Source: Candidatus Paracaedimonas acanthamoebae (lineage in GTDB: Bacteria > Pseudomonadota > Alphaproteobacteria > Caedimonadales > Caedimonadaceae). Taken from it: DNA of 32,000 nt. Positions 1 through 32,000 of the stretch are shown one piece after another (positions within the stretch are counted from its first letter, which is position 1; each line of letters starts with the position of its first letter). The notes beneath the pieces were generated by a model. That model was given only the letters and a program-made list of their open reading frames with translations. It did no database searches and was not told where the DNA came from. The stretch is from contig CP008936.1 in NCBI GenBank assembly GCA_000743035.1, positions 480,001-512,000 of the forward strand. The letters run 5' to 3'. A program made the translations under genes and the position numbers.

Positions 1-1
1 T

Positions 2-400
2 TTAGATGTATTATTTTATAAAAGACTCGCGAAAGATACATATGCTGTTAATGTTGCATTAAAATCTCGCAGTAAGAAAACTATGGAAATTGATTGCATC
101 GTGAATGCGAAAGCTACTGAAGAAAAATTTTTTTGCGAATGTAGCATATCAAATATAAATGTTACATTCATCTCACCTAAATTAGAAAATCAAGAATCTG
201 AAATAAAAAAAAGATTATCAGGAGCTGCTATTGTAAAGGACGCGCGTTACTTTTTCTACTTTGATGTAAAAGATCATATTGAGATTTTCAAGCGATTAGC
301 TGGCTTTACATCTAAGTCAGATCCATACTCTAGTTTTTTGCCATGGGTTAAAGTTGAAGTTAAAAGATTATTAAGTGAATATATTTTACATGACGTATAA
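2..400 (+). CDS. C-terminal part of a hypothetical protein, open to the left window edge
   Basis: The frame is open from nt 2, with no stop before the first ATG at 83, to the TAA at 398-400. No recognisable motif. Confidence 0.4.
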   Translation, partial: LDVLFYKRLAKDTYAVNVALKSRSKKTMEIDCIVNAKATEEKFFCECSISNINVTFISPKLENQESEIKKRLSGAAIVKDARYFFYFDVKDHIEIFKRLAGFTSKSDPYSSFLPWVKVEVKRLLSEYILHDV

Positions 401-598
401 TAAATTTAATCATGCATATTTTTATATATCTTCACATTTTATAGTTCTAAAAAGTAGTTTTCACTACTCAACTATTAAAGCCCGAATGAGGTGTAAAGCT
501 CCCAAATTTAGTACCAGGGGGTCGTGTAGTTTTCCGTGTTTTTTATGAATAAACTATATTCATTAGGCGTCATATTTTTTTGATCTTGCTACAAAAAT

Positions 599-1474
599 TT
601 AGACATTGTGAACTGAGATGGTTTGATTTTTGTAATGATTGTATTCCCACTGATTTGGACTTTGATAGTTGAGTGTCGAGTGCCTCCTTTTAGAGTTATA
701 AAATGTGAATATGTATTCAAAGATATCGGTTTTTGCTTCTTCTAAAGTTTTATAGTTCTTAAAATAGACATGCTCTGTTTTAAGCGTATGAAAGAAGCTC
801 TCCATTGCAGCATTGTCATAAGCACATCCTGTTTTTCCATGACTCAGTTTTATTCCATGAGTTTGAGCTATTTCATAAAGGTTATTGCTTGTATATTGGC
901 TCCCCATATCAGAATGATGAATAAGCCCTGAAGGAGGTCTCCTTAATAAGAGAGCTTGATTAAGTGCTGCTAAAATTAAAGAACTTCTCATGTGATCACT
1001 CAAAGCCATTCCCACCACTTTTCGAGAGAATAGATCAAGAATAATAGCCAGATAAGCCCAGGTTCTATTGATGGCAATAAAAGTAATATCTGCGGCCCAA
1101 ATTCTATTAGGAAGAGGAGAATAAAAATTCTGCTGAACGAGATCCTGGGTTGGACGAGTGATATTTTCTGAACGTTTTGTTGTTTTAACAAACTTCCTAT
1201 ACATCTTGGCTTGGATATCATTCTTCTGCATCAATCGAGCGACTTTAACTCGAGAACAAAAAGTTCCCTGAGCACAAAGTTCTGCATGGATCCGAGGACT
1301 GCCATAAGTTTCTCGGCTCTCCTCAAAAATAGTCCTCATTCTTTTAACAGTCTCAGTGTTCTCCAGTTCTCTCTTGCTGGGACTCCTTTTAATAAAATCG
1401 TAATACCCACTGCGAGAAACCCCTAAGACTTGCGCCATCTGATCCAAGGAAAATAAAGTGGTATGATGCTTCAT
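599..1474 (-). CDS. IS3-family transposase OrfB (DDE/rve catalytic core)
   Basis: 291 aa. DDE contexts WAADITFI, HHSDMGSQYTS and YDNAAMESFF. N-terminal LGVSRSGYY HTH. Translation identical to 28957-29832. Confidence 0.95.
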   Translation of the reverse strand: MKHHTTLFSLDQMAQVLGVSRSGYYDFIKRSPSKRELENTETVKRMRTIFEESRETYGSPRIHAELCAQGTFCSRVKVARLMQKNDIQAKMYRKFVKTTKRSENITRPTQDLVQQNFYSPLPNRIWAADITFIAINRTWAYLAIILDLFSRKVVGMALSDHMRSSLILAALNQALLLRRPPSGLIHHSDMGSQYTSNNLYEIAQTHGIKLSHGKTGCAYDNAAMESFFHTLKTEHVYFKNYKTLEEAKTDIFEYIFTFYNSKRRHSTLNYQSPNQWEYNHYKNQTISVHNV

Positions 1475-1522
1475 GAATTCGTACCTTTGCCTCGGGGTTC
1501 GGAGAAGATGGCAACTGCTTTC

Positions 1523-2887
1523 CTAAGAAACTCCCTGTACCAAGTCCTGCATTTTATTCTCTTGCAATATATAACCTAAAGCAGCAGCTCGCTTTGATAA
1601 GTTATCAAGAACCCGCTTTTGATATCGTGCCTCATAGTAATTGGCACCTGGATCAACATATTGCATTCCATAACGCAGAGCATTAAAAAATAATACTGCC
1701 ATTTTTCTAGCTGTTGCAGTAATTGCCTTTGATTTACCAATGCGAGCCGAGAGTCGTCTATAAAACGCACCAAGAGCCGTATTTGTCTTTCCAATTGTTA
1801 CAGCAGCCAATCTTAATGCTGCTGCCGCACGACTTGAGGAACGCCGTGTTCGTGATGATAATACTTTCCCTCCTGATACCTTATTCCCTGGAGAAAGACA
1901 TAGCCAAGAAGTAAAGTGCTTGCTGCTCGGCCAGCGAGACATATCAGTGCCACATTCTGATATTAATTTTAAGGCTAATGAAGGTCCAACACCGTGTATT
2001 TGTGTTAAGTCCATTCCTAATGCTTGGTAAAGGGATGCTCTTACATCAAAGCTTAAGCTATTAGGTTGTTTAGTGCGATGCCTGGCTTTGGGTAGAGGTT
2101 GATCAGGCAACTTATTATCTTTTCCAAGCAAGCTTAATGTCTCTTCTATTCGACGATCACACTCATTAATTTTTTGTGTGTAATAATCGAATAATTCAAC
2201 AGCTTGAGTTAAAGAAAACAAATGCTCTTCTTGATAATTACCCTTTAAGGATTCCTCAATAGTTTTAATGGATTCCTTACAACGTATGTCTCTATGTTCT
2301 GCTAATACAGCAGGGCAACGTTCACCATTCATAATCGCACGAATGATCTTCATGCCTGTGGCTCCCGTTATATCCGATACGACATGATGCAACTGTAAGT
2401 TCATTTGCATTAAAGCTTTTTGCATATGCTGGATATGAGAGGCTCTGAATTCAAGCATACGTTCACGTTGTCTAATATAAGCACGTAGCACAGTAATTTG
2501 TTTTTCTGGTCTGAAGCTAGCACGTAACAAACCAAATTGATGTAACCGTTGAATCCATTGCGCATCATTGACGTCTGTTTTACGTCCAGGAACATTTTTA
2601 GCTTCTCGTGGATTAACTAAAAATACCTCAAAACCATAATTCTCTAAGATCTCAAAAGCAGGAATCCAATAAATACCTGTGGATTCCATAGCAATGCTGG
2701 TGACCTCACAGCTTTTAAGCCATTTTGCCATAGCATGTAAATCTGTGGTAAAACTTTGAAACGTACGAACTGGTTCTTTTGCTTTATCACTCCCTACAGC
2801 AACAACGTGAAACTTAGCACCAATATCAATCCCAGCAGCATTTTGATGAATAATTGGCATACTGGATTGTCTGTTAGATTGAGTCAT
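1523..2887 (-). CDS. IS110-family DEDD transposase/recombinase
   Basis: RuvC-like N-terminus (GIDIGAKFHVVAV, IAMESTGIYW, KTDVNDAQ) and C-terminal HhH/Tnp domain (IHGVGPSLALKLISECG, SPGNKVSGGK). The ATG at 2887 follows AAGGAGAAGAGG; the ORF track starts one codon earlier at a GTG (2890). Confidence 0.92.
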   Translation of the reverse strand: MTQSNRQSSMPIIHQNAAGIDIGAKFHVVAVGSDKAKEPVRTFQSFTTDLHAMAKWLKSCEVTSIAMESTGIYWIPAFEILENYGFEVFLVNPREAKNVPGRKTDVNDAQWIQRLHQFGLLRASFRPEKQITVLRAYIRQRERMLEFRASHIQHMQKALMQMNLQLHHVVSDITGATGMKIIRAIMNGERCPAVLAEHRDIRCKESIKTIEESLKGNYQEEHLFSLTQAVELFDYYTQKINECDRRIEETLSLLGKDNKLPDQPLPKARHRTKQPNSLSFDVRASLYQALGMDLTQIHGVGPSLALKLISECGTDMSRWPSSKHFTSWLCLSPGNKVSGGKVLSSRTRRSSSRAAAALRLAAVTIGKTNTALGAFYRRLSARIGKSKAITATARKMAVLFFNALRYGMQYVDPGANYYEARYQKRVLDNLSKRAAALGYILQENKMQDLVQGVS

Positions 2888-2890
2888 CAC

Positions 2891-3120
2891 TTACCTCTTC
2901 TCCTTGTTTATCTATAGAATCAAAGAGCAGGGTAACGAATAAATCACTTTCCTAAACGGGGTTTGTACCTCCAATGCCGGGTTCGTTGTACTCCCTGGAC
3001 CATGTTTTTTAACGGGGTAATCCACCAATAAGCAGACGGCCGCTCTCTTTGATAGCTCAACTTTAGCAGTTAACGAGCGCGAGTTTCTATTTATTAGGGA
3101 AAGGGGTGCCATTTAGGTGG
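2891..3120 (-). ncRNA. Candidate bridge (seek) RNA in the IS110 left end, copy L
   Basis: Mirror of 27311-27540; see that feature and its finding. Confidence 0.4.
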
Positions 3121-3389
3121 TTTTTTAAGATATCTCGCTCCTGGCGAACAAGATAAAGCTCCCGCTTAAGCGCTCTTAATTCTTCCTCAACAACATGGCC
3201 ACTGCCAGGAAAACTTCTCTCTCCCTCACGCCGGTATTGTTTAATCCAGTGCCCTAAACTGGCACGCGAAATCCCTAAATCTAAAGCGATCTTCTCAATG
3301 CTCTTGTCATTACTCAAATAAACTTTAACCGCATTAATTTTAAATTCTTTATCGTATTTCTGGGTCATGTTCTCTCCTTTCAATAACAT
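3087..3389 (-). CDS. IS3-family OrfA (HTH) with its 3' end replaced by IS110 sequence
   Basis: 100 aa with an HTH (IEKIALDLGISRASLGHWIKQY) and a leucine-zipper-like tail. The last roughly 10 codons (NHLNGTPFPNK) read into the IS110 left end. Confidence 0.85.
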   Translation of the reverse strand: MLLKGENMTQKYDKEFKINAVKVYLSNDKSIEKIALDLGISRASLGHWIKQYRREGERSFPGSGHVVEEELRALKRELYLVRQERDILKNHLNGTPFPNK

Positions 3390-3434
3390 TAACCCATCTC
3401 GGTTCCTTGTGTCCGCTTTATTGTAGCAAGATCA

Positions 3435-3790
3435 TTCTTGATAAGATCTATAAAACGATCATAATGGACAAGCCTAGGGAATAAATGGCGATGATAACGA
3501 CATAAGTCCAGATAAAAGTATTTAAAACAGGCCATTCCAGATTGATGATAAGCAATTAGAATTGTGAGAACTTCAGATAATGTTAAATGCCCTTCTCTGC
3601 GGCGCCTTATCGAATGGTCAGATAGTAATTGCTTCTTATACCAAGGCTCAAAGCCTTTACAAAAGTTATCGACACAATAAAACAATTTATCGTAATTTAT
3701 CACCATTGAGGTAGCTCCCTATTTTTTCAAATCGAGTTTACCTCAATACCCCCAATACTTTAACTATTATTCCTTATCCACAGTTCGGGT
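3435..3790 (-). pseudogene. IS982-family transposase, N-terminal remnant plus left end
   Basis: MVINYDKLFYCVDNFCKGFEPWYKKQLL...LTLSEVLTILIAYHQSG...FKYFY is a typical IS982 N-terminus. It is cut at 3434/3435 by the IS3 end, so the tail of ORF 3389-3706 is IS3-derived. Confidence 0.7.
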
Positions 3791-4033
3791 TAACATACAA
3801 TACACTCGATAAACCCTCTTATGATTCCATCTATGGCCCATTTGCCGAATCTTTATAAATAATTTCTTAAAACCATAACGAGGATACCTTTCTGTCAGCT
3901 CTAATAAAGTGCTCATAACATCCTCATCTTTTTTATCTGCCGGCTGATAACGATAAACTGAACGACTCAACTTAAGAGCATAGCAACTCCGTCGATAACT
4001 AAGTCCATGTGTTGACACCAGATAATCAACCAT
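3791..4033 (-). pseudogene. IS3-family OrfB, 5' fragment
   Basis: MVDYLVSTHGLSYRRSCYALKLSRSVYRYQP...YPRYGFKKL...WNHKRVYRVY is a typical OrfB N-terminus. No DDE core follows. Confidence 0.75.
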
Positions 4034-4053
4034 CTCTCTCTTCTCAGCCGGCT

Positions 4054-4320
4054 TTAGAGCTTTTTTTCAATCAAATCCTTCAAAGCTCTTGCCTCAAGTG
4101 AAAGATCAGCAAACATTCGTTTCAAACGGTTGTTTTCTTCTTCCAAGAATTTGAGACGCTTCATATCCAGGGCCTCCATCCCTCCATATTTTGAGCGCCA
4201 TTTAAAATACGTGGATTCAGCAATCCCATGTTCCCGACAAACATCTTTTACTAATCGACCTGATTCAACAGATCTCAAAATCCCTATAATCTGATATTCA
4301 CTAAAGCGTTCTTTCTTCAT
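4054..4320 (-). CDS. IS3-family OrfA (HTH)
   Basis: MKKERFSEYQIIGILRS...GIAESTYFKWRSKYGG plus a leucine zipper. The ATG at 4320 is preceded by AAGGAGG. The ORF track extends upstream to 4368. Confidence 0.85.
   Translation of the reverse strand: MKKERFSEYQIIGILRSVESGRLVKDVCREHGIAESTYFKWRSKYGGMEALDMKRLKFLEEENNRLKRMFADLSLEARALKDLIEKKL
4060..4066 (-). promoter_or_regulatory. A AAA AAG programmed -1 frameshift heptamer of the IS2-like remnant
   Basis: The orfA frame reads att gaa aaa aag ctc taa. The -1 frame continues KKALKPAEKREMVDYL into orfB'. Confidence 0.7.
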
Positions 4321-4713
4321 TCCGTTCCTCCTTTTCTTTAACCATACCTTCTCGGAGAAACTACACAACTTAATGGAGCTATTTTAGGGGAGAATTACAG
4401 AGGGTTAAAATAACTCTTATAAAAATTAATCTATTTCAGTTTAATCCATCTGATTCTGTAAAAAGATAAATAAAAACAAGAGGATTAGTTTATTACTTTA
4501 AGACCAAATTTAATGATGAGGAAGTGGTTCAATTCCTGTAGAGCTCACCAAGGGGTTTCTTAACCAGCAAGAGATTTTCCTTTCGTCATAAAGATTAATA
4601 TCCAGTTTGCTGATTATGTCTGACAATTGGCACACAACATATTATATTTTTTAAGTGTCTCAAAAAATTTCATTTAACTTTGAAATATATTTCTCTTTGG
4701 AAAACTTTGTTTA

Positions 4714-7700
4714 CTAAACCGAAGGAGGCTCACATTTAACAATAGCTCGAACATCACTCTGCTTGTCACTAACCATTTTTGCTAAATGCTTGATTGTTGG
4801 ATTAGAGAAGCATTCACTAATTGAGAGTGAAACTCCATAATGTGCTTTAATACGTAGAGTTACTTTATTAAGTAGTAAGGAGTGTCCTCCAAGTTTGAAG
4901 AAATTATCTGTAGTTCCTACTTGTTTTACATTAAGAATCTCAGACCAAATCTTGCATATTTCTTCTTCAACCTTATTTTTAGGTTCCTCGCTTGCAACTG
5001 CATCTATTAATTCTTGCTGTTGTATAGTCGGTAGCTTCTTTCGATCAATCTTACCATTAACTGTAAGAGGGAAGTTATCAACTTGTATGAATTTTGTTGG
5101 GACCATGTATTCGGGGACTTTTTGTATAAGATAATTCTTTATGTTTACAAATAGTTCTCTATTTGATTTTTCACCTTTGGCTTCATCACGTATCTTTATG
5201 TAGGCAATTAAACTACACTCACCTGCGGCATTAGTATTGCAAATGACTGCAGCTTTTTCTATTAACATGTTGAGATTAAGCAGACTCTCGATTTCACCTA
5301 GCTCAACTCGAAACCCCCTTATTTTTATTTGATGGTCGCGGCGTCCTAAGTATTCAATTGTACCAGTACTGCAGTATCTTGCAAGATCCCCTGATCTATA
5401 CATTTTACTGCTCTTATTGCAATCTGTACCAGTTTCTGAGGAAAATGGGTCAGTAATAAACCTTTGTTCTGTCAATTCAGGTCTGTTTAAATAACCATCA
5501 CTAACCCCATCTCCTCCTACATACATCTCTCCTATAACTCCTTCAGGTACTGGGGTGAGGTTGTCATCAAGAATATAAATTTTAGTATTATCTAATGGAG
5601 CACCAACTGGAGAATAAGGAGATCTTGAGTCTATGTGGTTTTTAGTAAGTTTTAAATAGGTTGAGTAAATAGTAGTTTCGGAAATGCCGTACATATTTGT
5701 CAGTTGTTGGTTTTTATCATGATAAGCATTCCACCACCACTCAAGCTTAGAAACTTCCAACTTTTCTCCGGCAAGAATAATATGCCGCAATTTGAGGTTT
5801 TTACGGAAATTAGATTGATTTGCAAGTATGAGAGAATCAAATGATGAGGGGGTTTGTGTTAAGATGGAAACTTCCTCTTTTTCAAGAAAGCTTAGAAATG
5901 CTTGAGTATCTTTTTTGATCTCGGTAGGTACAATAACTAGTTCCCGGCCATAAAGCAAAGCTCCCCATATTTCCCATACAGATAGGTCGAAAGTAAACGA
6001 GTGGAAAAGGCAAAAAGTATCTTCCTTATTAAAGTTGAATAAATGCTCACATGCACGGAATAAAGAAATCACATTTTTATGGCTAATAAGGGAGCCTTTA
6101 GGAAGGCCAGTTGACCCAGAAGTATAAATAATATAGGCGGTGTTATCTAGGGAAAATGATAATTCTAGATTTTCCAATGGCTGTTTTTCTATTTCTTCGT
6201 TATTGCCATCTAGGGTTATAATGATATTTTCATATGATTCATATCGATCTTTAAAAGAATTATTTGTTAATAATAATTCTACATTAGCGTCTTTGAGTAT
6301 AGAATCTATCCTATCCAGAGGATAAGAAGGATCTATAGGAACGTAGGCTGCTCCTGTTTTCATAACCGCTATCATAGCAATAATCAATTCAATAGAACTT
6401 TCTAAGCTTATAGCAATAAGTTTGCCTTTATTTGCTCTTTTCGTAATAAGGTAATGTGCGAGCTGATTTGATCGCTCGTTTAGCTGGCTATATGTTAAGG
6501 TACGACCATTAAAACGAAGACAATTCCTGTGAGGATATTTAGAAACTTGGTCTTCAAATATCTTAATTATATTTTCTTCCGGAAGATTAAAAGATAAATA
6601 CTCATGATTAAACTTCTGAAGAATATTATTTTTCTCTTCCTGTGAGAGTATAGGTAATATACTTATCTTACTACCAACATTATCAACAATACTGTAAAGA
6701 AGAGTTATGTAACTCTGCAGAAGATTAGAAATAGTATATTCCTTGAATAAATCTTCTGCATATTCTGCTTGAATTTCTAGCTGAGATTCTTGTTCTTGTA
6801 TAAAGATGGTTAAATCAAACTTAGAATAACTTCTTCCTTCCTCAGTTATTTTTGTCTTTATACCATCAAGATGTAAGAATTTATTCCAATCTTCTCTTGC
6901 AGTAAATAAAAGCTGGTATAAGGGGTTGCGATTTAATACACGGGGGATATTAATTCTCTTCACAAGCATATCGAAAGGAACATCTTGGTTGTCCTGAGCT
7001 GATGATAGAGTTTCTTTTAATGCTTCTAATACTTCTAAGAAGCTCATTTCTTCGCGTAAGACTAGGCGCAGAGGCAGCGTATTCATGAGCAAGCCAATTA
7101 ATTTGTCAGTGCCAGCATATACTCTACCTGAAACTGGCGTTCCTATGATTAAATCATTCTGATGTGTATAACGATAAACCAATACATAGAATGCTGAGAG
7201 TAAAACAGTGAATAAACTTGTATGATATTTTTCTGAGAGCTTTCTTAGTTGATTGGTTAGTTGCTGAGGAATAGCATGAGTAATAGTTTTACCACTATAC
7301 GATAAGGTTTCTGGTCGCTCAAAATCAGGCGATAAAGTAGTCAGATCTGCAGCCTGAGAGAGATGCTCTTGCCAAAAGCTAATTTGCCGTTCCATGGTGC
7401 TTGGTTTGAGAAATTGCCTAAACCAAGACGAATAGGCTTTATAAGTAAATGATGCTTCTGGAAAAGAGAGGGAAGGAACTTTTCTCAGCTTATTATATGT
7501 TTCAGAGAGCTCATCCAGAAATAAAGTTATTGATTGCCCATCAAGAATAATATGATGAAAATTTAGAACTAAAATATGATGATTTTCATCTATTTTAATA
7601 AGGCCTGCTTTAAAAAGAAATGGCTTAGTTAAATCAAACGTATGAAAAATAGTTTCATTAATTAAGCGCTCAAGAATTTTACTTTTAGAGCTACCATTAT

Positions 7701-9966
7701 AACTTGAAATATCATCATAGAAAATATCAATTGGTTCAATTGAGCTAAAATCTTGTATAAGTAATCCTTCGATCTCTTTAAAAAAAGTCCGTAAAGCGTC
7801 ATGCTTGATAACAAGAGCTTTTATAGAAGAAATTAAAGCTTCAGAGTTTAAATCACCAAATAAATCAATGCTGAAAGGTAAGTTGTATACTCTTTTTTCT
7901 GAGAGAAAAGAATCTAAAAACCACAAACGTTGCTGTGAAAAATTGGCTGGTATAGAATTAGAACCTTGAGGCTGGTTTGCTAAATTAAGCTCTTGTTCTA
8001 CCCAGTTTTCAATAAGATAGTTAAGTGTTTGAGCTATTGAATTATTAGAAGAGAATACAATAGAAGATGGAATTGTTTGCAATAAATCACGATGGATTCT
8101 TGCTAAGAATAAAGTCAACTTTACAGAATTGAATCCTAGACTAGTGAGACTCTTTTCCAAATCTTGTTGATTAAGAGAGATACCCAAAATATGTGAAGCT
8201 AACTGAAGAAGGTAGCTGCTCAACAATTTTTTTCTAGTTTCTAAAGTACAGGTAAAAACATTAGAAGATATCTGAGGTTCAGGTATAAGCATATCACTGC
8301 TAAAGCCGTCTTCTTGCGCCACAATAGAAAGCTTATGCTCTAAATAAAGTTTTTTACATAATTGTCTTTGTACCTTCCCGCTAGAAGTTTTTGGGAGGCT
8401 TCTCTCACGAAGTAAAACAATTTTATAAGGCACTATTTCATGATTTTCATAGAGTTGCTTTCTAATTAAATTATAAAGCTTATTAAAATCTCGAAAATGG
8501 CGATGGACTTCTTGGACAACAATTATGTTCGCTTCATGCCCATCATTTTCTATAGAGAAAACAGCGCAACTATTGCTCAATAAGGCAGTATGGCTATTTG
8601 AGGTTGTTTCTTCAATATCTTGGGGGTATATGTTTTGGCCATTTAAGATAATTAAGTCTTTCAACCGACCGCTAACATAAAGATTATTATCAGCGTCTAA
8701 AAAGCCGAGATCTCCTGTTTTTAAGTATTGCTTATTATTTTCTACTAGAGTAGCAAAGAAAGTCTCTTTTGTGATCTCGGGTTTTCCCCAATAGCCTGCG
8801 GCGATGCTTGATCCATATAGCCAGATCTCTCCTTCTTCATAAGGTTGGCATATTGCTCTAGTGGTAGGATTTACGATAATTAATTCATGATCTTTAGCAG
8901 CTTGGCCACAATTTATAAGCCCCTGTGGATGTTCATCTGTTTTATGTAGACTAATTTTCTTTTTAGATGCAACAAAAAGTGTTGATTCTGCAAGGCCATA
9001 GGCAGGATATAAAGAGAAAGGGTTAAATCCTGCTGTAGCAAAATTTTGGATAAAGTTCTCCATAACTTTATTACTTATAGGTTCTGCACCGTTAAAGACA
9101 ACTTTGAGAGAACTTAAATCTAATTCTTTTATTTGCGAGTCAGTGATAACTTTTGAGCATAAATCAAAAGAAAAATTTGGTGCTCCTGTTATAGTAGCTT
9201 TTTGCTCCGTTATTATTTTTAGCCATTTAAAGGGTTCTTGCATGAATGATTGGGGTGACATGAAGCAGCATTTAAATCCACAAAATAAAGGAAATAATGT
9301 ACCGAATATAAGCCCCATATCATGGTAAGAAGGTAACCAGCTAACCATAACATGTTCATCCAAAGGTATTTCATCCTGAATAACATCCTTAATAAGCACA
9401 AGGTTTGTCATAATATTTTCGTGTGAAATAATAACCCCTTTTGGTTCTCCTGTCGAACCTGAGGTATATTGTAAGAAGGCTATTTTATTTTGTCTGTCTA
9501 AGGTTAGAAGATTGGCTTCGGTATCAATGAAATTCAAAAAACTAACATCCTCAATAAATATCAAAACTTCACCACGCGTTGTTAACAAACTAGTATCAAA
9601 ATTATTGAGAGATTTCTGAGTAATAATAAATTTGGCTGCGCATGAGTTTTGGATAGCTTGTACTCGTGTTGCTCGTTTGTTATTAGTTGGTAAATATACG
9701 GGGACAGCAACTGCATTTGCGGCGAGGCAGGCTAGGAAAGAAATAATATAGTCTATACCCTGAGGCAATAAGATTAAAACTCTTTCATTTGCGCAATTAT
9801 TATTTTTAAGCTTGTTTGCTAATATTGAAGTTCTTTCATAAAGCTCTTTATATGTAATGGTTTGTATTATGTTATCATGGTTATAAAAAACATATGCTTC
9901 TCTTCGAGGTGTATGTTTCGCATGATGGTGAAGACTCTCTAAAATTGTTTTTTTTAATGTATTCAT
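4714..9966 (-). CDS. NRPS lipo-initiation module: FAAL - ACP - C - A - PCP (1,750 aa), no TE, R or E domain
   Basis: FAAL motifs YTSGSTGEPKG, WLPSYHDMGL, GAPNF, KTGDLGF, GRLKDLIILNGQNIYPQDIE (aa about 1-550). Carrier 1 LGFNS (Ser614). C domain QQRLWFL and HHIILDGQS (aa 804-812). A domain YTSGSTGLPKG, NMYGISETT, GEMYVGGDGVSDGY, YRSGDL, GRRDHQIKIRGFRVELGEIE, NGKIDRK. Carrier 2 LGGHS. Confidence 0.93.
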   Translation of the reverse strand: MNTLKKTILESLHHHAKHTPRREAYVFYNHDNIIQTITYKELYERTSILANKLKNNNCANERVLILLPQGIDYIISFLACLAANAVAVPVYLPTNNKRATRVQAIQNSCAAKFIITQKSLNNFDTSLLTTRGEVLIFIEDVSFLNFIDTEANLLTLDRQNKIAFLQYTSGSTGEPKGVIISHENIMTNLVLIKDVIQDEIPLDEHVMVSWLPSYHDMGLIFGTLFPLFCGFKCCFMSPQSFMQEPFKWLKIITEQKATITGAPNFSFDLCSKVITDSQIKELDLSSLKVVFNGAEPISNKVMENFIQNFATAGFNPFSLYPAYGLAESTLFVASKKKISLHKTDEHPQGLINCGQAAKDHELIIVNPTTRAICQPYEEGEIWLYGSSIAAGYWGKPEITKETFFATLVENNKQYLKTGDLGFLDADNNLYVSGRLKDLIILNGQNIYPQDIEETTSNSHTALLSNSCAVFSIENDGHEANIIVVQEVHRHFRDFNKLYNLIRKQLYENHEIVPYKIVLLRERSLPKTSSGKVQRQLCKKLYLEHKLSIVAQEDGFSSDMLIPEPQISSNVFTCTLETRKKLLSSYLLQLASHILGISLNQQDLEKSLTSLGFNSVKLTLFLARIHRDLLQTIPSSIVFSSNNSIAQTLNYLIENWVEQELNLANQPQGSNSIPANFSQQRLWFLDSFLSEKRVYNLPFSIDLFGDLNSEALISSIKALVIKHDALRTFFKEIEGLLIQDFSSIEPIDIFYDDISSYNGSSKSKILERLINETIFHTFDLTKPFLFKAGLIKIDENHHILVLNFHHIILDGQSITLFLDELSETYNKLRKVPSLSFPEASFTYKAYSSWFRQFLKPSTMERQISFWQEHLSQAADLTTLSPDFERPETLSYSGKTITHAIPQQLTNQLRKLSEKYHTSLFTVLLSAFYVLVYRYTHQNDLIIGTPVSGRVYAGTDKLIGLLMNTLPLRLVLREEMSFLEVLEALKETLSSAQDNQDVPFDMLVKRINIPRVLNRNPLYQLLFTAREDWNKFLHLDGIKTKITEEGRSYSKFDLTIFIQEQESQLEIQAEYAEDLFKEYTISNLLQSYITLLYSIVDNVGSKISILPILSQEEKNNILQKFNHEYLSFNLPEENIIKIFEDQVSKYPHRNCLRFNGRTLTYSQLNERSNQLAHYLITKRANKGKLIAISLESSIELIIAMIAVMKTGAAYVPIDPSYPLDRIDSILKDANVELLLTNNSFKDRYESYENIIITLDGNNEEIEKQPLENLELSFSLDNTAYIIYTSGSTGLPKGSLISHKNVISLFRACEHLFNFNKEDTFCLFHSFTFDLSVWEIWGALLYGRELVIVPTEIKKDTQAFLSFLEKEEVSILTQTPSSFDSLILANQSNFRKNLKLRHIILAGEKLEVSKLEWWWNAYHDKNQQLTNMYGISETTIYSTYLKLTKNHIDSRSPYSPVGAPLDNTKIYILDDNLTPVPEGVIGEMYVGGDGVSDGYLNRPELTEQRFITDPFSSETGTDCNKSSKMYRSGDLARYCSTGTIEYLGRRDHQIKIRGFRVELGEIESLLNLNMLIEKAAVICNTNAAGECSLIAYIKIRDEAKGEKSNRELFVNIKNYLIQKVPEYMVPTKFIQVDNFPLTVNGKIDRKKLPTIQQQELIDAVASEEPKNKVEEEICKIWSEILNVKQVGTTDNFFKLGGHSLLLNKVTLRIKAHYGVSLSISECFSNPTIKHLAKMVSDKQSDVRAIVKCEPPSV

Positions 9967-10249
9967 ATGGTTGTATAATAAATCATTTGATAAAATATTT
10001 TCAAATTATAAAAAATATCTCTTACGCGCTATATTTTTTATTTTTCTTGTAATTAACAATTTATAGTACTCAACTTTACAAGATTTCCAAAATAATAAAT
10101 GCTTTCCTCAAAATTTAAAATATGGTTAAGAGGTGTTACTTATGCTTTCATCATAAAAATAAAGAAGCTCCTAAGGCTTTCAACCGATTTTATCGGGTTC
10201 TAATCAATTTATGCTAATATGCATTTATATTTATGCATCCATATTTTAT

Positions 10250-11443
10250 TCAAATAGCGACTATTTTTTTAGCCTCTAAAAAACTATCACTATTTAATCT
10301 ATTTAAACACTCTTGCATTAGTAAAATACCAATTTCTAGATCATTTGTAATATTAGAAGAGCCTCCTTCACGTAAAAGGTTAATGAGGTCATCATATCTG
10401 AGATGTTTCGTTTGAGATAAACTTTCCATTATAATCACTTCGTCTTCTTGTACTTCCTTCACTTTTGAGTATGGGGGAAATATACTAAAATAAGGTCTAA
10501 TAAATTCTCTAACGGCGAGTAGGCCAAAACAAAGGCTTTTGGCAACAAAAAAGTATGATTTATTGGTTTGAGAGAATGAAGAACCAAAATATTCATCAAG
10601 CATTTTGCTATCTTGTATGTTGGTCAAGCGGAATTTTAAGGATAATGCAGCTAATTCCAAGTAGATGTCACCCATACCAGCACAATCCCAATCAATGAAT
10701 GTTGCTAATCTTTTGTTATTTATAAATATATTTTCCTCATGCAAATCAAAGTGGCATGGTTTTACACTTTCCGCATTATTTAATAGGCTAGCTAGATAAT
10801 CAAAATATTTCAAAAAATCTTGGTATTCTCTTGACGTTGGGATTTTACAAGTCTCAATTAAGGTGAAATGCTCTCTTCCATAATCTATGAGTGTTGTAGC
10901 GGGTGGAAAGGTTAAATTTGAATTATGCAACTTTTTAGTGGTTGCAAAAATTGATGTCATGATTTCCCAATCGATCTTTAACCAAGTTAAGAGCGTTGAT
11001 AAAGGGCGGCTCTCTAAAAACTCCATAACCATAAAGTAGGTGTTGCTAGTTTTTCCTGACAAAAAAACACAAGGGCCGAGCCCCTTTATCCCAGCATTTT
11101 CTGTCATCATAACTTCATTGGCGCTAGATTTTTCTAAGGTTCTTAATACTTTAAGAATATAAGGATATTTCTTCTCTAATTTAAAAACATCATTTCCACT
11201 ACATGAATTTTGAAGTTTTTGGCAATGGAAGCCTTCTTTTTTCAATTCATGTTCTAAGTCTTCTGCTAAGGGGGTCTCATTTAATTTTAAGACTCGAGAA
11301 AGACTATCTAGTTCATCTGCTGCAAACTTGGATTCACAAGCTAATGCACAGTTATTGAAGAATTGTATAAGAAGTATAAGAAAGATATATATATTTCGAG
11401 ACAGATCATGGGTGAGATTAAGTTGGCTAAAATATTTTATCAT
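10250..11443 (-). CDS. APH/choline-kinase-like phosphotransferase with an N-terminal hydrophobic signal-like segment
   Basis: Catalytic loop CHFDLHEENIF (HxDxxxxN) and IDWDCAGMGD (DxD-type metal site). N-terminal IYIFLILLIQFFNNCALA. Confidence 0.7.
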   Translation of the reverse strand: MIKYFSQLNLTHDLSRNIYIFLILLIQFFNNCALACESKFAADELDSLSRVLKLNETPLAEDLEHELKKEGFHCQKLQNSCSGNDVFKLEKKYPYILKVLRTLEKSSANEVMMTENAGIKGLGPCVFLSGKTSNTYFMVMEFLESRPLSTLLTWLKIDWEIMTSIFATTKKLHNSNLTFPPATTLIDYGREHFTLIETCKIPTSREYQDFLKYFDYLASLLNNAESVKPCHFDLHEENIFINNKRLATFIDWDCAGMGDIYLELAALSLKFRLTNIQDSKMLDEYFGSSFSQTNKSYFFVAKSLCFGLLAVREFIRPYFSIFPPYSKVKEVQEDEVIIMESLSQTKHLRYDDLINLLREGGSSNITNDLEIGILLMQECLNRLNSDSFLEAKKIVAI

Positions 11444-11733
11444 TTAAATTCTCAAAGTTAACATCAGTTGAACTATAGCTATATAAGATTATTTATTGCA
11501 ATAACGCAAAATATTATAAATGGTTTTCATTCTTTTGAAATTCTTTCCTTCTTGAGATAAAAGATACTGTATTTTCTTGATAAGCAGTCACTTGAAAAAA
11601 TGTTGAGACGATAGCTCTTGTGTTTACAATTTCATATTGGAGTATGTTAAGTAATGTAGATGTCTTGTCTATTAGCATTTTTCTTGTATGCTAGTAAAAG
11701 TTTATAAATTTAAAGAGTGGAGGATATTTTATT

Positions 11734-12537
11734 GTGGCGTTTAAGCGGAAAGAACAACTTTCAATAGCAAAAGAAAGCTTTATCGAATTTTTTAAATCTC
11801 TTATGTCAGCAATTTTAGTTATTGGTGCTATTCAAACTGTTGCATATCAGAATTTTCATATACCTTCCGGATCAATGAAACCTAACTTACTCGTTGGAGA
11901 CTTTCTCTTTGTTTCGAAGTTTGCTTATGGTTACAGTCATTATTCTCTTCCTTTTAGTCCCCCACTCTTTAAAGGACGTATTTTGGCCCAAGAGCCTAAA
12001 AGGGGAGATGTTGTGGTTTTTAGGCCTCACTTTGACACTAAAACGGATTTTATCAAAAGGTTGATAGGGCTTCCTGGTGATCGTATTCAAATGCGCGATG
12101 GCATCCTTTATATCAATGATAAAGAGTGTCCCCTGGAAAAAGTACAAGAAGAATTTTCAGACCATTTATATATTAATTATTTTCCTGCAAATATTGAAGA
12201 GCGCGTTTATGATGCGGAAGGAGTGAAAATTCCTCAGTACATAGAAACGCTTCCTAATGGTGTTAAGCATCTCATTATCAAAGAAAAGCCGTTTGGTGCA
12301 GGGCGGTTTGATAATACTGATGTATTTATTGTTCCTGAGAATCATTACTTCGTGATGGGCGATAATCGAGATGGCTCTGATGACAGTCGTAACATAAACC
12401 GGTTAGGATGCGTTGCGCAAGAAAATCTAATTGGCCGTGCTGAGCTAATTTATTTTTCTACTGAAGCTCAGTGGTGGGAAGTCTGGAAGTGGTTTACACA
12501 TTTGCGTTATGATAGACTTTTGAAATTTATTCGTTAA
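11734..12537 (+). CDS. lepB: Signal peptidase I (S26)
   Basis: PSGSMKPNL (Ser nucleophile), KRLIGLPGD (general-base Lys box) and GDNRDGSDDSR. Overall layout is like alphaproteobacterial LepB. GTG start after GGAGG. Confidence 0.9.
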   Translation: MAFKRKEQLSIAKESFIEFFKSLMSAILVIGAIQTVAYQNFHIPSGSMKPNLLVGDFLFVSKFAYGYSHYSLPFSPPLFKGRILAQEPKRGDVVVFRPHFDTKTDFIKRLIGLPGDRIQMRDGILYINDKECPLEKVQEEFSDHLYINYFPANIEERVYDAEGVKIPQYIETLPNGVKHLIIKEKPFGAGRFDNTDVFIVPENHYFVMGDNRDGSDDSRNINRLGCVAQENLIGRAELIYFSTEAQWWEVWKWFTHLRYDRLLKFIR

Positions 12538-12672
12538 CTTATTCCTTGGAGTAGTGATCCAATAAATGTAATTCAATTTGACCAGAAGTGCCCTAGATAA
12601 CATTATAACTATTGTTGGAAGCTGCTAATCAAGGGCCAAGGTATAATTGTTTATCCATAATTACGGTTGTAA

Positions 12673-13860
12673 TTATAGGTTGTCTTGGTTTGAAGTTAAC
12701 TTTTTAATCTTACCTCCAAAAAACTCTGTCGCTTGTCTTAAAGACTCATCAGCCAAGTGAGCATATCTCTGTGTAGTTGAAGCTTGGGTATGACCTAAGA
12801 GTTTGCCTACAATATGCAGGCTCAAACCGCTAGATACCAAATGTGAAGCATGGGTATGTCGTAAATCATGAATGCGAACATTTTCAAATTCAGCTTCTTT
12901 TATGACTTTTTTCCAAAAAGTTTTAATTTCTTGTAAGGGTTGTCCTTCAATTTTGCTTGGAAAAAGATATGGTGAATTTTCTTTCTTAAATTTCTTAATA
13001 TCGTGAAGAACATCAATGGTTTTTTCTGAAAGGGGCAAATATTCTTTCTTTTTTTGCTTTGTTATGTGTGATGGTTTTGTCCAAATGCCTTTTTCAAGAT
13101 CAAACTGGTCCCACGTAGCTTGAAGAACTTCTCCTTTTCTGGCGCCAGTAAGAAGTAAAAATTTGAAGACGTAAGTCGTGAGGTGATGATTATATTTGTT
13201 TAATATAGACCATAGTCGTTGCAATTCTGTATCATTAAGCCATCTGTCGCGTTTTTCTTCTTGATATTTCTCAATGTCTTGAGCTGGATTATCTTCGCGC
13301 CAACCCCATTCTTTAGCAAGGCTAAACATTTTACTTAATAAAGATCGTACTCGATTGGCGAGGTACGGTTTATTTTTTAAATCACGGTGTAATTTTTGAA
13401 GTTCATACGAGGTGATTGATTTGATACCTTGTTTTCCAAACTTGGGTAATATGATAGAGGAAATCATATGAATATCATCACTAACACTTTTAGTGCGTTT
13501 GTTTACTTTTGCATGTAATTCTAAATATTCTTTGGTAAGGTCAGTTACGGTAAATGCTATTTTTTTCTCTTTAATATTGGTGGCTGGGTCTTCACCTAAA
13601 CTGATTTTTAATGAAAGGTGTTTAGCTTTTTCGCGTGCTTCTTCAGCTGTTATATTGCCATGAACTCCTATTTTAATTTTATGAGTCTTATGGAATTCAT
13701 TACGATATTGAAAAAAATAAGTCTTACGTCCTGTAGGATAAATTCGTAAATTAAAGCCCGTAATTTCAGTATCCCACACAAAAAGACGTTTAGTAGAATG
13801 GGCTGTCGCCGCTTCAACAGCTCTCTTTGTGAGTTTTATCTTATTAATTGATTGCATCAT
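12673..13860 (-). CDS. Tyrosine recombinase, P4-type phage/island integrase
   Basis: N-terminal arm-binding-type domain (LTKRAVEAA...FVWDTEITGFNLRIYPTGRKTYFFQYR). Catalytic TGARKGE, HDLRHTHAS and LGHTQASTTQRYAH. Confidence 0.9.
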   Translation of the reverse strand: MMQSINKIKLTKRAVEAATAHSTKRLFVWDTEITGFNLRIYPTGRKTYFFQYRNEFHKTHKIKIGVHGNITAEEAREKAKHLSLKISLGEDPATNIKEKKIAFTVTDLTKEYLELHAKVNKRTKSVSDDIHMISSIILPKFGKQGIKSITSYELQKLHRDLKNKPYLANRVRSLLSKMFSLAKEWGWREDNPAQDIEKYQEEKRDRWLNDTELQRLWSILNKYNHHLTTYVFKFLLLTGARKGEVLQATWDQFDLEKGIWTKPSHITKQKKKEYLPLSEKTIDVLHDIKKFKKENSPYLFPSKIEGQPLQEIKTFWKKVIKEAEFENVRIHDLRHTHASHLVSSGLSLHIVGKLLGHTQASTTQRYAHLADESLRQATEFFGGKIKKLTSNQDNL

Positions 13861-13920
13861 TTACTCATTTCTTACAGGTATCCAACATAACATTGCTTAG
13901 GGAGGAAGGAAAGAAAAAAA

Positions 13921-13939
13921 GGGGAGCATATGGGGAGCA
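13921..13939. repeat. Direct repeat GGGGAGCA-tat-GGGGAGCA, with a third degenerate GAGAGCAA at 13954-13961
   Basis: Read directly. It lies between the integrase start (13860) and the tRNA fragment. Possible arm-type or promoter-proximal binding sites. Confidence 0.4.
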
Positions 13940-14051
13940 ATAAGATTAGATTGAGAGCAATTTTTATAAATTCAGAAAGAAGAATAAAAATTAAAAAATT
14001 AATAAAAACAATATAATAATTATATTAATATAGGTAGGTAGATATAAAAAC

Positions 14052-14103
14052 CTTCTGACTACGGATCAGAAGGTTAGGAGTTCGAATCTTCTCGGGCGCG
14101 CCA
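14052..14103 (+). tRNA. Orphan 3' half of tRNA-Arg(ACG): anticodon arm, variable loop, T arm, 3' acceptor strand and CCA. No 5' half.
   Basis: Stem TCTGA/TCAGA with loop CTACGGA (anticodon ACG). T arm AGGAG-TTCGAAT-CTTCT. Then CGGGCGC-G-CCA. The matching 5' acceptor strand GCGCCCG and the D arm are absent upstream, where the sequence is pure AT-rich spacer. Confidence 0.8.
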
Positions 14104-14132
14104 ATGAAATCAACGGCTTAAAGTCTATTTCT

Positions 14133-14169
14133 TTTTTCTAGAAAAATAATTGTCACCAAATTGTCACCA
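14133..14169. repeat. 14-bp palindrome TTTTTCTAGAAAAA (14133-14146) followed by a perfect tandem 2 x AATTGTCACCA (14148-14169)
   Basis: Read directly, 30-66 nt downstream of the tRNA fragment. Confidence 0.6.
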
Positions 14170-14516
14170 CTAAGCAAGGTTTTAAATTGGTAATTTTAGT
14201 ACATTATTGAAAATTAGTTAATTGCAGTGGAGAAGATTGATTCCAATGCTTATCCTCAGCCTTCAGCTTTTTTATTATCTTTATAATACATATCAATTAT
14301 TAACCGAGGAGAAATAAGCCTTCTCTTTGTGAGCTAACTAAAAATAGCCTCTAAAATGTCGTTAAGGTTAATTTAATCTTTTTTTTAAAGTTGTCTGAAT
14401 CCTTTCTTTCTTTATATTAATCTTAGTCCAGCTTCTATTATTTTCGTATTAAGAGTGGTTTTAATAAAGAGTTCAACTATAAATGCTTCAATATTTTATA
14501 AATAGGTAGTGTAATC

Positions 14517-14831
14517 ATGAAACTCCTTCTCGCATGTTTATTATTGAGCCAGGTTGCTCAAGCCTCTTGGCATAAGGATGAAGAAGAACGGTGTAAAGCA
14601 GCCAGAACGACAACGATTTGTAATGATCTTGCGCTAATTGAGAACTTACCTGATGAAATTGATGCACGCTAATCTAAATCTCTTAATAAGAAAGACATCT
14701 CCTTTGCTACAGCCGTGGACAATAATTGGGCAAAATTAATGCATGATAATCGGCTTTGGCATAGATATGGTGTCAACGTTAAGTACAGATGTCCCCTTTA
14801 TAATTCTTTAGAATTGTCACTAAATAGATAG
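14517..14831 (+). pseudogene. Small F-box-like protein gene with a Sec-type signal peptide, interrupted by an in-frame TAA at 14670-14672
   Basis: MKLLLACLLLSQVAQA|SWH..., then LALIENLPDEIDAR*SKSLNKKDISFATAVDNNWAKLMHDNRLWHRY. This matches the F-box pattern LPdEi...i...L...D......V...W..L..D..LW across the stop. Confidence 0.55.
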
Positions 14832-14862
14832 AAGAATCAGTTTTTTAAAGATAAGACTGAGG

Positions 14863-15765
14863 TTAAAACTGACATAAATTCTTCTTCTCAAAATGATATT
14901 TCATACGTTCCCATTTAGTATGCTTACTGATTGTTCTTAGCTGGCCCTCAGGATCAATCATGTAGTAACGCTTTCCTGGAACTAATGGTTGGTCAGTATT
15001 GCTTTTTGCTATATCGAAAAGCTTTAACAATTCTGCTTCCATTGTTGTTAATGACTCAAATTCTTTATGATCATAATCAATAATTATTTCAGTTGATTCT
15101 AAATTACACTTGGCAGCTTCAAAACCTGTTTTTACAAGGATTTTCCAAGAGGCAATATTAGAAGGGCTCGCTGTAGCATCAATTTGCTCGAGAGGTTTAC
15201 TATCAAAGCATTGAAAAGCTTTAATGATATTAGCATGAGCATTAGATTCTAGACCTATGCCTCGACCTATTTTATACACTGCAGGGGCCCATTCTTGAAC
15301 GATCTTAGTAACGACTTTCTCTCCATACTTTTTTCCCCAGTATTCAGGTAACATTGCATAGGCTAACTCGGAAGTCCCTGGTCGATCTCCACCTCCAGCA
15401 ACCACATGCATAAAAGGCTGTTTTTCTTCATCAAGAACAGTTAAAAGGCCATGAGGACTACCTTTTCCAAATCTTTCTTCAATAGAGTTTTTAACTCTTG
15501 CAATGACACTTTCAGCAGACCTTATTTGTCCATCTGCAAATCCAGCCATGACAGTAGAATTGCCAAAAAGATTTATATGCAACTGAAGATGATCAGGTTT
15601 AATATCTTCTGCATACCAGTTATCCTCATTTAAAGTGACATGGAGACCTTTGGCATTGACATAATCATCATAAGAAAAAATTTCTGACGTAAATTGTGAT
15701 GCATTTGCTGTTGTTATAAATAATATTGAAATACTAAAGATGAGTTTTTTTAAGAAAGCGGCCAT
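14863..15765 (-). CDS. GNAT (RimJ/RimL-like) N-acetyltransferase-family protein with a signal peptide
   Basis: N-terminal KKLIFSISILFITTANA. GNAT core ELAYAMLPEYWGKKYGEKVV and ATASPSNIASWKILVKTGFE. Confidence 0.65.
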   Translation of the reverse strand: MAAFLKKLIFSISILFITTANASQFTSEIFSYDDYVNAKGLHVTLNEDNWYAEDIKPDHLQLHINLFGNSTVMAGFADGQIRSAESVIARVKNSIEERFGKGSPHGLLTVLDEEKQPFMHVVAGGGDRPGTSELAYAMLPEYWGKKYGEKVVTKIVQEWAPAVYKIGRGIGLESNAHANIIKAFQCFDSKPLEQIDATASPSNIASWKILVKTGFEAAKCNLESTEIIIDYDHKEFESLTTMEAELLKLFDIAKSNTDQPLVPGKRYYMIDPEGQLRTISKHTKWERMKYHFEKKNLCQF

Positions 15766-15933
15766 AATTTATCCTTATAATTAAGTTATTTATTGTTTCC
15801 ATAACATTATAAAATGCAGAACAAGAAAACAAAGAGAATTATAGAAAATATTTCAACTCTAAGAATTCCTCATAAATGTTCTCCTGTTAAAATAAGTGAT
15901 GAATTAGAGGATAAGAGTAGAGCCCTAGCGAAC

Positions 15934-16216
15934 TTAATTTGAATTTACCTTACTCCTTTGTCTTTTAACAGCCGTTGCATGAGCAATTTCAAGATGACTA
16001 TAGCTAGGCGCTTCATTAGGATTTTTAGTCCAGGAAGGAATAAGGCCCCAATGAGCTAAGTGAAGGTGCTTATCATGAGTTCTGTATCTTGGGAGATAAT
16101 TAAAATACTTGAGAAGGCGCTATATTGTAAGAAGAGGAGAAGGTACCTTCATCTTTTAGGTTAAACTCAATCTTAAGATCTTCAGTTTTAGCAAAAAGAG
16201 TAAACCTGCCGCACAT
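15934..16216 (-). pseudogene. SRAP (YedK/DUF159) abasic-site-processing protein, frameshifted and truncated
   Basis: ATG at 16216 gives MCGRFTLFAKTEDLKIEFNLKDEGTFSSSYNIAPSQVF*. A second frame continues ...HLAHWGLIPSWTKNPNEAP.... These are the hallmark MCGRF, YNIAP and WGLIPSW motifs. Only about 95 of roughly 220 codons remain. Confidence 0.6.
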
Positions 16217-16254
16217 ATTCTTACTTTCTTAAGGAGAAAGCTTAGGCAACAGTA

Positions 16255-17189
16255 TTAATGGATAAGCTCAGAAACTTGCTCTTTAGATAATCCTGTGATT
16301 TCCATAACCATTTGTGTATCAAGGCCTTTTTGTAACATAGAACGCGCAATTTCTAGACGCCCTTTTTCTAAGCCTTGTTGGAGGCCTTTTTCTAAACCTA
16401 GTTGTAAGCCTTCTTGTTTCCATTGTTCAGCGAGTGTCATGATCTTATCCTCATCTATTTCAGTGAGACCTCGTTTAATGGTCTCTATAAATGCCTCTTT
16501 ATCTTTAATCTCCGCTGCTTCTACAATATAAGACAAAGTGACGTAAATATATTCTTCAATATACTGCTTTTCACCAAGGTTTTCAATCTTTCTAAATAGA
16601 TCGATCGCAACCTTCAAAGTTGGCAGAATATCAGGGTCTTTAATGTGTTTTGCAATAAGAGCAGCGGCTCCAAACCAAAAGTACTTCTTAAGCTCTTCAT
16701 CAGAAGCCTGTGCCAAGTCAATCAGTTGGGTAGGTCTTCCCATGATTTCGCGTGCGAGATCCTTATTAGCACCATAAAGATCAAAAAGATCTGTTGAATA
16801 AGGAAAAGGCTTTTGCCCTGTATAAAGAACCAAAGGGTAGATAATTGGGAGTTTGTTACCTTCAGTCTTTTTGAGATGTTGCTCAATAATAGCTGACATG
16901 TATTTCAAAGCCGTAAGGGAAGCATCTTGTCAGGGGTTGAGGCATGCTCCAGCAAGCAATAAATGTAACCTTCCTCATTATTAAATTTAGTGGCAAAGAG
17001 AATATCTGATATTTGCTGTCTTAGTTTGTCATCAATGAAGGAATCTTTTTGTGGTTGAATAGTATTAAGATCAATAGTTTCTTTAACCTTTTGGGGAAGA
17101 TGAGTTTCAAAAAACTCTCTGACGATTTTTGGATTCGTAAAGACAGAACGGATAAAACGATCATGCGGACTTAGCCTGCTTTTGGACAT
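16255..17189 (-). pseudogene. Rpn-family (PD-(D/E)XK, transposase_31) recombination-promoting nuclease split by a 1-nt frameshift
   Basis: The two ORFs (94 + 217 aa) join as ...LEHASTPDKMLPLRL|LKYMSAIIEQHL, colinear with E. coli RpnA (IEHQSKPDKKMAFRMMRYSIAAM). The C-terminal MTLAEQWKQEG...GL repeat tail is typical. Confidence 0.8.
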
Positions 17190-17242
17190 TTCTTATAGCT
17201 CATAAATAATTAATAATTATAAAATTTATCTTACTAAATTTA

Positions 17243-17773
17243 CTAAGAATTGTCTGCTTTTTCTTGGCTAAAAGATTTATTTTTATGATGTTTTTTAGCC
17301 TTCATCATTTGAAGAGTTTTTTCCAATTTATGTTGGGCATAATCTTTCTGTTCTTGGGTGATTTCTTCAACTTCTTGACCTTTTAAATCATATCGATGAG
17401 TACCACTGATAACAGCTTTTAAATAGTGTATGTTGCTTGTGTAATAGGTGAGGGCGTCTCGCAATTTAGCTTTAGAAGGGGAGCCTGCTTGTGCGAGAAA
17501 AGTAAATAGATCTTGATCAATATTAAGCTTAAGGGGCTTTAAGTCTTTCAGATTAAAGCAAGTAGGGAATTGTTCGTAAAGCCATGCTAAGGTTACTTTA
17601 ATTTCTTCTCTCTTCTTTTGCCTTGCTTCTCGTTCTTTTTTGGCTTGTTCTTTTACTTGTCTGCGTTTTTCTTTTTCTGCTTGTTCATGAAGCGGTTTGA
17701 GCGCTTGAAAGAGCTGGGTTTGCTTTTGTAAACTTAAAGGTTTCTTTAATGTAAGTTTGGGTTTTACAGTCAT
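17243..17773 (-). CDS. ProQ/FinO-domain RNA-binding protein
   Basis: Lys/Glu-rich N-terminus, then WLYEQFPTCFNLKDLKPLKLNIDQDL...LRDALTYYTSNIHYLKAVISGTHRYDLKGQEVEEITQEQ, which is the FinO/ProQ fold signature. Confidence 0.75.
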   Translation of the reverse strand: MTVKPKLTLKKPLSLQKQTQLFQALKPLHEQAEKEKRRQVKEQAKKEREARQKKREEIKVTLAWLYEQFPTCFNLKDLKPLKLNIDQDLFTFLAQAGSPSKAKLRDALTYYTSNIHYLKAVISGTHRYDLKGQEVEEITQEQKDYAQHKLEKTLQMMKAKKHHKNKSFSQEKADNS

Positions 17774-17911
17774 TTATGATCCTTTTTGTTTCTGGTCCTT
17801 ACTATGAAAAAGTAAGATAGAAAGAAGTTACTATATTTTTGCTTTATAACTTTGAAATTGATCCATATCTATACACTTATTATAAAATTTGTAATGCCGC
17901 TGGACTCTTCG

Positions 17912-18496
17912 TTATATCTTTTCTTTCTTATAAAGAATAAAAGAGGCTTCAGCTTTTATTTCATGCGTAAAAGGTTCACCTTTATAAAATTTCTCCAGAT
18001 TTGTAAGGTTACTTGAAATAACCCCTACAACATCTTTTAGTGTTTCATGTTCAGACGAAAATTTAACTTTCCCAAAGAAAGCTAAGTCCTCATGGTCATC
18101 CTTGTGTTTACTGGTGGTTACAATATATTTAAGAGTGAGCTTGTGGCTTATCCAAAATGCTGTTTTGAATAATTGGTGGTAAAATTGCTCTACGAGTTGC
18201 TCAAATCTCTCTATATCCTCATGAATGTCACTATCTTCGCTGAGATGAAAAGCAACATCCTTAATACCTAGTGCTATGCATGACTTGCTTGTGCGTATTG
18301 AGGATAAGGTGGCCTTTCCGCAGATGCCTTCTTCGTCATCAATAAATAAAAGATGGAGATCATTTTCGAGTAACGTTTTTGCATCAAAATCCTCAATAGA
18401 CTTAAGCACAAGGTGATCAAAGTTTATAAGTTCGTCTGCAGCAACTATTCCCCAGATAGATTCATGAAATTTATAGTCTTTTATAATACAAAACAT
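17912..18496 (-). CDS. Hypothetical protein (194 aa)
   Basis: Long ORF in the same-strand gene string. No motif recognised. Confidence 0.5.
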   Translation of the reverse strand: MFCIIKDYKFHESIWGIVAADELINFDHLVLKSIEDFDAKTLLENDLHLLFIDDEEGICGKATLSSIRTSKSCIALGIKDVAFHLSEDSDIHEDIERFEQLVEQFYHQLFKTAFWISHKLTLKYIVTTSKHKDDHEDLAFFGKVKFSSEHETLKDVVGVISSNLTNLEKFYKGEPFTHEIKAEASFILYKKEKI

Positions 18497-18559
18497 TTTG
18501 TCCCTCTATTTTAATGTTTCTTACGGTTCTCTTTTCATGATTCTCTTAATAAATATTGC

Positions 18560-19234
18560 TTAACTGCTACTCCCCTGCTTATAAGCCTCATTAAGTAGTT
18601 CGCATTCATGCAAGGCCGCATCCATAAAGAGTTGTTGTATTTCTGTTTTTTCTGCTTCAGAGATTGTTTGAATGAGTGCATCAAGCGATTGGATGATTCT
18701 TATGGTTTGTTGTTCTGCATCCAAGGAAGTGCAATGCTTGATGAATTGCTTATAAGGATGATTGTGAGCATTGAGTTTTAGGCAACGTTTGTGCAAGTGA
18801 GTGGTAAGCCAGAACCTTGGCAAGATGGCGGCAAGGATGGGAAGGAATAGCCTTTTTTCAGTTAAGGTGTTTAGGAAGGCTATATATTCTTCGCATGCAG
18901 CCGTTGCCTTGTATATTTTCCCCTTAAATTTATCCAATTGAATGCTTAAACTTCCTGCTGCCGTAAGAGAAAATTGTGCATTTTGAGTAAATAGAAGGGT
19001 AATACATCTTGGATAGTTGAGCTTTGATAGAAGAATTAAATTTTCAGAAAGAGAACGCCAGACACGCTCTTGCTGATTAAGGAAGAAAGCAAAATGTACT
19101 TCTTTTAAAGCCTCATTAAACAAATGTTCATAAAAAGAGTGCTTGAGAGCAGCCTTATGAAGATACTGAAGAGAACTCTCGACATCTTGTAGGAACGGAG
19201 AATCAAACTTTACTACTTCTAGGGAGTTATGCAT
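18560..19234 (-). CDS. Hypothetical all-alpha protein
   Basis: The ATG at 19234 is preceded by AGAGGG at 6-7 nt. The ORF track start at 19270 would overlap the upstream RNA-like region. No motif recognised. Confidence 0.5.
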   Translation of the reverse strand: MHNSLEVVKFDSPFLQDVESSLQYLHKAALKHSFYEHLFNEALKEVHFAFFLNQQERVWRSLSENLILLSKLNYPRCITLLFTQNAQFSLTAAGSLSIQLDKFKGKIYKATAACEEYIAFLNTLTEKRLFLPILAAILPRFWLTTHLHKRCLKLNAHNHPYKQFIKHCTSLDAEQQTIRIIQSLDALIQTISEAEKTEIQQLFMDAALHECELLNEAYKQGSSS

Positions 19235-19312
19235 CAGATACCCTCTTGAATATGAGGTAAGTGGATGCACAATACATAGTGTGGTTTCCTGAAAAGATTC
19301 TCTCTTTTAAGT

Positions 19313-19346
19313 AAAAAAAGGGCTCAACCAACCAAGAATGGTTGAG
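19313..19346 (-). terminator. Rho-independent terminator
   Basis: Minus strand reads CTCAACCA-ttcttggt-TGGTTGAG, then CCC TTTTTTT. Confidence 0.65.
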
Positions 19347-19600
19347 TGAAGTTAAAGGAAAAGTTTTGTGGTAAGAAACTCTTGGTCTCTTATGACTTTG
19401 TATGTAAGGGATAAGAAATTTTCCAAAAATGTTGAGGAGTGAGAGTCTAGTCACTCTAAAGCAACTAGACTCTCTTTGAGGGGAGAGTTTAACGTGAGGA
19501 GTGGGGGAAGCCTCACGATTTGGCGCAATGAATGCACCAAATTCCATGATACTGTTGTTCACAGTTTTTATTTCAAAGAGGGATATATTTGAGCAATAGG
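19347..19600 (-). ncRNA. Hairpin-rich, locally GC-enriched segment: possible structured sRNA or 3'UTR
   Basis: An 11-bp perfect stem at 19441-19451/19464-19474, a 7-bp stem at 19493-19499/19511-19517 and a 7/8-bp stem near 19520-19540, ending at the terminator at 19313-19346. Strand and extent are uncertain. Confidence 0.3.
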
Positions 19601-19609
19601 AATTCATGA

Positions 19610-20086
19610 TCATAATGCAAGTTTCCGCTTATCGTCTTGCTTATCTAGAGAAAACCCATCAAGAGGATATCCTAAAGCTCTTAAATCTTGTTGGAGTTTT
19701 GAAATATTGCACCTGAATTGCTTTGACTGATCCCATTTGTTAAAAGGGTTCTTTCTTTCTTCAAGCCAGCCATTTTTAACAAGCGTAGAGATGCATCTTC
19801 GCATGGTTGTATCTGATGTATTCAACATCGTGTCTGAGAGAAGATCACTAACTCTTTTATAAATCCAACCATAACGAGGAGAAACATTAATATCCAACAT
19901 CTCCTCAGCAATCGGGCCTATAACACGAATACGACTTTCTTCTTCAATCATCTTGTCAAAGTCTTTTGCAGATCTTGTATACAAAAGAAATTGATTGAGA
20001 ATAATTGCAAGAGTTGGGTCTTTAGTTAGCTCGACCAGTTCTTCACAAACTGTAACTCTTTTTAAGGGGCGTGGTAGCTTATTCAT
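19610..20086 (-). CDS. Putative winged-helix DNA-binding protein (replication-initiator or regulator-like)
   Basis: 158 aa. GWIYKRVSDLLSDTMLNTSDTTMRRCISTLVKNGWLEERKNP looks like a wHTH recognition unit. GGGAGC lies upstream of the ATG. Confidence 0.55.
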   Translation of the reverse strand: MNKLPRPLKRVTVCEELVELTKDPTLAIILNQFLLYTRSAKDFDKMIEEESRIRVIGPIAEEMLDINVSPRYGWIYKRVSDLLSDTMLNTSDTTMRRCISTLVKNGWLEERKNPFNKWDQSKQFRCNISKLQQDLRALGYPLDGFSLDKQDDKRKLAL

Positions 20087-20163
20087 CTCGGGTGCTCCCT
20101 GATGCAGAGAATAAGGAATTTATCGATTCGCCACCTGTTGTGGGTCGAGGATATCTATATAAT

Positions 20164-20481
20164 TTATTGAAAAATATAGAATAAATTTCCTTTAAAAAGT
20201 TGATCTTTAATAAAAAAGAGGTCAAGAGGTTTTAATAACCTCTTGACCAGGTTAAGGAGGATATTGGAGTCTTTATTTGGGGAGGGAAGACAAAAAGACT
20301 CAACAGTTTCCTCGCTTAGAAAGGAGAAAGCTTTCTTCAAAAATGTAGAGAGTAATCTTTTAATGTAATATAAATTAAAATATTGTGCTTTTGGTGAAGC
20401 ACTAAAACAATTACGGCTTTTTGAAACGCCAGAAGTTAGACGGGCTAACAATAGCCCATAAGGATAGTATTTTTTATTCAT
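20164..20481 (-). CDS. Possible small basic protein, first gene of the leftward transcript
   Basis: The ATG at 20481 follows GGAG at 7 nt and lies downstream of the leftward promoter. However, a strong hairpin plus T-run lies inside its 3' part, so it may be non-coding. Confidence 0.25.
   Translation of the reverse strand: MNKKYYPYGLLLARLTSGVSKSRNCFSASPKAQYFNLYYIKRLLSTFLKKAFSFLSEETVESFCLPSPNKDSNILLNLVKRLLKPLDLFFIKDQLFKGNLFYIFQ
20212..20248 (-). terminator. Terminator- or attenuator-like hairpin
   Basis: 12-bp perfect stem GGTCAAGAGGTT/AACCTCTTGACC with a 5-nt loop, followed on the minus strand by TCTTTTTT. Confidence 0.5.
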
Positions 20482-20571
20482 TTCCCTGCTCCATTTATGT
20501 CGAGCAAATGATATCAATGGTAAATTTTTTAAATCTTAGCCAATAACGTCACAATTTTAATACACTTACTA

Positions 20572-20600
20572 TTTATAACAAGCTTTCTTTCATAGTGCAA
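20572..20600 (-). promoter_or_regulatory. Leftward sigma70-like promoter (TTGCAC - 17 nt - TATAAA)
   Basis: Read on the minus strand. The -35 sits inside AGTGCAAA, the inverted partner of TTTGCACT at 20635-20642. Confidence 0.45.
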
Positions 20601-20635
20601 ACTTTTTTTCCCTAAAACTTCATTTTTTTCATTAT

Positions 20636-20664
20636 TTGCACTTTTTGGCAATTTGAGGTATAAG
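20636..20664 (+). promoter_or_regulatory. Rightward sigma70-like promoter (TTGCAC - 17 nt - TATAAG) for the repressor gene
   Basis: Read on the plus strand, 45 nt upstream of the ATG at 20709. Confidence 0.45.
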
Positions 20665-20708
20665 TATGACCTATTCATGTTTCTTATATTAAGGAAAAAC
20701 AAACTCCA

Positions 20709-21332
20709 ATGGATGCTCCCAAGCGCTTAATGTATACACGGCAGCTTACAAATATGCCACGTACTGTATTCTGTAGAAAATATGACGTGAGTCCAAGTTC
20801 TTTAGCAAAGTGGGAGCTAGGTGCAAAAGAATTGTCCCTTAGGAGTGCAAGAAAGTTATCCTTAATTTTTGAAAAAGAAGGGATTAGCGTAACTCCTGAG
20901 TGGTTATTGAATGGCGAGGGAGAAGCTGCTCGCAAAGCTAGAACTATTTCTAATAGAAAAGGCGCAGAGGCCATCGCTACTGAAAAGGATTTAATTGAAG
21001 AAGAGCTTCAAAAATTTGAAGCCTTCCATGAGAATATACTCTCTTTGAAGATTTATGATGATTCCTGTTTTCCAATTTATATCCCCGGGGATTATGTTGC
21101 AGGTGTGGCTTTAGAAGGGGAAAACATGCTCACGCTCAGAGAGAGGATATGTATCGTCCAATTACTAAATGGTGTTATATGTGTAAGAAAGATAATGGAT
21201 TATCAAGATGTAGATAATACGTTCGATTTAGAATGCATCAATCCATATACTGAGATAGCTCAAAAGACACTTAAGGCTGCCCAGCTAATTTCTGCGGCAC
21301 CTATTACTTTTTTTAGAAGGGTTTCTTCATAA
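20709..21332 (+). CDS. CI/LexA-like repressor: XRE-type HTH plus S24-like C-terminal domain
   Basis: N-terminal RQLTNMPRTVFCRKYDVSPSSLAKWELG. The C-terminal beta-rich domain has DDSCFPIYIPGDYV (GDSM-like) and ICVRK (Lys box-like). Confidence 0.7.
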   Translation: MDAPKRLMYTRQLTNMPRTVFCRKYDVSPSSLAKWELGAKELSLRSARKLSLIFEKEGISVTPEWLLNGEGEAARKARTISNRKGAEAIATEKDLIEEELQKFEAFHENILSLKIYDDSCFPIYIPGDYVAGVALEGENMLTLRERICIVQLLNGVICVRKIMDYQDVDNTFDLECINPYTEIAQKTLKAAQLISAAPITFFRRVSS

Positions 21333-22736
21333 TTTGATACGCAGCCATAGGGGAATGAAAAAGAAGGTAACTGCTGCTCCTAAGCTAATTAAGCATAAAC
21401 TGTTAAAGAAGTTTGTGTAAAATCCTAGATTCTCTATACCTGCTGTATCCCCTTGAGAGGTAAGTGTCGCAAGCTTACCTGAAAAATACTGGGCTATTCC
21501 GATGGAAAAGTACCAGATCCCAACATAGAAAGAAGCATATTTTTTAGGCGCTATCTTAGTAATAGCAGACATAGCGGTAGGCATTATACATATCTCTCCA
21601 ATAACAAAACACATCAATGCTAAGATTAAAAACCAGGGAGACACTAAACCTTGTGTTGCTAAGCGAGTTGATATCCATAAAACAAGAAAGCCAATACTTA
21701 CCATACCAAGACCGGCACTCATTTTAGTAAAAATGGAGTATGAGATTTTATACTTTTTTAGGTAACGCCATAATAAAGCTAATATGAATCCTAGCATTAA
21801 ATTGAAAAGTGGATCAATGGCTTGGAAAAACGTTGTTGGAATAGTAGTGATGCCAATATTAGAGAATCCCTTGAGGGTGCGGTCTAGATAGTTTTCTGCA
21901 AATAAAACAAGGGAGTTACCAGATTGCTCATAAAGGATAAAGAATGAAACAGTGATCAGAATCACTAGACCAAAAACTTTAATATTTTTAGTCTGATTTT
22001 CTGCATGAAATAGGGTCGCTAATGCAACGAGGATACCACTTATTAAAATGAAACTGATAATAAAGGTTGGTTGGATAGTAGCGTAGTTGAAAAAGAAATA
22101 AACAATCGCAATAATAATAGGCACCGATAATAATTTCAAGAGATCTTGACCTAGTTTGGCTATGCTAAGCTTTATGTATTTGCCAAAGAAGCCTAAGAAA
22201 AACAGTGCCAAGCAATCTGCAATGAGCATCATAAGAAAAGAAACTTTCCAATTAAGACACTCTCCTAAAACCGCACACATCACAGTACCAAACAGGGTTG
22301 CCAAATTCATAAGGGCATAAAAGAAAGTGAATTGTGCATCTCGGTTGAGAGAGTCTTTACCAATTATTTGACTTAACAAGGGTAAGATTGAAGGACGGAC
22401 TAAACCGCGCCCAACAAGAGCAAAGCTTGCTCCTAGGAAAAAATAAGTAAAGTCTAAGTATAATAAAAGAGAGCCAATAGCTGAACATAAAAATCCTATA
22501 AAAATTGAATTTTCTTGCCCTAGGTATTTGTCAGAAATCCAACCCCCAACTAAGGGAGTCAAATAGGACAGCATCATTAAAGATCCATAGGTTGCAAAAG
22601 CATTTTGATTTGAATAAAGAAGCTCTTTCACAAGAAACAGGACAACCATAGAACGTAGGCCATTAAAAACAAATCGCTCAATAGCGGCTAATAGAGTGAT
22701 TAACGCAATATTCTTACCTCTAATGAGAGAGATCAT
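21327..22736 (-). CDS. POT/PTR2-family (MFS) proton-dependent oligopeptide transporter
   Basis: ERFVFNGLRSMVVLFL...LTPLVGGWISDKYLGQ signature and about 12-14 hydrophobic spans. ATG at 22736 (TTG at 22742 in the ORF track). It overlaps the upstream gene by 17-23 nt. Confidence 0.8.
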   Translation of the reverse strand: MISLIRGKNIALITLLAAIERFVFNGLRSMVVLFLVKELLYSNQNAFATYGSLMMLSYLTPLVGGWISDKYLGQENSIFIGFLCSAIGSLLLYLDFTYFFLGASFALVGRGLVRPSILPLLSQIIGKDSLNRDAQFTFFYALMNLATLFGTVMCAVLGECLNWKVSFLMMLIADCLALFFLGFFGKYIKLSIAKLGQDLLKLLSVPIIIAIVYFFFNYATIQPTFIISFILISGILVALATLFHAENQTKNIKVFGLVILITVSFFILYEQSGNSLVLFAENYLDRTLKGFSNIGITTIPTTFFQAIDPLFNLMLGFILALLWRYLKKYKISYSIFTKMSAGLGMVSIGFLVLWISTRLATQGLVSPWFLILALMCFVIGEICIMPTAMSAITKIAPKKYASFYVGIWYFSIGIAQYFSGKLATLTSQGDTAGIENLGFYTNFFNSLCLISLGAAVTFFFIPLWLRIKL

Positions 22737-24162
22737 TAGCAATATTCCTTATGCTTGGGGGCAATGTAATAGCAAAGATATGAAAAATTTCTTCAACCTG
22801 ACGCTTACTTATATTAAGCAGCCTTAGTCCATTTAAACTCAAATTTGATAAATCCTTAAACTGTTTCCAAATATCGGTAATTTGTAATAAATGCTTACAA
22901 AGAGGCGAGAGATCAAGAGAGTCACTACTTTTCTCTAAAGCTTTAGGAAAGTATAAAAGATGCATTGCAAGATTTTGTTGGAGTTGGTCTTCGATTTCTA
23001 AGGGTGTGTCCTTATTAAGATTTAAATGCTTTTCAAAACCAAAAATTCGGGCACATTGAAAACATACCATAGCAGATGGATGAGCCAAAAAATCTGGACT
23101 TTTAAGAAAGGAAATATAGCCTTCTTCAAGAGGTTGCTTAAAATTGTCAATTTTAAGAAAGAGGAGAGCAATAAAGTTTTTGAAACACGTAAAATCTTCT
23201 TCTGGTATGGGGAAGTGAGAATGGATAAAGTTAGAAGAAAATACTTCCACCTCGTTCAAGAATTGCTCCATTGTAATACCAAAATAAGGATCAAGTTTAT
23301 AAGCCTTGTTTGGCTGTTCTAGTAAATAGCCGTGAGACCTATGAATAAGCTCAGTATTAATGCCATATCTGTTCCAAGCGCCAAGAATTTGTCTCCAATG
23401 GTGTTCTTGGCGATTACCAATAACATATATAATTTTGTCTGCTTCTTGCTTATAAATGCGCTCATAAATGGCGGCCATATCTATGCTTGAGTAAGCGAGA
23501 AATTCATCATTTCCTTTTAAGAAAACAGAGTAAGAGTTTCCTAAAGGAACCATGATATTGCCCTGATGCGTTTCAATAAGATTTTTAGCTTTAAACAGAG
23601 ATATTACTGTTTCTATATGAGGGATGTAGCGACTTTCACCACTGTATTGATCGAAGCTAACATGTAAAAAGTCGAGCATTTTTTGAATTTCGGAAAGGGT
23701 AATGGCGGATATTTTATCGCGCAAAGAAACATAATCACCTTGAGCTTGCTGAAGAGTAATTGCTTCTTGACGAACTTTAGCATCTAATTTTTGATCTTTT
23801 GCTGCGCGTAAAGCAACATCCTTCTGAATTTCGAATATTAGCTTAGGATTAGCTTGTAAGCTCTCAACCACTTGATGAAGATTTTGAGAGCGCTCTTTTA
23901 AACCATACAATAAACAGCCCATTTGAGGTCCGTGATCGCCATAGTGAATATCGCCGATGGTCGTGAAGCCGCTAAATTTTAGAAGCCTTTTTAGACTTTC
24001 GCCAAGAATTGTTGTCCTTAAGTGCCCTAGATGCATAGGTTTAGCAATGTTAGGCCCACAGTAATCGATGATTATCTTTTTATCTGTTTTGCCTTTAGTA
24101 AAAAATTGCTGTGTTCCTTGCTTTTCTAACAGCTCAAGCTTTTCAATAAGGTTATCCCCCAT
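22720..24162 (-). CDS. Arginyl-tRNA synthetase paralogue lacking the N-terminal domain (480 aa)
   Basis: ArgRS-type catalytic core: IIIDYCGPNIAKPMHLGHLRTTILGESLKRLL, HYGDHGPQMG, FDQYSGESRY, YSSIDMAAIYER, IIYVIGNRQEHHW. The HIGH box starts at residue 44, versus about 120-130 in canonical ArgRS. Confidence 0.75.
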   Translation of the reverse strand: MGDNLIEKLELLEKQGTQQFFTKGKTDKKIIIDYCGPNIAKPMHLGHLRTTILGESLKRLLKFSGFTTIGDIHYGDHGPQMGCLLYGLKERSQNLHQVVESLQANPKLIFEIQKDVALRAAKDQKLDAKVRQEAITLQQAQGDYVSLRDKISAITLSEIQKMLDFLHVSFDQYSGESRYIPHIETVISLFKAKNLIETHQGNIMVPLGNSYSVFLKGNDEFLAYSSIDMAAIYERIYKQEADKIIYVIGNRQEHHWRQILGAWNRYGINTELIHRSHGYLLEQPNKAYKLDPYFGITMEQFLNEVEVFSSNFIHSHFPIPEEDFTCFKNFIALLFLKIDNFKQPLEEGYISFLKSPDFLAHPSAMVCFQCARIFGFEKHLNLNKDTPLEIEDQLQQNLAMHLLYFPKALEKSSDSLDLSPLCKHLLQITDIWKQFKDLSNLSLNGLRLLNISKRQVEEIFHIFAITLPPSIRNIANDLSH

Positions 24163-24171
24163 CTGTCATAC

Positions 24172-25113
24172 CTATATCTCTGTAATTTTTTTTAGTTCTT
24201 TATAAACGGCACCTTGTAAAGAAATAAATTCTATTATTGTTTTCTCTATACTTTTTTGGTGTTCAGGTTCAATGAATTCATTTTTGAAGGTAAAGTTTTT
24301 AGAAAAATCACCATGACCAAATGCAAGATCTGCTTCTTCGTGCTGTCGAAATACTTTGAGAGCGTCCCTCGGAATAAGATTAAGGTCTTCCATTCTTTTC
24401 CATTCTCTCAATCTTTGTTTTATATATCCTGGAGAATTAGAAGGGCTTTCAGTAATACTGATGCAAAGGCTGTAACTCGTGAAATCATCCTTTGCAAGTT
24501 GGCTCAAAAAACTTATTAAATTTTGAGTTTCTTTTAAAGGGCCGGTTGCTTGTATTTTTTCTTGTGATATTCCAGCTTTCCGGAGACCGTAATATAAAAA
24601 TTGTCCATGCCAACGTTCTTCTTCTAAGTAGTCATCCAGGTAACTGAGTTCCTCAAAGCTGAGATCATTTTCTAATGCTGGCATGATATGAGCGACAGCA
24701 GAATTAATAATATGGTATGATTCAAATAATGATCTTAGGAGAGTTTCTTTGTTTAAATTTGGTGCTGTATCTAACCCCTGCTTCTGTAACATAGCATGAC
24801 GCATGGCTCTCCCGGTTGCTAGGGTATGCTCATGGTAACTGTTCCATGGTAAGGATTGTGCTTCCTTTAATTCCAGAAAGCCAAGTTCATATAAATATAA
24901 TAAAATATCATCATGCTTGGCGCTGAAAGCTTGATCTGTATGACTTTTAGCGTTATTTATTTCTGCAGGTTGGTTAATTTGTTGAAGAGTCTCATTGATT
25001 GAATTAACTGCATTTTTAAAATGGATGGTGCGCCATCCAGAGTTAAAACCGATAATTTGGTCATCCTTTAATATAGGTAAACATAAGCTGGAAAATTCAA
25101 ATCTCAGAGCCAT
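24172..25113 (-). CDS. All-alpha protein with ExxH-type motifs: possible heme-oxygenase-like diiron (HDO/PqqC/TenA-fold) enzyme
   Basis: About 313-317 aa. LEEERWHGQF, YHEHTL and FRQHEEADLAFGHGDF suggest carboxylate/His metal ligands on helices. The fold assignment is a guess. ATG at 25113 after GGGGGAG (TTG at 25125 in the ORF track). A 9-nt gap separates it from the ArgRS-like gene. Confidence 0.6.
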   Translation of the reverse strand: MALRFEFSSLCLPILKDDQIIGFNSGWRTIHFKNAVNSINETLQQINQPAEINNAKSHTDQAFSAKHDDILLYLYELGFLELKEAQSLPWNSYHEHTLATGRAMRHAMLQKQGLDTAPNLNKETLLRSLFESYHIINSAVAHIMPALENDLSFEELSYLDDYLEEERWHGQFLYYGLRKAGISQEKIQATGPLKETQNLISFLSQLAKDDFTSYSLCISITESPSNSPGYIKQRLREWKRMEDLNLIPRDALKVFRQHEEADLAFGHGDFSKNFTFKNEFIEPEHQKSIEKTIIEFISLQGAVYKELKKITEI

Positions 25114-25220
25114 CCACTCCCCCAATAAATAGAACTATCCCTGTGTCTTACCTCTCCCTAAAGAGGATTAATATTAGGCTGTATCTTATTTGATGAGGGG
25201 GTACTAAGTTTTGCATAAAG

Positions 25221-25287
25221 TAGGCTAGTACCATCAGCGACCTCATATATCATTTATGTCATATACAAGCTAATGGTACCTAGCCTA
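25221..25287 (-). promoter_or_regulatory. Long imperfect hairpin between the sORF and the downstream operon
   Basis: TAGGCTAGTACCATCAGC (25221-25238) pairs with GCTAATGGTACCTAGCCTA (25269-25287). That is about 17 bp with one mismatch and one bulge, and a 30-nt loop. No clear T-run follows. Confidence 0.5.
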
Positions 25288-25324
25288 ATAATAAAGCTAC
25301 TAAACTGTCAACATTATTGTTAGG

Positions 25325-25432
25325 TCAATCCCGTGCTAAAGGATCAAAGAATTCTTTCTCTACACATATTTCTATTTCAAACGGCTTAGTATTTTCTTTA
25401 GGTTGACAAGTAGTTGTATTAGATATCTTCAT
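25325..25432 (-). CDS. 35-codon sORF: MKISNTTTCQPKENTKPFEIEICVEKEFFDPLARD
   Basis: The ATG is preceded by AAGGAG at 7 nt and by a near-consensus promoter. It lies below the ORF-track length cut-off. Confidence 0.5.
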   Translation of the reverse strand: MKISNTTTCQPKENTKPFEIEICVEKEFFDPLARD

Positions 25433-25464
25433 AACTATTCTCCTTTTCTAGTTTGGTCATTCAC

Positions 25465-25492
25465 ATGTTAGCAATGATCTTTTATATGTCAA
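25465..25492 (-). promoter_or_regulatory. Near-consensus sigma70 promoter (TTGACA - 16 nt - TAACAT)
   Basis: Read on the minus strand: gagTTGACAtataaaagatcattgcTAACATgtg, about 30 nt upstream of the sORF ATG. Confidence 0.55.
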
Positions 25493-26483
25493 CTCGTTCG
25501 CATTTTAATAAAATTTAGTTGACAAGTATATGTGTATATTTGGTGGCGTTGAATATGCGTATTTAACATGAATTAAATGCTTTTTATTGTACTTATTATG
25601 TCAAAATTATAAAAGGAAGTAGATAAGTCCGATTTGAAGATAGATTATTAACATTTGCTTGGTTGTAAAACAGCTACTTAAATGTTTTTTTGAATTAAAA
25701 GAGCAAGGATCGTGGGAGTGATCAGAGTAATCTTTTAGTCGTCCTTGTCAAACTTTGATGTACTAGTATCTAAAGCGTCCCCTAACTTACTATATGGATC
25801 TTTAGTAATGACTATGGCAGCCCCCTGCTGCCTAAAGAAATGCTATCAAAATATTACTATATAATTCAAGGATATAAGATTAATGGGTTAACTATTCTAC
25901 GATTGAGTGACTATCAATTTTCCACATATGACCTAAAGCAAATCTATCTTTGCTTCCCTGGAGAAAGCGCATCTATCTAAATTATAGTAAAACTCTATTG
26001 ATGTGCGTGTTCAACTGTTGATTCCTGAACTTGCATTTTTCTTCTTATTACTTTTTGGCAGAGTGGCCCGAAGAATTTTTTATCATTCAATCTCCTTTAT
26101 TGGAATTCAAACAATCCTGGACTGTTATTTCATGGATTTAGCCTTGGCGCGTCTTTTTTCAAGCATCTTTCGACGTTAAAGCGACTCCCGAAAAGAAGCT
26201 TGAAAGACTCCCCTTATGCCAAGGCTTTCTTAACCCATGAAGGGTCGAAATGGTTTCGGCCTCAAACATAGGAGAATTGCAATAAAAAAGAATCAACCCA
26301 CACACAGTATTTATCAAGAGCTTAAAAGCAACCTCTTAAATGGGTCTAATGGTAAATTGAATTCTATGAATATTCATGATCAATTTTAGAAGGTGATTTC
26401 TTTATTAGTCCATCATTGATTATGGTTGCATTCTTAAAATACTAAGCTTTATGCTTATTTGTAGCTGAATAGAGGAAGAAAAT

Positions 26484-26996
26484 ATGAGTCTCAGCATAAG
26501 GTTCCATGGATCTTATATTGCTTTGTTAGCAGAATTATTGCTACATTCCCTATCTTTTAGCTCTGGCATTCATAAAGATCTTAGGGAATATGAGTGGGAA
26601 GATATCTATCAAATAGGACTAGTCTCAAACGCTGCTTATTATTACTTTAATTGTGCAAACGATGTTAAAACTAGCATGGAAGAGTTAGAGCAAGCTGGTT
26701 GGGCATGTAAATTGATAGGAGATGGTCCTTTTCATGTCATACGAGCGGAGTATGGTCCTCTTGTTGTTTTAGGCTTTAAGGGCACAACTAAGACAGAAGA
26801 TTATGCCTCCGATTTAAATGCAATCAGATTAACTGTCACAGAGAGTGAACAACAAGGGGTCGCCCATCGCGGAATTTATTCTTATACAAAAAAATTACCT
26901 GCTTCTATTAATGCTCTTTTTAATCCAGATGATGGTGATGAGCTTCTTGTTCTTGCTGGGCACAGTCTAGGTGGAGCAGTAGCGCAATTAAAGGGA
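26484..26996 (+). pseudogene. Class-3 (fungal-type) lipase, N-terminal part truncated by the IS3 end
   Basis: VVLGFKGTTKTEDYASDL, GVAHRGIY and the nucleophile elbow AGHSLGGAVAQ. The IS terminal TG begins at 26997, 7 codons after the Ser. Confidence 0.75.
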
Positions 26997-27041
26997 TGAT
27001 CTTGCTACAATAAAGCGGACACAAGGAACCGAGATGGGTTA

Positions 27042-27344
27042 ATGTTATTGAAAGGAGAGAACATGACCCAGAAATACGATAAAGAATTTAAAATTAATGC
27101 GGTTAAAGTTTATTTGAGTAATGACAAGAGCATTGAGAAGATCGCTTTAGATTTAGGGATTTCGCGTGCCAGTTTAGGGCACTGGATTAAACAATACCGG
27201 CGTGAGGGAGAGAGAAGTTTTCCTGGCAGTGGCCATGTTGTTGAGGAAGAATTAAGAGCGCTTAAGCGGGAGCTTTATCTTGTTCGCCAGGAGCGAGATA
27301 TCTTAAAAAACCACCTAAATGGCACCCCTTTCCCTAATAAATAG
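27042..27344 (+). CDS. IS3-family OrfA (HTH) with its 3' end replaced by IS110 sequence
   Basis: Identical to 3087-3389. It diverges from the IS3 consensus after ...RQERDILK at the A-run at 27305-27310. Confidence 0.85.
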   Translation: MLLKGENMTQKYDKEFKINAVKVYLSNDKSIEKIALDLGISRASLGHWIKQYRREGERSFPGSGHVVEEELRALKRELYLVRQERDILKNHLNGTPFPNK

Positions 27345-27540
27345 AAACTCGCGCTCGTTAACTGCTAAAGTTGAGCTATCAAAGAGAGCGGCCGTCTGCT
27401 TATTGGTGGATTACCCCGTTAAAAAACATGGTCCAGGGAGTACAACGAACCCGGCATTGGAGGTACAAACCCCGTTTAGGAAAGTGATTTATTCGTTACC
27501 CTGCTCTTTGATTCTATAGATAAACAAGGAGAAGAGGTAA
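27311..27540 (+). ncRNA. Candidate bridge (seek) RNA in the IS110 left end
   Basis: 230-nt relatively GC-rich non-coding end 5' of the recombinase gene. Two homologous modules (ATTGGTGGA..ACCCCGTT at 27402-27420 and ATTGGAGGT..ACCCCGTT at 27456-27476) are each followed by a junction-matching string. Confidence 0.4.
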
Positions 27541-27543
27541 GTG

Positions 27544-28908
27544 ATGACTCAATCTAACAGACAATCCAGTATGCCAATTATTCATCAAAATGCTGCTGGG
27601 ATTGATATTGGTGCTAAGTTTCACGTTGTTGCTGTAGGGAGTGATAAAGCAAAAGAACCAGTTCGTACGTTTCAAAGTTTTACCACAGATTTACATGCTA
27701 TGGCAAAATGGCTTAAAAGCTGTGAGGTCACCAGCATTGCTATGGAATCCACAGGTATTTATTGGATTCCTGCTTTTGAGATCTTAGAGAATTATGGTTT
27801 TGAGGTATTTTTAGTTAATCCACGAGAAGCTAAAAATGTTCCTGGACGTAAAACAGACGTCAATGATGCGCAATGGATTCAACGGTTACATCAATTTGGT
27901 TTGTTACGTGCTAGCTTCAGACCAGAAAAACAAATTACTGTGCTACGTGCTTATATTAGACAACGTGAACGTATGCTTGAATTCAGAGCCTCTCATATCC
28001 AGCATATGCAAAAAGCTTTAATGCAAATGAACTTACAGTTGCATCATGTCGTATCGGATATAACGGGAGCCACAGGCATGAAGATCATTCGTGCGATTAT
28101 GAATGGTGAACGTTGCCCTGCTGTATTAGCAGAACATAGAGACATACGTTGTAAGGAATCCATTAAAACTATTGAGGAATCCTTAAAGGGTAATTATCAA
28201 GAAGAGCATTTGTTTTCTTTAACTCAAGCTGTTGAATTATTCGATTATTACACACAAAAAATTAATGAGTGTGATCGTCGAATAGAAGAGACATTAAGCT
28301 TGCTTGGAAAAGATAATAAGTTGCCTGATCAACCTCTACCCAAAGCCAGGCATCGCACTAAACAACCTAATAGCTTAAGCTTTGATGTAAGAGCATCCCT
28401 TTACCAAGCATTAGGAATGGACTTAACACAAATACACGGTGTTGGACCTTCATTAGCCTTAAAATTAATATCAGAATGTGGCACTGATATGTCTCGCTGG
28501 CCGAGCAGCAAGCACTTTACTTCTTGGCTATGTCTTTCTCCAGGGAATAAGGTATCAGGAGGGAAAGTATTATCATCACGAACACGGCGTTCCTCAAGTC
28601 GTGCGGCAGCAGCATTAAGATTGGCTGCTGTAACAATTGGAAAGACAAATACGGCTCTTGGTGCGTTTTATAGACGACTCTCGGCTCGCATTGGTAAATC
28701 AAAGGCAATTACTGCAACAGCTAGAAAAATGGCAGTATTATTTTTTAATGCTCTGCGTTATGGAATGCAATATGTTGATCCAGGTGCCAATTACTATGAG
28801 GCACGATATCAAAAGCGGGTTCTTGATAACTTATCAAAGCGAGCTGCTGCTTTAGGTTATATATTGCAAGAGAATAAAATGCAGGACTTGGTACAGGGAG
28901 TTTCTTAG
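27544..28908 (+). CDS. IS110-family DEDD transposase/recombinase
   Basis: Identical to the copy L protein. The stop TAG at 28906-28908 is 2 nt from the element end. Confidence 0.92.
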   Translation: MTQSNRQSSMPIIHQNAAGIDIGAKFHVVAVGSDKAKEPVRTFQSFTTDLHAMAKWLKSCEVTSIAMESTGIYWIPAFEILENYGFEVFLVNPREAKNVPGRKTDVNDAQWIQRLHQFGLLRASFRPEKQITVLRAYIRQRERMLEFRASHIQHMQKALMQMNLQLHHVVSDITGATGMKIIRAIMNGERCPAVLAEHRDIRCKESIKTIEESLKGNYQEEHLFSLTQAVELFDYYTQKINECDRRIEETLSLLGKDNKLPDQPLPKARHRTKQPNSLSFDVRASLYQALGMDLTQIHGVGPSLALKLISECGTDMSRWPSSKHFTSWLCLSPGNKVSGGKVLSSRTRRSSSRAAAALRLAAVTIGKTNTALGAFYRRLSARIGKSKAITATARKMAVLFFNALRYGMQYVDPGANYYEARYQKRVLDNLSKRAAALGYILQENKMQDLVQGVS

Positions 28909-28956
28909 GAAAGCAGTTGCCATCTTCTCCGAACCCCGAGGCAAAGGTACGAATTC

Positions 28957-29832
28957 ATGAAGCATCATACCACTTTATTTTCCTTGGATCAGATGGCGCA
29001 AGTCTTAGGGGTTTCTCGCAGTGGGTATTACGATTTTATTAAAAGGAGTCCCAGCAAGAGAGAACTGGAGAACACTGAGACTGTTAAAAGAATGAGGACT
29101 ATTTTTGAGGAGAGCCGAGAAACTTATGGCAGTCCTCGGATCCATGCAGAACTTTGTGCTCAGGGAACTTTTTGTTCTCGAGTTAAAGTCGCTCGATTGA
29201 TGCAGAAGAATGATATCCAAGCCAAGATGTATAGGAAGTTTGTTAAAACAACAAAACGTTCAGAAAATATCACTCGTCCAACCCAGGATCTCGTTCAGCA
29301 GAATTTTTATTCTCCTCTTCCTAATAGAATTTGGGCCGCAGATATTACTTTTATTGCCATCAATAGAACCTGGGCTTATCTGGCTATTATTCTTGATCTA
29401 TTCTCTCGAAAAGTGGTGGGAATGGCTTTGAGTGATCACATGAGAAGTTCTTTAATTTTAGCAGCACTTAATCAAGCTCTCTTATTAAGGAGACCTCCTT
29501 CAGGGCTTATTCATCATTCTGATATGGGGAGCCAATATACAAGCAATAACCTTTATGAAATAGCTCAAACTCATGGAATAAAACTGAGTCATGGAAAAAC
29601 AGGATGTGCTTATGACAATGCTGCAATGGAGAGCTTCTTTCATACGCTTAAAACAGAGCATGTCTATTTTAAGAACTATAAAACTTTAGAAGAAGCAAAA
29701 ACCGATATCTTTGAATACATATTCACATTTTATAACTCTAAAAGGAGGCACTCGACACTCAACTATCAAAGTCCAAATCAGTGGGAATACAATCATTACA
29801 AAAATCAAACCATCTCAGTTCACAATGTCTAA
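28957..29832 (+). CDS. IS3-family transposase OrfB (DDE/rve core)
   Basis: Identical to 599-1474. Its ATG overlaps the reconstructed orfA stop (ATGA). Confidence 0.95.
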   Translation: MKHHTTLFSLDQMAQVLGVSRSGYYDFIKRSPSKRELENTETVKRMRTIFEESRETYGSPRIHAELCAQGTFCSRVKVARLMQKNDIQAKMYRKFVKTTKRSENITRPTQDLVQQNFYSPLPNRIWAADITFIAINRTWAYLAIILDLFSRKVVGMALSDHMRSSLILAALNQALLLRRPPSGLIHHSDMGSQYTSNNLYEIAQTHGIKLSHGKTGCAYDNAAMESFFHTLKTEHVYFKNYKTLEEAKTDIFEYIFTFYNSKRRHSTLNYQSPNQWEYNHYKNQTISVHNV

Positions 29833-29850
29833 ATTTTTGTAGCAAGATCA

Positions 29851-30209
29851 CTCATCCCCAGCCCATAGAGCCCTAAGATTTTATTATCCAAAGAAGCATT
29901 TAAAACAGTCTGGCGCTTCTTCACAATTTGAGGAAAAGCTACCTTCGCGATCTCTTGGCGTCTCAAGCTCAAACGATCCCACAGGGTTTTGCTCTTCCCA
30001 TTCCGCCGATTCTGATTATCAGGCTCCTCAAGGCAAGCTGCCATATGAGAAGTCATCTCGCCTTCCAGAGCTGCTTCTAAAAACTCCTTTATTAAAGACG
30101 TGAGAATACCATCTTTCCCAACAAGACTCTTACCTGCTTTTAAATCAGAAATCGCTTGATTCTTAAAATCTTCAAAGTTAAATGAAGTCTCTTTCTTCTC
30201 TACTCACAT
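29851..30209 (-). pseudogene. IS256-family (mutator-type) transposase, N-terminal remnant
   Basis: FNFEDFKNQAISDLKAGKSLVGKDGILTSLIKEFLEAALEGEMTSHM...NRRNGKSKT...PQIVKKRQT...LDNKILGLYGLGMS. TGA at codon 2. The canonical GSFELETPRDREGSF segment lies in another frame. The gene is cut at 29850/29851 by the IS3 end. Confidence 0.75.
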
Positions 30210-30291
30210 CTGTCAATCCTTTCTCTATAACAATTACATCATTATCAGAATTGACACAGTTGTCTAAATACTCCCTACTTAATTTCTGTAT

Positions 30292-30330
30292 ATAAAAATA
30301 ACCAACCTCCTTGAGGAAAAGGTTGGTTAT
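30292..30330 (-). terminator. Rho-independent terminator downstream of the 256-aa gene
   Basis: 11-bp perfect stem ATAACCAACCT/AGGTTGGTTAT (30298-30308/30320-30330), followed on the minus strand by TTTTT. Confidence 0.6.
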
Positions 30331-30357
30331 TTCATTACTTGTTATGACTAAATTTTT

Positions 30358-31128
30358 TTAATCTCTTTGAAAGATACTGTTGAATAAACGTGCTAGGACC
30401 TCTTTGAGAATGTTAGATTTCTCTGCTCCTACTAAACTGGCACGTTCTGTTTTTACATCATCCTCACTTCCATCTTCAGAAATAAAGACATTATAGTGAT
30501 CTTTATTTGTACTATCTTCATAAACAATATTCATTGATAGAGTTCCTGGAACATAAGTGAGGACACGGTGAATGACATCTGTTGACATTATGACAACAGC
30601 ATTCTCTCTAGCCTTTTCAATTTGATCTTGATGCAAATAAGTTTGGCCAGAAACATCAAAGCCTTTTTGAAGCTTATTCACTTTAAAGATGGTGTATTTG
30701 CTGTCATCCTGAGAGGCATCACTTTTAATATAAAGAGCATGTCGATAACCTCCATTAACAATATAGCTCTCAAATAACTTTGGATGGTCATGAATACTTT
30801 CCTCTAGTATTTGTGTTGAGCTGTCTATTGGCCAATAATGTAGTCTTAATTTTTCAGCAGACTTAAGATAACTAGGTGCTGGTATATTTATACGGTAAAA
30901 GCCAGATTCATTCTTCTCAACAACAAGTTCATCTTGATGTTCTTGCATGTACTTGTGAGAATAATCTATTAAAGCGAGCCATTCTTCTTTGCTTTGTCTG
31001 CTTCTAGTGACCTCACTAATGCTGTGTTCTTCAGTGCTAATAGGGCTTGCTGTTAATGTACTTGTGTTAAGAAGTAAGCTTATATAAACAACAGCTTTTA
31101 AGATGGGTTGATATTTAAAATTACGCAT
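30358..31128 (-). CDS. Hypothetical secreted protein (signal peptide; possible cupin-like HxH core)
   Basis: N-terminal AVVYISLLLNTSTLTASP. LHYWP...SIHDHPKLFESYIVNGGYRH is weakly cupin-like. Confidence 0.55.
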   Translation of the reverse strand: MRNFKYQPILKAVVYISLLLNTSTLTASPISTEEHSISEVTRSRQSKEEWLALIDYSHKYMQEHQDELVVEKNESGFYRINIPAPSYLKSAEKLRLHYWPIDSSTQILEESIHDHPKLFESYIVNGGYRHALYIKSDASQDDSKYTIFKVNKLQKGFDVSGQTYLHQDQIEKARENAVVIMSTDVIHRVLTYVPGTLSMNIVYEDSTNKDHYNVFISEDGSEDDVKTERASLVGAEKSNILKEVLARLFNSIFQRD

Positions 31129-31443
31129 AATATAATCTCCTTGTTAATAATCAATTTAGAAAGGTTGCAGCCTTTCTGACGTTGTAAGAGAAGGCCACCA
31201 TGGTCTTCTCTTTTCTTGTTTTCTGCTCATGCACTTTTCACAGAACACTCACAGTAACAGCTTGATGATGTTAAGAATTTTTATGTGGTTCTATAGGACT
31301 GTAGACATAGGACGAAGTCTGAAAGGTTGTCTGATAATATATTTTAGTCTATCTTCTTTCATGCTAGCTTGGTCATGAGATAAGAATGTCTAATAAATAG
31401 AACCTTCCCATTAGCCTAATGGTGGTTATTTTATAAAAAGGGT

Positions 31444-32000
31444 CGTCTAAATTATGCGGAAAGATGAAATTGCCCTTACGCATGAAATTTATTCAGAACA
31501 TTTAACAAAAATTAATGGTATCGACGTTTCTTATAGAGAAATAGATGTTATTGCATGCTTGGTAGCCTCTAAAACCCCAGGTGAAATAGCGCAGTTTTTA
31601 GATATTGATAAAAGAACTGTTAGCACTCATATCAAGAATATCAAGAAATCATTTAATCTAAATTCCACAAAACAAATTGAAGCTACTATTCGCAACTCAG
31701 ATAAATTTGAACTAATTCAAAATAAATATCTTCAAAGTTTATGCATCCGTGCAAAATTTGAATCACAACTAAAGAAATTTTCTCGTATTATAAAAGGCGA
31801 AAAAACCTTCTGTTATGAGTTTAATCAGCAAGACAAGAAAAATGTAAGCCTTCTTATTAATCAACTTAAAAGTCATTTAAAATATGCTGGAATTTCTGCA
31901 AGGGAAAAAACAACACAAGGCTATAAGCCTTTCTATGAGATCTTTCCGAGTGTAAATGAAGACACAAACTATACACTGTATCTTATTGCTCAAGGTTTAA
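31444..32000 (+). CDS. LuxR/GerE-type HTH protein, 5' part, running off the right window edge
   Basis: Open frame from the ATG at 31444 to the window end. SYREIDVIACLVASKTPGEIAQFLDIDKRTVSTHIKNIKKSF is a GerE-type HTH placed at the N-terminus. Confidence 0.6.

Follow-up and report, generated by a model that had tools for sequence, protein, structure and literature searches.

A mobile five-gene module of probable RiPP type in Candidatus Paracaedimonas acanthamoebae, probably directing synthesis of a modified peptide

We analyzed a 32,000-nucleotide stretch of the genome of the amoeba symbiont Candidatus Paracaedimonas acanthamoebae (GCA_000743035.1 CP008936.1:480001-512000), referred to as the window, in which four minus-strand ORFs lie at 21327-25432 (Table 1). 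In order, they encode a short peptide (the sORF), a predicted heme-oxygenase-like diiron oxidase (HDO) with an N-terminal winged-helix domain, a paralogue of arginyl-tRNA synthetase (ArgRS) and a POT-family transporter. A sequence-only reading had described four same-strand genes packed as one unit, with a 9-nt gap between a 317-aa gene and the ArgRS-like gene and a 17-23 nt overlap at the transporter start. All of this held, the overlap being 23 nt from the TTG start of the transporter and 17 nt from its ATG start. The length of 317 aa was corrected: the oxidase gene most likely starts at ATG 25113, which follows a GGGGGAG sequence and agrees with the starts of homologues. A fifth gene, a convergent HTH regulator overlapping the POT stop, was added to the unit.

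Table 1. Positions of genes and sequence elements, counted from the first nucleotide of the window.
Feature	Position	Strand	Remarks
TenA/PqqC-like protein, 236 aa	18560..19270	-	Possibly associated; an L044 homologue (43% identity) lies directly upstream of an HDO-family gene
cI/Cro-type HTH regulator, convergent, 207 aa	20709..21332	+	Unassigned C-terminal domain; overlaps POT stop by 6 nt
POT-family transporter (di/tripeptide:H+ symporter type)	21327..22742	-	Likely ATG start at 22736
ArgRS paralogue, 480 aa	22720..24162	-	Reduced to the catalytic core; Add1 domain absent, anticodon-binding domain degenerate
Winged-helix + heme-oxygenase-like diiron oxidase, 313 aa	24172..25113	-	From model, Foldseek and conserved ligands; 317 aa from TTG 25125
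Long hairpin, outer stem of ~17 bp enclosing the conserved repeat	25223..25285	-	dG -33.1 kcal/mol, z -3.7
Conserved inverted repeat, CTTGTATAT-N10-ATATA(Y)(R)(R)G	25242..25269	-	9-N10-9; nearly invariant in six syntenic lineages
Second TTGACA (-35-like), between sORF and oxidase gene	25306..25311	-	Read directly; internal promoter inferred
Precursor-type sORF, 35 aa, MKISNTTTCQPKENTKPFEIEICVEKEFFDPLARD	25325..25432	-	C-terminal rule recurs beside homologous oxidase genes
Shine-Dalgarno AAGGAG	25440..25445	-	Read in sequence; 7 nt before sORF ATG
Promoter-like site P1, TTGACA-16-TAACAT with TG, before sORF	25465..25492	-	Best match in the region (10/12 positions); function inferred

The claim that the only good promoter stands before the sORF held in part, since P1 is the best candidate in the region but a second TTGACA precedes the enzyme genes. 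Promoter-like sites as a class were not enriched (18 found, 18.7 expected). Of the six lineages read, five (L001, L002, L010/11, L012 and L014) have TTGAC(A/T) at the place of the second site, and the -10 element of this putative internal promoter is weak in the window. The Shine-Dalgarno sequence claimed for the sORF is present, and its equivalent, AAGGA(G/A), precedes the sORF in the six syntenic lineages. However, it is not the only one, because the oxidase ATG follows GGGGGAG. A 17-bp hairpin, also claimed, proved real, as none of 200 shuffled sequences folded as stably; its outer stem is lineage-specific and was not found in the other lineages examined, whereas the conserved part is the inner repeat, which is maintained among syntenic lineages while its flanks diverge. 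This repeat occurs at a single site in the window and could act either as an operator or as a 5' RNA stem-loop. No Rfam element matched the leader region.

The unit recurred elsewhere: the order sORF, 313-aa protein, ArgRS-like gene, POT gene and convergent HTH gene was the same in six lineages, with identities to the window of 39-50% for the HDO, 37-51% for the ArgRS-like protein, 33-52% for POT and 46-64% for the HTH regulator, the best-conserved protein of the module. Looser versions of the HDO, ArgRS-like and POT trio were present in two further lineages (L017 and L042). ArgRS-paralogue clusters of this type are very rare: a search space of 5.8 billion proteins yielded only seven. IS copies border the module in the window, and elsewhere its contigs are mostly plasmid-like; thus, its DNA is mobile. 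No PADLOC model for anti-phage defence was met by the module, the only match being a weak one of the regulator, in its HTH region (RmrA, E = 3e-4). The TenA/PqqC-like protein encoded nearby is only weakly linked to the module, because it is absent from the other module loci.

The peptide encoded by the sORF follows a C-terminal rule: a strand-like (I/V)K(I/V)x(I/V) segment, then F(D/N)P, exactly four residues and the stop. F(D/N)P with four residues and a stop was found beside an HDO-family gene at 9 of 11 independent loci, counting the L002 peptide, in which FDL replaces FDP. A single copy is present in L017 and in L043. In L042 there is a tandem array of six peptide genes whose tails vary, and five of the six lie downstream of the oxidase and methyltransferase genes. 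L046 has one copy, neighbored by genes for PqqD, a B12-radical-SAM enzyme, an ABC transporter and an M14-like carboxypeptidase. For the HDO-family loci L015/16 and L044/45, no F(D/N)P sORF was found on the DNA available. In a six-frame scan of 404 kb, all 17 motif matches adjoined an HDO-family gene and none lay elsewhere; from base composition alone, about 7 would be expected, scattered across the full 404 kb. Between the window peptide, MKISNTTTCQPKENTKPFEIEICVEKEFFDPLARD, and that of L012 (...KPFKIKIVSGVEAFDPIARD), 11 of the last 19 residues are identical, and 7 of these 11 are specified by different codons. The Arg codon varies by lineage (CGG, CGC, AGA or AGG), and the last residue is Asp in five lineages and Asn in one. 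Thus, the sORF is a conserved coding gene under protein-level selection with many synonymous codon changes; that it is translated is inferred from sequence comparison. The comparison also shows that it always travels with the winged-helix/HDO fusion and, in the sub-family of the window, with the ArgRS paralogue, POT and the cI-type repressor as well. [quoted passage not shown]

The AF2 model of the oxidase (pLDDT 91.5, pTM 0.90) showed the seven-helix heme-oxygenase-like fold, with 3dde, CADD, PolF, PqqC and UndA as top Foldseek matches (TM-score normalised to target 0.6-0.7). An exhaustive search yielded 124 representatives of the family. Among 41 members, little or no variation was seen at H146, E170, H173, E226, H262, D266 and H271; conservation is at least 90% at E170, H173, E226, H262, D266 and H271, satisfying in sequence the 3-His/3-carboxylate (3H/3C) ligand motif that defines HDOs (PMC13108848). 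Furthermore, the ExxH motif aligned with that of 3dde and MboA, and PF14518 matched 30 of the 41 members. We infer from the fold and the conserved ligands that the protein is a diiron HDO, which would bind two metal ions and activate O2. In the model, its N-terminal domain consists of three strands followed by helices, and weak winged-helix matches were obtained for 12 of 25 members. Sequence evidence that this domain is a PqqD-type RiPP recognition element is weak: hhalign against a PqqD sequence gave a probability of 19%, matches to the Pfam PqqD and PaaA_N models were sub-threshold, and one family member matched PaaA-like_N weakly (E = 0.03). L046 has a separate PqqD gene.

The ArgRS-like protein has a recognizable class I core (PF00750, E = 4e-46), in which PNIAKPMHLGH, YSSIDMAA and RQ align to human and bacterial ArgRS. 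N38, K41, the HLGH motif, Y224, D228 and Q252, arginine-binding positions in ArgRS alignments, are kept, and the KMSKS-equivalent loop is replaced by KPYKxDPxFG. However, it scored 173.1 bits against TIGR00456 (argS), below the cut-off of 261.65, and does not meet the equivalog criterion. The Add1 domain (PF03485), which reads the tRNA D-loop and is present in nearly all longer ArgRS matches, gave no match, and about 100 N-terminal residues are missing in the alignment. The DALR domain (PF05746) reached 17.6 bits against a cut-off of 22.3, and the anticodon-domain motif G.TG.Y.QY..R, common to the genuine ArgRS in the alignment, is absent. In the search concerned, a gap of 600 versus 261 bits lay between the paralogues and all genuine ArgRS that were scored. 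The L017 and L042 paralogues additionally differ in the HIGH motif and in their arginine-binding residues, and pocket and peptide tail appear paired: AR(D/N) with Y/D/Q, A(K/R)(I/V) with H/D/L and CSTI with F/H/Y. This correlation rests on three clades only, and among the six peptides of L042 the one with LATI is an exception. The sequence supports the view that the protein is not a housekeeping synthetase, even though its counterpart in the 41-28 MAG is annotated as 'arginine--tRNA ligase'; indirectly, the plasmid-like contexts in other lineages argue against its being the only argS of the genome. No report of an ArgRS-derived paralogue of non-translational type was found in the literature searched. 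The POT protein exceeded both relevant cut-offs (TIGR00924, 154.9 versus 130.2 bits; PF00854, 92.7 versus 27).

Among known systems, pantocin A (paaPABC) likewise combines a tiny precursor gene, an enzyme with a peptide-recognition winged helix, an iron oxidase and an MFS-type transporter, and its product is a very small peptide-derived antimetabolite. However, PaaA is of ThiF/E1 type and PaaB is a 2OG oxygenase, with no sequence homology to either in the module, and the pantocin core is internal (EEN), not C-terminal. PQQ and mycofactocin are also small products made from short ribosomal peptides with a PqqD-type recognition domain, and MftA is modified at its extreme C-terminus. PqqC shares the fold of the module oxidase (Foldseek 1otw, 5vrc) and is naturally fused to PqqD in Methylobacterium (5vrd), but it lacks a metal site, whereas the module oxidase has the full 3H/3C ligand set; moreover, the ArgRS-paralogue clades have no radical-SAM enzyme and the precursor motif differs. 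ATP-using enzymes act on a peptide C-terminal carboxylate in the PEARL/pearlin pathways, in microcin C (MccB) and in the asparagine-synthetase-like nitrile synthetase PesC (PMC13060819; 10.1101/338681), and PEARL pathways are tied to aminoacyl-tRNA biology. These enzymes have LanB-like, E1-like or AS-like folds and none is a class I aaRS paralogue, and activity of the module paralogue on a peptide is only inferred; domain searches detected no LanB-C-terminal-like peptide aminoacyl-tRNA ligase domain in any module protein. A microcin C-like peptidyl-nucleotide was considered and rejected, there being no ThiF-like protein in the module and the peptide ending in Asp or, in one lineage, Asn. MshC, GluQRS/YadB and cyclodipeptide synthases are truncated class I cores that keep the amino-acid and ATP sites and have lost normal anticodon recognition. 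They derive, however, from CysRS, GluRS and TyrRS/TrpRS, and to our knowledge none is tied to a precursor peptide. UndA, CADD, SznF, BesC, PolF and MboA share fold and ligand motif with the module oxidase, and UndA, in which the substrate carboxylate binds Fe1 directly, offers a template for reactions at the C-terminus of a peptide. In contrast to the module family, which adds the winged-helix domain and a partner peptide, characterized HDOs act on free amino acids, fatty acids or the enzyme itself, and the last ligand spacing differs (HxxxDxxxxH in the module family; UndA and CADD have HxxxDxxH).

Beyond gene layout, the sequence-only reading had proposed an ExxH helical diiron-type protein, which held in fold and conserved ligands, and a truncated ArgRS paralogue, which held by domain scores and alignment. 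Two of its suggested checks, co-occurrence of the trio elsewhere and conservation of the sORF, also came out in its favor, the latter at the amino-acid level. Its RiPP-like or peptide-modifying interpretation on mobile DNA is supported, none of the checks run having refuted it, and of its alternatives the modification of free arginine is the less likely. It knew of no described system with this gene combination, and no description of such a modified-peptide system was found in the literature searched.

Three rival explanations were weighed. In the first, the peptide is a reusable, 'pearlin'-like scaffold: the paralogue would append free arginine (another amino acid in divergent clades) to its C-terminus, the HDO would oxidize the appended residue, and the modified amino acid would be cut off and moved by POT. 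In its favor, the arginine pocket and ATP site are intact in the clade of the window; characterized HDOs mostly use free or tethered amino acids, including the substrate guanidine in SznF; POT transport would be apt for a small product; the constant spacing between FDP and the C-terminus agrees with C-terminal chemistry; and 3-thiaglutamate biosynthesis provides a precedent for the catalytic use of a leader peptide (bioRxiv 10.1101/338681). Against it, varied tails on tandem peptide genes, as in L042, are typical of substrate cores and not of a carrier that is reused, no protease for release is encoded in the module, and there is no homology to LanB-type PEARL enzymes. Furthermore, L043 and L046 have HDO and FDP-peptide but no ArgRS paralogue, which suggests that the oxidase modifies residues of the peptide itself. 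We consider this rival unlikely.

Less probable still is that the sORF is a cis-acting leader, for instance an arrest peptide that senses a metabolite as TnaC and SpeFL do, with the enzymes serving catabolism or salvage of free arginine or imported di-/tripeptides. The sORF does stand first in the unit, behind its best promoter and ribosome-binding site, its conservation is limited to the C-terminus and stop position, as in TnaC and SpeFL, and POT transporters are usually importers. However, the L042 array, largely downstream of the enzyme genes, would be senseless for a leader; the same peptide type occurs in the PqqD/radical-SAM/ABC cluster of L046; a conserved -35-like site separates sORF and enzymes; the oxidase carries an extra winged-helix domain; and the leader region lacks an Rfam match. 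Finally, a self-resistance or spare ArgRS in a cluster making or importing an ArgRS inhibitor is suggested by the MAG annotation and by the extra aaRS copies that confer resistance in the mupirocin, albomycin, agrocin 84 and indolmycin clusters, but is all but ruled out by the missing Add1 domain and anticodon-domain motif, the sub-cut-off TIGR00456 and DALR scores, the altered HIGH motif and arginine-binding residues in L017 and L042, and the bit-score gap to every real ArgRS among those scored.

The reading we favor is that the peptide is a substrate changed near its own C-terminus. Against it stand the lack of a protease for tail release in the module, the two HDO-family loci without an F(D/N)P sORF on the DNA available, the weak evidence for a recognition element in the oxidase, the small number of clades behind the pocket-tail pairing, and the fact that POT transporters normally import di- and tripeptides and do not export them. 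In addition, genuine ArgRS requires tRNA to activate arginine (PMC2034488), so an ATP-only reaction of the paralogue is an assumption. In the favored scheme, the (I/V)K(I/V)x(I/V) strand segment would dock on the winged-helix domain of the oxidase, as leaders do on RiPP recognition elements, and the F(D/N)P turn would fix the four-residue distance to the C-terminus, where the diiron centre may oxidize a residue of the tail. The ArgRS paralogue, having lost its tRNA-recognition parts and kept the ATP site and arginine pocket, would activate the tail carboxylate with ATP, the basic residue at position -2 (Arg of ...ARD) probably occupying the old arginine pocket. POT would carry the small tail-derived product across the membrane, and the repressor would keep the enzyme genes off until a signal, possibly via the inverted repeat just downstream of the putative internal promoter. 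Altogether, although chemistry, product and sORF translation are inferred, the locus is likely a five-gene mobile module of RiPP type whose product would most probably be a modified peptide.

Comparative evidence makes it probable that the module encodes a pathway of the RiPP type (ribosomally synthesised, post-translationally modified peptide) with the sORF peptide as its substrate; no experimental data bear on this. The sequence-only reading had described four same-strand ORFs packed as one unit, with a promoter and a Shine-Dalgarno sequence before the sORF and a hairpin behind it. All four ORFs were confirmed at their coordinates, as were the 9-nt gap between the 317-aa and ArgRS-like genes and the overlap of the latter with the POT transporter gene, which is 17 or 23 nt depending on the start chosen. 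AAGGAG was found 7 nt before the sORF ATG, and the sORF-oxidase intergenic region folds as claimed (dG -33.1 kcal/mol, z -3.7), with the outer 17-bp stem confined to the window lineage. The promoter-like site is the best one in the region, although such sites are not enriched as a class. With 100% identity, the ArgRS-like protein corresponds to IM40_02585 of Candidatus Paracaedimonas acanthamoebae, which carries the label 'hypothetical protein'; the species belongs to the Holosporales and is a symbiont of Acanthamoeba. No defence system was matched, and the window holds no tRNA genes.

Positions of the module genes and surrounding features in the window
Feature	Position	Strand	Basis or remark
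IS copies, 2855 bp each	581-3435 and 26996-29850		inverted, perfectly identical
NRPS, 1750 aa	4714-9966	minus	adenylation, carrier, condensation, adenylation, carrier
APH/choline-kinase-like phosphotransferase	10250-11443	minus	adjoins NRPS
TenA/PqqC-like protein, 236 aa	18560-19270	minus	second heme-oxygenase fold
158-aa ORF	19610-20086	minus	matches part of Rep-like gene
TTTGCAT/ATGCAAA repeat	~20620-20700		upstream of HTH gene
HTH_3 gene, 207 aa	20709-21332	convergent to module	overlaps stop codon of transporter
POT/PTR2 transporter, 471 aa	21327-22742	minus	Pfam/NCBIfam, above cut-offs
ArgRS-like ORF, 480 aa	22720-24162	minus	ORF call
Oxidase ORF, 317 aa	24172-25125	minus	ORF call
Conserved inverted repeat	25242-25269		single copy in window
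sORF, 35 codons	25325-25432	minus	ORF call
TTGACA-16-TAACAT with TG	25492-25465		promoter-like, before sORF
lipase_3 ORF	26484-26999		truncated by right-hand IS copy

The sORF is a real coding gene, as shown by its conservation across lineages, and there are no translation data. Its product reads ...KPFEIEICVEKEFFDPLARD in the window, ...KKIKITIEAGHDFFDPLARD and ...KPLKIEIKAGNEFFDLLARN in the related loci L001 and L002, and ...KPFKIKIVSGIESFDPIARD, ...KPFKIKIVSGVEAFDPIARD and ...KPFKVKIISGVEAFDPIARD in L010/L011, L012 and L014, which form a second clade. When the window is compared with L012, 11 of the 19 C-terminal residues agree, with different codons used in 7 of these 11, and the Arg codon varies by lineage (CGG, CGC, AGA or AGG). 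The sORF conservation on which the earlier reading had staked itself thus held, residues being kept despite differing codons. A ribosome-binding site of the AAGGA type precedes the sORF in all six syntenic lineages, and the peptides match no curated family. In the second clade there is also an extra 31-codon ORF with its own GGAG ribosome-binding site (L010 4013-4108, L012 ~7003-7098, L014 ~671-766), which begins immediately behind the conserved inverted repeat listed above, has G(D/G)GHE and a stop as its end, and overlaps the oxidase start by 8 nt; the window's clade does not conserve it.

The peptides share a segment of strand-like character, (I/V)K(I/V)x(I/V), which is followed by F(D/N)P, exactly four residues and the C-terminus. 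A six-frame scan of the 404 kb of compared DNA for F[DN]P-x4-stop gave 17 matches, all 17 adjoining an oxidase gene and none elsewhere; composition alone predicts ~7 such matches anywhere in the 404 kb. We therefore regard the whole pattern, strand-like segment included, as the family signature.

An exhaustive HMM search with the oxidase returned 124 representatives, and seven of their loci were inspected. In L017, ...TTRIKILRQRFDPCSTI and a stop precede a group made up of the oxidase, an ArgRS-like protein of 480 aa and a POT-like gene. L043 has ...IKVTISYHEFNPFYLL and a stop before the oxidase, plus a convergent HTH gene. L042 carries the oxidase, a methyltransferase, a 410-aa ArgRS-like protein and six peptide genes, whose products end in FDPLATI, FDPVAKI, FDPVARV, FDPVAKV, FDPVAKI and FDPVVRV. 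In L046 a PqqD gene is followed by ...VTIETEIKSTGFDPATRM and a stop and then by the oxidase, accompanied by a methyltransferase orthologue, a B12-radical-SAM enzyme, an ABC transporter and an M14-like carboxypeptidase. No F(D/N)P-type sORF was present on the available DNA of L015/16 and L044/45. Tandem, varied copies and PqqD, radical-SAM and ABC surroundings are typical of RiPP substrates and do not suit a regulatory leader.

Further features of these loci were observed. The L042 peptide genes (245-385, 2550-3342) lie one before the oxidase and five between the methyltransferase and ArgRS-like genes, and the tandem peptides combine variable leader halves with FDPV(A/V)(K/R)(I/V) tails. The L046/L047 region at 900-12400 is a fuller cluster around the same peptide/oxidase pair. 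Besides the PqqD, B12-binding radical-SAM and ABC-transporter genes already named, it has a 730-aa protein without a domain match, a glycosyltransferase and an S24/S26-like peptidase, and its carboxypeptidase is of the M14/AstE-like type. The methyltransferases directly following the oxidase (L015 1691-2683, L042 1450-2400, L046 7320-8174) are mutual orthologues of 33-45% identity; absent from the window module, they form a second recurrent partner of the oxidase family at three unrelated loci.

The 317-aa protein gave only a weak PF14518 match (E = 0.016) in Pfam/NCBIfam, a model matched by 30 of the 41 oxidase family members, and the family has no model of its own in curated libraries. An AlphaFold model based on an alignment of the 41 members reached pLDDT 91.5 and pTM 0.90, and was used instead of an AF2 run with a four-sequence alignment (pLDDT 59). 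By Foldseek, residues ~95-313 form a heme-oxygenase-like fold with 3dde, CADD/CT610, PolF, PqqC and UndA as top matches. Conservation is complete or at least 90% for H146, E170, H173, E226, H262, D266 and H271, and the ExxH motif lines up with its counterparts in 3dde and in MboA, a heme-oxygenase-like dimetal oxidase (HDO). HDOs are defined by a 3H/3C ligand motif (PMC13108848), to which E170/H173, E226 and H262/D266/H271 correspond at the sequence level. The metal-binding helical fold that had been proposed for this protein is thus supported, as a model prediction, by both fold and conserved ligands. Residues ~9-90 have winged-helix topology, three strands then helices, with weak HTH_47, IclR, PaaA_N and PqqD matches. 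As a test for a RiPP recognition element, this N-terminal profile was compared with a verified PqqD sequence; the comparison gave 19% probability, which decides neither for nor against. That the domain binds peptide is an inference, and there are no binding data.

The 480-aa protein contains a strong ArgRS catalytic domain (PF00750, 4e-46); in Pfam, no Arg_tRNA_synt_N domain was found and DALR remained below threshold, and the TIGR00456 score of 173 bits lies under the cut-off of 261.65. Alignment to human and bacterial ArgRS showed that the paralogue begins just before the Rossmann fold and lacks the anticodon-domain motifs. It keeps N38, K41, the HLGH motif, the pair Y224 and D228 within YSSIDMAA, and R251 with Q252; in ArgRS structures these residues hold ATP and the arginine side chain. 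The loop equivalent to KMSKS is replaced by a paralogue-specific KPYKxDPxFG. In L017, where the HIGH motif of the paralogue is altered as well, an F/H/Y pocket goes with the peptide tail CSTI; in L042 an H/D/L pocket goes with tails that mostly read A(K/R)(I/V). This co-variation of pocket and tail raises the possibility that the old arginine pocket reads peptide residue -2, but with three clades only it is a lead and not proof. Genuine ArgRS requires tRNA to activate its amino acid (PMC2034488).

A word-indexed search of 5.8 billion proteins found only three homologues of the 317-aa protein, and all three loci keep the order sORF, ~310-aa protein, ArgRS-like gene, POT gene and convergent HTH gene. 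The second clade was found via the ArgRS-like protein; it has a 436-aa paralogue of 37-38% identity in the identical five-gene order, and its modules adjoin ParA/ParB, Tra and Rep-like genes. By tblastn, the oxidases are 39-50% identical to the window protein, the paralogues 37-51%, the POT transporters 33-52% and the HTH proteins 47-64%. A profile built from seven paralogues retrieved no additional members; scores fell from 600 bits to the 261 bits of the top-scoring genuine ArgRS. We conclude that the module is conserved and extremely rare. At the DNA level, the complete module gave no match among PLSDB plasmids; tblastn against plasmids returned only ordinary argS (23-24% identity) for the paralogue and nothing for the oxidase. 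A GTDB genome scan with the oxidase alignment found nothing beyond the already known 41-28 MAG, a first metagenome scan found nothing, and a second, using the inverted-repeat pattern, gave 24 loci (23 chance matches and one known contig).

In the window, the IS pair, in each copy of which an IS110-type transposase is nested within an rve transposase of the IS3 type, flanks 23.5 kb including the module in a composite-transposon-like arrangement; the truncated lipase_3 ORF lies at its right-hand end. The same segment holds an integrase, a ProQ/FinO gene, the NRPS and a plasmid Rep-like gene fragment. In other lineages neither the NRPS nor the phosphotransferase, which lies on this segment as well, occurs in the vicinity of the module. 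The 158-aa ORF corresponds to the N-terminal portion of a ~400-aa Rep-like gene (weak DnaA_N match) that adjoins the HTH gene on plasmid-like contigs (L010 8536-9771, L012 11526-12716), and the window copy therefore resembles an integrated plasmid remnant. Separately, the 236-aa TenA/PqqC-like protein has 43% identity to the product of L044 5276-5938, a gene directly upstream of an oxidase-family gene; this unrelated metagenome contig hints at a possible recurrent partnership with the oxidase family.

In the six syntenic lineages TTGAC(A/T) immediately follows the sORF, and beyond it lies the repeat CTTGTATAT-N10-ATATA(Y)(R)(R)G, which is nearly invariant whereas its flanks diverge. This repeat may serve as an operator, possibly that of the repressor, or it may form a stem-loop in the 5' RNA. 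Its three variable positions change on one side only and remain G-U pairable in RNA, so the substitutions cannot separate the two. No Rfam family matches the leader region. Another repeat, TTTGCAT/ATGCAAA, distinct from the one before the oxidase gene, is found upstream of the HTH gene. Conserved inverted repeats of this kind were seen upstream of most regulator genes compared (window, L001, L002, L010, L012, L014), and in the second clade a TTGCAT-17-TATAAT promoter is also found there. A LexA/S24-like C-terminal domain in the regulator was considered and dropped, as neither Pfam nor a PDB profile search supported it.

In the pathway we infer, the strand-like segment of the peptide would dock on the winged-helix domain, FDP would set the distance to the C-terminus, the tail would be oxidised at the diiron site, and the ArgRS paralogue would spend ATP on a carboxylate at the tail. 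A small tail-derived product would be moved by the POT transporter, in a direction that we do not infer, and a cI-type repressor would gate expression. A bolder reading can be entertained only as a possibility. In it the ArgRS paralogue is a peptide maturase, the first among the descendants of class I aminoacyl-tRNA synthetases, that holds a basic residue -2 in the ancestral arginine pocket and activates the C-terminal end of the peptide with ATP and without tRNA, while the winged-helix/HDO protein measures 'FDP + 4' and oxidises the tail, yielding a very small new metabolite that is plasmid-borne in amoeba symbionts.

Among the rivals, the best placed is a scaffold-peptide route, with arginine first being appended and afterwards oxidised, which we nevertheless find unlikely. 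Less credible still is a regulatory leader peptide with enzymes acting on free substrates, and least of all a resistance or spare ArgRS; the tandem peptide copies, the PqqD/radical-SAM relatives and the lost tRNA-recognition parts speak against both.

The logic of the module resembles that of pantocin A, of PQQ/mycofactocin and of ATP-dependent C-terminal modifiers (PEARLs, MccB, PesC), but none of the enzymes of these systems is present except for the distant PqqC fold. The open-access literature searched offered only one HDO-RiPP link, a heme-oxygenase-like enzyme in thioamidated RiPP clusters, and otherwise nothing relevant to systems of this type. The same literature contained no report of an ArgRS-derived paralogue, including in natural-product clusters, nor of one tied to a ribosomal precursor peptide; most subscription journals were not covered. 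We think it likely, without experimental data, that the module represents a new family of the RiPP type whose recruited enzyme has no precedent.

If this is true, arginyl-tRNA synthetase would join the few synthetases that have been taken over for chemistry outside translation. HDOs have so far barely been linked to RiPPs, and F(D/N)P, four residues and a stop can be used to mine the oxidase-linked peptide family, for which ~120 oxidase representatives exist. The hypothesis is open to direct test with three small genes in E. coli. Obligate amoeba symbionts carry the module on plasmids and on IS-flanked DNA, and its product may therefore play a part in competition or signalling within the host cell.

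Follow-up and report, generated by a model that had tools for sequence, protein, structure and literature searches.

A truncated arginyl-tRNA synthetase homologue encoded with a small peptide and an HDO oxidase in a mobile cassette of Candidatus Paracaedimonas acanthamoebae: a possible tRNA-independent tailoring ligase

Canonical arginyl-tRNA synthetase (ArgRS) is one of the few aminoacyl-tRNA synthetases (aaRSs) that need tRNA for the activation of their amino acid. Truncated or diverged aaRSs, such as EpmA/PoxA (EF-P lysylation), Glu-Q-RS/YadB, and MshC, have kept the activation reaction and have lost or re-used their tRNA domains. To our knowledge, none of these is derived from ArgRS or found in a peptide-precursor cassette, and we know of no ArgRS-derived protein that functions outside translation, either among the aaRS paralogues familiar to us or in the literature searched. 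In hydrazine synthetases, a class I aaRS-like domain handles the product of an N-oxygenase without tRNA (PMC12376268). Among HDO oxidases, which have a heme-oxygenase-like fold, SznF N-oxygenates arginine (PMC13108848), and the HDO of mangotoxin biosynthesis modifies the C-terminal Arg of Leu-Ala-Arg (PMC13185094). In the clusters of tiarins (trifolitoxin family), the encoded aaRS copies correspond in type to the key precursor residue, and even an overexpressed sensitive ArgRS titrates a tiarin toxin (bioRxiv 10.64898/2025.12.02.691738).

Here, we analyzed a 32,000-nucleotide stretch of the Ca. Paracaedimonas acanthamoebae genome (assembly GCA_000743035.1, contig CP008936.1, positions 480,001 to 512,000; hereafter, the window), in which an intact ORF at 22720..24162 on the minus strand encodes an ArgRS homologue of 480 aa, termed the ArgRS-like protein. 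According to Pfam analysis, it contains the ArgRS catalytic domain (PF00750; E value, 4.3e-46), with sub-threshold matches to tRNA-synt_1e and DALR_1. Its TIGR00456 score was 173.1 bits against a cutoff of 261.65, which is 88 bits short of the equivalog cutoff. The AF2 model (pLDDT 92.7) showed a catalytic Rossmann domain and a C-terminal helical domain and matched ArgRS crystal structures with TM scores of 0.82–0.88 over approximately 500 alignment columns. Profile and structure thus bear out the preliminary description of this protein as an ArgRS paralogue, and the motifs reported there were recovered in place: PNIAKPMHLGH at residues 37–47, with HLGH from residue 44, GESRY at 175–179, IIYVIGNRQEHHW at 244–256, and KLDPYFG at 289–295. 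With canonical ArgRS (E. coli 4OBY/5YYM and human 4Q2T), the ArgRS-like protein shares the Rossmann core, the HIGH motif, the HIGH-loop lysine, the arginine ligands, and the two-domain fold, whereas it differs in the missing Add1 domain, the rewritten KMSKS loop, the loss of the anticodon-domain signature and terminal Met, the score below the equivalog cutoff, and its mobile accessory context.

The TIGR00456 alignment placed residues 13–435 at profile positions 95–525 of 569, and the alignment with E. coli ArgRS (4oby) started at 4oby residue 114, equivalent to residue 28. Roughly 86–95 N-terminal residues, corresponding to the Add1 domain, are therefore missing, in agreement with the loss of about 80–90 residues proposed from the sequence alone. 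Pfam analysis gave no match to PF03485 (Add1, which recognizes A20 of the D-loop). A hidden N-domain or a mis-called start was rejected, since in-frame stops lie 2 and 4 codons 5′ of the ATG, the HDO gene ends 9 nt before it, and a custom ArgRS N-domain HMM searched against the six frames of the window found none (best E value, 1.3; positive control, 3.6e-22).

The arginine ligands of E. coli ArgRS are D118, N123, H132, Y313, D317, R324, and Q341 (PMC3956977). All seven are kept in the ArgRS-like protein (D33, N38, H47, Y224, D228, R235, and Q252) and are invariant across the six members of its family, which are only 38–51% identical; H44 and the HIGH-loop lysine K41 are likewise invariant. 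Because the conserved positions include those that bind the free alpha-amino and alpha-carboxyl groups, free L-Arg fits as the ligand. The KMSKS-equivalent loop (MSTR/KTRSG) is replaced by K289-L-D-P-Y-F-G295. The by-eye alignment that first placed KLDPYFG at this position was correct, but the loop cannot be called degenerate, since K-(L/H)-D-P-(Y/H)-F-G is invariant in 6/6 family members. Judged by this conservation, the KMSKS loop is re-purposed and forms a new, putative lid loop.

The C-terminal region matched DALR_1 at 17.6 bits, under the Pfam threshold of 22.3, which is the faint resemblance noted before; the fold is nonetheless kept in the AF2 model. The GxTGPYxQYxxxR motif and the terminal PExM with its C-terminal Met are absent, and the net charge and pI of this domain relative to canonical ArgRS were uninformative. 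At the level of sequence, every recognizable tRNA-identity module (the Add1/A20 pocket, GxTGPYxQYxxxR, and the C-terminal PExM) is absent or rewritten. The loss of these modules beside a conserved Arg/ATP site supports the earlier suggestion that this paralogue may have given up the standard charging of tRNA-Arg, which is very probably the case.

The ArgRS-like gene is translationally coupled to the HDO gene upstream and a peptide transporter gene downstream. The HDO gene (24172..25113, minus strand; alternative TTG start at 25125) encodes a protein with no Pfam or NCBIfam match of its own, and a PDB sequence search with the HDO profile also gave no match. When its AF2 model (pLDDT 80.7) was compared with the PDB by Foldseek, the matches were CADD, UndA, BesC, PolF, AetD, PqqC, and TenA (probability 1.0; TMt up to 0.67), which places a seven-helix heme-oxygenase-like fold in the window protein. 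An exhaustive HMM search collected 167 HDO relatives, several of them matching PF14518, a match confined to the relatives. Seven candidate metal ligands on the core helices (E131, H142, E166, E222, H258, D262, and H267) are invariant. The N-domain of the model has the order beta-beta-beta-beta-alpha-alpha-beta, and the N-domains of HDO relatives gave weak winged-helix matches (HTH_IclR, 22.4 bits; HTH_47; PaaA-like_N, E value, 0.13).

The transporter gene (21327..22742, minus strand) begins within the ArgRS-like gene, with an overlap of 23 nt at the 3′ end of the latter, and lies at the same position in all family loci. It encodes a POT/PTR2-family MFS transporter of the di/tripeptide:H+ symporter type (PF00854; E value, 2.8e-26; TIGR00924, 154.9 bits, above cutoff). 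POT transporters normally import peptides. A convergent gene (20709..21332, plus strand) encodes an XRE-type HTH regulator of 207 aa (HTH_3; E value, 3.4e-4; 21 bits, with the cutoff at 23), whose conserved C-terminal domain is beta-rich and contains DDSxxPxYxPGD. In all family loci, homologues of the regulator gene have this convergent orientation, and homologues also lie beside distant HDO relatives (loci L015 and L099). The remaining Pfam/NCBIfam matches in the cassette were those to PTR2/MFS_1 and HTH_3.

A small ORF (25325..25432, minus strand) encodes a putative precursor or scaffold peptide of 35 aa, MKISNTTTCQPKENTKPFEIEICVEKEFFDPLARD, which ends in F-D-P-L-A-R-D-stop. It is preceded by a strong RBS (AAGGAG) 7 nt 5′ of the ATG and, further upstream, by the best site of a consensus scan, a sigma-70-like promoter match (TTGACA-16-TAACAT with TG; 25465..25492, minus strand) that is a consensus match only. 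Orthologous small ORFs of 29–35 aa with an RBS were present in 6/6 family loci, and their C-terminus reads ...FDP-(L/I)-A-R-(D/N). The invariant Arg is encoded by four codons (CGG, AGA, CGC, and AGG), which indicates that selection acts at the amino-acid level. Short peptides whose last residues are processed by RRE-guided enzymes are known from PQQ, mycofactocin, and pearlins/PEARLs, and PqqC has the same fold as the HDO; PEARLs differ in being LanB-like and in using aminoacyl-tRNA. No radical SAM enzyme or protease was found in the window cassette. The peptide holds the same L-A-R tripeptide as mangotoxin biosynthesis, in which the HDO MboA acts on a short peptide with a critical Arg. However, mangotoxin is assembled by ATP-grasp enzymes rather than by the ribosome, and MboA needs MboB and a C-terminal Arg. 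Membership in this group was rejected, as the MboC/D ATP-grasp ligases and MboB are absent, only L-A-R and the HDO fold are shared, and no sequence-level relation between MboA and the window HDO was detected.

The ArgRS-like family comprised six members among the 5.8 billion protein clusters searched, and the five-part cassette of peptide, HDO, ArgRS-like protein, POT transporter, and repressor was common to all six. The window cassette lies on an island that carries an integrase and is flanked by IS elements, and the backbones elsewhere are plasmid or conjugative. Among the species-representative genomes searched, only one carries a gene of this family, and a metagenome scan found one short locus; the PLSDB plasmids contained no HDO homologue and only canonical argS. 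This constant company on mobile DNA, which the preliminary description had not seen, suggests that its non-standard ArgRS paralogue most likely acts on or against the modified peptide and not in translation. The cassette's presence on conjugative elements and in an endosymbiont of amoebae points to a function within protists, either in competition or in host interaction. PADLOC models did not match the ArgRS-like protein, the HDO, or the POT transporter and gave only a marginal RmrA match on the repressor, and a known anti-phage defence system was rejected on this ground. ARAGORN found no tRNA in the window, nor did the window contain a T-box or other RNA leader, its only Rfam gathering matches being isrN (3913–4055) and a tRNA fragment (14034–14093).

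The clusters around distant HDO relatives are clearly of the RiPP type, containing PqqD, radical SAM, and ABC transporter genes and tandem precursors, and peptides of the form (F/Y)(D/N)P + 4 residues + stop adjoin these relatives too. For example, locus L016 has five tandem paralogous precursor genes, and locus L013 has a separate PqqD gene with radical SAM and ABC genes beside the same peptide family. An ArgRS homologue was present in 4/5 informative HDO lineages; one is full length, in locus L097, where it accompanies a precursor ending in ...YDPLTRL. Locus L010 has the same gene order as the window (peptide, HDO, ArgRS-like, and MFS), with a gap of 4 nt between the HDO and ArgRS-like genes. 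L010 and L016 have altered HIGH motifs (YVTH and NFHH, respectively) and a changed pocket; the pocket acids are retained in lineages with R or K/R at peptide residue −2 (window family and L016), whereas L010, with T at this position, has lost them. In an NJ tree, the three truncated ArgRS-like lineages fell together on long branches, but the L010 and L016 proteins scored higher against the canonical-ArgRS HMM than against the family HMM. These comparisons point to a rare, mobile, uncharacterized family of putative peptide natural products around a putative diiron HDO.

Both roles originally suggested for the paralogue still lead the list of mechanisms: ligation to another acceptor and a function connected with an inhibitor. 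With a probability of approximately 0.38, we favor the former: the ArgRS-like protein would be a component of a mobile RiPP-type peptide-modification cassette that binds arginine and ATP independently of tRNA and serves most likely as a tailoring ligase. The putative winged-helix domain of the HDO would dock a beta-strand-like peptide leader (KPFKIKI...), and its diiron center would oxidize the C-terminal segment of the peptide, e.g., by N- or C-hydroxylation at or beside the invariant Arg, with the free C-terminal carboxylate as the anchor for this oxidation. The ArgRS-like enzyme would form arginyl-AMP from free L-Arg and ATP without tRNA, and the arginyl group would be passed to the oxidized peptide, standing in for the 2′-OH of A76, in analogy to the MetRS-like domain of hydrazine synthetases that O-aminoacylates N-hydroxylamines. 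The short Arg-containing product would then be released and moved by the POT transporter, and the XRE/CI-like repressor would control cassette expression. The hydrazine synthetases Spb40/ThzN resemble this arrangement in that a class I aaRS-derived unit aminoacylates an N-oxygenase product in a biosynthetic cluster without tRNA. They differ in being MetRS-derived and fused to a zinc-cupin and in acting on free N-hydroxy-lysine with a flavin N-hydroxylase as partner, whereas the window protein is ArgRS-derived (PF00750), stands alone, and has an HDO partner and a link to a ribosomal peptide.

Several points count against arginyl transfer. As canonical ArgRS needs tRNA, adenylation without it would presuppose a still hypothetical adaptation. 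The invariant Arg at −2 of the peptide itself is not by itself explained, and the altered HIGH motif and pocket in L010 and L016 could mean that binding was the ancestral role. The full-length ArgRS of L097 is most simply read as self-resistance, which favors immunity. The cassette is without a cupin (no such domain was found by Pfam), another follow-up enzyme, or a protease, and its transporter belongs to a family of usual importers.

A rather unlikely explanation, although the foremost of the rivals, is immunity by target mimicry, in which the truncated protein would bind, and perhaps inactivate in an ATP-dependent manner, an arginine-derived, ArgRS-directed warhead made from the ...A-R-(D/N) end and exported by the POT transporter. 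Tiarins provide the precedent, as small ribosomal peptides with a key residue (here Arg) matching a cluster-encoded aaRS, and the product would likewise be a Trojan-horse aaRS inhibitor. The invariant Arg and the ArgRS homologue occur together in one cassette, L097 couples its precursor with a full-length ArgRS, and the pocket acids track residue −2. A role in binding would agree with the loss of tRNA modules and with the HIGH changes tolerated in L010 and L016, and a precursor, one enzyme, an immunity gene, a pump, and a repressor form the usual layout of a bacteriocin cassette. However, truncated-aaRS decoys are not known, the characterized aaRS immunity genes, including those of tiarins, being full-length and active, and sequestration at a stoichiometric ratio is costly. 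The L010 peptide has no basic residue, so the L010 copy cannot be an ArgRS mimic, yet the ArgRS-like gene is kept there; moreover, a pure binder could do without K41, H44, and H47, none of which varies in the window family. Membership in the tiarins themselves was rejected, since the cassette has no TfxB/TfxC and no x-Q-G-C motif and its peptide ends in FDPLARD.

It is less probable still that the ArgRS-like protein is a non-catalytic partner whose pocket holds Arg −2 of the peptide and presents the C-terminal segment to the HDO, like the degenerate ThiF-like or MbnC/TglI-type partners of other RiPP pathways. The tight spacing of the two genes (9 nt in the window and 4 nt in L010), the HIGH changes in L010 and L016, and the apparent co-variation of the pocket with residue −2 in three lineages agree with this idea, but the conserved binders of a free alpha-amino group (N38, the G36 backbone, and H47) would find no free amine on an internal peptide residue. 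The HDO also has a predicted recognition-type domain of its own, and the window family shows no variation at the ATP-site residues.

A functional ArgRS, insensitive to an inhibitor and able to charge tRNA-Arg without the N-domain, is very unlikely, be it a second copy for resistance or even the sole argS. The catalytic core and two-domain fold are kept and biosynthetic clusters commonly hold resistant aaRS copies, but three tRNA-recognition features are lost (the Add1/A20 pocket, the anticodon-domain signature, and the C-terminal Met), the score lies 88 bits under the equivalog cutoff, and the gene resides in an IS-flanked island or on plasmid/conjugative backbones; presence in only one of the species-representative genomes searched is incompatible with an essential housekeeping role. 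Least credible is a regulatory leader or ribosome-arrest peptide (SpeFL/TnaC-like) before an operon for arginine or peptide uptake and metabolism with the ArgRS-like protein as arginine sensor, since the C-terminus as the best-conserved part of the peptide, the long spacer with a conserved hairpin before the first enzyme gene, and the mostly importing POT family are set against the five tandem paralogues in L016 and the PqqD/radical SAM/ABC genes beside the L013 copy, which are typical of RiPP precursors, and against an HDO with a putative winged-helix domain of the leader-binding kind.

We consider the chances even that these loci represent an undescribed RiPP class with an RRE-fused HDO core, precursors ending in (F/Y)(D/N)P + 4 residues, and repeated recruitment of ArgRS. 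The window copy would then be either the first ArgRS-derived enzyme acting on a peptide instead of tRNA, i.e., a tRNA-independent peptide arginyl-transferase, or the first truncated-aaRS decoy to protect from ribosomal Trojan-horse inhibitors of ArgRS, which would form a second such family beside the tiarins. A natural derivative that works without tRNA and keeps its pocket intact would illustrate how the tRNA dependence of ArgRS can be circumvented, and a ligase would provide a new means of arginylating peptides with ATP and without tRNA. A product directed at ArgRS would add a second way of making aaRS inhibitors ribosomally, separate from that of the tiarins. The HDO class has so far been linked to ribosomal peptides by genome mining only, and the simple precursor motif can be searched for.

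The spacer between the peptide gene and the first enzyme gene (170–310 nt in the family loci) holds a hairpin with a 9-bp stem and a 10-nt loop, CUUGUAUAU-GACAUAAAUG-AUAUAUGAG, at 25242..25269 on the minus strand. It is possible that this element acts in RNA processing, in attenuation, or as an operator. The block of 28–30 nt is near-invariant in 6/6 loci while the proteins are only 38–51% identical, with 9/9 pairs kept, three one-sided, G-U-compatible variations, and no broken pair.

The ORF at 22720-24162 (-) encodes a 480-aa protein identical to the hypothetical protein IM40_02585 of the amoeba endosymbiont Candidatus Paracaedimonas acanthamoebae. Pfam assigned residues 21-290 to the arginyl-tRNA synthetase (ArgRS) catalytic domain (E value, 4.3e-46), and the DALR match was sub-threshold (17.6 bits vs. 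a threshold of 22.3). Residues 13-435 aligned with profile positions 95-525 of the 569-position NCBIfam argS equivalog at 173 bits, far under the cutoff of 261.65. The motif positions named in the preliminary description of this ORF were exact, and the missing N-domain that it reported is real, an annotation artefact being ruled out. A mis-called start hiding an N-domain was rejected because stop codons lie 2 and 4 codons 5' of the ATG, and the upstream gene stops 9 nt short of that ATG. An HMM search with a profile of 59 canonical ArgRS N-regions, which recovered a control ArgRS at an E value of 3.6e-22, detected no ArgRS N-domain in any of the window's six reading frames (best E value, 1.3). 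The protein falls outside canonical ArgRS by score, N-domain and KMSKS loop.

To map ligands, the protein was aligned with canonical ArgRS sequences using the E. coli ArgRS–arginine structure, in which D118, N123, H132, Y313, D317, R324 and Q341 contact arginine (PMC3956977). The corresponding residues are D33, N38, H47, Y224, D228, R235 and Q252; all of these ligands are kept and are invariant through the six-member paralogue family, as are the HIGH-loop lysine K41 and H44. The loop equivalent to KMSKS had been described as degenerate. The canonical K-T-R-S/A-G is indeed gone, but in its place all six members have K-(L/H)-D-P-(Y/H)-F-G, a replacement and not a degraded remnant. The GxTGPYxQYxxxR anticodon-domain signature and the C-terminal PExM are both absent from the protein. 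Similarly, the supposedly faint C-terminal DALR resemblance held for score and signature but not for fold, since the AlphaFold model (pLDDT 92.7) superposed on ArgRS crystal structures with TM scores of 0.82-0.88, C-terminal helical domain included. Because the ligands, K41 and H44 are kept and the signatures are absent, the protein seems to have preserved its arginine and ATP chemistry but has lost every sequence feature tied to tRNA identity.

Only six paralogues were found among 5.8 billion protein clusters, sharing 38-51% identity; the nearest matches beyond them were ordinary ArgRS at about 25% identity. Among the species-representative genomes searched, the gene occurred only in ‘Alphaproteobacteria bacterium 41-28’, and none was found in PLSDB plasmids. 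All six members sit in one cassette layout: an ORF of 29-35 aa, a 170-310-nt spacer, a protein of ~300-313 aa without a Pfam match, the ArgRS-like gene, a POT/PTR2 transporter and a convergent XRE-type regulator of ~190-216 aa. The genes surrounding the cassettes are of plasmid or conjugative type (ParA/ParB, TraL/E/K, TrbI, MobA/MobL and TraD). A near-invariant hairpin with a 9-bp stem and a 10-nt loop occupies the spacer in 6/6 cassettes (window 25242-25269 (-); L001 954-981; L004 6907-6934; L006 3881-3908; L007 6967-6994; L009 636-663, the L numbers denoting related loci). Changes at its three variable stem positions are all G-U-compatible on the sense strand, and it may be an RNA processing signal, an attenuation signal or an operator. 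The cassette repressor (window 20709-21332 (+)), with homologues in L001, L004, L007, L009, L015 and L099, carries a conserved C-terminal motif, DD(S/T)xxPxYxPGD ... RK. This motif looks similar to the self-cleaving S24 domain of LexA/CI and hints at SOS-type induction; Pfam did not detect S24 in the repressor.

[quoted passage not shown] In its AF2 model (pLDDT 80.7), a helical bundle comes after a small beta/alpha N-domain, and Foldseek matched the model to CADD, UndA, BesC, PolF, AetD, PqqC and TenA. An exhaustive profile search recovered 167 distant relatives, several of which match PF14518. Invariant E/H/D residues lie at the sites expected for metal ligands and are candidates for that role. 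The N-domains of the relatives gave repeated weak winged-helix matches, the RRE-type PaaA-like_N family among them, which would fit an element that recognises the leader peptide (RRE). A second heme-oxygenase-fold protein, of the TENA/THI-4/PQQC family (236 aa), is encoded at 18560-19270 (-) and is preceded by three small ORFs without family matches (19227-20517 (-)). At L099/L100, a TenA-like gene lies directly 5' of a distant relative of the cassette HDO.

The small ORF at 25325-25432 (-) has an AAGGAG ribosome-binding site and encodes MKISNTTTCQPKENTKPFEIEICVEKEFFDPLARD. Its orthologues end in ...EFFDLLARN, ...DFFDPLARD, ...ESFDPIARD and ...EAFDPIARD. The invariant Arg is encoded by four codons (CGG, AGA, CGC and AGG) and nearby residues also vary synonymously, which indicates that selection acts on the peptide. 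A C-terminal pattern shared across the HDO-relative loci defines a putative precursor family consisting of a beta-strand-like stretch and (F/Y)(D/N)P, with exactly four further residues before the stop. At L013 (HDO relative P0079), a precursor ending ...GFDPATRM* accompanies PqqD, a methyltransferase, a B12-radical SAM protein, an ABC transporter and an M14-like peptidase. L016 (P0077) has one ending ...EFDPLATI*, then five tandem genes ending FDPV(A/V)(K/R)(I/V)*, a methyltransferase and a 410-aa ArgRS-like protein. L010 (P0075) repeats the gene order of the window, with a precursor ending ...RFDPCSTI*, a 480-aa ArgRS-like protein and then an MFS transporter. L097/L098 (P0082) combines a precursor ending ...SYDPLTRL* and tailoring enzymes with a full-length ArgRS that retains the N-domain and DALR (L097 2433-4094 (+); L098 615-2276 (+)); two stand-alone condensation-domain proteins, a carbamoyltransferase, an aldo-keto reductase and a PhyH dioxygenase are also present. 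L101 contains a tandem pair of 33-aa ORFs (1728-1829 (-) and 2106-2207 (-)), MKAKVKAAKKALRF(T/P)RL(T/P)IKTKVKAGMGR(V/I)NSL, 3' of the HDO relative P0093 and in opposite orientation. They lack the FDP motif and may represent a variant type of precursor. The L013/L014 PqqD/radical-SAM/HDO cluster has an ArgJ (ornithine acetyltransferase) gene at its edge (1-733 (-)). ArgJ is the proposed mangotoxin target, and the presence of this gene may reflect either resistance or coincidence.

An ArgRS homologue was present in four of five informative HDO lineages, across which identity is about 25-33% for the HDOs and about 18-24% for the ArgRS-like proteins. Since the lineages are highly divergent and the L097 ArgRS is of another subtype, chance cannot explain the association, and the HDO relatives appear to represent a RiPP system tied to ArgRS. 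In the window family, whose ArgRS-like pocket is intact, the second-last peptide residue (position -2) is R; in L016, which keeps the two pocket acids, it is K/R; and in L010, which has lost them, it is T. This co-variation, seen in three lineages only, is suggestive.

The data establish that the protein belongs to the cassette, that its active site is conserved and that its tRNA modules have been lost. Our leading but tentative reading, with a probability of roughly 0.38, is that the ArgRS-like protein is a tRNA-independent tailoring ligase. The HDO, steered by the winged-helix domain and the free C-terminus, would oxidise the peptide end; the ArgRS-like enzyme would then form arginyl-AMP, from which arginine would be passed to the new hydroxyl or hydroxylamine on the peptide. 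In the nearest precedent, hydrazine synthetases have a MetRS-like domain that O-aminoacylates N-hydroxylamines without tRNA (PMC12376268). An HDO, SznF, N-oxygenates arginine (PMC13108848), and in mangotoxin the Arg of Leu-Ala-Arg is modified by an HDO (PMC13185094); the window peptide contains the identical L-A-R tripeptide, a lead rather than a test. The main rival, which we consider somewhat less likely, is immunity by mimicry of the target of an ArgRS-directed product. It would follow the logic of tiarins, in which the cluster-encoded aaRS type matches a precursor residue (bioRxiv 10.64898/2025.12.02.691738), and the full-length ArgRS of L097 supports it. Less likely still, the ArgRS-like protein is a non-catalytic partner presenting the peptide, or a still-functional resistant ArgRS. 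That the small ORF is instead regulatory, as a leader or arrest peptide, is likewise less likely: precursor genes in tandem and the PqqD/radical-SAM setting of related loci speak strongly against it.

The cassette can be likened to known aaRS paralogues with a changed acceptor and to known RiPP clusters. It lacks the defining enzymes of tiarins, of the mbo pathway and of hydrazine synthetases. The combination of an ArgRS-derived protein, an HDO with a putative fused RRE and an ‘FDPxxxx’ precursor was undescribed in the literature searched.

The window cassette lies inside a composite-transposon-like segment of 23.56 kb, flanked on either side by a perfect inverted IS copy of 2855 nt (581-3435 and 26996-29850). 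Each copy is an IS3-family element (OrfA and rve integrase) with an inserted IS110-family transposase, and a Lipase_3 gene (26484-26999) is cut short by the right copy. In the same segment, a phage-type tyrosine integrase (12673-13860 (-)) adjoins a partial tRNA match (14034-14093 (+); Rfam, 30.4 bits), at which ARAGORN called no tRNA; together they look like what is left of the site at which an element integrated. The island also encodes a 1750-aa NRPS (4714-9966 (-); AMP-binding, Condensation, AMP-binding and PP-binding domains) and, adjoining it, an APH/choline-kinase-like phosphotransferase (10250-11443 (-)), cargo that is unusual in an endosymbiont with a 1.7-Mb genome. The isrN Hfq-binding sRNA family gave a full-length match at 3913-4055 (+), immediately inward of the left IS copy (Rfam, 57.1 bits; gathering threshold, 44).

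Follow-up and report, generated by a model that had tools for sequence, protein, structure and literature searches.

A candidate precursor peptide gene heading a rare mobile cassette with a heme-oxygenase-like diiron oxidase and an ArgRS paralogue

In this study, we analyzed a 32,000-nucleotide stretch of DNA (hereafter, the window) and found that a 35-codon sORF within it is a conserved gene that is probably translated into the precursor (substrate) peptide for a rare mobile cassette, whose other genes include those for a heme-oxygenase-like diiron oxidase (HDO) and for an ArgRS paralogue. The initial annotation had listed a candidate precursor or scaffold peptide among several options, and this reading was strengthened by in-frame conservation of the sORF with the operon in five clades, by purifying selection and by a tandem multicopy arrangement in one relative. 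The sORF, promoter-like site, Shine-Dalgarno (SD) sequence, 11-mer pair and hairpin that it had described were all recovered at unchanged positions (Table 1).

Table 1. Positions of the sORF, its surrounding elements and the enzyme genes in the window.
Feature	Position	Strand	Remark
HTH_3 (XRE-type) regulator, 207 aa	20709..21332	+	convergent; position kept in clades 1 and 2
POT/PTR2-family transporter	21327..22742	-	degenerate ExxERFxYY
ArgRS paralogue, 480 aa	22720..24162	-	without N-terminal Add-1 domain
HDO, 313 aa	24172..25113	-	N-terminal beta-plus-helix domain
Outer stem, 3' arm	25221..25241	-	4-nt internal bulge
Inner stem-loop or palindrome, CUUGUAUAU-GACAUAAAUG-AUAUAUGAG	25242..25269	-	
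Outer stem, 5' arm	25270..25287	-	window and L001 only
TTGACA past the sORF stop	25306..25311	-	-35 of a promoter-like site in other lineages
sORF, ATG start, 35 codons and TGA	25325..25432	-	candidate precursor ('FDP-tail') peptide
Codons of tail F-D-P-L-A-R-D	25328..25348	-	F-D invariant, P near-invariant, then four residues and stop; putative modification site
Codons of K-P-F-E-I-E-I-C-V	25361..25387	-	conserved Lys and alternating hydrophobic, strand-like segment (alignment; pattern in all five clades); putative recognition element
11-mer GTTGACAAGTA, copy inside the sORF	25402..25412	+	judged non-functional as a box
SD sequence AAGGAG, 7 nt 5' of ATG	25440..25445	-	
sORF promoter-like site, TTGACA-16-TAACAT	25465..25492	-	TG extension before -10
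11-mer GTTGACAAGTA, copy ahead of the sORF promoter	25518..25528	+	lineage-specific

Conservation, architecture and distribution of the sORF

Comparison across loci indicates that the sORF, whose 35-aa product is MKISNTTTCQPKENTKPFEIEICVEKEFFDPLARD, is a genuine conserved small gene. Every related locus that was fetched had an equivalent sORF placed 5' of the same operon, and the loci fell into five divergent clades with 15 distinct sORFs, in all of which the sORF adjoined the tailoring-enzyme genes, shared their strand and was conserved together with them. The peptide gene traveled with the HDO gene in all five clades, and also with the ArgRS-like gene wherever the contig was long enough. The initial annotation had recommended comparing synonymous with non-synonymous changes in related loci, and this comparison revealed purifying selection on the reading frame: dN/dS ranged from 0.04 to 0.33 where dS was unsaturated, and elsewhere synonymous sites were saturated while the peptide was kept. 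In the last 20 codons, pS was 0.35-1.0 and pN was 0.0-0.36; third-codon positions of the tail were free to vary and the residues were retained, the codon of the tail Arg, for example, being CGG, CGC, AGA or AGG depending on lineage. In L022, five tandem sORFs with a period of 167 nt, diverged from one another and each carrying its own SD sequence, followed the HDO and methyltransferase genes, and a sixth sORF lay upstream of the HDO gene. Searches of the sORF peptide and 12 relatives against Pfam and NCBIfam gave no meaningful match. A second small ORF past the hairpin (25148-25246) was rejected as a gene of the window, being near-neutral between the window and L001 and not kept across clade 1; a 31-aa ORF at the same position was conserved in clade 2 only.

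Regarding expression signals, AAGGA(G) was found 6-7 nt ahead of the sORF in all six lineages of clades 1 and 2. The promoter-like site was identical in L001 and was not kept as such in other lineages. It had been described as the best promoter in the window; it is indeed the only listed site with a perfect TTGACA and has a TG extension in addition, but its score of 10/12 was equaled by about 15 other sites, and the top score in the promoter scan (11/12) belonged to one site at 31108-31136. Promoter-like sites occurred in this AT-rich window at chance frequency.

All copies of the peptide (29-47 residues across the family) had in common a strand-like segment of the pattern h-x-h-x-h and a tail of the form F-D-P-x4-stop. 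The conserved part was the last ~20 residues, the N-terminus being variable, and the peptide was hydrophilic, with neither a transmembrane segment nor a signal sequence. The last four residues varied (LARD, IARD, LARN, CSTI, LATI, VAKI, VARV, VVRV and LGRV); position -2 was basic in 13 of the 15 distinct tails, and the terminal residue was Asp or Asn in clades 1-2 and Ile or Val in clades 3-5. Thus, the family displayed the bipartite pattern of a precursor, in which h-x-h-x-h and F-D-P are kept, the last four residues vary and one member, L022, is multicopy (six). We infer that the K-P-F-E-I-E-I-C-V segment is the recognition element and the F-D-P-L-A-R-D tail the site of modification. On the other hand, the tail was fairly conserved rather than hypervariable, which is also compatible with a regulatory or arrest peptide.

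The mobile cassette, which comprises five genes in ~4.5 kb, appears to be rare and undescribed. Among 5.8 billion proteins, homologues of the HDO formed three clusters only, all of which had the same cassette and an upstream sORF. A second clade reached via the ArgRS paralogue contained the same five genes plus the sORF, and FDP-tail sORFs were also detected in three more remote HDO clades (L021, L022 and L018). The GTDB species-representative genomes yielded nothing beyond the already known Alphaproteobacteria bacterium 41-28, i.e., the family occurred in 1 of 185,579 such genomes, and a metagenome scan added a single new remote locus, L018. No match was obtained in a plasmid collection by tblastn, or among viral contigs by either protein or the stem-loop DNA pattern. 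The cassette resided on mobile DNA, namely plasmid-like contigs and, in the window, an IS-flanked segment. Its extreme rarity and its location on mobile DNA account for its having been missed by annotation. No curated family for the cassette was found, nor did literature searches return an ArgRS-like protein or aaRS paralogue linked with a precursor peptide or an HDO.

Enzyme genes of the cassette

By its sequence, the HDO is a divergent subfamily. The window protein scored 15.5 bits against Haem_oxygenas_2 (PF14518), under the gathering cut-off of 28.9, and 28 of 41 remote relatives matched this family at E <= 0.001. Its 3-His/3-carboxylate ligand set was complete and invariant (E166, H169, E222, H258, D262 and H267), and H142 was near-invariant. 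An AF2 model based on an alignment of 19 sequences reached a pLDDT of 83 (four sequences alone gave 47) and displayed a seven-helix HO-like fold, for which Foldseek returned CADD, 3dde, PqqC, UndA and PolF with a probability of 1.0; a sequence search of the PDB with the close-family HDO profile gave no match. The N-terminus was modeled as 3-4 strands followed by helices, and remote relatives of the HDO matched winged-helix families. No PqqD-like RRE was detected in the pathway proteins at E values up to 10. A similar N-terminal domain was present in remote relatives at one locus in an NRPS context and one in a phage context, neither of which contained an FDP-tail ORF anywhere; thus, this domain is no proof of peptide binding.

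Canonical ArgRS matches all carried three domains: Add-1 (Arg_tRNA_synt_N), catalytic and DALR anticodon-binding. In the paralogue, PF00750 alone passed, the DALR score of 17.6 fell short of the 22.3 cut-off, and PF03485 was missing, the protein being short by ~100 N-terminal residues; the missing Add-1 region is the domain that binds the tRNA D-loop. The paralogue scored 173 bits against the TIGR00456 equivalog, under its cut-off of 261.65. HIGH and the Arg-binding Asp/Tyr/Asp were retained in clades 1 and 2 (PNIAKPMHLGHLR, IIDY and AYSSIDMAA), and K-x-YK-x-DP-x-FG (KAYKLDPYFG in the window) was found in place of the KFKTRSG loop. In L021, HIGH and both acidic residues were lost; anecdotally, this is also the only clade whose sole recovered tail (CSTI) has no basic residue. 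How such a paralogue would act chemically on an Arg inside a peptide is not obvious. With regard to the remaining genes, the transporter contained a PTR2 domain, and its TM1 motif was xxx(E/D)RFxFN in all six proteins aligned, compared with ExxERFxYY in POT proteins. The regulators were divergent XRE-type proteins of 207-216 aa in which no TPR-type peptide-sensor domain was detected.

Hairpin, promoter-like sites and alternative roles of the sORF

Computational folding bore out the long hairpin reported downstream of the sORF (25221-25287), whose energy of -29.8 kcal/mol (z = -5.5) was matched by none of 200 shuffles. The hairpin proved to be two-layered: an inner 28-nt stem-loop was conserved in two clades, and the strong outer stem was lineage-specific. 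Every locus of clades 1 and 2 had exactly one copy of the inner stem-loop, invariably placed after the sORF and before the HDO gene, and all 9 of its 9 pairs were kept in five distinct sequences. In the covariation analysis, 100% of cells were paired, and the only changes were three transitions, each on one side of the stem and opposite U or G; at such positions pairing survives any transition, so that an RNA hairpin and a DNA palindrome or operator are not separable on this basis. The inner stem-loop may therefore be either a regulatory RNA or an operator. Its half-sites TGTATAT and ATATACA, 10 bp apart, resemble the halves of an E. coli LexA box. The regulator domain of the cassette is HTH_3, not LexA. 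An intrinsic terminator was not called at 25221-25287, where the hairpin has no U-tract on its 3' side (the tail is CUUUAUGCAAAAC), and a scan of 24900-26500 with Rfam covariance models gave 0 matches at E values up to 1.

A promoter-like site between the sORF and the stem-loop was found in four lineages, L002 (11/12), L003 (10/12), and L011 and L013 (both 9/12 with TG). In the window, no -10 was called to match the corresponding TTGACA at 25306..25311; thus, the sORF and the operon may share one transcript there. The repeated 11-mer GTTGACAAGTA, which had been proposed as an operator, occurred exactly twice in the window. As a pair it was statistically weak (7 of 100 shuffles had at least two matches with no more than one mismatch), but the GTTGACA 7-mer was present in four copies within 25306-25524, compared with seven window-wide. 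The copy inside the sORF differed by one base in L001, which is 98% identical, and the box was missing from all other lineages; the proposed operator role was rejected because of this lack of conservation.

The suggestion of a leader peptide controlling the downstream operon deserves closer consideration. According to this reading, a ribosome would pause on F-D-P-L-A-R-D-stop, perhaps sensing arginine or a pathway product, and read-through into the operon, or its translation, would be controlled via the hairpin. The ~20 conserved C-terminal residues approximate the length of the exit tunnel, with the N-terminus left free, and the tail loosely resembles that of SpeFL, which ends in ...FDFHFFNAR-stop. 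In addition, the sORF always immediately precedes the operon and shares its strand, in clades 1 and 2 it is followed by a conserved stem-loop, and no separate operon promoter was called in the window. However, the stem-loop starts 46-55 nt past the sORF stop (141 nt in L003), probably too far downstream for a terminating ribosome to affect it, the promoter-like site separates the two elements in four lineages, and the spacer is A/T-rich, unlike a C-rich rut site. Moreover, the stem-loop pattern was absent from L021, L022 and L018, and the five tandem paralogues of L022 come after the HDO and methyltransferase genes; we know of no leader peptides that occur as five tandem paralogues. A cis-acting leader is thus very unlikely, given the multicopy arrays, the promoter-like site in four lineages and the distance of the hairpin.

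It is unlikely, too, that the peptide acts without being modified, either as a partner of the enzymes (by an MbtH-like logic, binding the HDO or the ArgRS paralogue as a stoichiometric subunit or activating one of them) or as a signal imported by the POT transporter and sensed by the XRE regulator. Its strict co-occurrence with the cassette would fit either role, although five diverged tandem copies in L022 suit a substrate better than a subunit. The presence of an XRE-type regulator and a peptide-type transporter would fit a signal, and POT proteins are normally importers of di- and tripeptides. However, a signal sequence is missing from the peptide, no TPR-type sensor domain was detected in the short regulator, and the proton-coupling motif of the transporter is degenerate in all six aligned proteins. 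The small size and the strong SD and promoter-like signals of the sORF could also be taken to indicate a small toxin-like peptide, as the initial annotation had offered, or a spurious ORF that has acquired such signals by chance. Comparative data effectively refute both, and we assign them a negligible probability: frame and residues are kept in five clades in which synonymous change is saturated, and there is no antitoxin-like arrangement. A toxin is unsupported because the peptide is hydrophilic and always adjoins enzymes.

Proposed pathway and comparison with known systems

If the sORF product is a precursor peptide, it would be recognized by its strand-like K-P-F-x-I-x-I segment together with F-D-P, and the chemistry would take place at the last four residues (L-A-R-D in the window). 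The HDO would oxidize the peptide tail, as the HDOs MboA and VarO do with the Arg of Leu-Ala-Arg and Ala-Pro-Arg, respectively, and the ArgRS paralogue would apply ATP and its Arg pocket to the peptide. It could take hold of the Arg or Lys found at position -2, with activation of the backbone at that point; another possibility is the transfer of activated arginine onto the peptide, a PEARL-like or EpmA-like function of independent origin. The cassette has no protease gene, and the small product may be freed by housekeeping peptidases and exported by the transporter, although importers are the norm among POT proteins. The sORF would be driven by its own strong expression signals, and the enzyme genes would be under a separate control region consisting of the internal promoter-like site and the conserved 28-nt stem-loop; in the lineage of the window, the extra stable stem around this stem-loop would damp or process read-through. 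As a more specific and only tentative proposal, a class I ArgRS paralogue without the tRNA D-loop domain may have been recruited onto the peptide, whose tail is then oxidized by the HDO to give a small exported Arg-derived metabolite, and this would constitute a new class of ribosomal natural product.

Were the peptide a substrate, it would define an undescribed RiPP-like family and possibly a new class of ribosomally made natural products; to our knowledge, the combination of an HDO and an ArgRS paralogue is not present in any RiPP class. It would also represent a second independent route, besides PEARLs, by which translation-derived enzymes came to tailor ribosomal peptides, and would bring a peptide-directed enzyme into the HDO superfamily, most members of which with a known substrate act on free amino acids. 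More generally, the key gene of a pathway can be an sORF under annotation cut-offs. With ~4.5 kb, five genes and a peptide of 29-47 residues, the cassette is immediately testable.

Several known systems resemble the cassette in part. The microcin C operon mccA-mccB-mccC likewise consists of a very short ORF with strong signals, a hairpin, and then genes for an adenylating enzyme and an MFS-type transporter, and the C-terminal Asp/Asn of the peptides in clades 1 and 2 adds to this likeness of layout. In microcin C, however, the C-terminal Asn is obligatory, whereas the tails of clades 3-5 end in Ile or Val, so that terminal Asn/Asp is not a feature of the family; a ThiF/MccB-like (E1-like) adenylyltransferase domain was absent from the cassette. 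The arrest leaders SpeFL and TnaC are of comparable length, and their conserved C-terminal stretch likewise runs up to the stop codon, but the spacing, intervening promoter-like site and tandem copies of the cassette do not fit. PQQ biosynthesis (PqqA peptide, PqqD RRE and the HO-like fold of PqqC) shares a tiny precursor gene that heads the operon, conserved residues near the C-terminus and an HO-fold enzyme, PqqC being among the fold matches of the HDO. In contrast, the cassette lacks the radical-SAM enzyme PqqE, PqqB and the E-x3-Y motif, and its HDO has all six metal ligands, whereas PqqC is cofactor-less.

Closer parallels lie in pathways that produce small molecules from short peptides. 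In the pathways for pearlins/3-thiaglutamate and fosfazinomycin, the C-terminus of a ribosomal peptide serves as the scaffold on which small molecules are assembled (10.1101/338681, PMC13622209). The cassette would share the pairing of a short ribosomal peptide with an enzyme of the aminoacyl-tRNA world and a small product at the C-terminus of the peptide. However, the LanB-like PEARLs lengthen a phosphorylated C-terminus with the aid of aminoacyl-tRNA, whereas the cassette has a true class I ArgRS paralogue, the normal chemistry of which activates an amino acid and not a peptide, and a LanB-like peptide aminoacyl-tRNA ligase was absent from all loci examined. In the mangotoxin pathway, the HDO MboA acts on Leu-Ala-Arg (PMC13185094), which is comparable with the Pro-Leu-Ala-Arg-Asp tail of the window. 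The cassette HDO and MboA (E86/H89/E143/H172/D176/H181) agree in their ligand spacing, E-x2-H ... E ... H-x3-D-x4-H, and in both a conserved Tyr precedes the first Glu by four residues (Y162 and Tyr82, respectively), although their match is at the superfamily level only (E = 0.0013 over 53 residues). On the other hand, the mangotoxin tripeptide is built by ATP-grasp ligases rather than the ribosome, and MboA requires the reductase MboB, which the cassette lacks; the Arg of the cassette peptide is not C-terminal, and in clades 2-5 the tail differs from LAR. In the thiovarsolin pathway, the HDO VarO acts on the Arg of Ala-Pro-Arg (APR) in the ribosomal precursor VarA (PMC6511847). The var cluster combines YcaO/TfuA thioamidation with a repeat-type precursor, whereas the cassette, which has no YcaO/TfuA, encodes a single-core peptide ending in an FDP-x4 tail and has the ArgRS paralogue as partner enzyme. 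Nevertheless, the cassette would resemble this pathway in joining a ribosomal precursor with a heme-oxygenase-like enzyme that acts on Arg, the HDO being likened by role and not by sequence, and also in its MFS exporter, its lack of a dedicated protease and its very small peptide product.

Conservation and selection of the peptide gene

The 35-codon short open reading frame (sORF) belongs to a cassette that also contains genes for a 313-aa protein, which is a divergent heme-oxygenase-like diiron oxidase (HDO), an ArgRS paralogue, a POT/PTR2 transporter and an HTH_3 (XRE-type) regulator. The cassette is very rare: a single genome among 185,579 species representatives had it, and no copy was found in the plasmid and viral records searched. 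Among 5.8 billion proteins, only three homologue clusters of the 313-aa protein were found, one of which was 98% identical (L001) and the other two 50% identical (L002, and the Alphaproteobacteria bacterium 41-28 loci L003-L008). All three clusters, which form clade 1 with the window, showed the gene order of the window and a called sORF upstream (MKAHTVKATKKIKITIEAGHDFFDPLARD in L002 and MKTNKQLGLNKPLKIEIKAGNEFFDLLARN in L003). Clade 2 was found by a search with the ArgRS-like protein (38% identity, 436 aa); its loci were located on plasmid-like contigs with ParA/ParB and Tra genes and contained all five cassette genes, with the sORFs MSKKTNINKKPFKIKIVSGIESFDPIARD, MNKKIDINKKPFKIKIVSGVEAFDPIARD and MIKRFNLNNKPFKVKIISGVEAFDPIARD.

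The 313-aa protein has 124 remote relatives by an exhaustive profile search, three of which were inspected at the locus level (L021, L022 and L019/L020). L021 possessed an HDO gene, an ArgRS-like gene, an MFS gene and a sORF ending in ...RIKILRQRFDPCSTI. L022 contained HDO, methyltransferase and ArgRS-like genes, with five tandem sORFs (...NIVYIRVIVETEVFDPVARV and similar; 2490-3342, 167-nt period, own SD each) between the last two, and a sixth, more divergent sORF (245-385, ...SISIWVFSPDREFDPLATI) immediately 5' of the HDO gene. Only HDO and methyltransferase genes were detected in L019/L020, where the contig ends ahead of any possible downstream sORF array. A metagenome scan added L018, where ...LIRVHFVPHNDLFDPLGRV precedes an HDO gene of 28% identity. 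The signature of the peptide family is a strand-like alternating hydrophobic segment, 4-6 residues, and then F-D-P-[LIVC]-[ASVG]-[RKT]-[DNIV]-stop. Neither the peptide nor the stem-loop described below has a family in Rfam, Pfam or NCBIfam.

In the last 20 codons of the sORF, pS was near saturation (0.35-1.0) versus a pN of 0.0-0.36, and dN/dS was 0.04-0.33 where computable. The comparison of synonymous and non-synonymous changes suggested in the initial annotation thus indicated a peptide under selection; for this selection and for translation of the sORF, the support is as good as comparative data can give. Upstream of its intact copy, L003 carries a decayed second copy (about 560-680, ...KVEITAEIEFFNLCSVRGVT-stop) that has no in-frame start; an ATG one frame off reaches a stop, and the copy looks like a frameshifted duplicate.

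Positions of the cassette genes and other features (window coordinates unless a locus is named)
Feature	Position	Strand or orientation	Remarks
sORF	25432-25325	minus	peptide MKISNTTTCQPKENTKPFEIEICVEKEFFDPLARD
HDO, 313 aa	24172-25113	same strand as sORF, downstream	no Pfam/NCBIfam match at threshold
ArgRS-like protein, 480 aa	22720-24162	same strand as sORF, downstream	
POT/PTR2 transporter	21327-22742	same strand as sORF, downstream	
HTH_3 protein, 207 aa	20709-21332	convergent on sORF-strand genes	
Composite IS, 2,855 bp	581-3435 and 26996-29850	inverted	two perfectly identical copies
NRPS, 1,750 aa	4714-9966	minus	
TENA/THI-4/PqqC family gene, 236 aa	18560-19270	minus	E = 5e-10
Class-3 lipase ORF	26484-26999		
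31-codon ORF, clade 2	L009 4013-4108; L011 about 6003-6098; L013 about 672-767		ATGA overlap with HDO start

Expression signals and the stem-loop

The sORF, its SD (AAGGAG, 7 nt ahead of the ATG) and its promoter-like site (TTGACA-16-TAACAT with a TG extension) were where they had been placed, but the promoter did not strictly keep its rank as the best in the window: about 17 sites scored at least 10/12, the sORF site among them, and one reached 11/12. The repeated 11-mer GTTGACAAGTA was confirmed at 25402-25412 and 25518-25528, with no third exact copy in the window; a two-copy 11-mer alone is weak evidence. GTTGACA occurred four times within 25306-25524 in alternating orientation (seven times in the whole window), twice as -35-type hexamers and twice in the oppositely oriented 11-mers, and this cluster was specific to the window lineage. 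Since the copy inside the sORF was already changed in L001 and the box was not found in the other lineages among the related loci compared, its proposed role as an operator is unsupported.

The hairpin at 25221-25287 folded as described (-29.8 kcal/mol, z = -5.5), with no U-tract after it and no terminator call there. Only its inner 28 nt (25269-25242, CUUGUAUAU-GACAUAAAUG-AUAUAUGAG) were conserved, in exactly one copy per clade 1 or clade 2 locus; this copy always lies upstream of HDO and starts 46-55 nt past the sORF stop codon (141 nt in L003). TTGAC(A/T) precedes this stem-loop and in L002, L003, L011 and L013 is part of a promoter-like site, which would put the stem-loop at or just past the predicted transcription start. 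Across the five distinct sequences, none of the nine pairs is broken and half of the positions in the 10-nt loop never change; the stem varies at three positions, each time by a transition on one side, opposite U or G, so that this variation does not tell an RNA stem from a DNA palindrome. The 3' arm of the clade 2 stem-loops continues into the AGGAG serving a 31-codon ORF that overlaps the HDO start codon, which hints at translational control; the arrangement suggests that this ORF, which is not conserved in clade 1, and HDO may be translationally coupled and gated by the stem-loop.

The strong outer stem (25287-25270 paired with 25237-25221) was found in the window and L001 only, where it takes the place of the -10 region of other lineages. 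L003 has its own, different and very stable hairpin directly past the sORF (826-900, -32.7 kcal/mol, z = -6.5). The two differ in position and share UAGCCUA/UAGGCUA, and they may have come from a small palindromic insertion element. Stable structures between a strongly expressed peptide gene and enzyme genes are common in precursor-peptide operons, including several RiPP and microcin cases.

Cassette enzymes and their mobile surroundings

Pfam Haem_oxygenas_2 was matched by 28 of 41 remote HDO relatives. E166, H169, E222, H258, D262 and H267 were invariant and H142 nearly so, with the same spacing as the ligand set of MboA, the HDO of the mangotoxin pathway (PMC13185094). The AF2 model (19 sequences, pLDDT 83) matched CADD, PqqC, UndA and PolF, and its first ~85 residues formed a separate beta-plus-helix domain, where winged-helix families matched in relatives. 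Peptide recognition is a possible role of this domain, but relatives sharing it also occur in one NRPS and one phage context.

In the ArgRS paralogue, HIGH and the Asp/Tyr/Asp residues that bind Arg are retained; the N-terminal Add-1 domain (~100 residues) and the ...PERM end at the C-terminus are missing. The loop equivalent to KMSKS is remodelled, and the protein scored below the argS equivalog cut-off. In L021 (2004-3443), HIGH (YVTH here) and both Arg-binding acidic residues were lost, and the only recovered peptide tail, CSTI, has no basic residue; from this one locus (n = 1), pocket and tail may co-vary. All six cassette transporters aligned, that of the window included, read xxx(E/D)RFxFN where the POT motif is ExxERFxYY; its first Glu and both Tyr are missing, which, given what is established about POT proton coupling, argues against a standard proton-driven importer.

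The 23.5-kb segment between the IS copies, each of which has an IS110-type transposase gene between IS3-type orfA and orfB, contains the cassette together with NRPS, integrase and ProQ/FinO genes. Because of these genes and the identical inverted flanks, the segment is mobile DNA, and its layout is composite-transposon-like or invertible. The NRPS is of A-T-C-A-T type (two AMP-binding, one condensation and two PP-binding domains). A second heme-oxygenase-fold gene, of the TENA/THI-4/PqqC family, lies ~1.4 kb past the cassette regulator gene and is absent from the conserved cassette of other lineages. The class-3 lipase ORF ends at the IS edge, directly past its GHSLGG nucleophile motif, covers Pfam profile positions 1-79 of 140 and appears to have been cut by IS insertion; the rest of the gene was not found beside either IS copy.

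Proposed pathway and comparison with known systems

The sORF probably encodes the precursor peptide of the cassette pathway, as the initial annotation had proposed among other readings. Conservation, selection, multicopy arrangement and enzyme-family identity are the established parts of this reading, and we infer the rest. C-terminal conservation would also suit a cis-acting leader or arrest peptide, which is nevertheless very unlikely, as the sORF-to-stem-loop spacing, the promoter-like site in between, the A/T-rich spacer and the tandem sORF arrays do not fit it. That the peptide acts unmodified, as a partner or signal, is rather unlikely, and a toxin or a spurious ORF is effectively excluded.

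For a precursor peptide, K-P-F-x-I-x-I and F-D-P would form the recognition part and the last four residues the site of chemistry. HDO would oxidise this tail, following the precedent of MboA, which desaturates the Arg of Leu-Ala-Arg (PMC13185094), and of VarO, the HDO of the thiovarsolin pathway, which desaturates the Arg of a ribosomal Ala-Pro-Arg (PMC6511847). The ArgRS paralogue might act on the peptide via its Arg and ATP pocket, and the product would be released by housekeeping peptidases and exported by the transporter.

A ribosomal precursor with tailoring enzymes is a known general kind of system; this enzyme combination and peptide signature have not been described before, and our literature search found no paper in which an ArgRS or other aaRS paralogue is tied to both an HDO and a precursor peptide. 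Leu-Ala-Arg, the sequence of the mangotoxin tripeptide, recurs within the window tail P-L-A-R-D; this is a lead only, since LAR is not kept in the tails of clades 2-5. Release by housekeeping peptidases has likewise been proposed for thiovarsolins (PMC6511847), and cleavage by an aminopeptidase has been reported for fosfazinomycin.

Follow-up and report, generated by a model that had tools for sequence, protein, structure and literature searches.

Nested insertion sequences at the locus

The window analysed here, the whole 32,000-nucleotide stretch of contig CP008936.1 from Candidatus Paracaedimonas acanthamoebae, contains two inverted copies (A and B) of an IS3-family element, each interrupted by an IS110-family element. 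The principal features are as follows.

26997-29850, plus strand: IS3-family host element, copy B; ends TGATCTTGCTACAA...TTGTAGCAAGATCA; 1,253 bp without the insert
27063-27344, plus strand: orfA of IS3 copy B, truncated; ...ERDILK, then insert-encoded NHLNGTPFPNK and stop
27304-27310, plus strand: slippery site, left half as split by the insert; six A preceded by the final T of TTA
27309-27310, plus strand: left copy of the AA core, part of the six-A run
27311-28909, plus strand: IS110-family (IS110 group) element, copy B; 1,599 bp, CCACC...TTAGG; same element in contigs L001 and L002
27544-28908, plus strand: IS110-family recombinase gene, copy B; 454 aa from ATG, with a GTG at 27541 also possible
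28910-28911, plus strand: AA core, right-hand copy; the right target AGCAGTTGCC comes next
28957-29832, plus strand: orfB of IS3 copy B; rve integrase-type DDE domain
581-3434, minus strand: IS3-family host element, copy A, identical to copy B; orfA 3087-3368, orfB 599-1474
1522-3120, minus strand: IS110-family element, copy A; recombinase 1523-2887; LTG 3004-3012; RTG 3029-3036; LDG 2949-2956

Copies A and B are 100% identical over 2,855 nt (581-3435 versus 26996-29850, inverted), and copy A coordinates were mapped from copy B by x_A = 30431 - x_B. A composite transposon flanked by the two copies is unlikely, because the 23.5 kb between them carry signal peptidase I and arginyl-tRNA synthetase.

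Pfam domains agree with the families named in a preliminary description of this sequence, IS3 for the host (OrfA, HTH_Tnp_1, 8e-15; OrfB, rve/HTH_21) and IS110 for the insert. The IS3-family transposase is an OrfAB fusion made by -1 frameshifting, for which A AAA AAG is the more usual heptamer. Like other members of the family (IS3, IS911 and IS150 type), the host element without its insert combines an HTH_Tnp_1 OrfA with an rve OrfB read in frame -1, a slippery heptamer formed by an A-run towards the end of orfA, an orfA stop codon overlapping the orfB ATG, and TG...CA ends, here imperfect inverted repeats of 50 nt that are 74% identical (TGATC...GATCA). It is unlike typical members in its A AAA AAA heptamer, in the interruption of both copies, and in having no visible target duplication. 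IS3 transposition normally leaves a direct target duplication of 3-4 bp; none was found at either copy (flanks GGA/CTC for B and GAA/AAA for A), nor after swapping the inner flanks to the arrangement in which the inversion is undone, which speaks to later rearrangement and not against the IS3 assignment.

The recombinase encoded by the insert is 100% identical to P0001, 'IS110 family transposase [Candidatus Paracaedibacter symbiosus]', and comprises the domains DEDD_Tnp_IS110 (PF01548; 1.2e-22, residues 19-163) and Transposase_20 (PF02371; 2.5e-13, residues 295-377), with D21, E68, D105 and D108 invariant across 33 homologues. The left end of the element is non-coding for 233 nt (27311-27543), whereas its right end finishes 1 nt past the recombinase stop codon, a TAG located within the terminal TTAGG; the two ends, CCACC... 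and ...TTAGG, are not inverted repeats. PMC11208160 describes the IS110 group as having a long left end and a short right end, and this layout supports placement of the element in that group.

Insertion within the frameshift heptamer

The left junction reads GAT ATC TTA AAA AA/CCACC (27297-27315, with the A-run at 27305-27310) and the right junction TTAGG/AAAGCAGTTGCC (28905-28921), and copy A, on the minus strand, has the same two junctions. Together with the identity of the copies, this agrees with the earlier claim that an IS110-family element lies within the A-run -1 frameshift heptamer in both. Excision of the insert with one AA from either copy yields ATCTTAAAAAAAGCAGTTGCC, a 21-mer with seven A, and this exact 21-mer is present in three uninterrupted copies of the same IS3 element (L004, L093 and L094), so that the empty copies show the predicted 7-A site and not a different junction; L004 is a Caedibacter sp. 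MAG, whose OrfB is 97% identical to that of the window element. With nine A in the occupied site (6 + 3) versus seven in the empty one, the duplication is therefore AA, as had been proposed. This AA core is the sole duplication shared by both junctions, and AA is kept in the LTG and LDG blocks described below. The insertion point given previously stands, while the extent of the insert is refined to 27311-28909, in a register that the A-run leaves ambiguous by 2, and that of the whole IS3 host to 26997-29850.

With the insert removed, the site reads T TAA AAA AAG / TTA AAA AAA GCA. In this 7-A version the zero frame closes at a TGA overlapping the orfB ATG (28957), while frame -1 continues without a stop into OrfB, both as expected from the preliminary description, and the rebuilt OrfA tail ILKKAVAIFSEPRGKGTNS is the C-terminus of natural intact OrfAs of 98/105 aa that are 92-99% identical. 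In the interrupted copy B, by contrast, orfA terminates at the TAG of a conserved TAGAAAC motif inside the insert, and orfA and orfB are now 1.6 kb apart, a previously noted distance with which the position of orfB agrees.

A predicted bridge RNA with target guides and a putative left donor guide

Alignment of 47 relatives indicated that the 233-nt left end encodes a predicted RNA with two covariation-supported stem-loops containing internal loops, in which the following features were placed.

27390-27433, plus strand: predicted bridge RNA target-binding loop; lower stem 27390-27394/27429-27433, hairpin 27404-27418; from RNAalifold and pair counts
27395-27402, plus strand: RTG block, TCTGCTTA, within the target-binding loop
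27419-27427, plus strand: LTG block, TTAAAAAAC, within the target-binding loop
27436-27502, plus strand: predicted bridge RNA donor-binding loop; lower stems and upper stem; from RNAalifold and pair counts
27475-27482, plus strand: LDG block, TTTAGGAA, within the donor-binding loop
27483, plus strand: handshake position, A, equal to the first right-target base

The RNAalifold consensus of the 47 sequences comprised five helices, in which 98.1% of cells were paired, compared with 37-56% when partners were slid, and pairs changed on both sides numbered 12, compared with 6.2 in shuffles. This structure appeared only in the alignment, the left end folded as a single sequence being uninformative (z = -1.08). 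Searches of Rfam returned no family for the left end (whole window at the gathering threshold; 27200-27650 at E up to 10), and on the plus strand from 26950 to 29000 no sigma-70-like promoter was found for the RNA, with promoters and terminators not above chance.

The LTG of the window element matches the left junction at 9/9 positions, and the side of the target-binding loop to which it belongs, TTAAAAAA followed by C, repeats the left target and the AA core in the sense orientation. Opposite it, TCTGCT is the antisense of AGCAG, the right target; here the RTG matches at 6/8 positions, and its core-binding positions are TA where TT is expected. In the donor-binding loop, the TTAGGAA of the LDG is a sense copy of the element right end plus core, and is kept in 47/47 sequences. 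Following the handshake guide definition in PMC11208158, we also compared the bases adjoining the cores: the base after the LTG core (C) is the first left-end base in all loci, and the one next to the LDG core agrees with RT1 in 33/40 loci (null 23.7 +/- 1.7; 0/5000 permutations).

Across loci, the LTG block matched the left flank at 356/405 positions, against 328.8 +/- 3.5 in a null where the junction position was likewise re-optimised (0/2000 permutations reached the observed value), and the RTG block matched RT1-6 at 125/228 (null 79.7 +/- 6.6; 0/5000 permutations). The left target being a low-complexity A-run, most LTGs are alike, and the covariation signal is carried by a minority of loci. 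Guide and flank change jointly at the non-A-run sites of L074 and L042 (CTCTCAAAC/TTCTCAAAC), L065 (CAAGAAAAC) and L079 (CTTAAAAAC), and likewise at those of L015 (CTTTTGAAC/TTTTTGAAC) and L008 (CTGGATAAC/TTGGATAAC). A column-by-position complementarity scan for a right donor guide located none, giving only a diffuse signal that looks phylogenetic. An initial RTG candidate, AACTGCT at 27360-27366, is antisense to AGCAGTT over 7 nt; it was dropped because it falls in a variable apical region that is unaligned among relatives, the conserved RTG block being 27395-27402. Judged from these sequence comparisons, the insert is very probably a recombinase element of the IS110 group, guided by a bridge RNA that is programmed to the frameshift window of IS3.

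Target sites of related elements and alternative explanations

The relatives examined were the 80 best among at least 586 metagenome matches, together with a few others, a sample and not a census, and are 60-88% identical, with sources including soils, waters, MAGs and clinical plasmids. Within this sample of the best 80 of at least 586 and a few others, the core lies in an in-frame A AAA AA(A/G) heptamer at 32/51 resolved sites, the upstream ORF is an IS3 OrfA (HTH_Tnp_1) in 27/40, and the downstream ORF is an IS3 OrfB (rve) in 19/30; approximately a third of the relatives sit outside IS3 elements. The closer relatives L090 and L091 also occupy IS3 sites, and a Citrobacter plasmid copy is inserted in an IS3 orfA remnant. 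IS110 pairs that are 86-89% identical have flanks only 55-65% identical; insertions are thus independent, because close IS110 relatives occupy divergent hosts. The pattern is a trait of the lineage, whose members in many bacteria occupy the frameshift windows of a range of IS3-family elements, as well as certain other A-run sites, with guides that differ according to the site. The suggestion made earlier, that the IS110 element may specifically parasitise this IS, gains support from these relatives in IS3 frameshift windows and from a predicted bridge RNA of its own that encodes the site.

The two occupied copies in the window have a chance only somewhat below even of representing one event, in which a 2.85 kb IS3::IS110 composite was copied whole, whether through IS3 transposase that an intact element provided in trans or through segmental duplication or recombination, as opposed to two RNA-guided IS110 insertions, each into an empty IS3 copy. 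The 100% identity across all 2,855 nt includes the IS3 parts, intact copies of the same IS3 in related genomes could supply OrfAB, and the ends of contig L001 fall at what may be the k-mer branch points expected when empty and occupied copies co-occur in one sample. However, the same arrangement would result from site-specific insertion into a pair of identical IS3 copies, and neither copy has a 3-4 bp IS3 duplication in the present or the inversion-undone arrangement. Moreover, IS3 transposases act preferentially in cis, and relatives of the IS110 element clearly insert repeatedly and independently.

It is rather unlikely, although deserving of some weight, that the element has no IS3 specialisation and recognises an A-rich string of ~12 nt (TAAAAAA-AGC), of which IS3 slippery sites would merely be the commonest occurrence and their occupation a by-product devoid of adaptive significance. 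Genomic context cannot act directly, because recognition is by base pairing, and L088, an 85% identical relative, is found at CCTAAAAAA/AGCAGTT without an upstream HTH_Tnp_1 ORF, while other relatives lie in IS481/IS630-like genes, a TIR/NB-ARC gene and elsewhere. Against this, both guides match the conserved IS3 string (..ILKKA..: TTAAAAAA plus AGCxGC) across varied G+C and IS3 subgroups, the 32/51 cores noted above are in the in-frame heptamer, and the 12-mer has no second match in the 32,000-nt window, even with one mismatch allowed. Furthermore, in L042 and L074, where the host IS3 has the variant site CTCTCAAA, the guides track the variant and stay in the IS3 window, a shift of target inside one functional site and not random drift.

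Common descent from one old insertion into an ancestral IS3, after which host and guest diverged together, would explain why position and orientation are alike in most relatives, but is highly improbable given that the IS3 is empty in L004 and occupied in the window at 97% OrfB identity, that the close IS110 pairs described above reside in hosts of only 55-65% identity, that the same IS110 type is also found at a non-IS3 site (L010 versus L012), and that guides covary with flanks. Mis-assembly of a repeat, creating the nesting or the second copy, is just as remote: long repeats that are perfectly identical are what an assembly typically shows where repeats were collapsed or copied, yet the four outer flanks all differ, independent short-read contigs from three assemblies (L001, L002 and L003) carry the same IS3/IS110 junctions, and the nesting recurs in dozens of unrelated contigs.

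Proposed mechanism and comparison with known systems

For the bridge-RNA-guided element proposed here, the recombinase would pair the circular element (junction TTAGG-AA-CCACC; in longer form, GAGTTTCTTAGG-AA-CCACCTAAATGG) with the site TTAAAA-AA-AGCAG (longer form, TATCTTAAAAAAAGCAGTTGCC), and strand exchange would occur at AA. Such an exchange would leave AA on each side without further duplication, in a fixed orientation co-directional with orfA, and precise excision would restore the target site. Because the A AAA AAA heptamer is split, the OrfAB fusion transposase of the host IS3 would not be made in cis; loss of autonomous IS3 transposition would follow from the established need for OrfAB. 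Recombination activity, circle formation and read-through expression from orfA may be presumed, as may a selective advantage of the target, for instance as a landing site that is mobile, conserved, present in many copies and neutral for the host.

A more far-reaching reading, which we put forward tentatively and hold at well below even, is that this IS110 lineage is a dedicated hyperparasite of IS3 elements. It would home to a string that IS3 can hardly change, because a slippery recoding signal is combined there with dual-frame coding sequence, and would switch off the host transposase reversibly, since precise excision restores the site. Transcription could start at the promoter of the host IS, given the co-directional orientation that the guide imposes, and spread between genomes might occur by riding IS3 copies mobilised in trans. 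The lineage would thereby constitute a natural RNA-guided 'transposon of transposons' that also limits bacterial IS3 load, and the reversal of its guide order would set its bridge RNA apart as a separate architecture.

IS110 bridge recombinases home to repeats, including REP sequences, attC sites and Tn21 ends; the landing site here belongs to another IS family, being its programmed -1 frameshift signal, and a large, widespread lineage reaching clinical Enterobacteriaceae plasmids has this preference in common. In searches of the open full-text literature, we found no account of IS110 elements targeting IS3 frameshift sites. If correct, our interpretation would provide a clear natural case of a transposable element that is RNA-guided to parasitise and reversibly silence another, and would account for a class of 'split' IS3 annotations in genomes. 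It would also offer a natural set of bridge RNAs in which the core is AA, the targets are A-rich and the guide order is reversed, a resource both for explaining how these recombinases work and for engineering them, and would render conserved recoding signals as a weak point of IS3 a testable idea.

As with IS621 and other bridge-RNA elements of the IS110 group, as presented by Durrant et al. 2024 (PMC11208160) and Hiraizumi et al. 2024 (PMC11208158), the window element combines a DEDD/RuvC-like plus Tnp-domain recombinase with a long left end and a predicted RNA having two internal loops, guides of both the sense and the antisense type that take in a 2-nt core common to target and donor, a handshake position by the core, the lack of terminal inverted repeats, and the core as the only duplication. 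It differs from IS621 in its core (AA versus CT), in its target (an IS3-family frameshift window versus REP sequences), and in its right end, which is nearly nil, the stop codon lying within the terminal TTAGG. The guide order is also reversed, RTG-hairpin-LTG and ?-hairpin-LDG as opposed to the LTG-hairpin-RTG reported for IS621 in PMC11208158, such that the sites are read on the other strand relative to the gene. The window element thus departs from the IS621-type order (stem-LTG-hairpin-RTG); this order is a feature of IS621 and not of the whole family, whose bridge RNAs are reported as diverse in PMC11208160. Because of this reversal, mechanistic detail based on IS621 applies only indirectly here.

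IS110-superfamily members of the other subgroup share site- and orientation-specific insertion into a conserved sequence of another mobile element, and so likewise live on mobile elements while being mobile themselves, but, unlike the window element, carry their RNA in the right end and have long subterminal repeats. They insert at recombination or terminal sites that are non-coding, whereas the target here is a coding -1 frameshift signal within the host transposase gene; because it is a recoding signal in that gene, insertion would directly abolish host transposase synthesis. The REP-targeting IS110 elements ISPpu9, ISPpu10 and ISPa11 are treated in PMC12288879 and bioRxiv 10.64898/2026.03.19.712850; for ISPpu10, a non-canonical guide strand polarity is reported. 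Like them, the window element uses a multicopy, conserved and host-neutral landing site; REPs, however, are repeats of the host genome, whereas here the landing repeat is a transposable element that moves between genomes.

An IS110-family element nested within an IS3-family element

A 2,854-bp composite is present twice in the window in inverted orientation, at 581-3434 (-, copy A) and 26997-29850 (+, copy B), the two copies being 100% identical across 2,855 nt and spaced 23.5 kb apart. The junctions of copy A, read on the minus strand, are the same as those of copy B.

Features of copy B
From 27063, +, orfA, reading ...GAT ATC TTA AAA AA, then CCACC; Pfam HTH_Tnp_1
27305-27310, +, A-run of the left junction
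27311-28909, +, IS110-family element of 1,599 bp, nested in the IS3-family element
27541/27544-28908, +, insert ORF of 454/455 aa; Pfam DEDD_Tnp_IS110 and Transposase_20
28905-28909, +, TTAGG of the far junction, then AAAGCAGTTGCC
28957-29832, +, downstream ORF; Pfam rve/HTH_21

These Pfam domains, the junctions, and the imperfect 50-nt terminal inverted repeats of the outer, IS3-family element (TGATC...GATCA) bear out the nesting asserted in the preliminary description. The truncated OrfA ends in NHLNGTPFPNK, with a stop at 27344. A short inverted repeat lies subterminally in the IS110 element (27311-27320 and 28900-28909): CCTAA occupies bases 4-8 of the left end and recurs when the right end is reverse-complemented. 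IS110-group elements are described as having a similar short STIR. Base 2 of the left end, directly beside the core and within the right-donor segment, is C in the window (CCACC; 27312) and T (CTACC) in two homologous loci, L001 (position 32) and L088.

Empty sites and the frameshift heptamer

Scanning one genome per species with an OrfB query identified a Caedibacter sp. MAG (L004) with an OrfB 97% identical to that of the window, in which orfA directly adjoins orfB and the seven-A site is GATATCTTAAAAAAAGCAGTTGCC. A reconstructed OrfA query returned many intact proteins of 98/105 aa (92-99% identity), all with C-termini of the form ...ERDILKKAVAIFSEPRGKGT(N/S)S, and one of these led to two more uninterrupted IS3 copies (L093 and L094). 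The 21-mer ATCTTAAAAAAAGCAGTTGCC was found in all three empty loci, which thus show the seven-A site predicted beforehand rather than a different junction. Given that occupied copies contain nine A (6 + 3) versus seven in empty sites, the insertion corresponds to the element plus a duplicated AA. At the seven-A site the zero-frame stop codon, a TGA, overlaps the orfB ATG, and the -1 frame continues without a stop into OrfB; these frame relations place the insertion in the heptamer A AAA AAA. Insertion within the slippery heptamer with duplication of AA, as originally proposed, is therefore upheld. The same IS3/IS110 junctions occur in three independent short-read contigs. Furthermore, contig L001 ends precisely at both k = 31 branch points predicted for coexisting empty and occupied copies, from which we infer that both forms coexist in that sample.

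The OrfAB transframe protein is the transposase of IS3-family elements, as established for IS911, IS3 and IS150. In the mechanism we propose, a circular IS110 form (TTAGG-AA-CCACC) would recombine under RNA guidance with TTAAAA-AA-AGCAG, giving a fixed orientation co-directional with orfA; the split heptamer and the 1.6-kb gap between orfA and orfB would block transframe synthesis, and precise excision would restore the site. Upstream of the recombinase gene, as far as the IS3 left end, no promoter- or terminator-like site exceeded chance, and expression of the IS110 element by read-through from orfA is possible.

Target pattern among relatives

A protein named from Candidatus Paracaedibacter symbiosus matches the recombinase at 100% identity, and relatives of the recombinase number thousands. 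For comparison, the best 80 of at least 586 metagenome relatives (60-68% identity) were fetched. Raw flanks of most read ...GAxATC(T/C)TAAAAAA^C... and ...TTAGG^AA(A/G)GCxGC... (^, junction). The uninterrupted site was rebuilt for the 51 loci in which both junctions could be resolved. In 32 of these, the AA core falls within an A AAA AA(A/G) heptamer that is in frame with the upstream ORF, typically reading ...ERDILK^KAAAYFAKES and a stop, with a ~300-aa ORF in the -1 frame. HTH_Tnp_1 was detected in 27/40 upstream ORFs and rve in 19/30 downstream ORFs. Other targets include IS481/IS630-like genes (...IIEIQK^KVAxLLG), a TIR/NB-ARC gene, and several sites of unclear type. Two closer relatives, L090 (78% identical) and L091 (80%), likewise lie in IS3 elements, at A AAA AAG heptamers. 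L088 (85%) lies at CCTAAAAAA^AGCAGTT with no upstream IS3 OrfA, which indicates that the recognised feature is the sequence. The clade was also found in 221 PLSDB plasmids, mainly of clinical Enterobacteriaceae, including a 68.6% identical member inside an IS3 orfA remnant on a Citrobacter plasmid (L092; NZ_CP022697.1, 140.2-141.9 kb). Judged from these sequences, targeting of the IS3 frameshift window is a trait of the lineage.

In L092 an IS66 element adjoins the IS110 right end, and members of the clade are frequent on plasmids, IncF-type among others, of Citrobacter, Enterobacter, Klebsiella and Serratia. Five loci (L036, L041, L044, L071 and L073) have rebuilt targets one A/G too short for an in-frame IS3 orfA tail (8 A in total versus 9 expected, or one T lost), which may reflect erosion of the homopolymer once the host IS had been disabled.

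Host OrfA/OrfB of the relatives are ~16-42% identical to those of the window, compared with 60-68% for the recombinases; IS110 pairs 86-89% identical (700 nt) sit in flanks 55-65% identical; and the IS3 element that is occupied in the window lacks the insert in L004. These comparisons argue for independent insertions, with no co-descent of IS3 host and IS110 guest. Chimeric hosts were also observed: L020 and L024 share 93% identical IS110 elements and 95% identical right flanks, with left flanks only 62% identical, while L026 combines an IS3-like right flank with a non-IS3 left flank exactly matching its own left target guide (TCTAGGAGC). This suggests recombination between IS110 copies at different sites.

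Predicted bridge RNA and its guides

In IS110-family elements, the loops of a bridge RNA pair with both target and donor DNA (PMC11208160). An Rfam search with the left end matched no family. RNAalifold analysis of 47 aligned non-redundant left ends predicted a pair of stem-loops that both contain a large internal loop; the five helices have 98.1% of cells paired versus 37-56% with slid partners, and 12 pairs changed on both sides versus 6.2 in shuffles. Variable islands within the loops behave as guides by the following comparisons.

Guide segments in the window
27395-27402, TCTGCTTA, right target guide (RTG), after GGCCG; antisense to core and right flank
27419-27427, TTAAAAAAC, left target guide (LTG), 9 nt after CCCCG; matches the left flank
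27476-27482, conserved TTAGGAA in the second loop; equals right end plus core

The LTG block matches the left flank at 356/405 positions (null 328.8 +/- 3.5, with the junction position re-optimised just as for the real pairing; 0/2000 permutations). The RTG block pairs at 125/228 positions of the right flank (null 79.7 +/- 6.6; 0/5000 permutations), the first three right-target bases (RT1-3) being matched in 28-32/38 loci. The base following TTAGGAA equals the first right-target base in 33/40 loci (0/5000 permutations). No right donor guide was located in the left-end RNA. In the window element the LTG equals the left junction at 9/9 positions and the RTG pairs at 6/8, with AGCAG and one core base. 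The LTG covariation signal comes from loci whose left flank differs from a plain A-run.

Left flanks and LTG blocks of these loci
L074 and L042: flank CTCTCAAAC, block TTCTCAAAC
L015: flank CTTTTGAAC, block TTTTTGAAC
L008: flank CTGGATAAC, block TTGGATAAC
L065: flank CAAGAAAAC, block CAAGAAAAC
L079: flank CTTAAAAAC, block CTTAAAAAC

In IS621 both loops are ordered stem-LTG-hairpin-RTG (PMC11208158), whereas the guide order within loops is reversed in the window lineage; once the sites are taken on the opposite strand, the architecture and its handshake position correspond to those of IS621. Bridge RNA papers report IS110 targeting of REP, attC and Tn21 ends. Our full-text search of the open literature, together with these papers, returned no mention of IS3 frameshift sites as an IS110 target, which we provisionally regard as unreported. 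We regard the clade as a lineage of IS110-group bridge recombinases whose target class is new and whose guide order is permuted.

Surroundings of the two copies

The DNA between the copies carries housekeeping genes, and so is not an obvious composite transposon.

Features between the copies
4714-9966, -, non-ribosomal peptide synthetase module of 1,750 aa (AMP-binding x2, Condensation, PP-binding)
11734-12537, signal peptidase I
12673-13860, -, phage-type tyrosine integrase (Phage_integrase, Arm-DNA-bind_3)
14034-14093, +, weak tRNA match, 30.4 bits
22720-24162, ArgRS

An IS3-type target duplication (3-4 bp) was absent at both copies, also with the inversion undone, implying that the region was repeatedly rearranged. 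To its left, copy B cuts a class-3 lipase ORF (26484-26999, +; GHSLGG motif), and to its right it adjoins a transposase-like fragment (29829-30056, -). Copy A interrupts a fragmented transposase-like region (ORFs 3389-3706, 3767-4033 and 4054-4368, all -), cutting the first of these. Within this region lies a full-length match to Rfam isrN (RF01396; 3913-4055, +; 57.1 bits, E = 6.5e-10), a Salmonella Hfq-binding sRNA that would not be expected in an amoeba symbiont of the Alphaproteobacteria; the isrN family may in fact represent a portion of an IS. Finally, the adjoining integrase and tRNA match suggest an integrative element at a tRNA gene.

Follow-up and report, generated by a model that had tools for sequence, protein, structure and literature searches.

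The window analysed here, a stretch of DNA of 32,000 nt, carries an IS110-family element nested in an IS3-family element, and it raises the question of whether the non-coding left end of the nested element encodes a bispecific RNA that could direct the adjacent recombinase to this site. The sequence-only reading of the window had proposed such an RNA within 27311-27540; this proposal is upheld by a covariance model from which the window was excluded, by helix covariation, and by guide covariation in ~160 relatives. We infer that 27383-27506 (+) is very probably the gene for a bispecific bridge (seek) RNA that serves the neighbouring DEDD/Ser recombinase. An IS110-family bridge RNA is of a known kind and is expected for the family.

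IS110-Family Element: Boundaries, Target Site and Recombinase

Two inverted copies of an IS3-family element, 100% identical, are present in the window (581-3435 on the minus strand and 26996-29850 on the plus strand); both are disrupted, each by the same nested IS110-family element (Table 1). The insertion point is the A7G slippery site between the IS3 orfA (HTH_Tnp_1) and orfB (rve). The empty site could be read from the same IS3 in assembly GCA_006365035.1 (L165; OrfB 97% identical), where the sequence is GATATCTTAAAAAAAGCAGTTGCC, with seven A. The window junctions have six A on the left and three on the right; from seven A in the uninterrupted copy against six plus three in the window, it follows that the target is TTAAAA-AA-AGCAGTT and the core is AA, the natural target stretch being TTAAAAAAAGCAGTT. 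The non-coding left end of the element spans 230-233 nt, and the right end extends 1 nt past the stop codon.

The recombinase has the domains PF01548 and PF02371 and scores 268 bits against the NCBIfam model NF033542, “IS110 family RNA-guided transposase” (cut-off 140). Residues D22, E69, D106, D109, and S339 are invariant across the family and align to the IS621 catalytic residues in both domains; the catalytic set is intact. There are at least 8000 homologues at E 1e-20 (all 8000 candidates scored passed). Among the ISfinder representatives of Durrant Supplementary Table 5, the nearest are ISCARN20 (42% identity), ISAzo22 (38%), and ISPpu9 (37%), over ~400 aa. The relationship to IS621 is remote (E 4e-7; about 1e-7), and matches to IS4321 and IS1111C are confined to 26-28% identity over 115-150 aa (E about 1e-4 to 2e-4); full-length relatedness to IS1111 recombinases was not found in comparison with these two.

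Table 1. Features of the nested element, its target site and the putative bridge RNA (window coordinates).
Feature	Position	Strand	Remarks
IS110-family element, 1,599 bp	27311-28909	+	boundaries agree with relatives and with the empty IS3 site
AA core flanking the element	27309-27310 and 28910-28911	+	empty site has seven A
Left target plus core (TTAAAA+AA) of IS3 slippery site	27303-27310	+	
Right target half AGCAGTT in IS3	28912-28918	+	
Second identical element copy	1522-3120	-	RNA core at 2925-3048; inside second IS3 copy
Left subterminal inverted repeat AGAAACTC	27343-27350	+	pairs with GAGTTTCT at 28898-28905
Right end: subterminal repeat GAGTTTCT and terminal TAGG (left-donor half)	28898-28909	+	
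Clade-variable stem-loop with AACTGCT (27360-27366)	27351-27382	+	unalignable between clades; not a guide
Conserved core of putative bridge RNA (target-binding and donor-binding loops)	27383-27506	+	model R2
Target loop, basal stem 5' strand GGCCG	27390-27394	+	pairs with UGGUC 27429-27433
Target loop, 5' strand UCUGCUUAU, right-target guide	27395-27403	+	covaries with right flank
Hairpin 1	27404-27418	+	100% paired
Target loop, 3' strand UUAAAAAACA	27419-27428	+	left-target guide UUAAAA + core AA + C
Target loop, 3' basal strand UGGUC	27429-27433	+	
Donor loop, outer stem GGGAG	27436-27440	+	pairs with ACCCU 27498-27502
Donor loop, inner stem CGA	27446-27448	+	pairs with UCG 27493-27495
Donor loop, 5' strand ACCCGGCAU	27449-27457	+	DNA partner searched, none found
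Hairpin 2	27458-27474	+	99.7% paired
Donor loop, 3' strand UUUAGGAAAGUGAU...	27475-27492	+	UUUAGG left-donor guide; AA core 27481-27482
DEDD/Ser recombinase gene, 454 aa from ATG 27544 (GTG at 27541)	27544-28908	+	stop codon within right end

Probable Bridge RNA: Conservation and Structure

Related elements were collected at 161 loci: 80 from genomes, 80 from metagenomes, and one copy on a Citrobacter plasmid. Their left ends can be aligned from ~70 nt inside the element up to the start codon, and RNAalifold resolves them into two modules. These are pseudo-symmetric, each consisting of a basal stem, a two-strand internal loop, and an apical UGG-N-GN...N'CCCG hairpin. The two homologous modules that had been noticed in the raw sequence, ATTGGTGGATTACCCCGTT (27402-27420) and ATTGGAGGTACAAACCCCGTT (27456-27476), are at the positions claimed, and correspond to the apical hairpins of the target and donor loops plus flanking bases.

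Helices were tested in an unfitted MAFFT alignment of 42 sequences, comprising 30 pairs with one poorly supported trial helix included. The five helices that were kept are 93-100% paired in this alignment, and 17 of the 30 tested pairs have changed on both sides; none of 500 shuffles was as high as the observed values, and in slid controls pairing dropped to 34-54%. For the target-loop basal stem, 99% of cells are paired and three of the five pairs show double changes. The outer and inner stems of the donor loop are 93% and 96% paired, also with double changes, although the outer stem has two non-canonical pairs in the window. In hairpin 1 the fourth pair covaries (GC 31, AU 7, UA 2, CG 1), and the distal stem of hairpin 2 is shorter in the window than in most relatives, short forms being present also in L063 and L081. 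Compensatory and G-U changes occur in the helices, and several pairs are invariant G-U; as these would be C-A mismatches on the opposite strand, they indicate an RNA of the plus strand.

With a first covariance model, from the 42-sequence alignment, each of the 81 new loci was found to carry the RNA (E 1e-29 to 1e-7). Model R2 was then built from the 81 metagenome and plasmid relatives only, with the window excluded; it recovers every locus of the first (genome) set, and in the window it matches 27383-27506 (100.1 bits, E 1.3e-21), with matches only at both IS copies. In 161 of 161 related loci, the RNA lies upstream of the recombinase gene on the same strand. A search of Rfam 15 at gathering and permissive thresholds gave no match in this RNA region, nor did the left end of the element yield a sigma-70-like promoter. 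Single-sequence folds did not exceed shuffles in stability (z -0.86 for 27311-27540 and z +1.24 for the core), and neither the left end nor the core folded in this way into the consensus loops, which emerged from comparative analysis alone.

Target-Binding Loop

In the comparative structure, the two 9-mers to which the sequence-only reading had drawn attention occupy the same position after the homologous hairpins, in the single-stranded 3' strands of the internal loops. Both are identical to insertion junctions as claimed: TTAAAAAAC (27419-27427) to the left junction at 27303-27311, and TTAGGAAAG (27476-27484) to the right junction at 28905-28913. Chance matching in AT-rich DNA could be entertained for TTAAAAAAC, which is of low complexity and occurs five times in the window against 1.8 expected, a count reached by four of 100 shuffles. 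TTAGGAAAG, which had been called harder to dismiss, occurs five times against 0.77 expected, and four of the five are IS-borne, each of the two IS copies contributing its right junction and its internal copy. Scaled to one strand of the 230-nt left end, the expectations fall to about 0.003 (TTAGGAAAG) and 0.007 (TTAAAAAAC). The notion that all of the matches are coincidental is refuted by the covariance-model results and by the covariation described below, and retains next to no probability.

Downstream of hairpin 1, the strand UUAAAAAAC covaries with the left flank: across ~160 relatives with MAFFT-defined boundaries, the left-target guide and the left flank give a same-sense diagonal with z 7-10. 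The rare guides UUUAGGAAC, UUUGACAAC, GGCAAACGU, UUCUCAAAC, CAAGAAAC, and UUGUCAAAC each stand beside their matching flank, and variant guides pair with variant flanks in L018, L034, L036, L046, L058, L089, L106, and L115. Loci with unusual flanks and a fitting guide include TTTAGGAA/C (L018), TTTGACAA/C (L046-51), GGCAAA/CGT (L036/39), TCTCAAA/C (L058/L120/L155), CAAGAAA/C (L034), TTGTCAAA/C (L115), and TTAAGAAA/C (L106).

The opposite strand of the loop reads the other side of the site. In the window, CUGCUU (27396-27401) is complementary to top-strand AAGCAG (28911-28916), with a mismatch at the first core base (A opposite A). Across the relatives, the loop 1 5' strand gives 276 matches to right-flank bases 1-6 against 204 ± 8.8 in permutation tests (0 of 5000 shuffles), which, like the other permutation tests reported here, ignore the phylogenetic relatedness of the loci. 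Right-flank positions 1-5 are each significant, and there is an antidiagonal signal too. From these sequence comparisons, the target loop is predicted to carry two guides for opposite target strands on either side of the AA core.

A different right-target guide had been suggested in the form of AACTGCT (27360-27366), which is indeed the perfect 7-nt reverse complement of AGCAGTT (28912-28918). The complementarity stands and the guide role does not: the 7-mer is no commoner in the window than chance predicts (six against 5.4 expected), its stem-loop cannot be aligned between clades, matches to the right flank in this region across 103 relatives equal the shuffled expectation (~1.4 loci with at least 7 nt), and a covarying guide is present elsewhere, at 27396-27401. 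That AACTGCT serves as the right-target guide is accordingly extremely unlikely; the match is coincidental and falls in a stem-loop that varies between clades.

Donor-Binding Loop

The strand after hairpin 2, UUUAGGAA followed by AG, covaries with the right end of the element and with the first right-flank base. The left-donor guide follows variants of the right end, as in CTCAGG with UUCAGG, CATAGG with UAUAGG, and TTAGA with UUUAGA. With a target loop first, a donor loop second, and the former programmed for the IS3 slippery site, the arrangement read from the raw sequence is borne out by the comparative evidence.

The 9-mers had been matched to whole junctions, rather than to target or donor alone, and this has some support in that post-core bases track non-cognate DNA. 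In the donor loop, the AG (27483-27484) after the core matches right-flank bases 1-2 and is followed by a conserved UGAU; base +1 past the core tracks the first right-flank base (62 against 44 ± 3.4, 0 of 5000 shuffles), and for base +2 and the second flank base the association is weak (54 of 5000 shuffles, about 0.01). In the target loop, the C closing UUAAAAAACA matches the first base of the element, and the second base past the core is weakly associated with the element's second base (133 of 5000 shuffles, about 0.03). By analogy, the post-core bases of loop 2 resemble the handshake positions of IS621, which promote strand exchange in that element.

The guide for the right donor half was sought in the donor loop 5' strand, which is semi-conserved (AC-YY-G-NN-A-K), against the left terminus of the element (C-NNN-C...), which is variable even inside clades. 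The comparison was made in a fixed register and in all registers, and was extended to the rest of the donor-loop 3' strand and the inter-stem linker, to contiguous complements of at least 6 nt throughout the left end, and to either-sense matches with the left end's first 60 nt and the right end's last 45 nt. These searches yielded clade-level associations only, and no diagonal. Given that the 5' strand neither complements nor covaries with the left terminus, the fourth of the canonical guides is either absent or has escaped recognition. According to recent work, recognition of a half-site can be enough for IS621, which makes a three-guide RNA plausible. A small hairpin in the donor loop 5' region (A3 columns 66-70 with 77-81) was considered and rejected, being 65% paired with register shifts between clades.

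A variant of the element at the same IS3 site (L163, Logan SRR10342236) differs in base 2 of the left terminus (CTACC, against CCACC); no accompanying change was found in the left-end stretches compared. As far as its sequence goes, this pattern would fit a left terminus that is not read by an RNA guide.

Element Ends and Tandem Copies

The subterminal inverted repeat has a length of 8-9 bp, with a left extension of ~32 nt beyond it and a right terminal extension of 4 nt. The two nucleotides past AGAAAC covary with the right end (119 of 176, against 66 ± 5 in shuffles), even though the right copy of the repeat is situated within the last codons of the recombinase gene. This repeat is a genuine DNA-level feature, and it lends something to an explanation in which the repeated strings work as DNA, the internal junction copies serving recombinase binding or synapsis with no RNA involved. 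Such an explanation is very improbable, as the helices keep pairing via G-U intermediates and the invariant G-U pairs point to a single-stranded plus-strand RNA, and the recombinase family is experimentally RNA-guided.

The left-terminal hairpin is weak in the window (-0.8 kcal/mol). Its possible role as a mimic of the frameshift-stimulating hairpin of the target, a “structure match” as in ISPpu9/ISPpu10, was rejected, as neither of the two regions gives folds better than shuffles (mean z about 0). Once tandem copies are set aside, the left terminus resembles the right flank only marginally in sequence.

Head-to-tail tandem relatives are present in L035, L036, L043, L062, and L079, with GG-AAA(A)-C junctions: three or four A stand between ...TTAGG and C..., against two for a simple AA core. 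This surplus points to slippage of the register within the A run, or to a renewed insertion at a left junction that was already there. A relative 69% identical, at an IS3-type slippery site, is carried by Citrobacter farmeri plasmid NZ_CP022697.1 (L081, ~140,280-141,860), and is widespread among Enterobacteriaceae plasmids. The L081 copy may be immobilised, because its right end CTCAGT (not CTCAGG) mismatches its own donor guide UUCAGG.

Proposed Mechanism

Three guide strands of the RNA covary with their DNA partners. In the proposed mechanism, the loop 1 3' strand UUAAAAAA(C), which equals the top strand left of the insertion plus AA, would pair with the bottom strand, and the loop 1 5' strand CUGCUU would pair with the top strand right of the core. 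The loop 2 3' strand UUUAGGAA would read the right end of the element itself, the next one or two bases matching the right target flank. By analogy with IS621 and IS1111 biochemistry, the RNA would be produced, with the circular junction or read-through from the IS3 orfA as its probable source, would bind the recombinase, and would link the circularised element to TTAAAA-AA-AGCAG, where IS3-family transposase genes have their programmed frameshift site. Insertion there would split orfA from orfB.

The conserved structure could instead be a cis-acting 5' leader of the recombinase mRNA, acting on translation or stability, with the junction matches as by-products. The region is situated directly 5' of the ribosome-binding site and start codon, and ISPpu9, a relative with 37% identity, has a structured 5' UTR that inhibits translation. 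A leader does not predict three single-stranded segments that change with the flanking DNA or the right end, and the two roles are in any case compatible, bridge RNAs being thought to be processed from the leader; a leader function in place of a bridge RNA is improbable.

Comparison With Known Bridge RNA Systems

As in IS621, for which the bridge RNA has been described (Durrant 2024, PMC11208160; Hiraizumi 2024, PMC11208158), the RNA derives from the left end, upstream of a DEDD/Ser recombinase and on the same strand; the target loop precedes the donor loop, with pseudo-symmetric internal loops closed by hairpins; the guides include the 2-nt core, and conservation is higher in the donor loop than in the target loop; additional handshake-like positions read non-cognate DNA; and a long non-coding left end is paired with a short right end. 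The guide order, however, is mirrored. IS621 and ISEc21 have their bottom-strand guide on the 5' side and their top-strand guide on the 3' side, whereas here the 5' strand addresses the top strand (right half) and the 3' strand addresses the bottom strand (left half); the bottom-strand guide of the donor loop is likewise on the 3' side, unlike in IS621, and the handshake-like bases come after the bottom-strand guides. Further differences from IS621 are the AA core (CT in IS621), the right-donor guide not found here, a recombinase of 454 aa rather than 326 aa, and the 8-9-bp subterminal inverted repeat of the window element.

With the IS1111-type seekRNAs (ISEc11, ISPa11, and ISKpn4) (Siddiquee 2024, PMC11187229), the element shares a top-strand complement 5' of the bottom-strand match in the RNA, subterminal inverted repeats (within the 7-17 bp range), and a short right terminal extension (4 nt here, 3 nt there). 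In contrast to that type, the RNA is upstream rather than downstream of the recombinase gene, the left extension past the repeat is ~32 nt rather than 7, and the repeat is 8-9 bp rather than 11-13; nor does the recombinase resemble IS4321/IS1111 (E about 1e-4) more closely than it does IS621.

ISCARN20, ISAzo22, and ISPpu9 are all filed in the IS110 group (Durrant Supplementary Table 5), and the bridge RNA was scored in the left end for ISCARN20 and ISAzo22 and in the right end for ISPpu9 (Durrant et al.). The targets of ISPpu9 are REP sequences with an AG core, in contrast to IS3 slippery sites with an AA core here. No published guide map for this clade was found in the papers searched, and the layout of the subfamily (mirrored order, subterminal repeat, no recognisable right-donor guide) may be undescribed. 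Tentatively, and with more doubt than assurance, we suggest that the ISCARN20-like subfamily, with its thousands of homologues, has a third bridge-RNA architecture: IS1111-like polarity with handshake-like bases on the bottom-strand guides, a covarying repeat with a 32-nt extension, no right-donor guide, and the habit of a hyperparasite of IS3 frameshift sites. If true, the mirrored polarity and handshake-like bottom-strand bases would mean that the other strand is exchanged first, and the lack of a right-donor RNA guide would mean that the left terminus is recognised by protein, by structure, or not at all.

For the engineering of bridge recombinases, the subfamily brings another geometry, with guides in mirrored order in an RNA upstream of the gene, a recombinase that is longer, and three guides that can be recognised rather than four, together with an alignment of ~160 natural guide-target pairs. 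The window element itself is a natural case mapped in full, with AA as its core and a target rich in A, and illustrates that a bridge RNA and two of its guides can be correctly picked out by reading raw sequence.

Targeting of IS3 Frameshift Sites

Of 115 distinct junctions in relatives, ~96 end in at least five A, and many have the context GAnCGnGAyATyyTAAAAAA, which encodes ...ERDILKK... of the IS3 slippery region; insertions at IS3 frameshift sites are always in the orientation of orfA. The A-rich, IS3-type junctions indicate that the clade largely targets the frameshift sites of IS3-family elements, splitting orfA from orfB, such that one insertion-sequence family systematically splits the transposase gene of another. 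ISEc21 (IS110 type) is RNA-guided, has a non-coding region upstream, and naturally targets a conserved stretch in IS3-family transposase genes (Siddiquee 2024); in comparison, the elements considered here target a different part of IS3, the frameshift site, and have the reverse guide order. No literature on IS110-family insertion into IS3 frameshift sites was found.

Genomic Surroundings

The two IS3::IS110 composites (581-3435, minus strand, and 26996-29850, plus strand) bracket a 23.5-kb segment. Neither copy of the composite has visible IS3 target-site duplications or direct repeats, and the layout may have arisen as a composite transposon, by inversion, or through nested insertions that took place twice independently. 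A class-3 lipase ORF (26484-26999; Pfam Lipase_3, profile positions 1-79 of 140) stops exactly at the IS3 boundary, and thus appears to have been truncated by the IS3 insertion. Within the bracketed segment, just inside the left IS copy, there is a match to Rfam isrN, an Hfq-binding sRNA (3913-4055, 57 bits, gathering score 44), which is unexpected for a low-GC, endosymbiont-like genome (GC 31-40%).

A phage-type tyrosine integrase gene (12673-13860) adjoins a tRNA-like fragment at 14034-14093 (Rfam tRNA, 30.4 bits), where ARAGORN called no tRNA; together, integrase and fragment suggest an integrated island with an attachment-site remnant. The same 23.5-kb segment also holds an NRPS gene (4714-9966). 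Homologues of the IS3 OrfB are found in Caedibacter sp. 38-128 (97%) and Candidatus Paracaedimonas acanthamoebae (87%), and the host is probably a Holosporales symbiont of amoebae.
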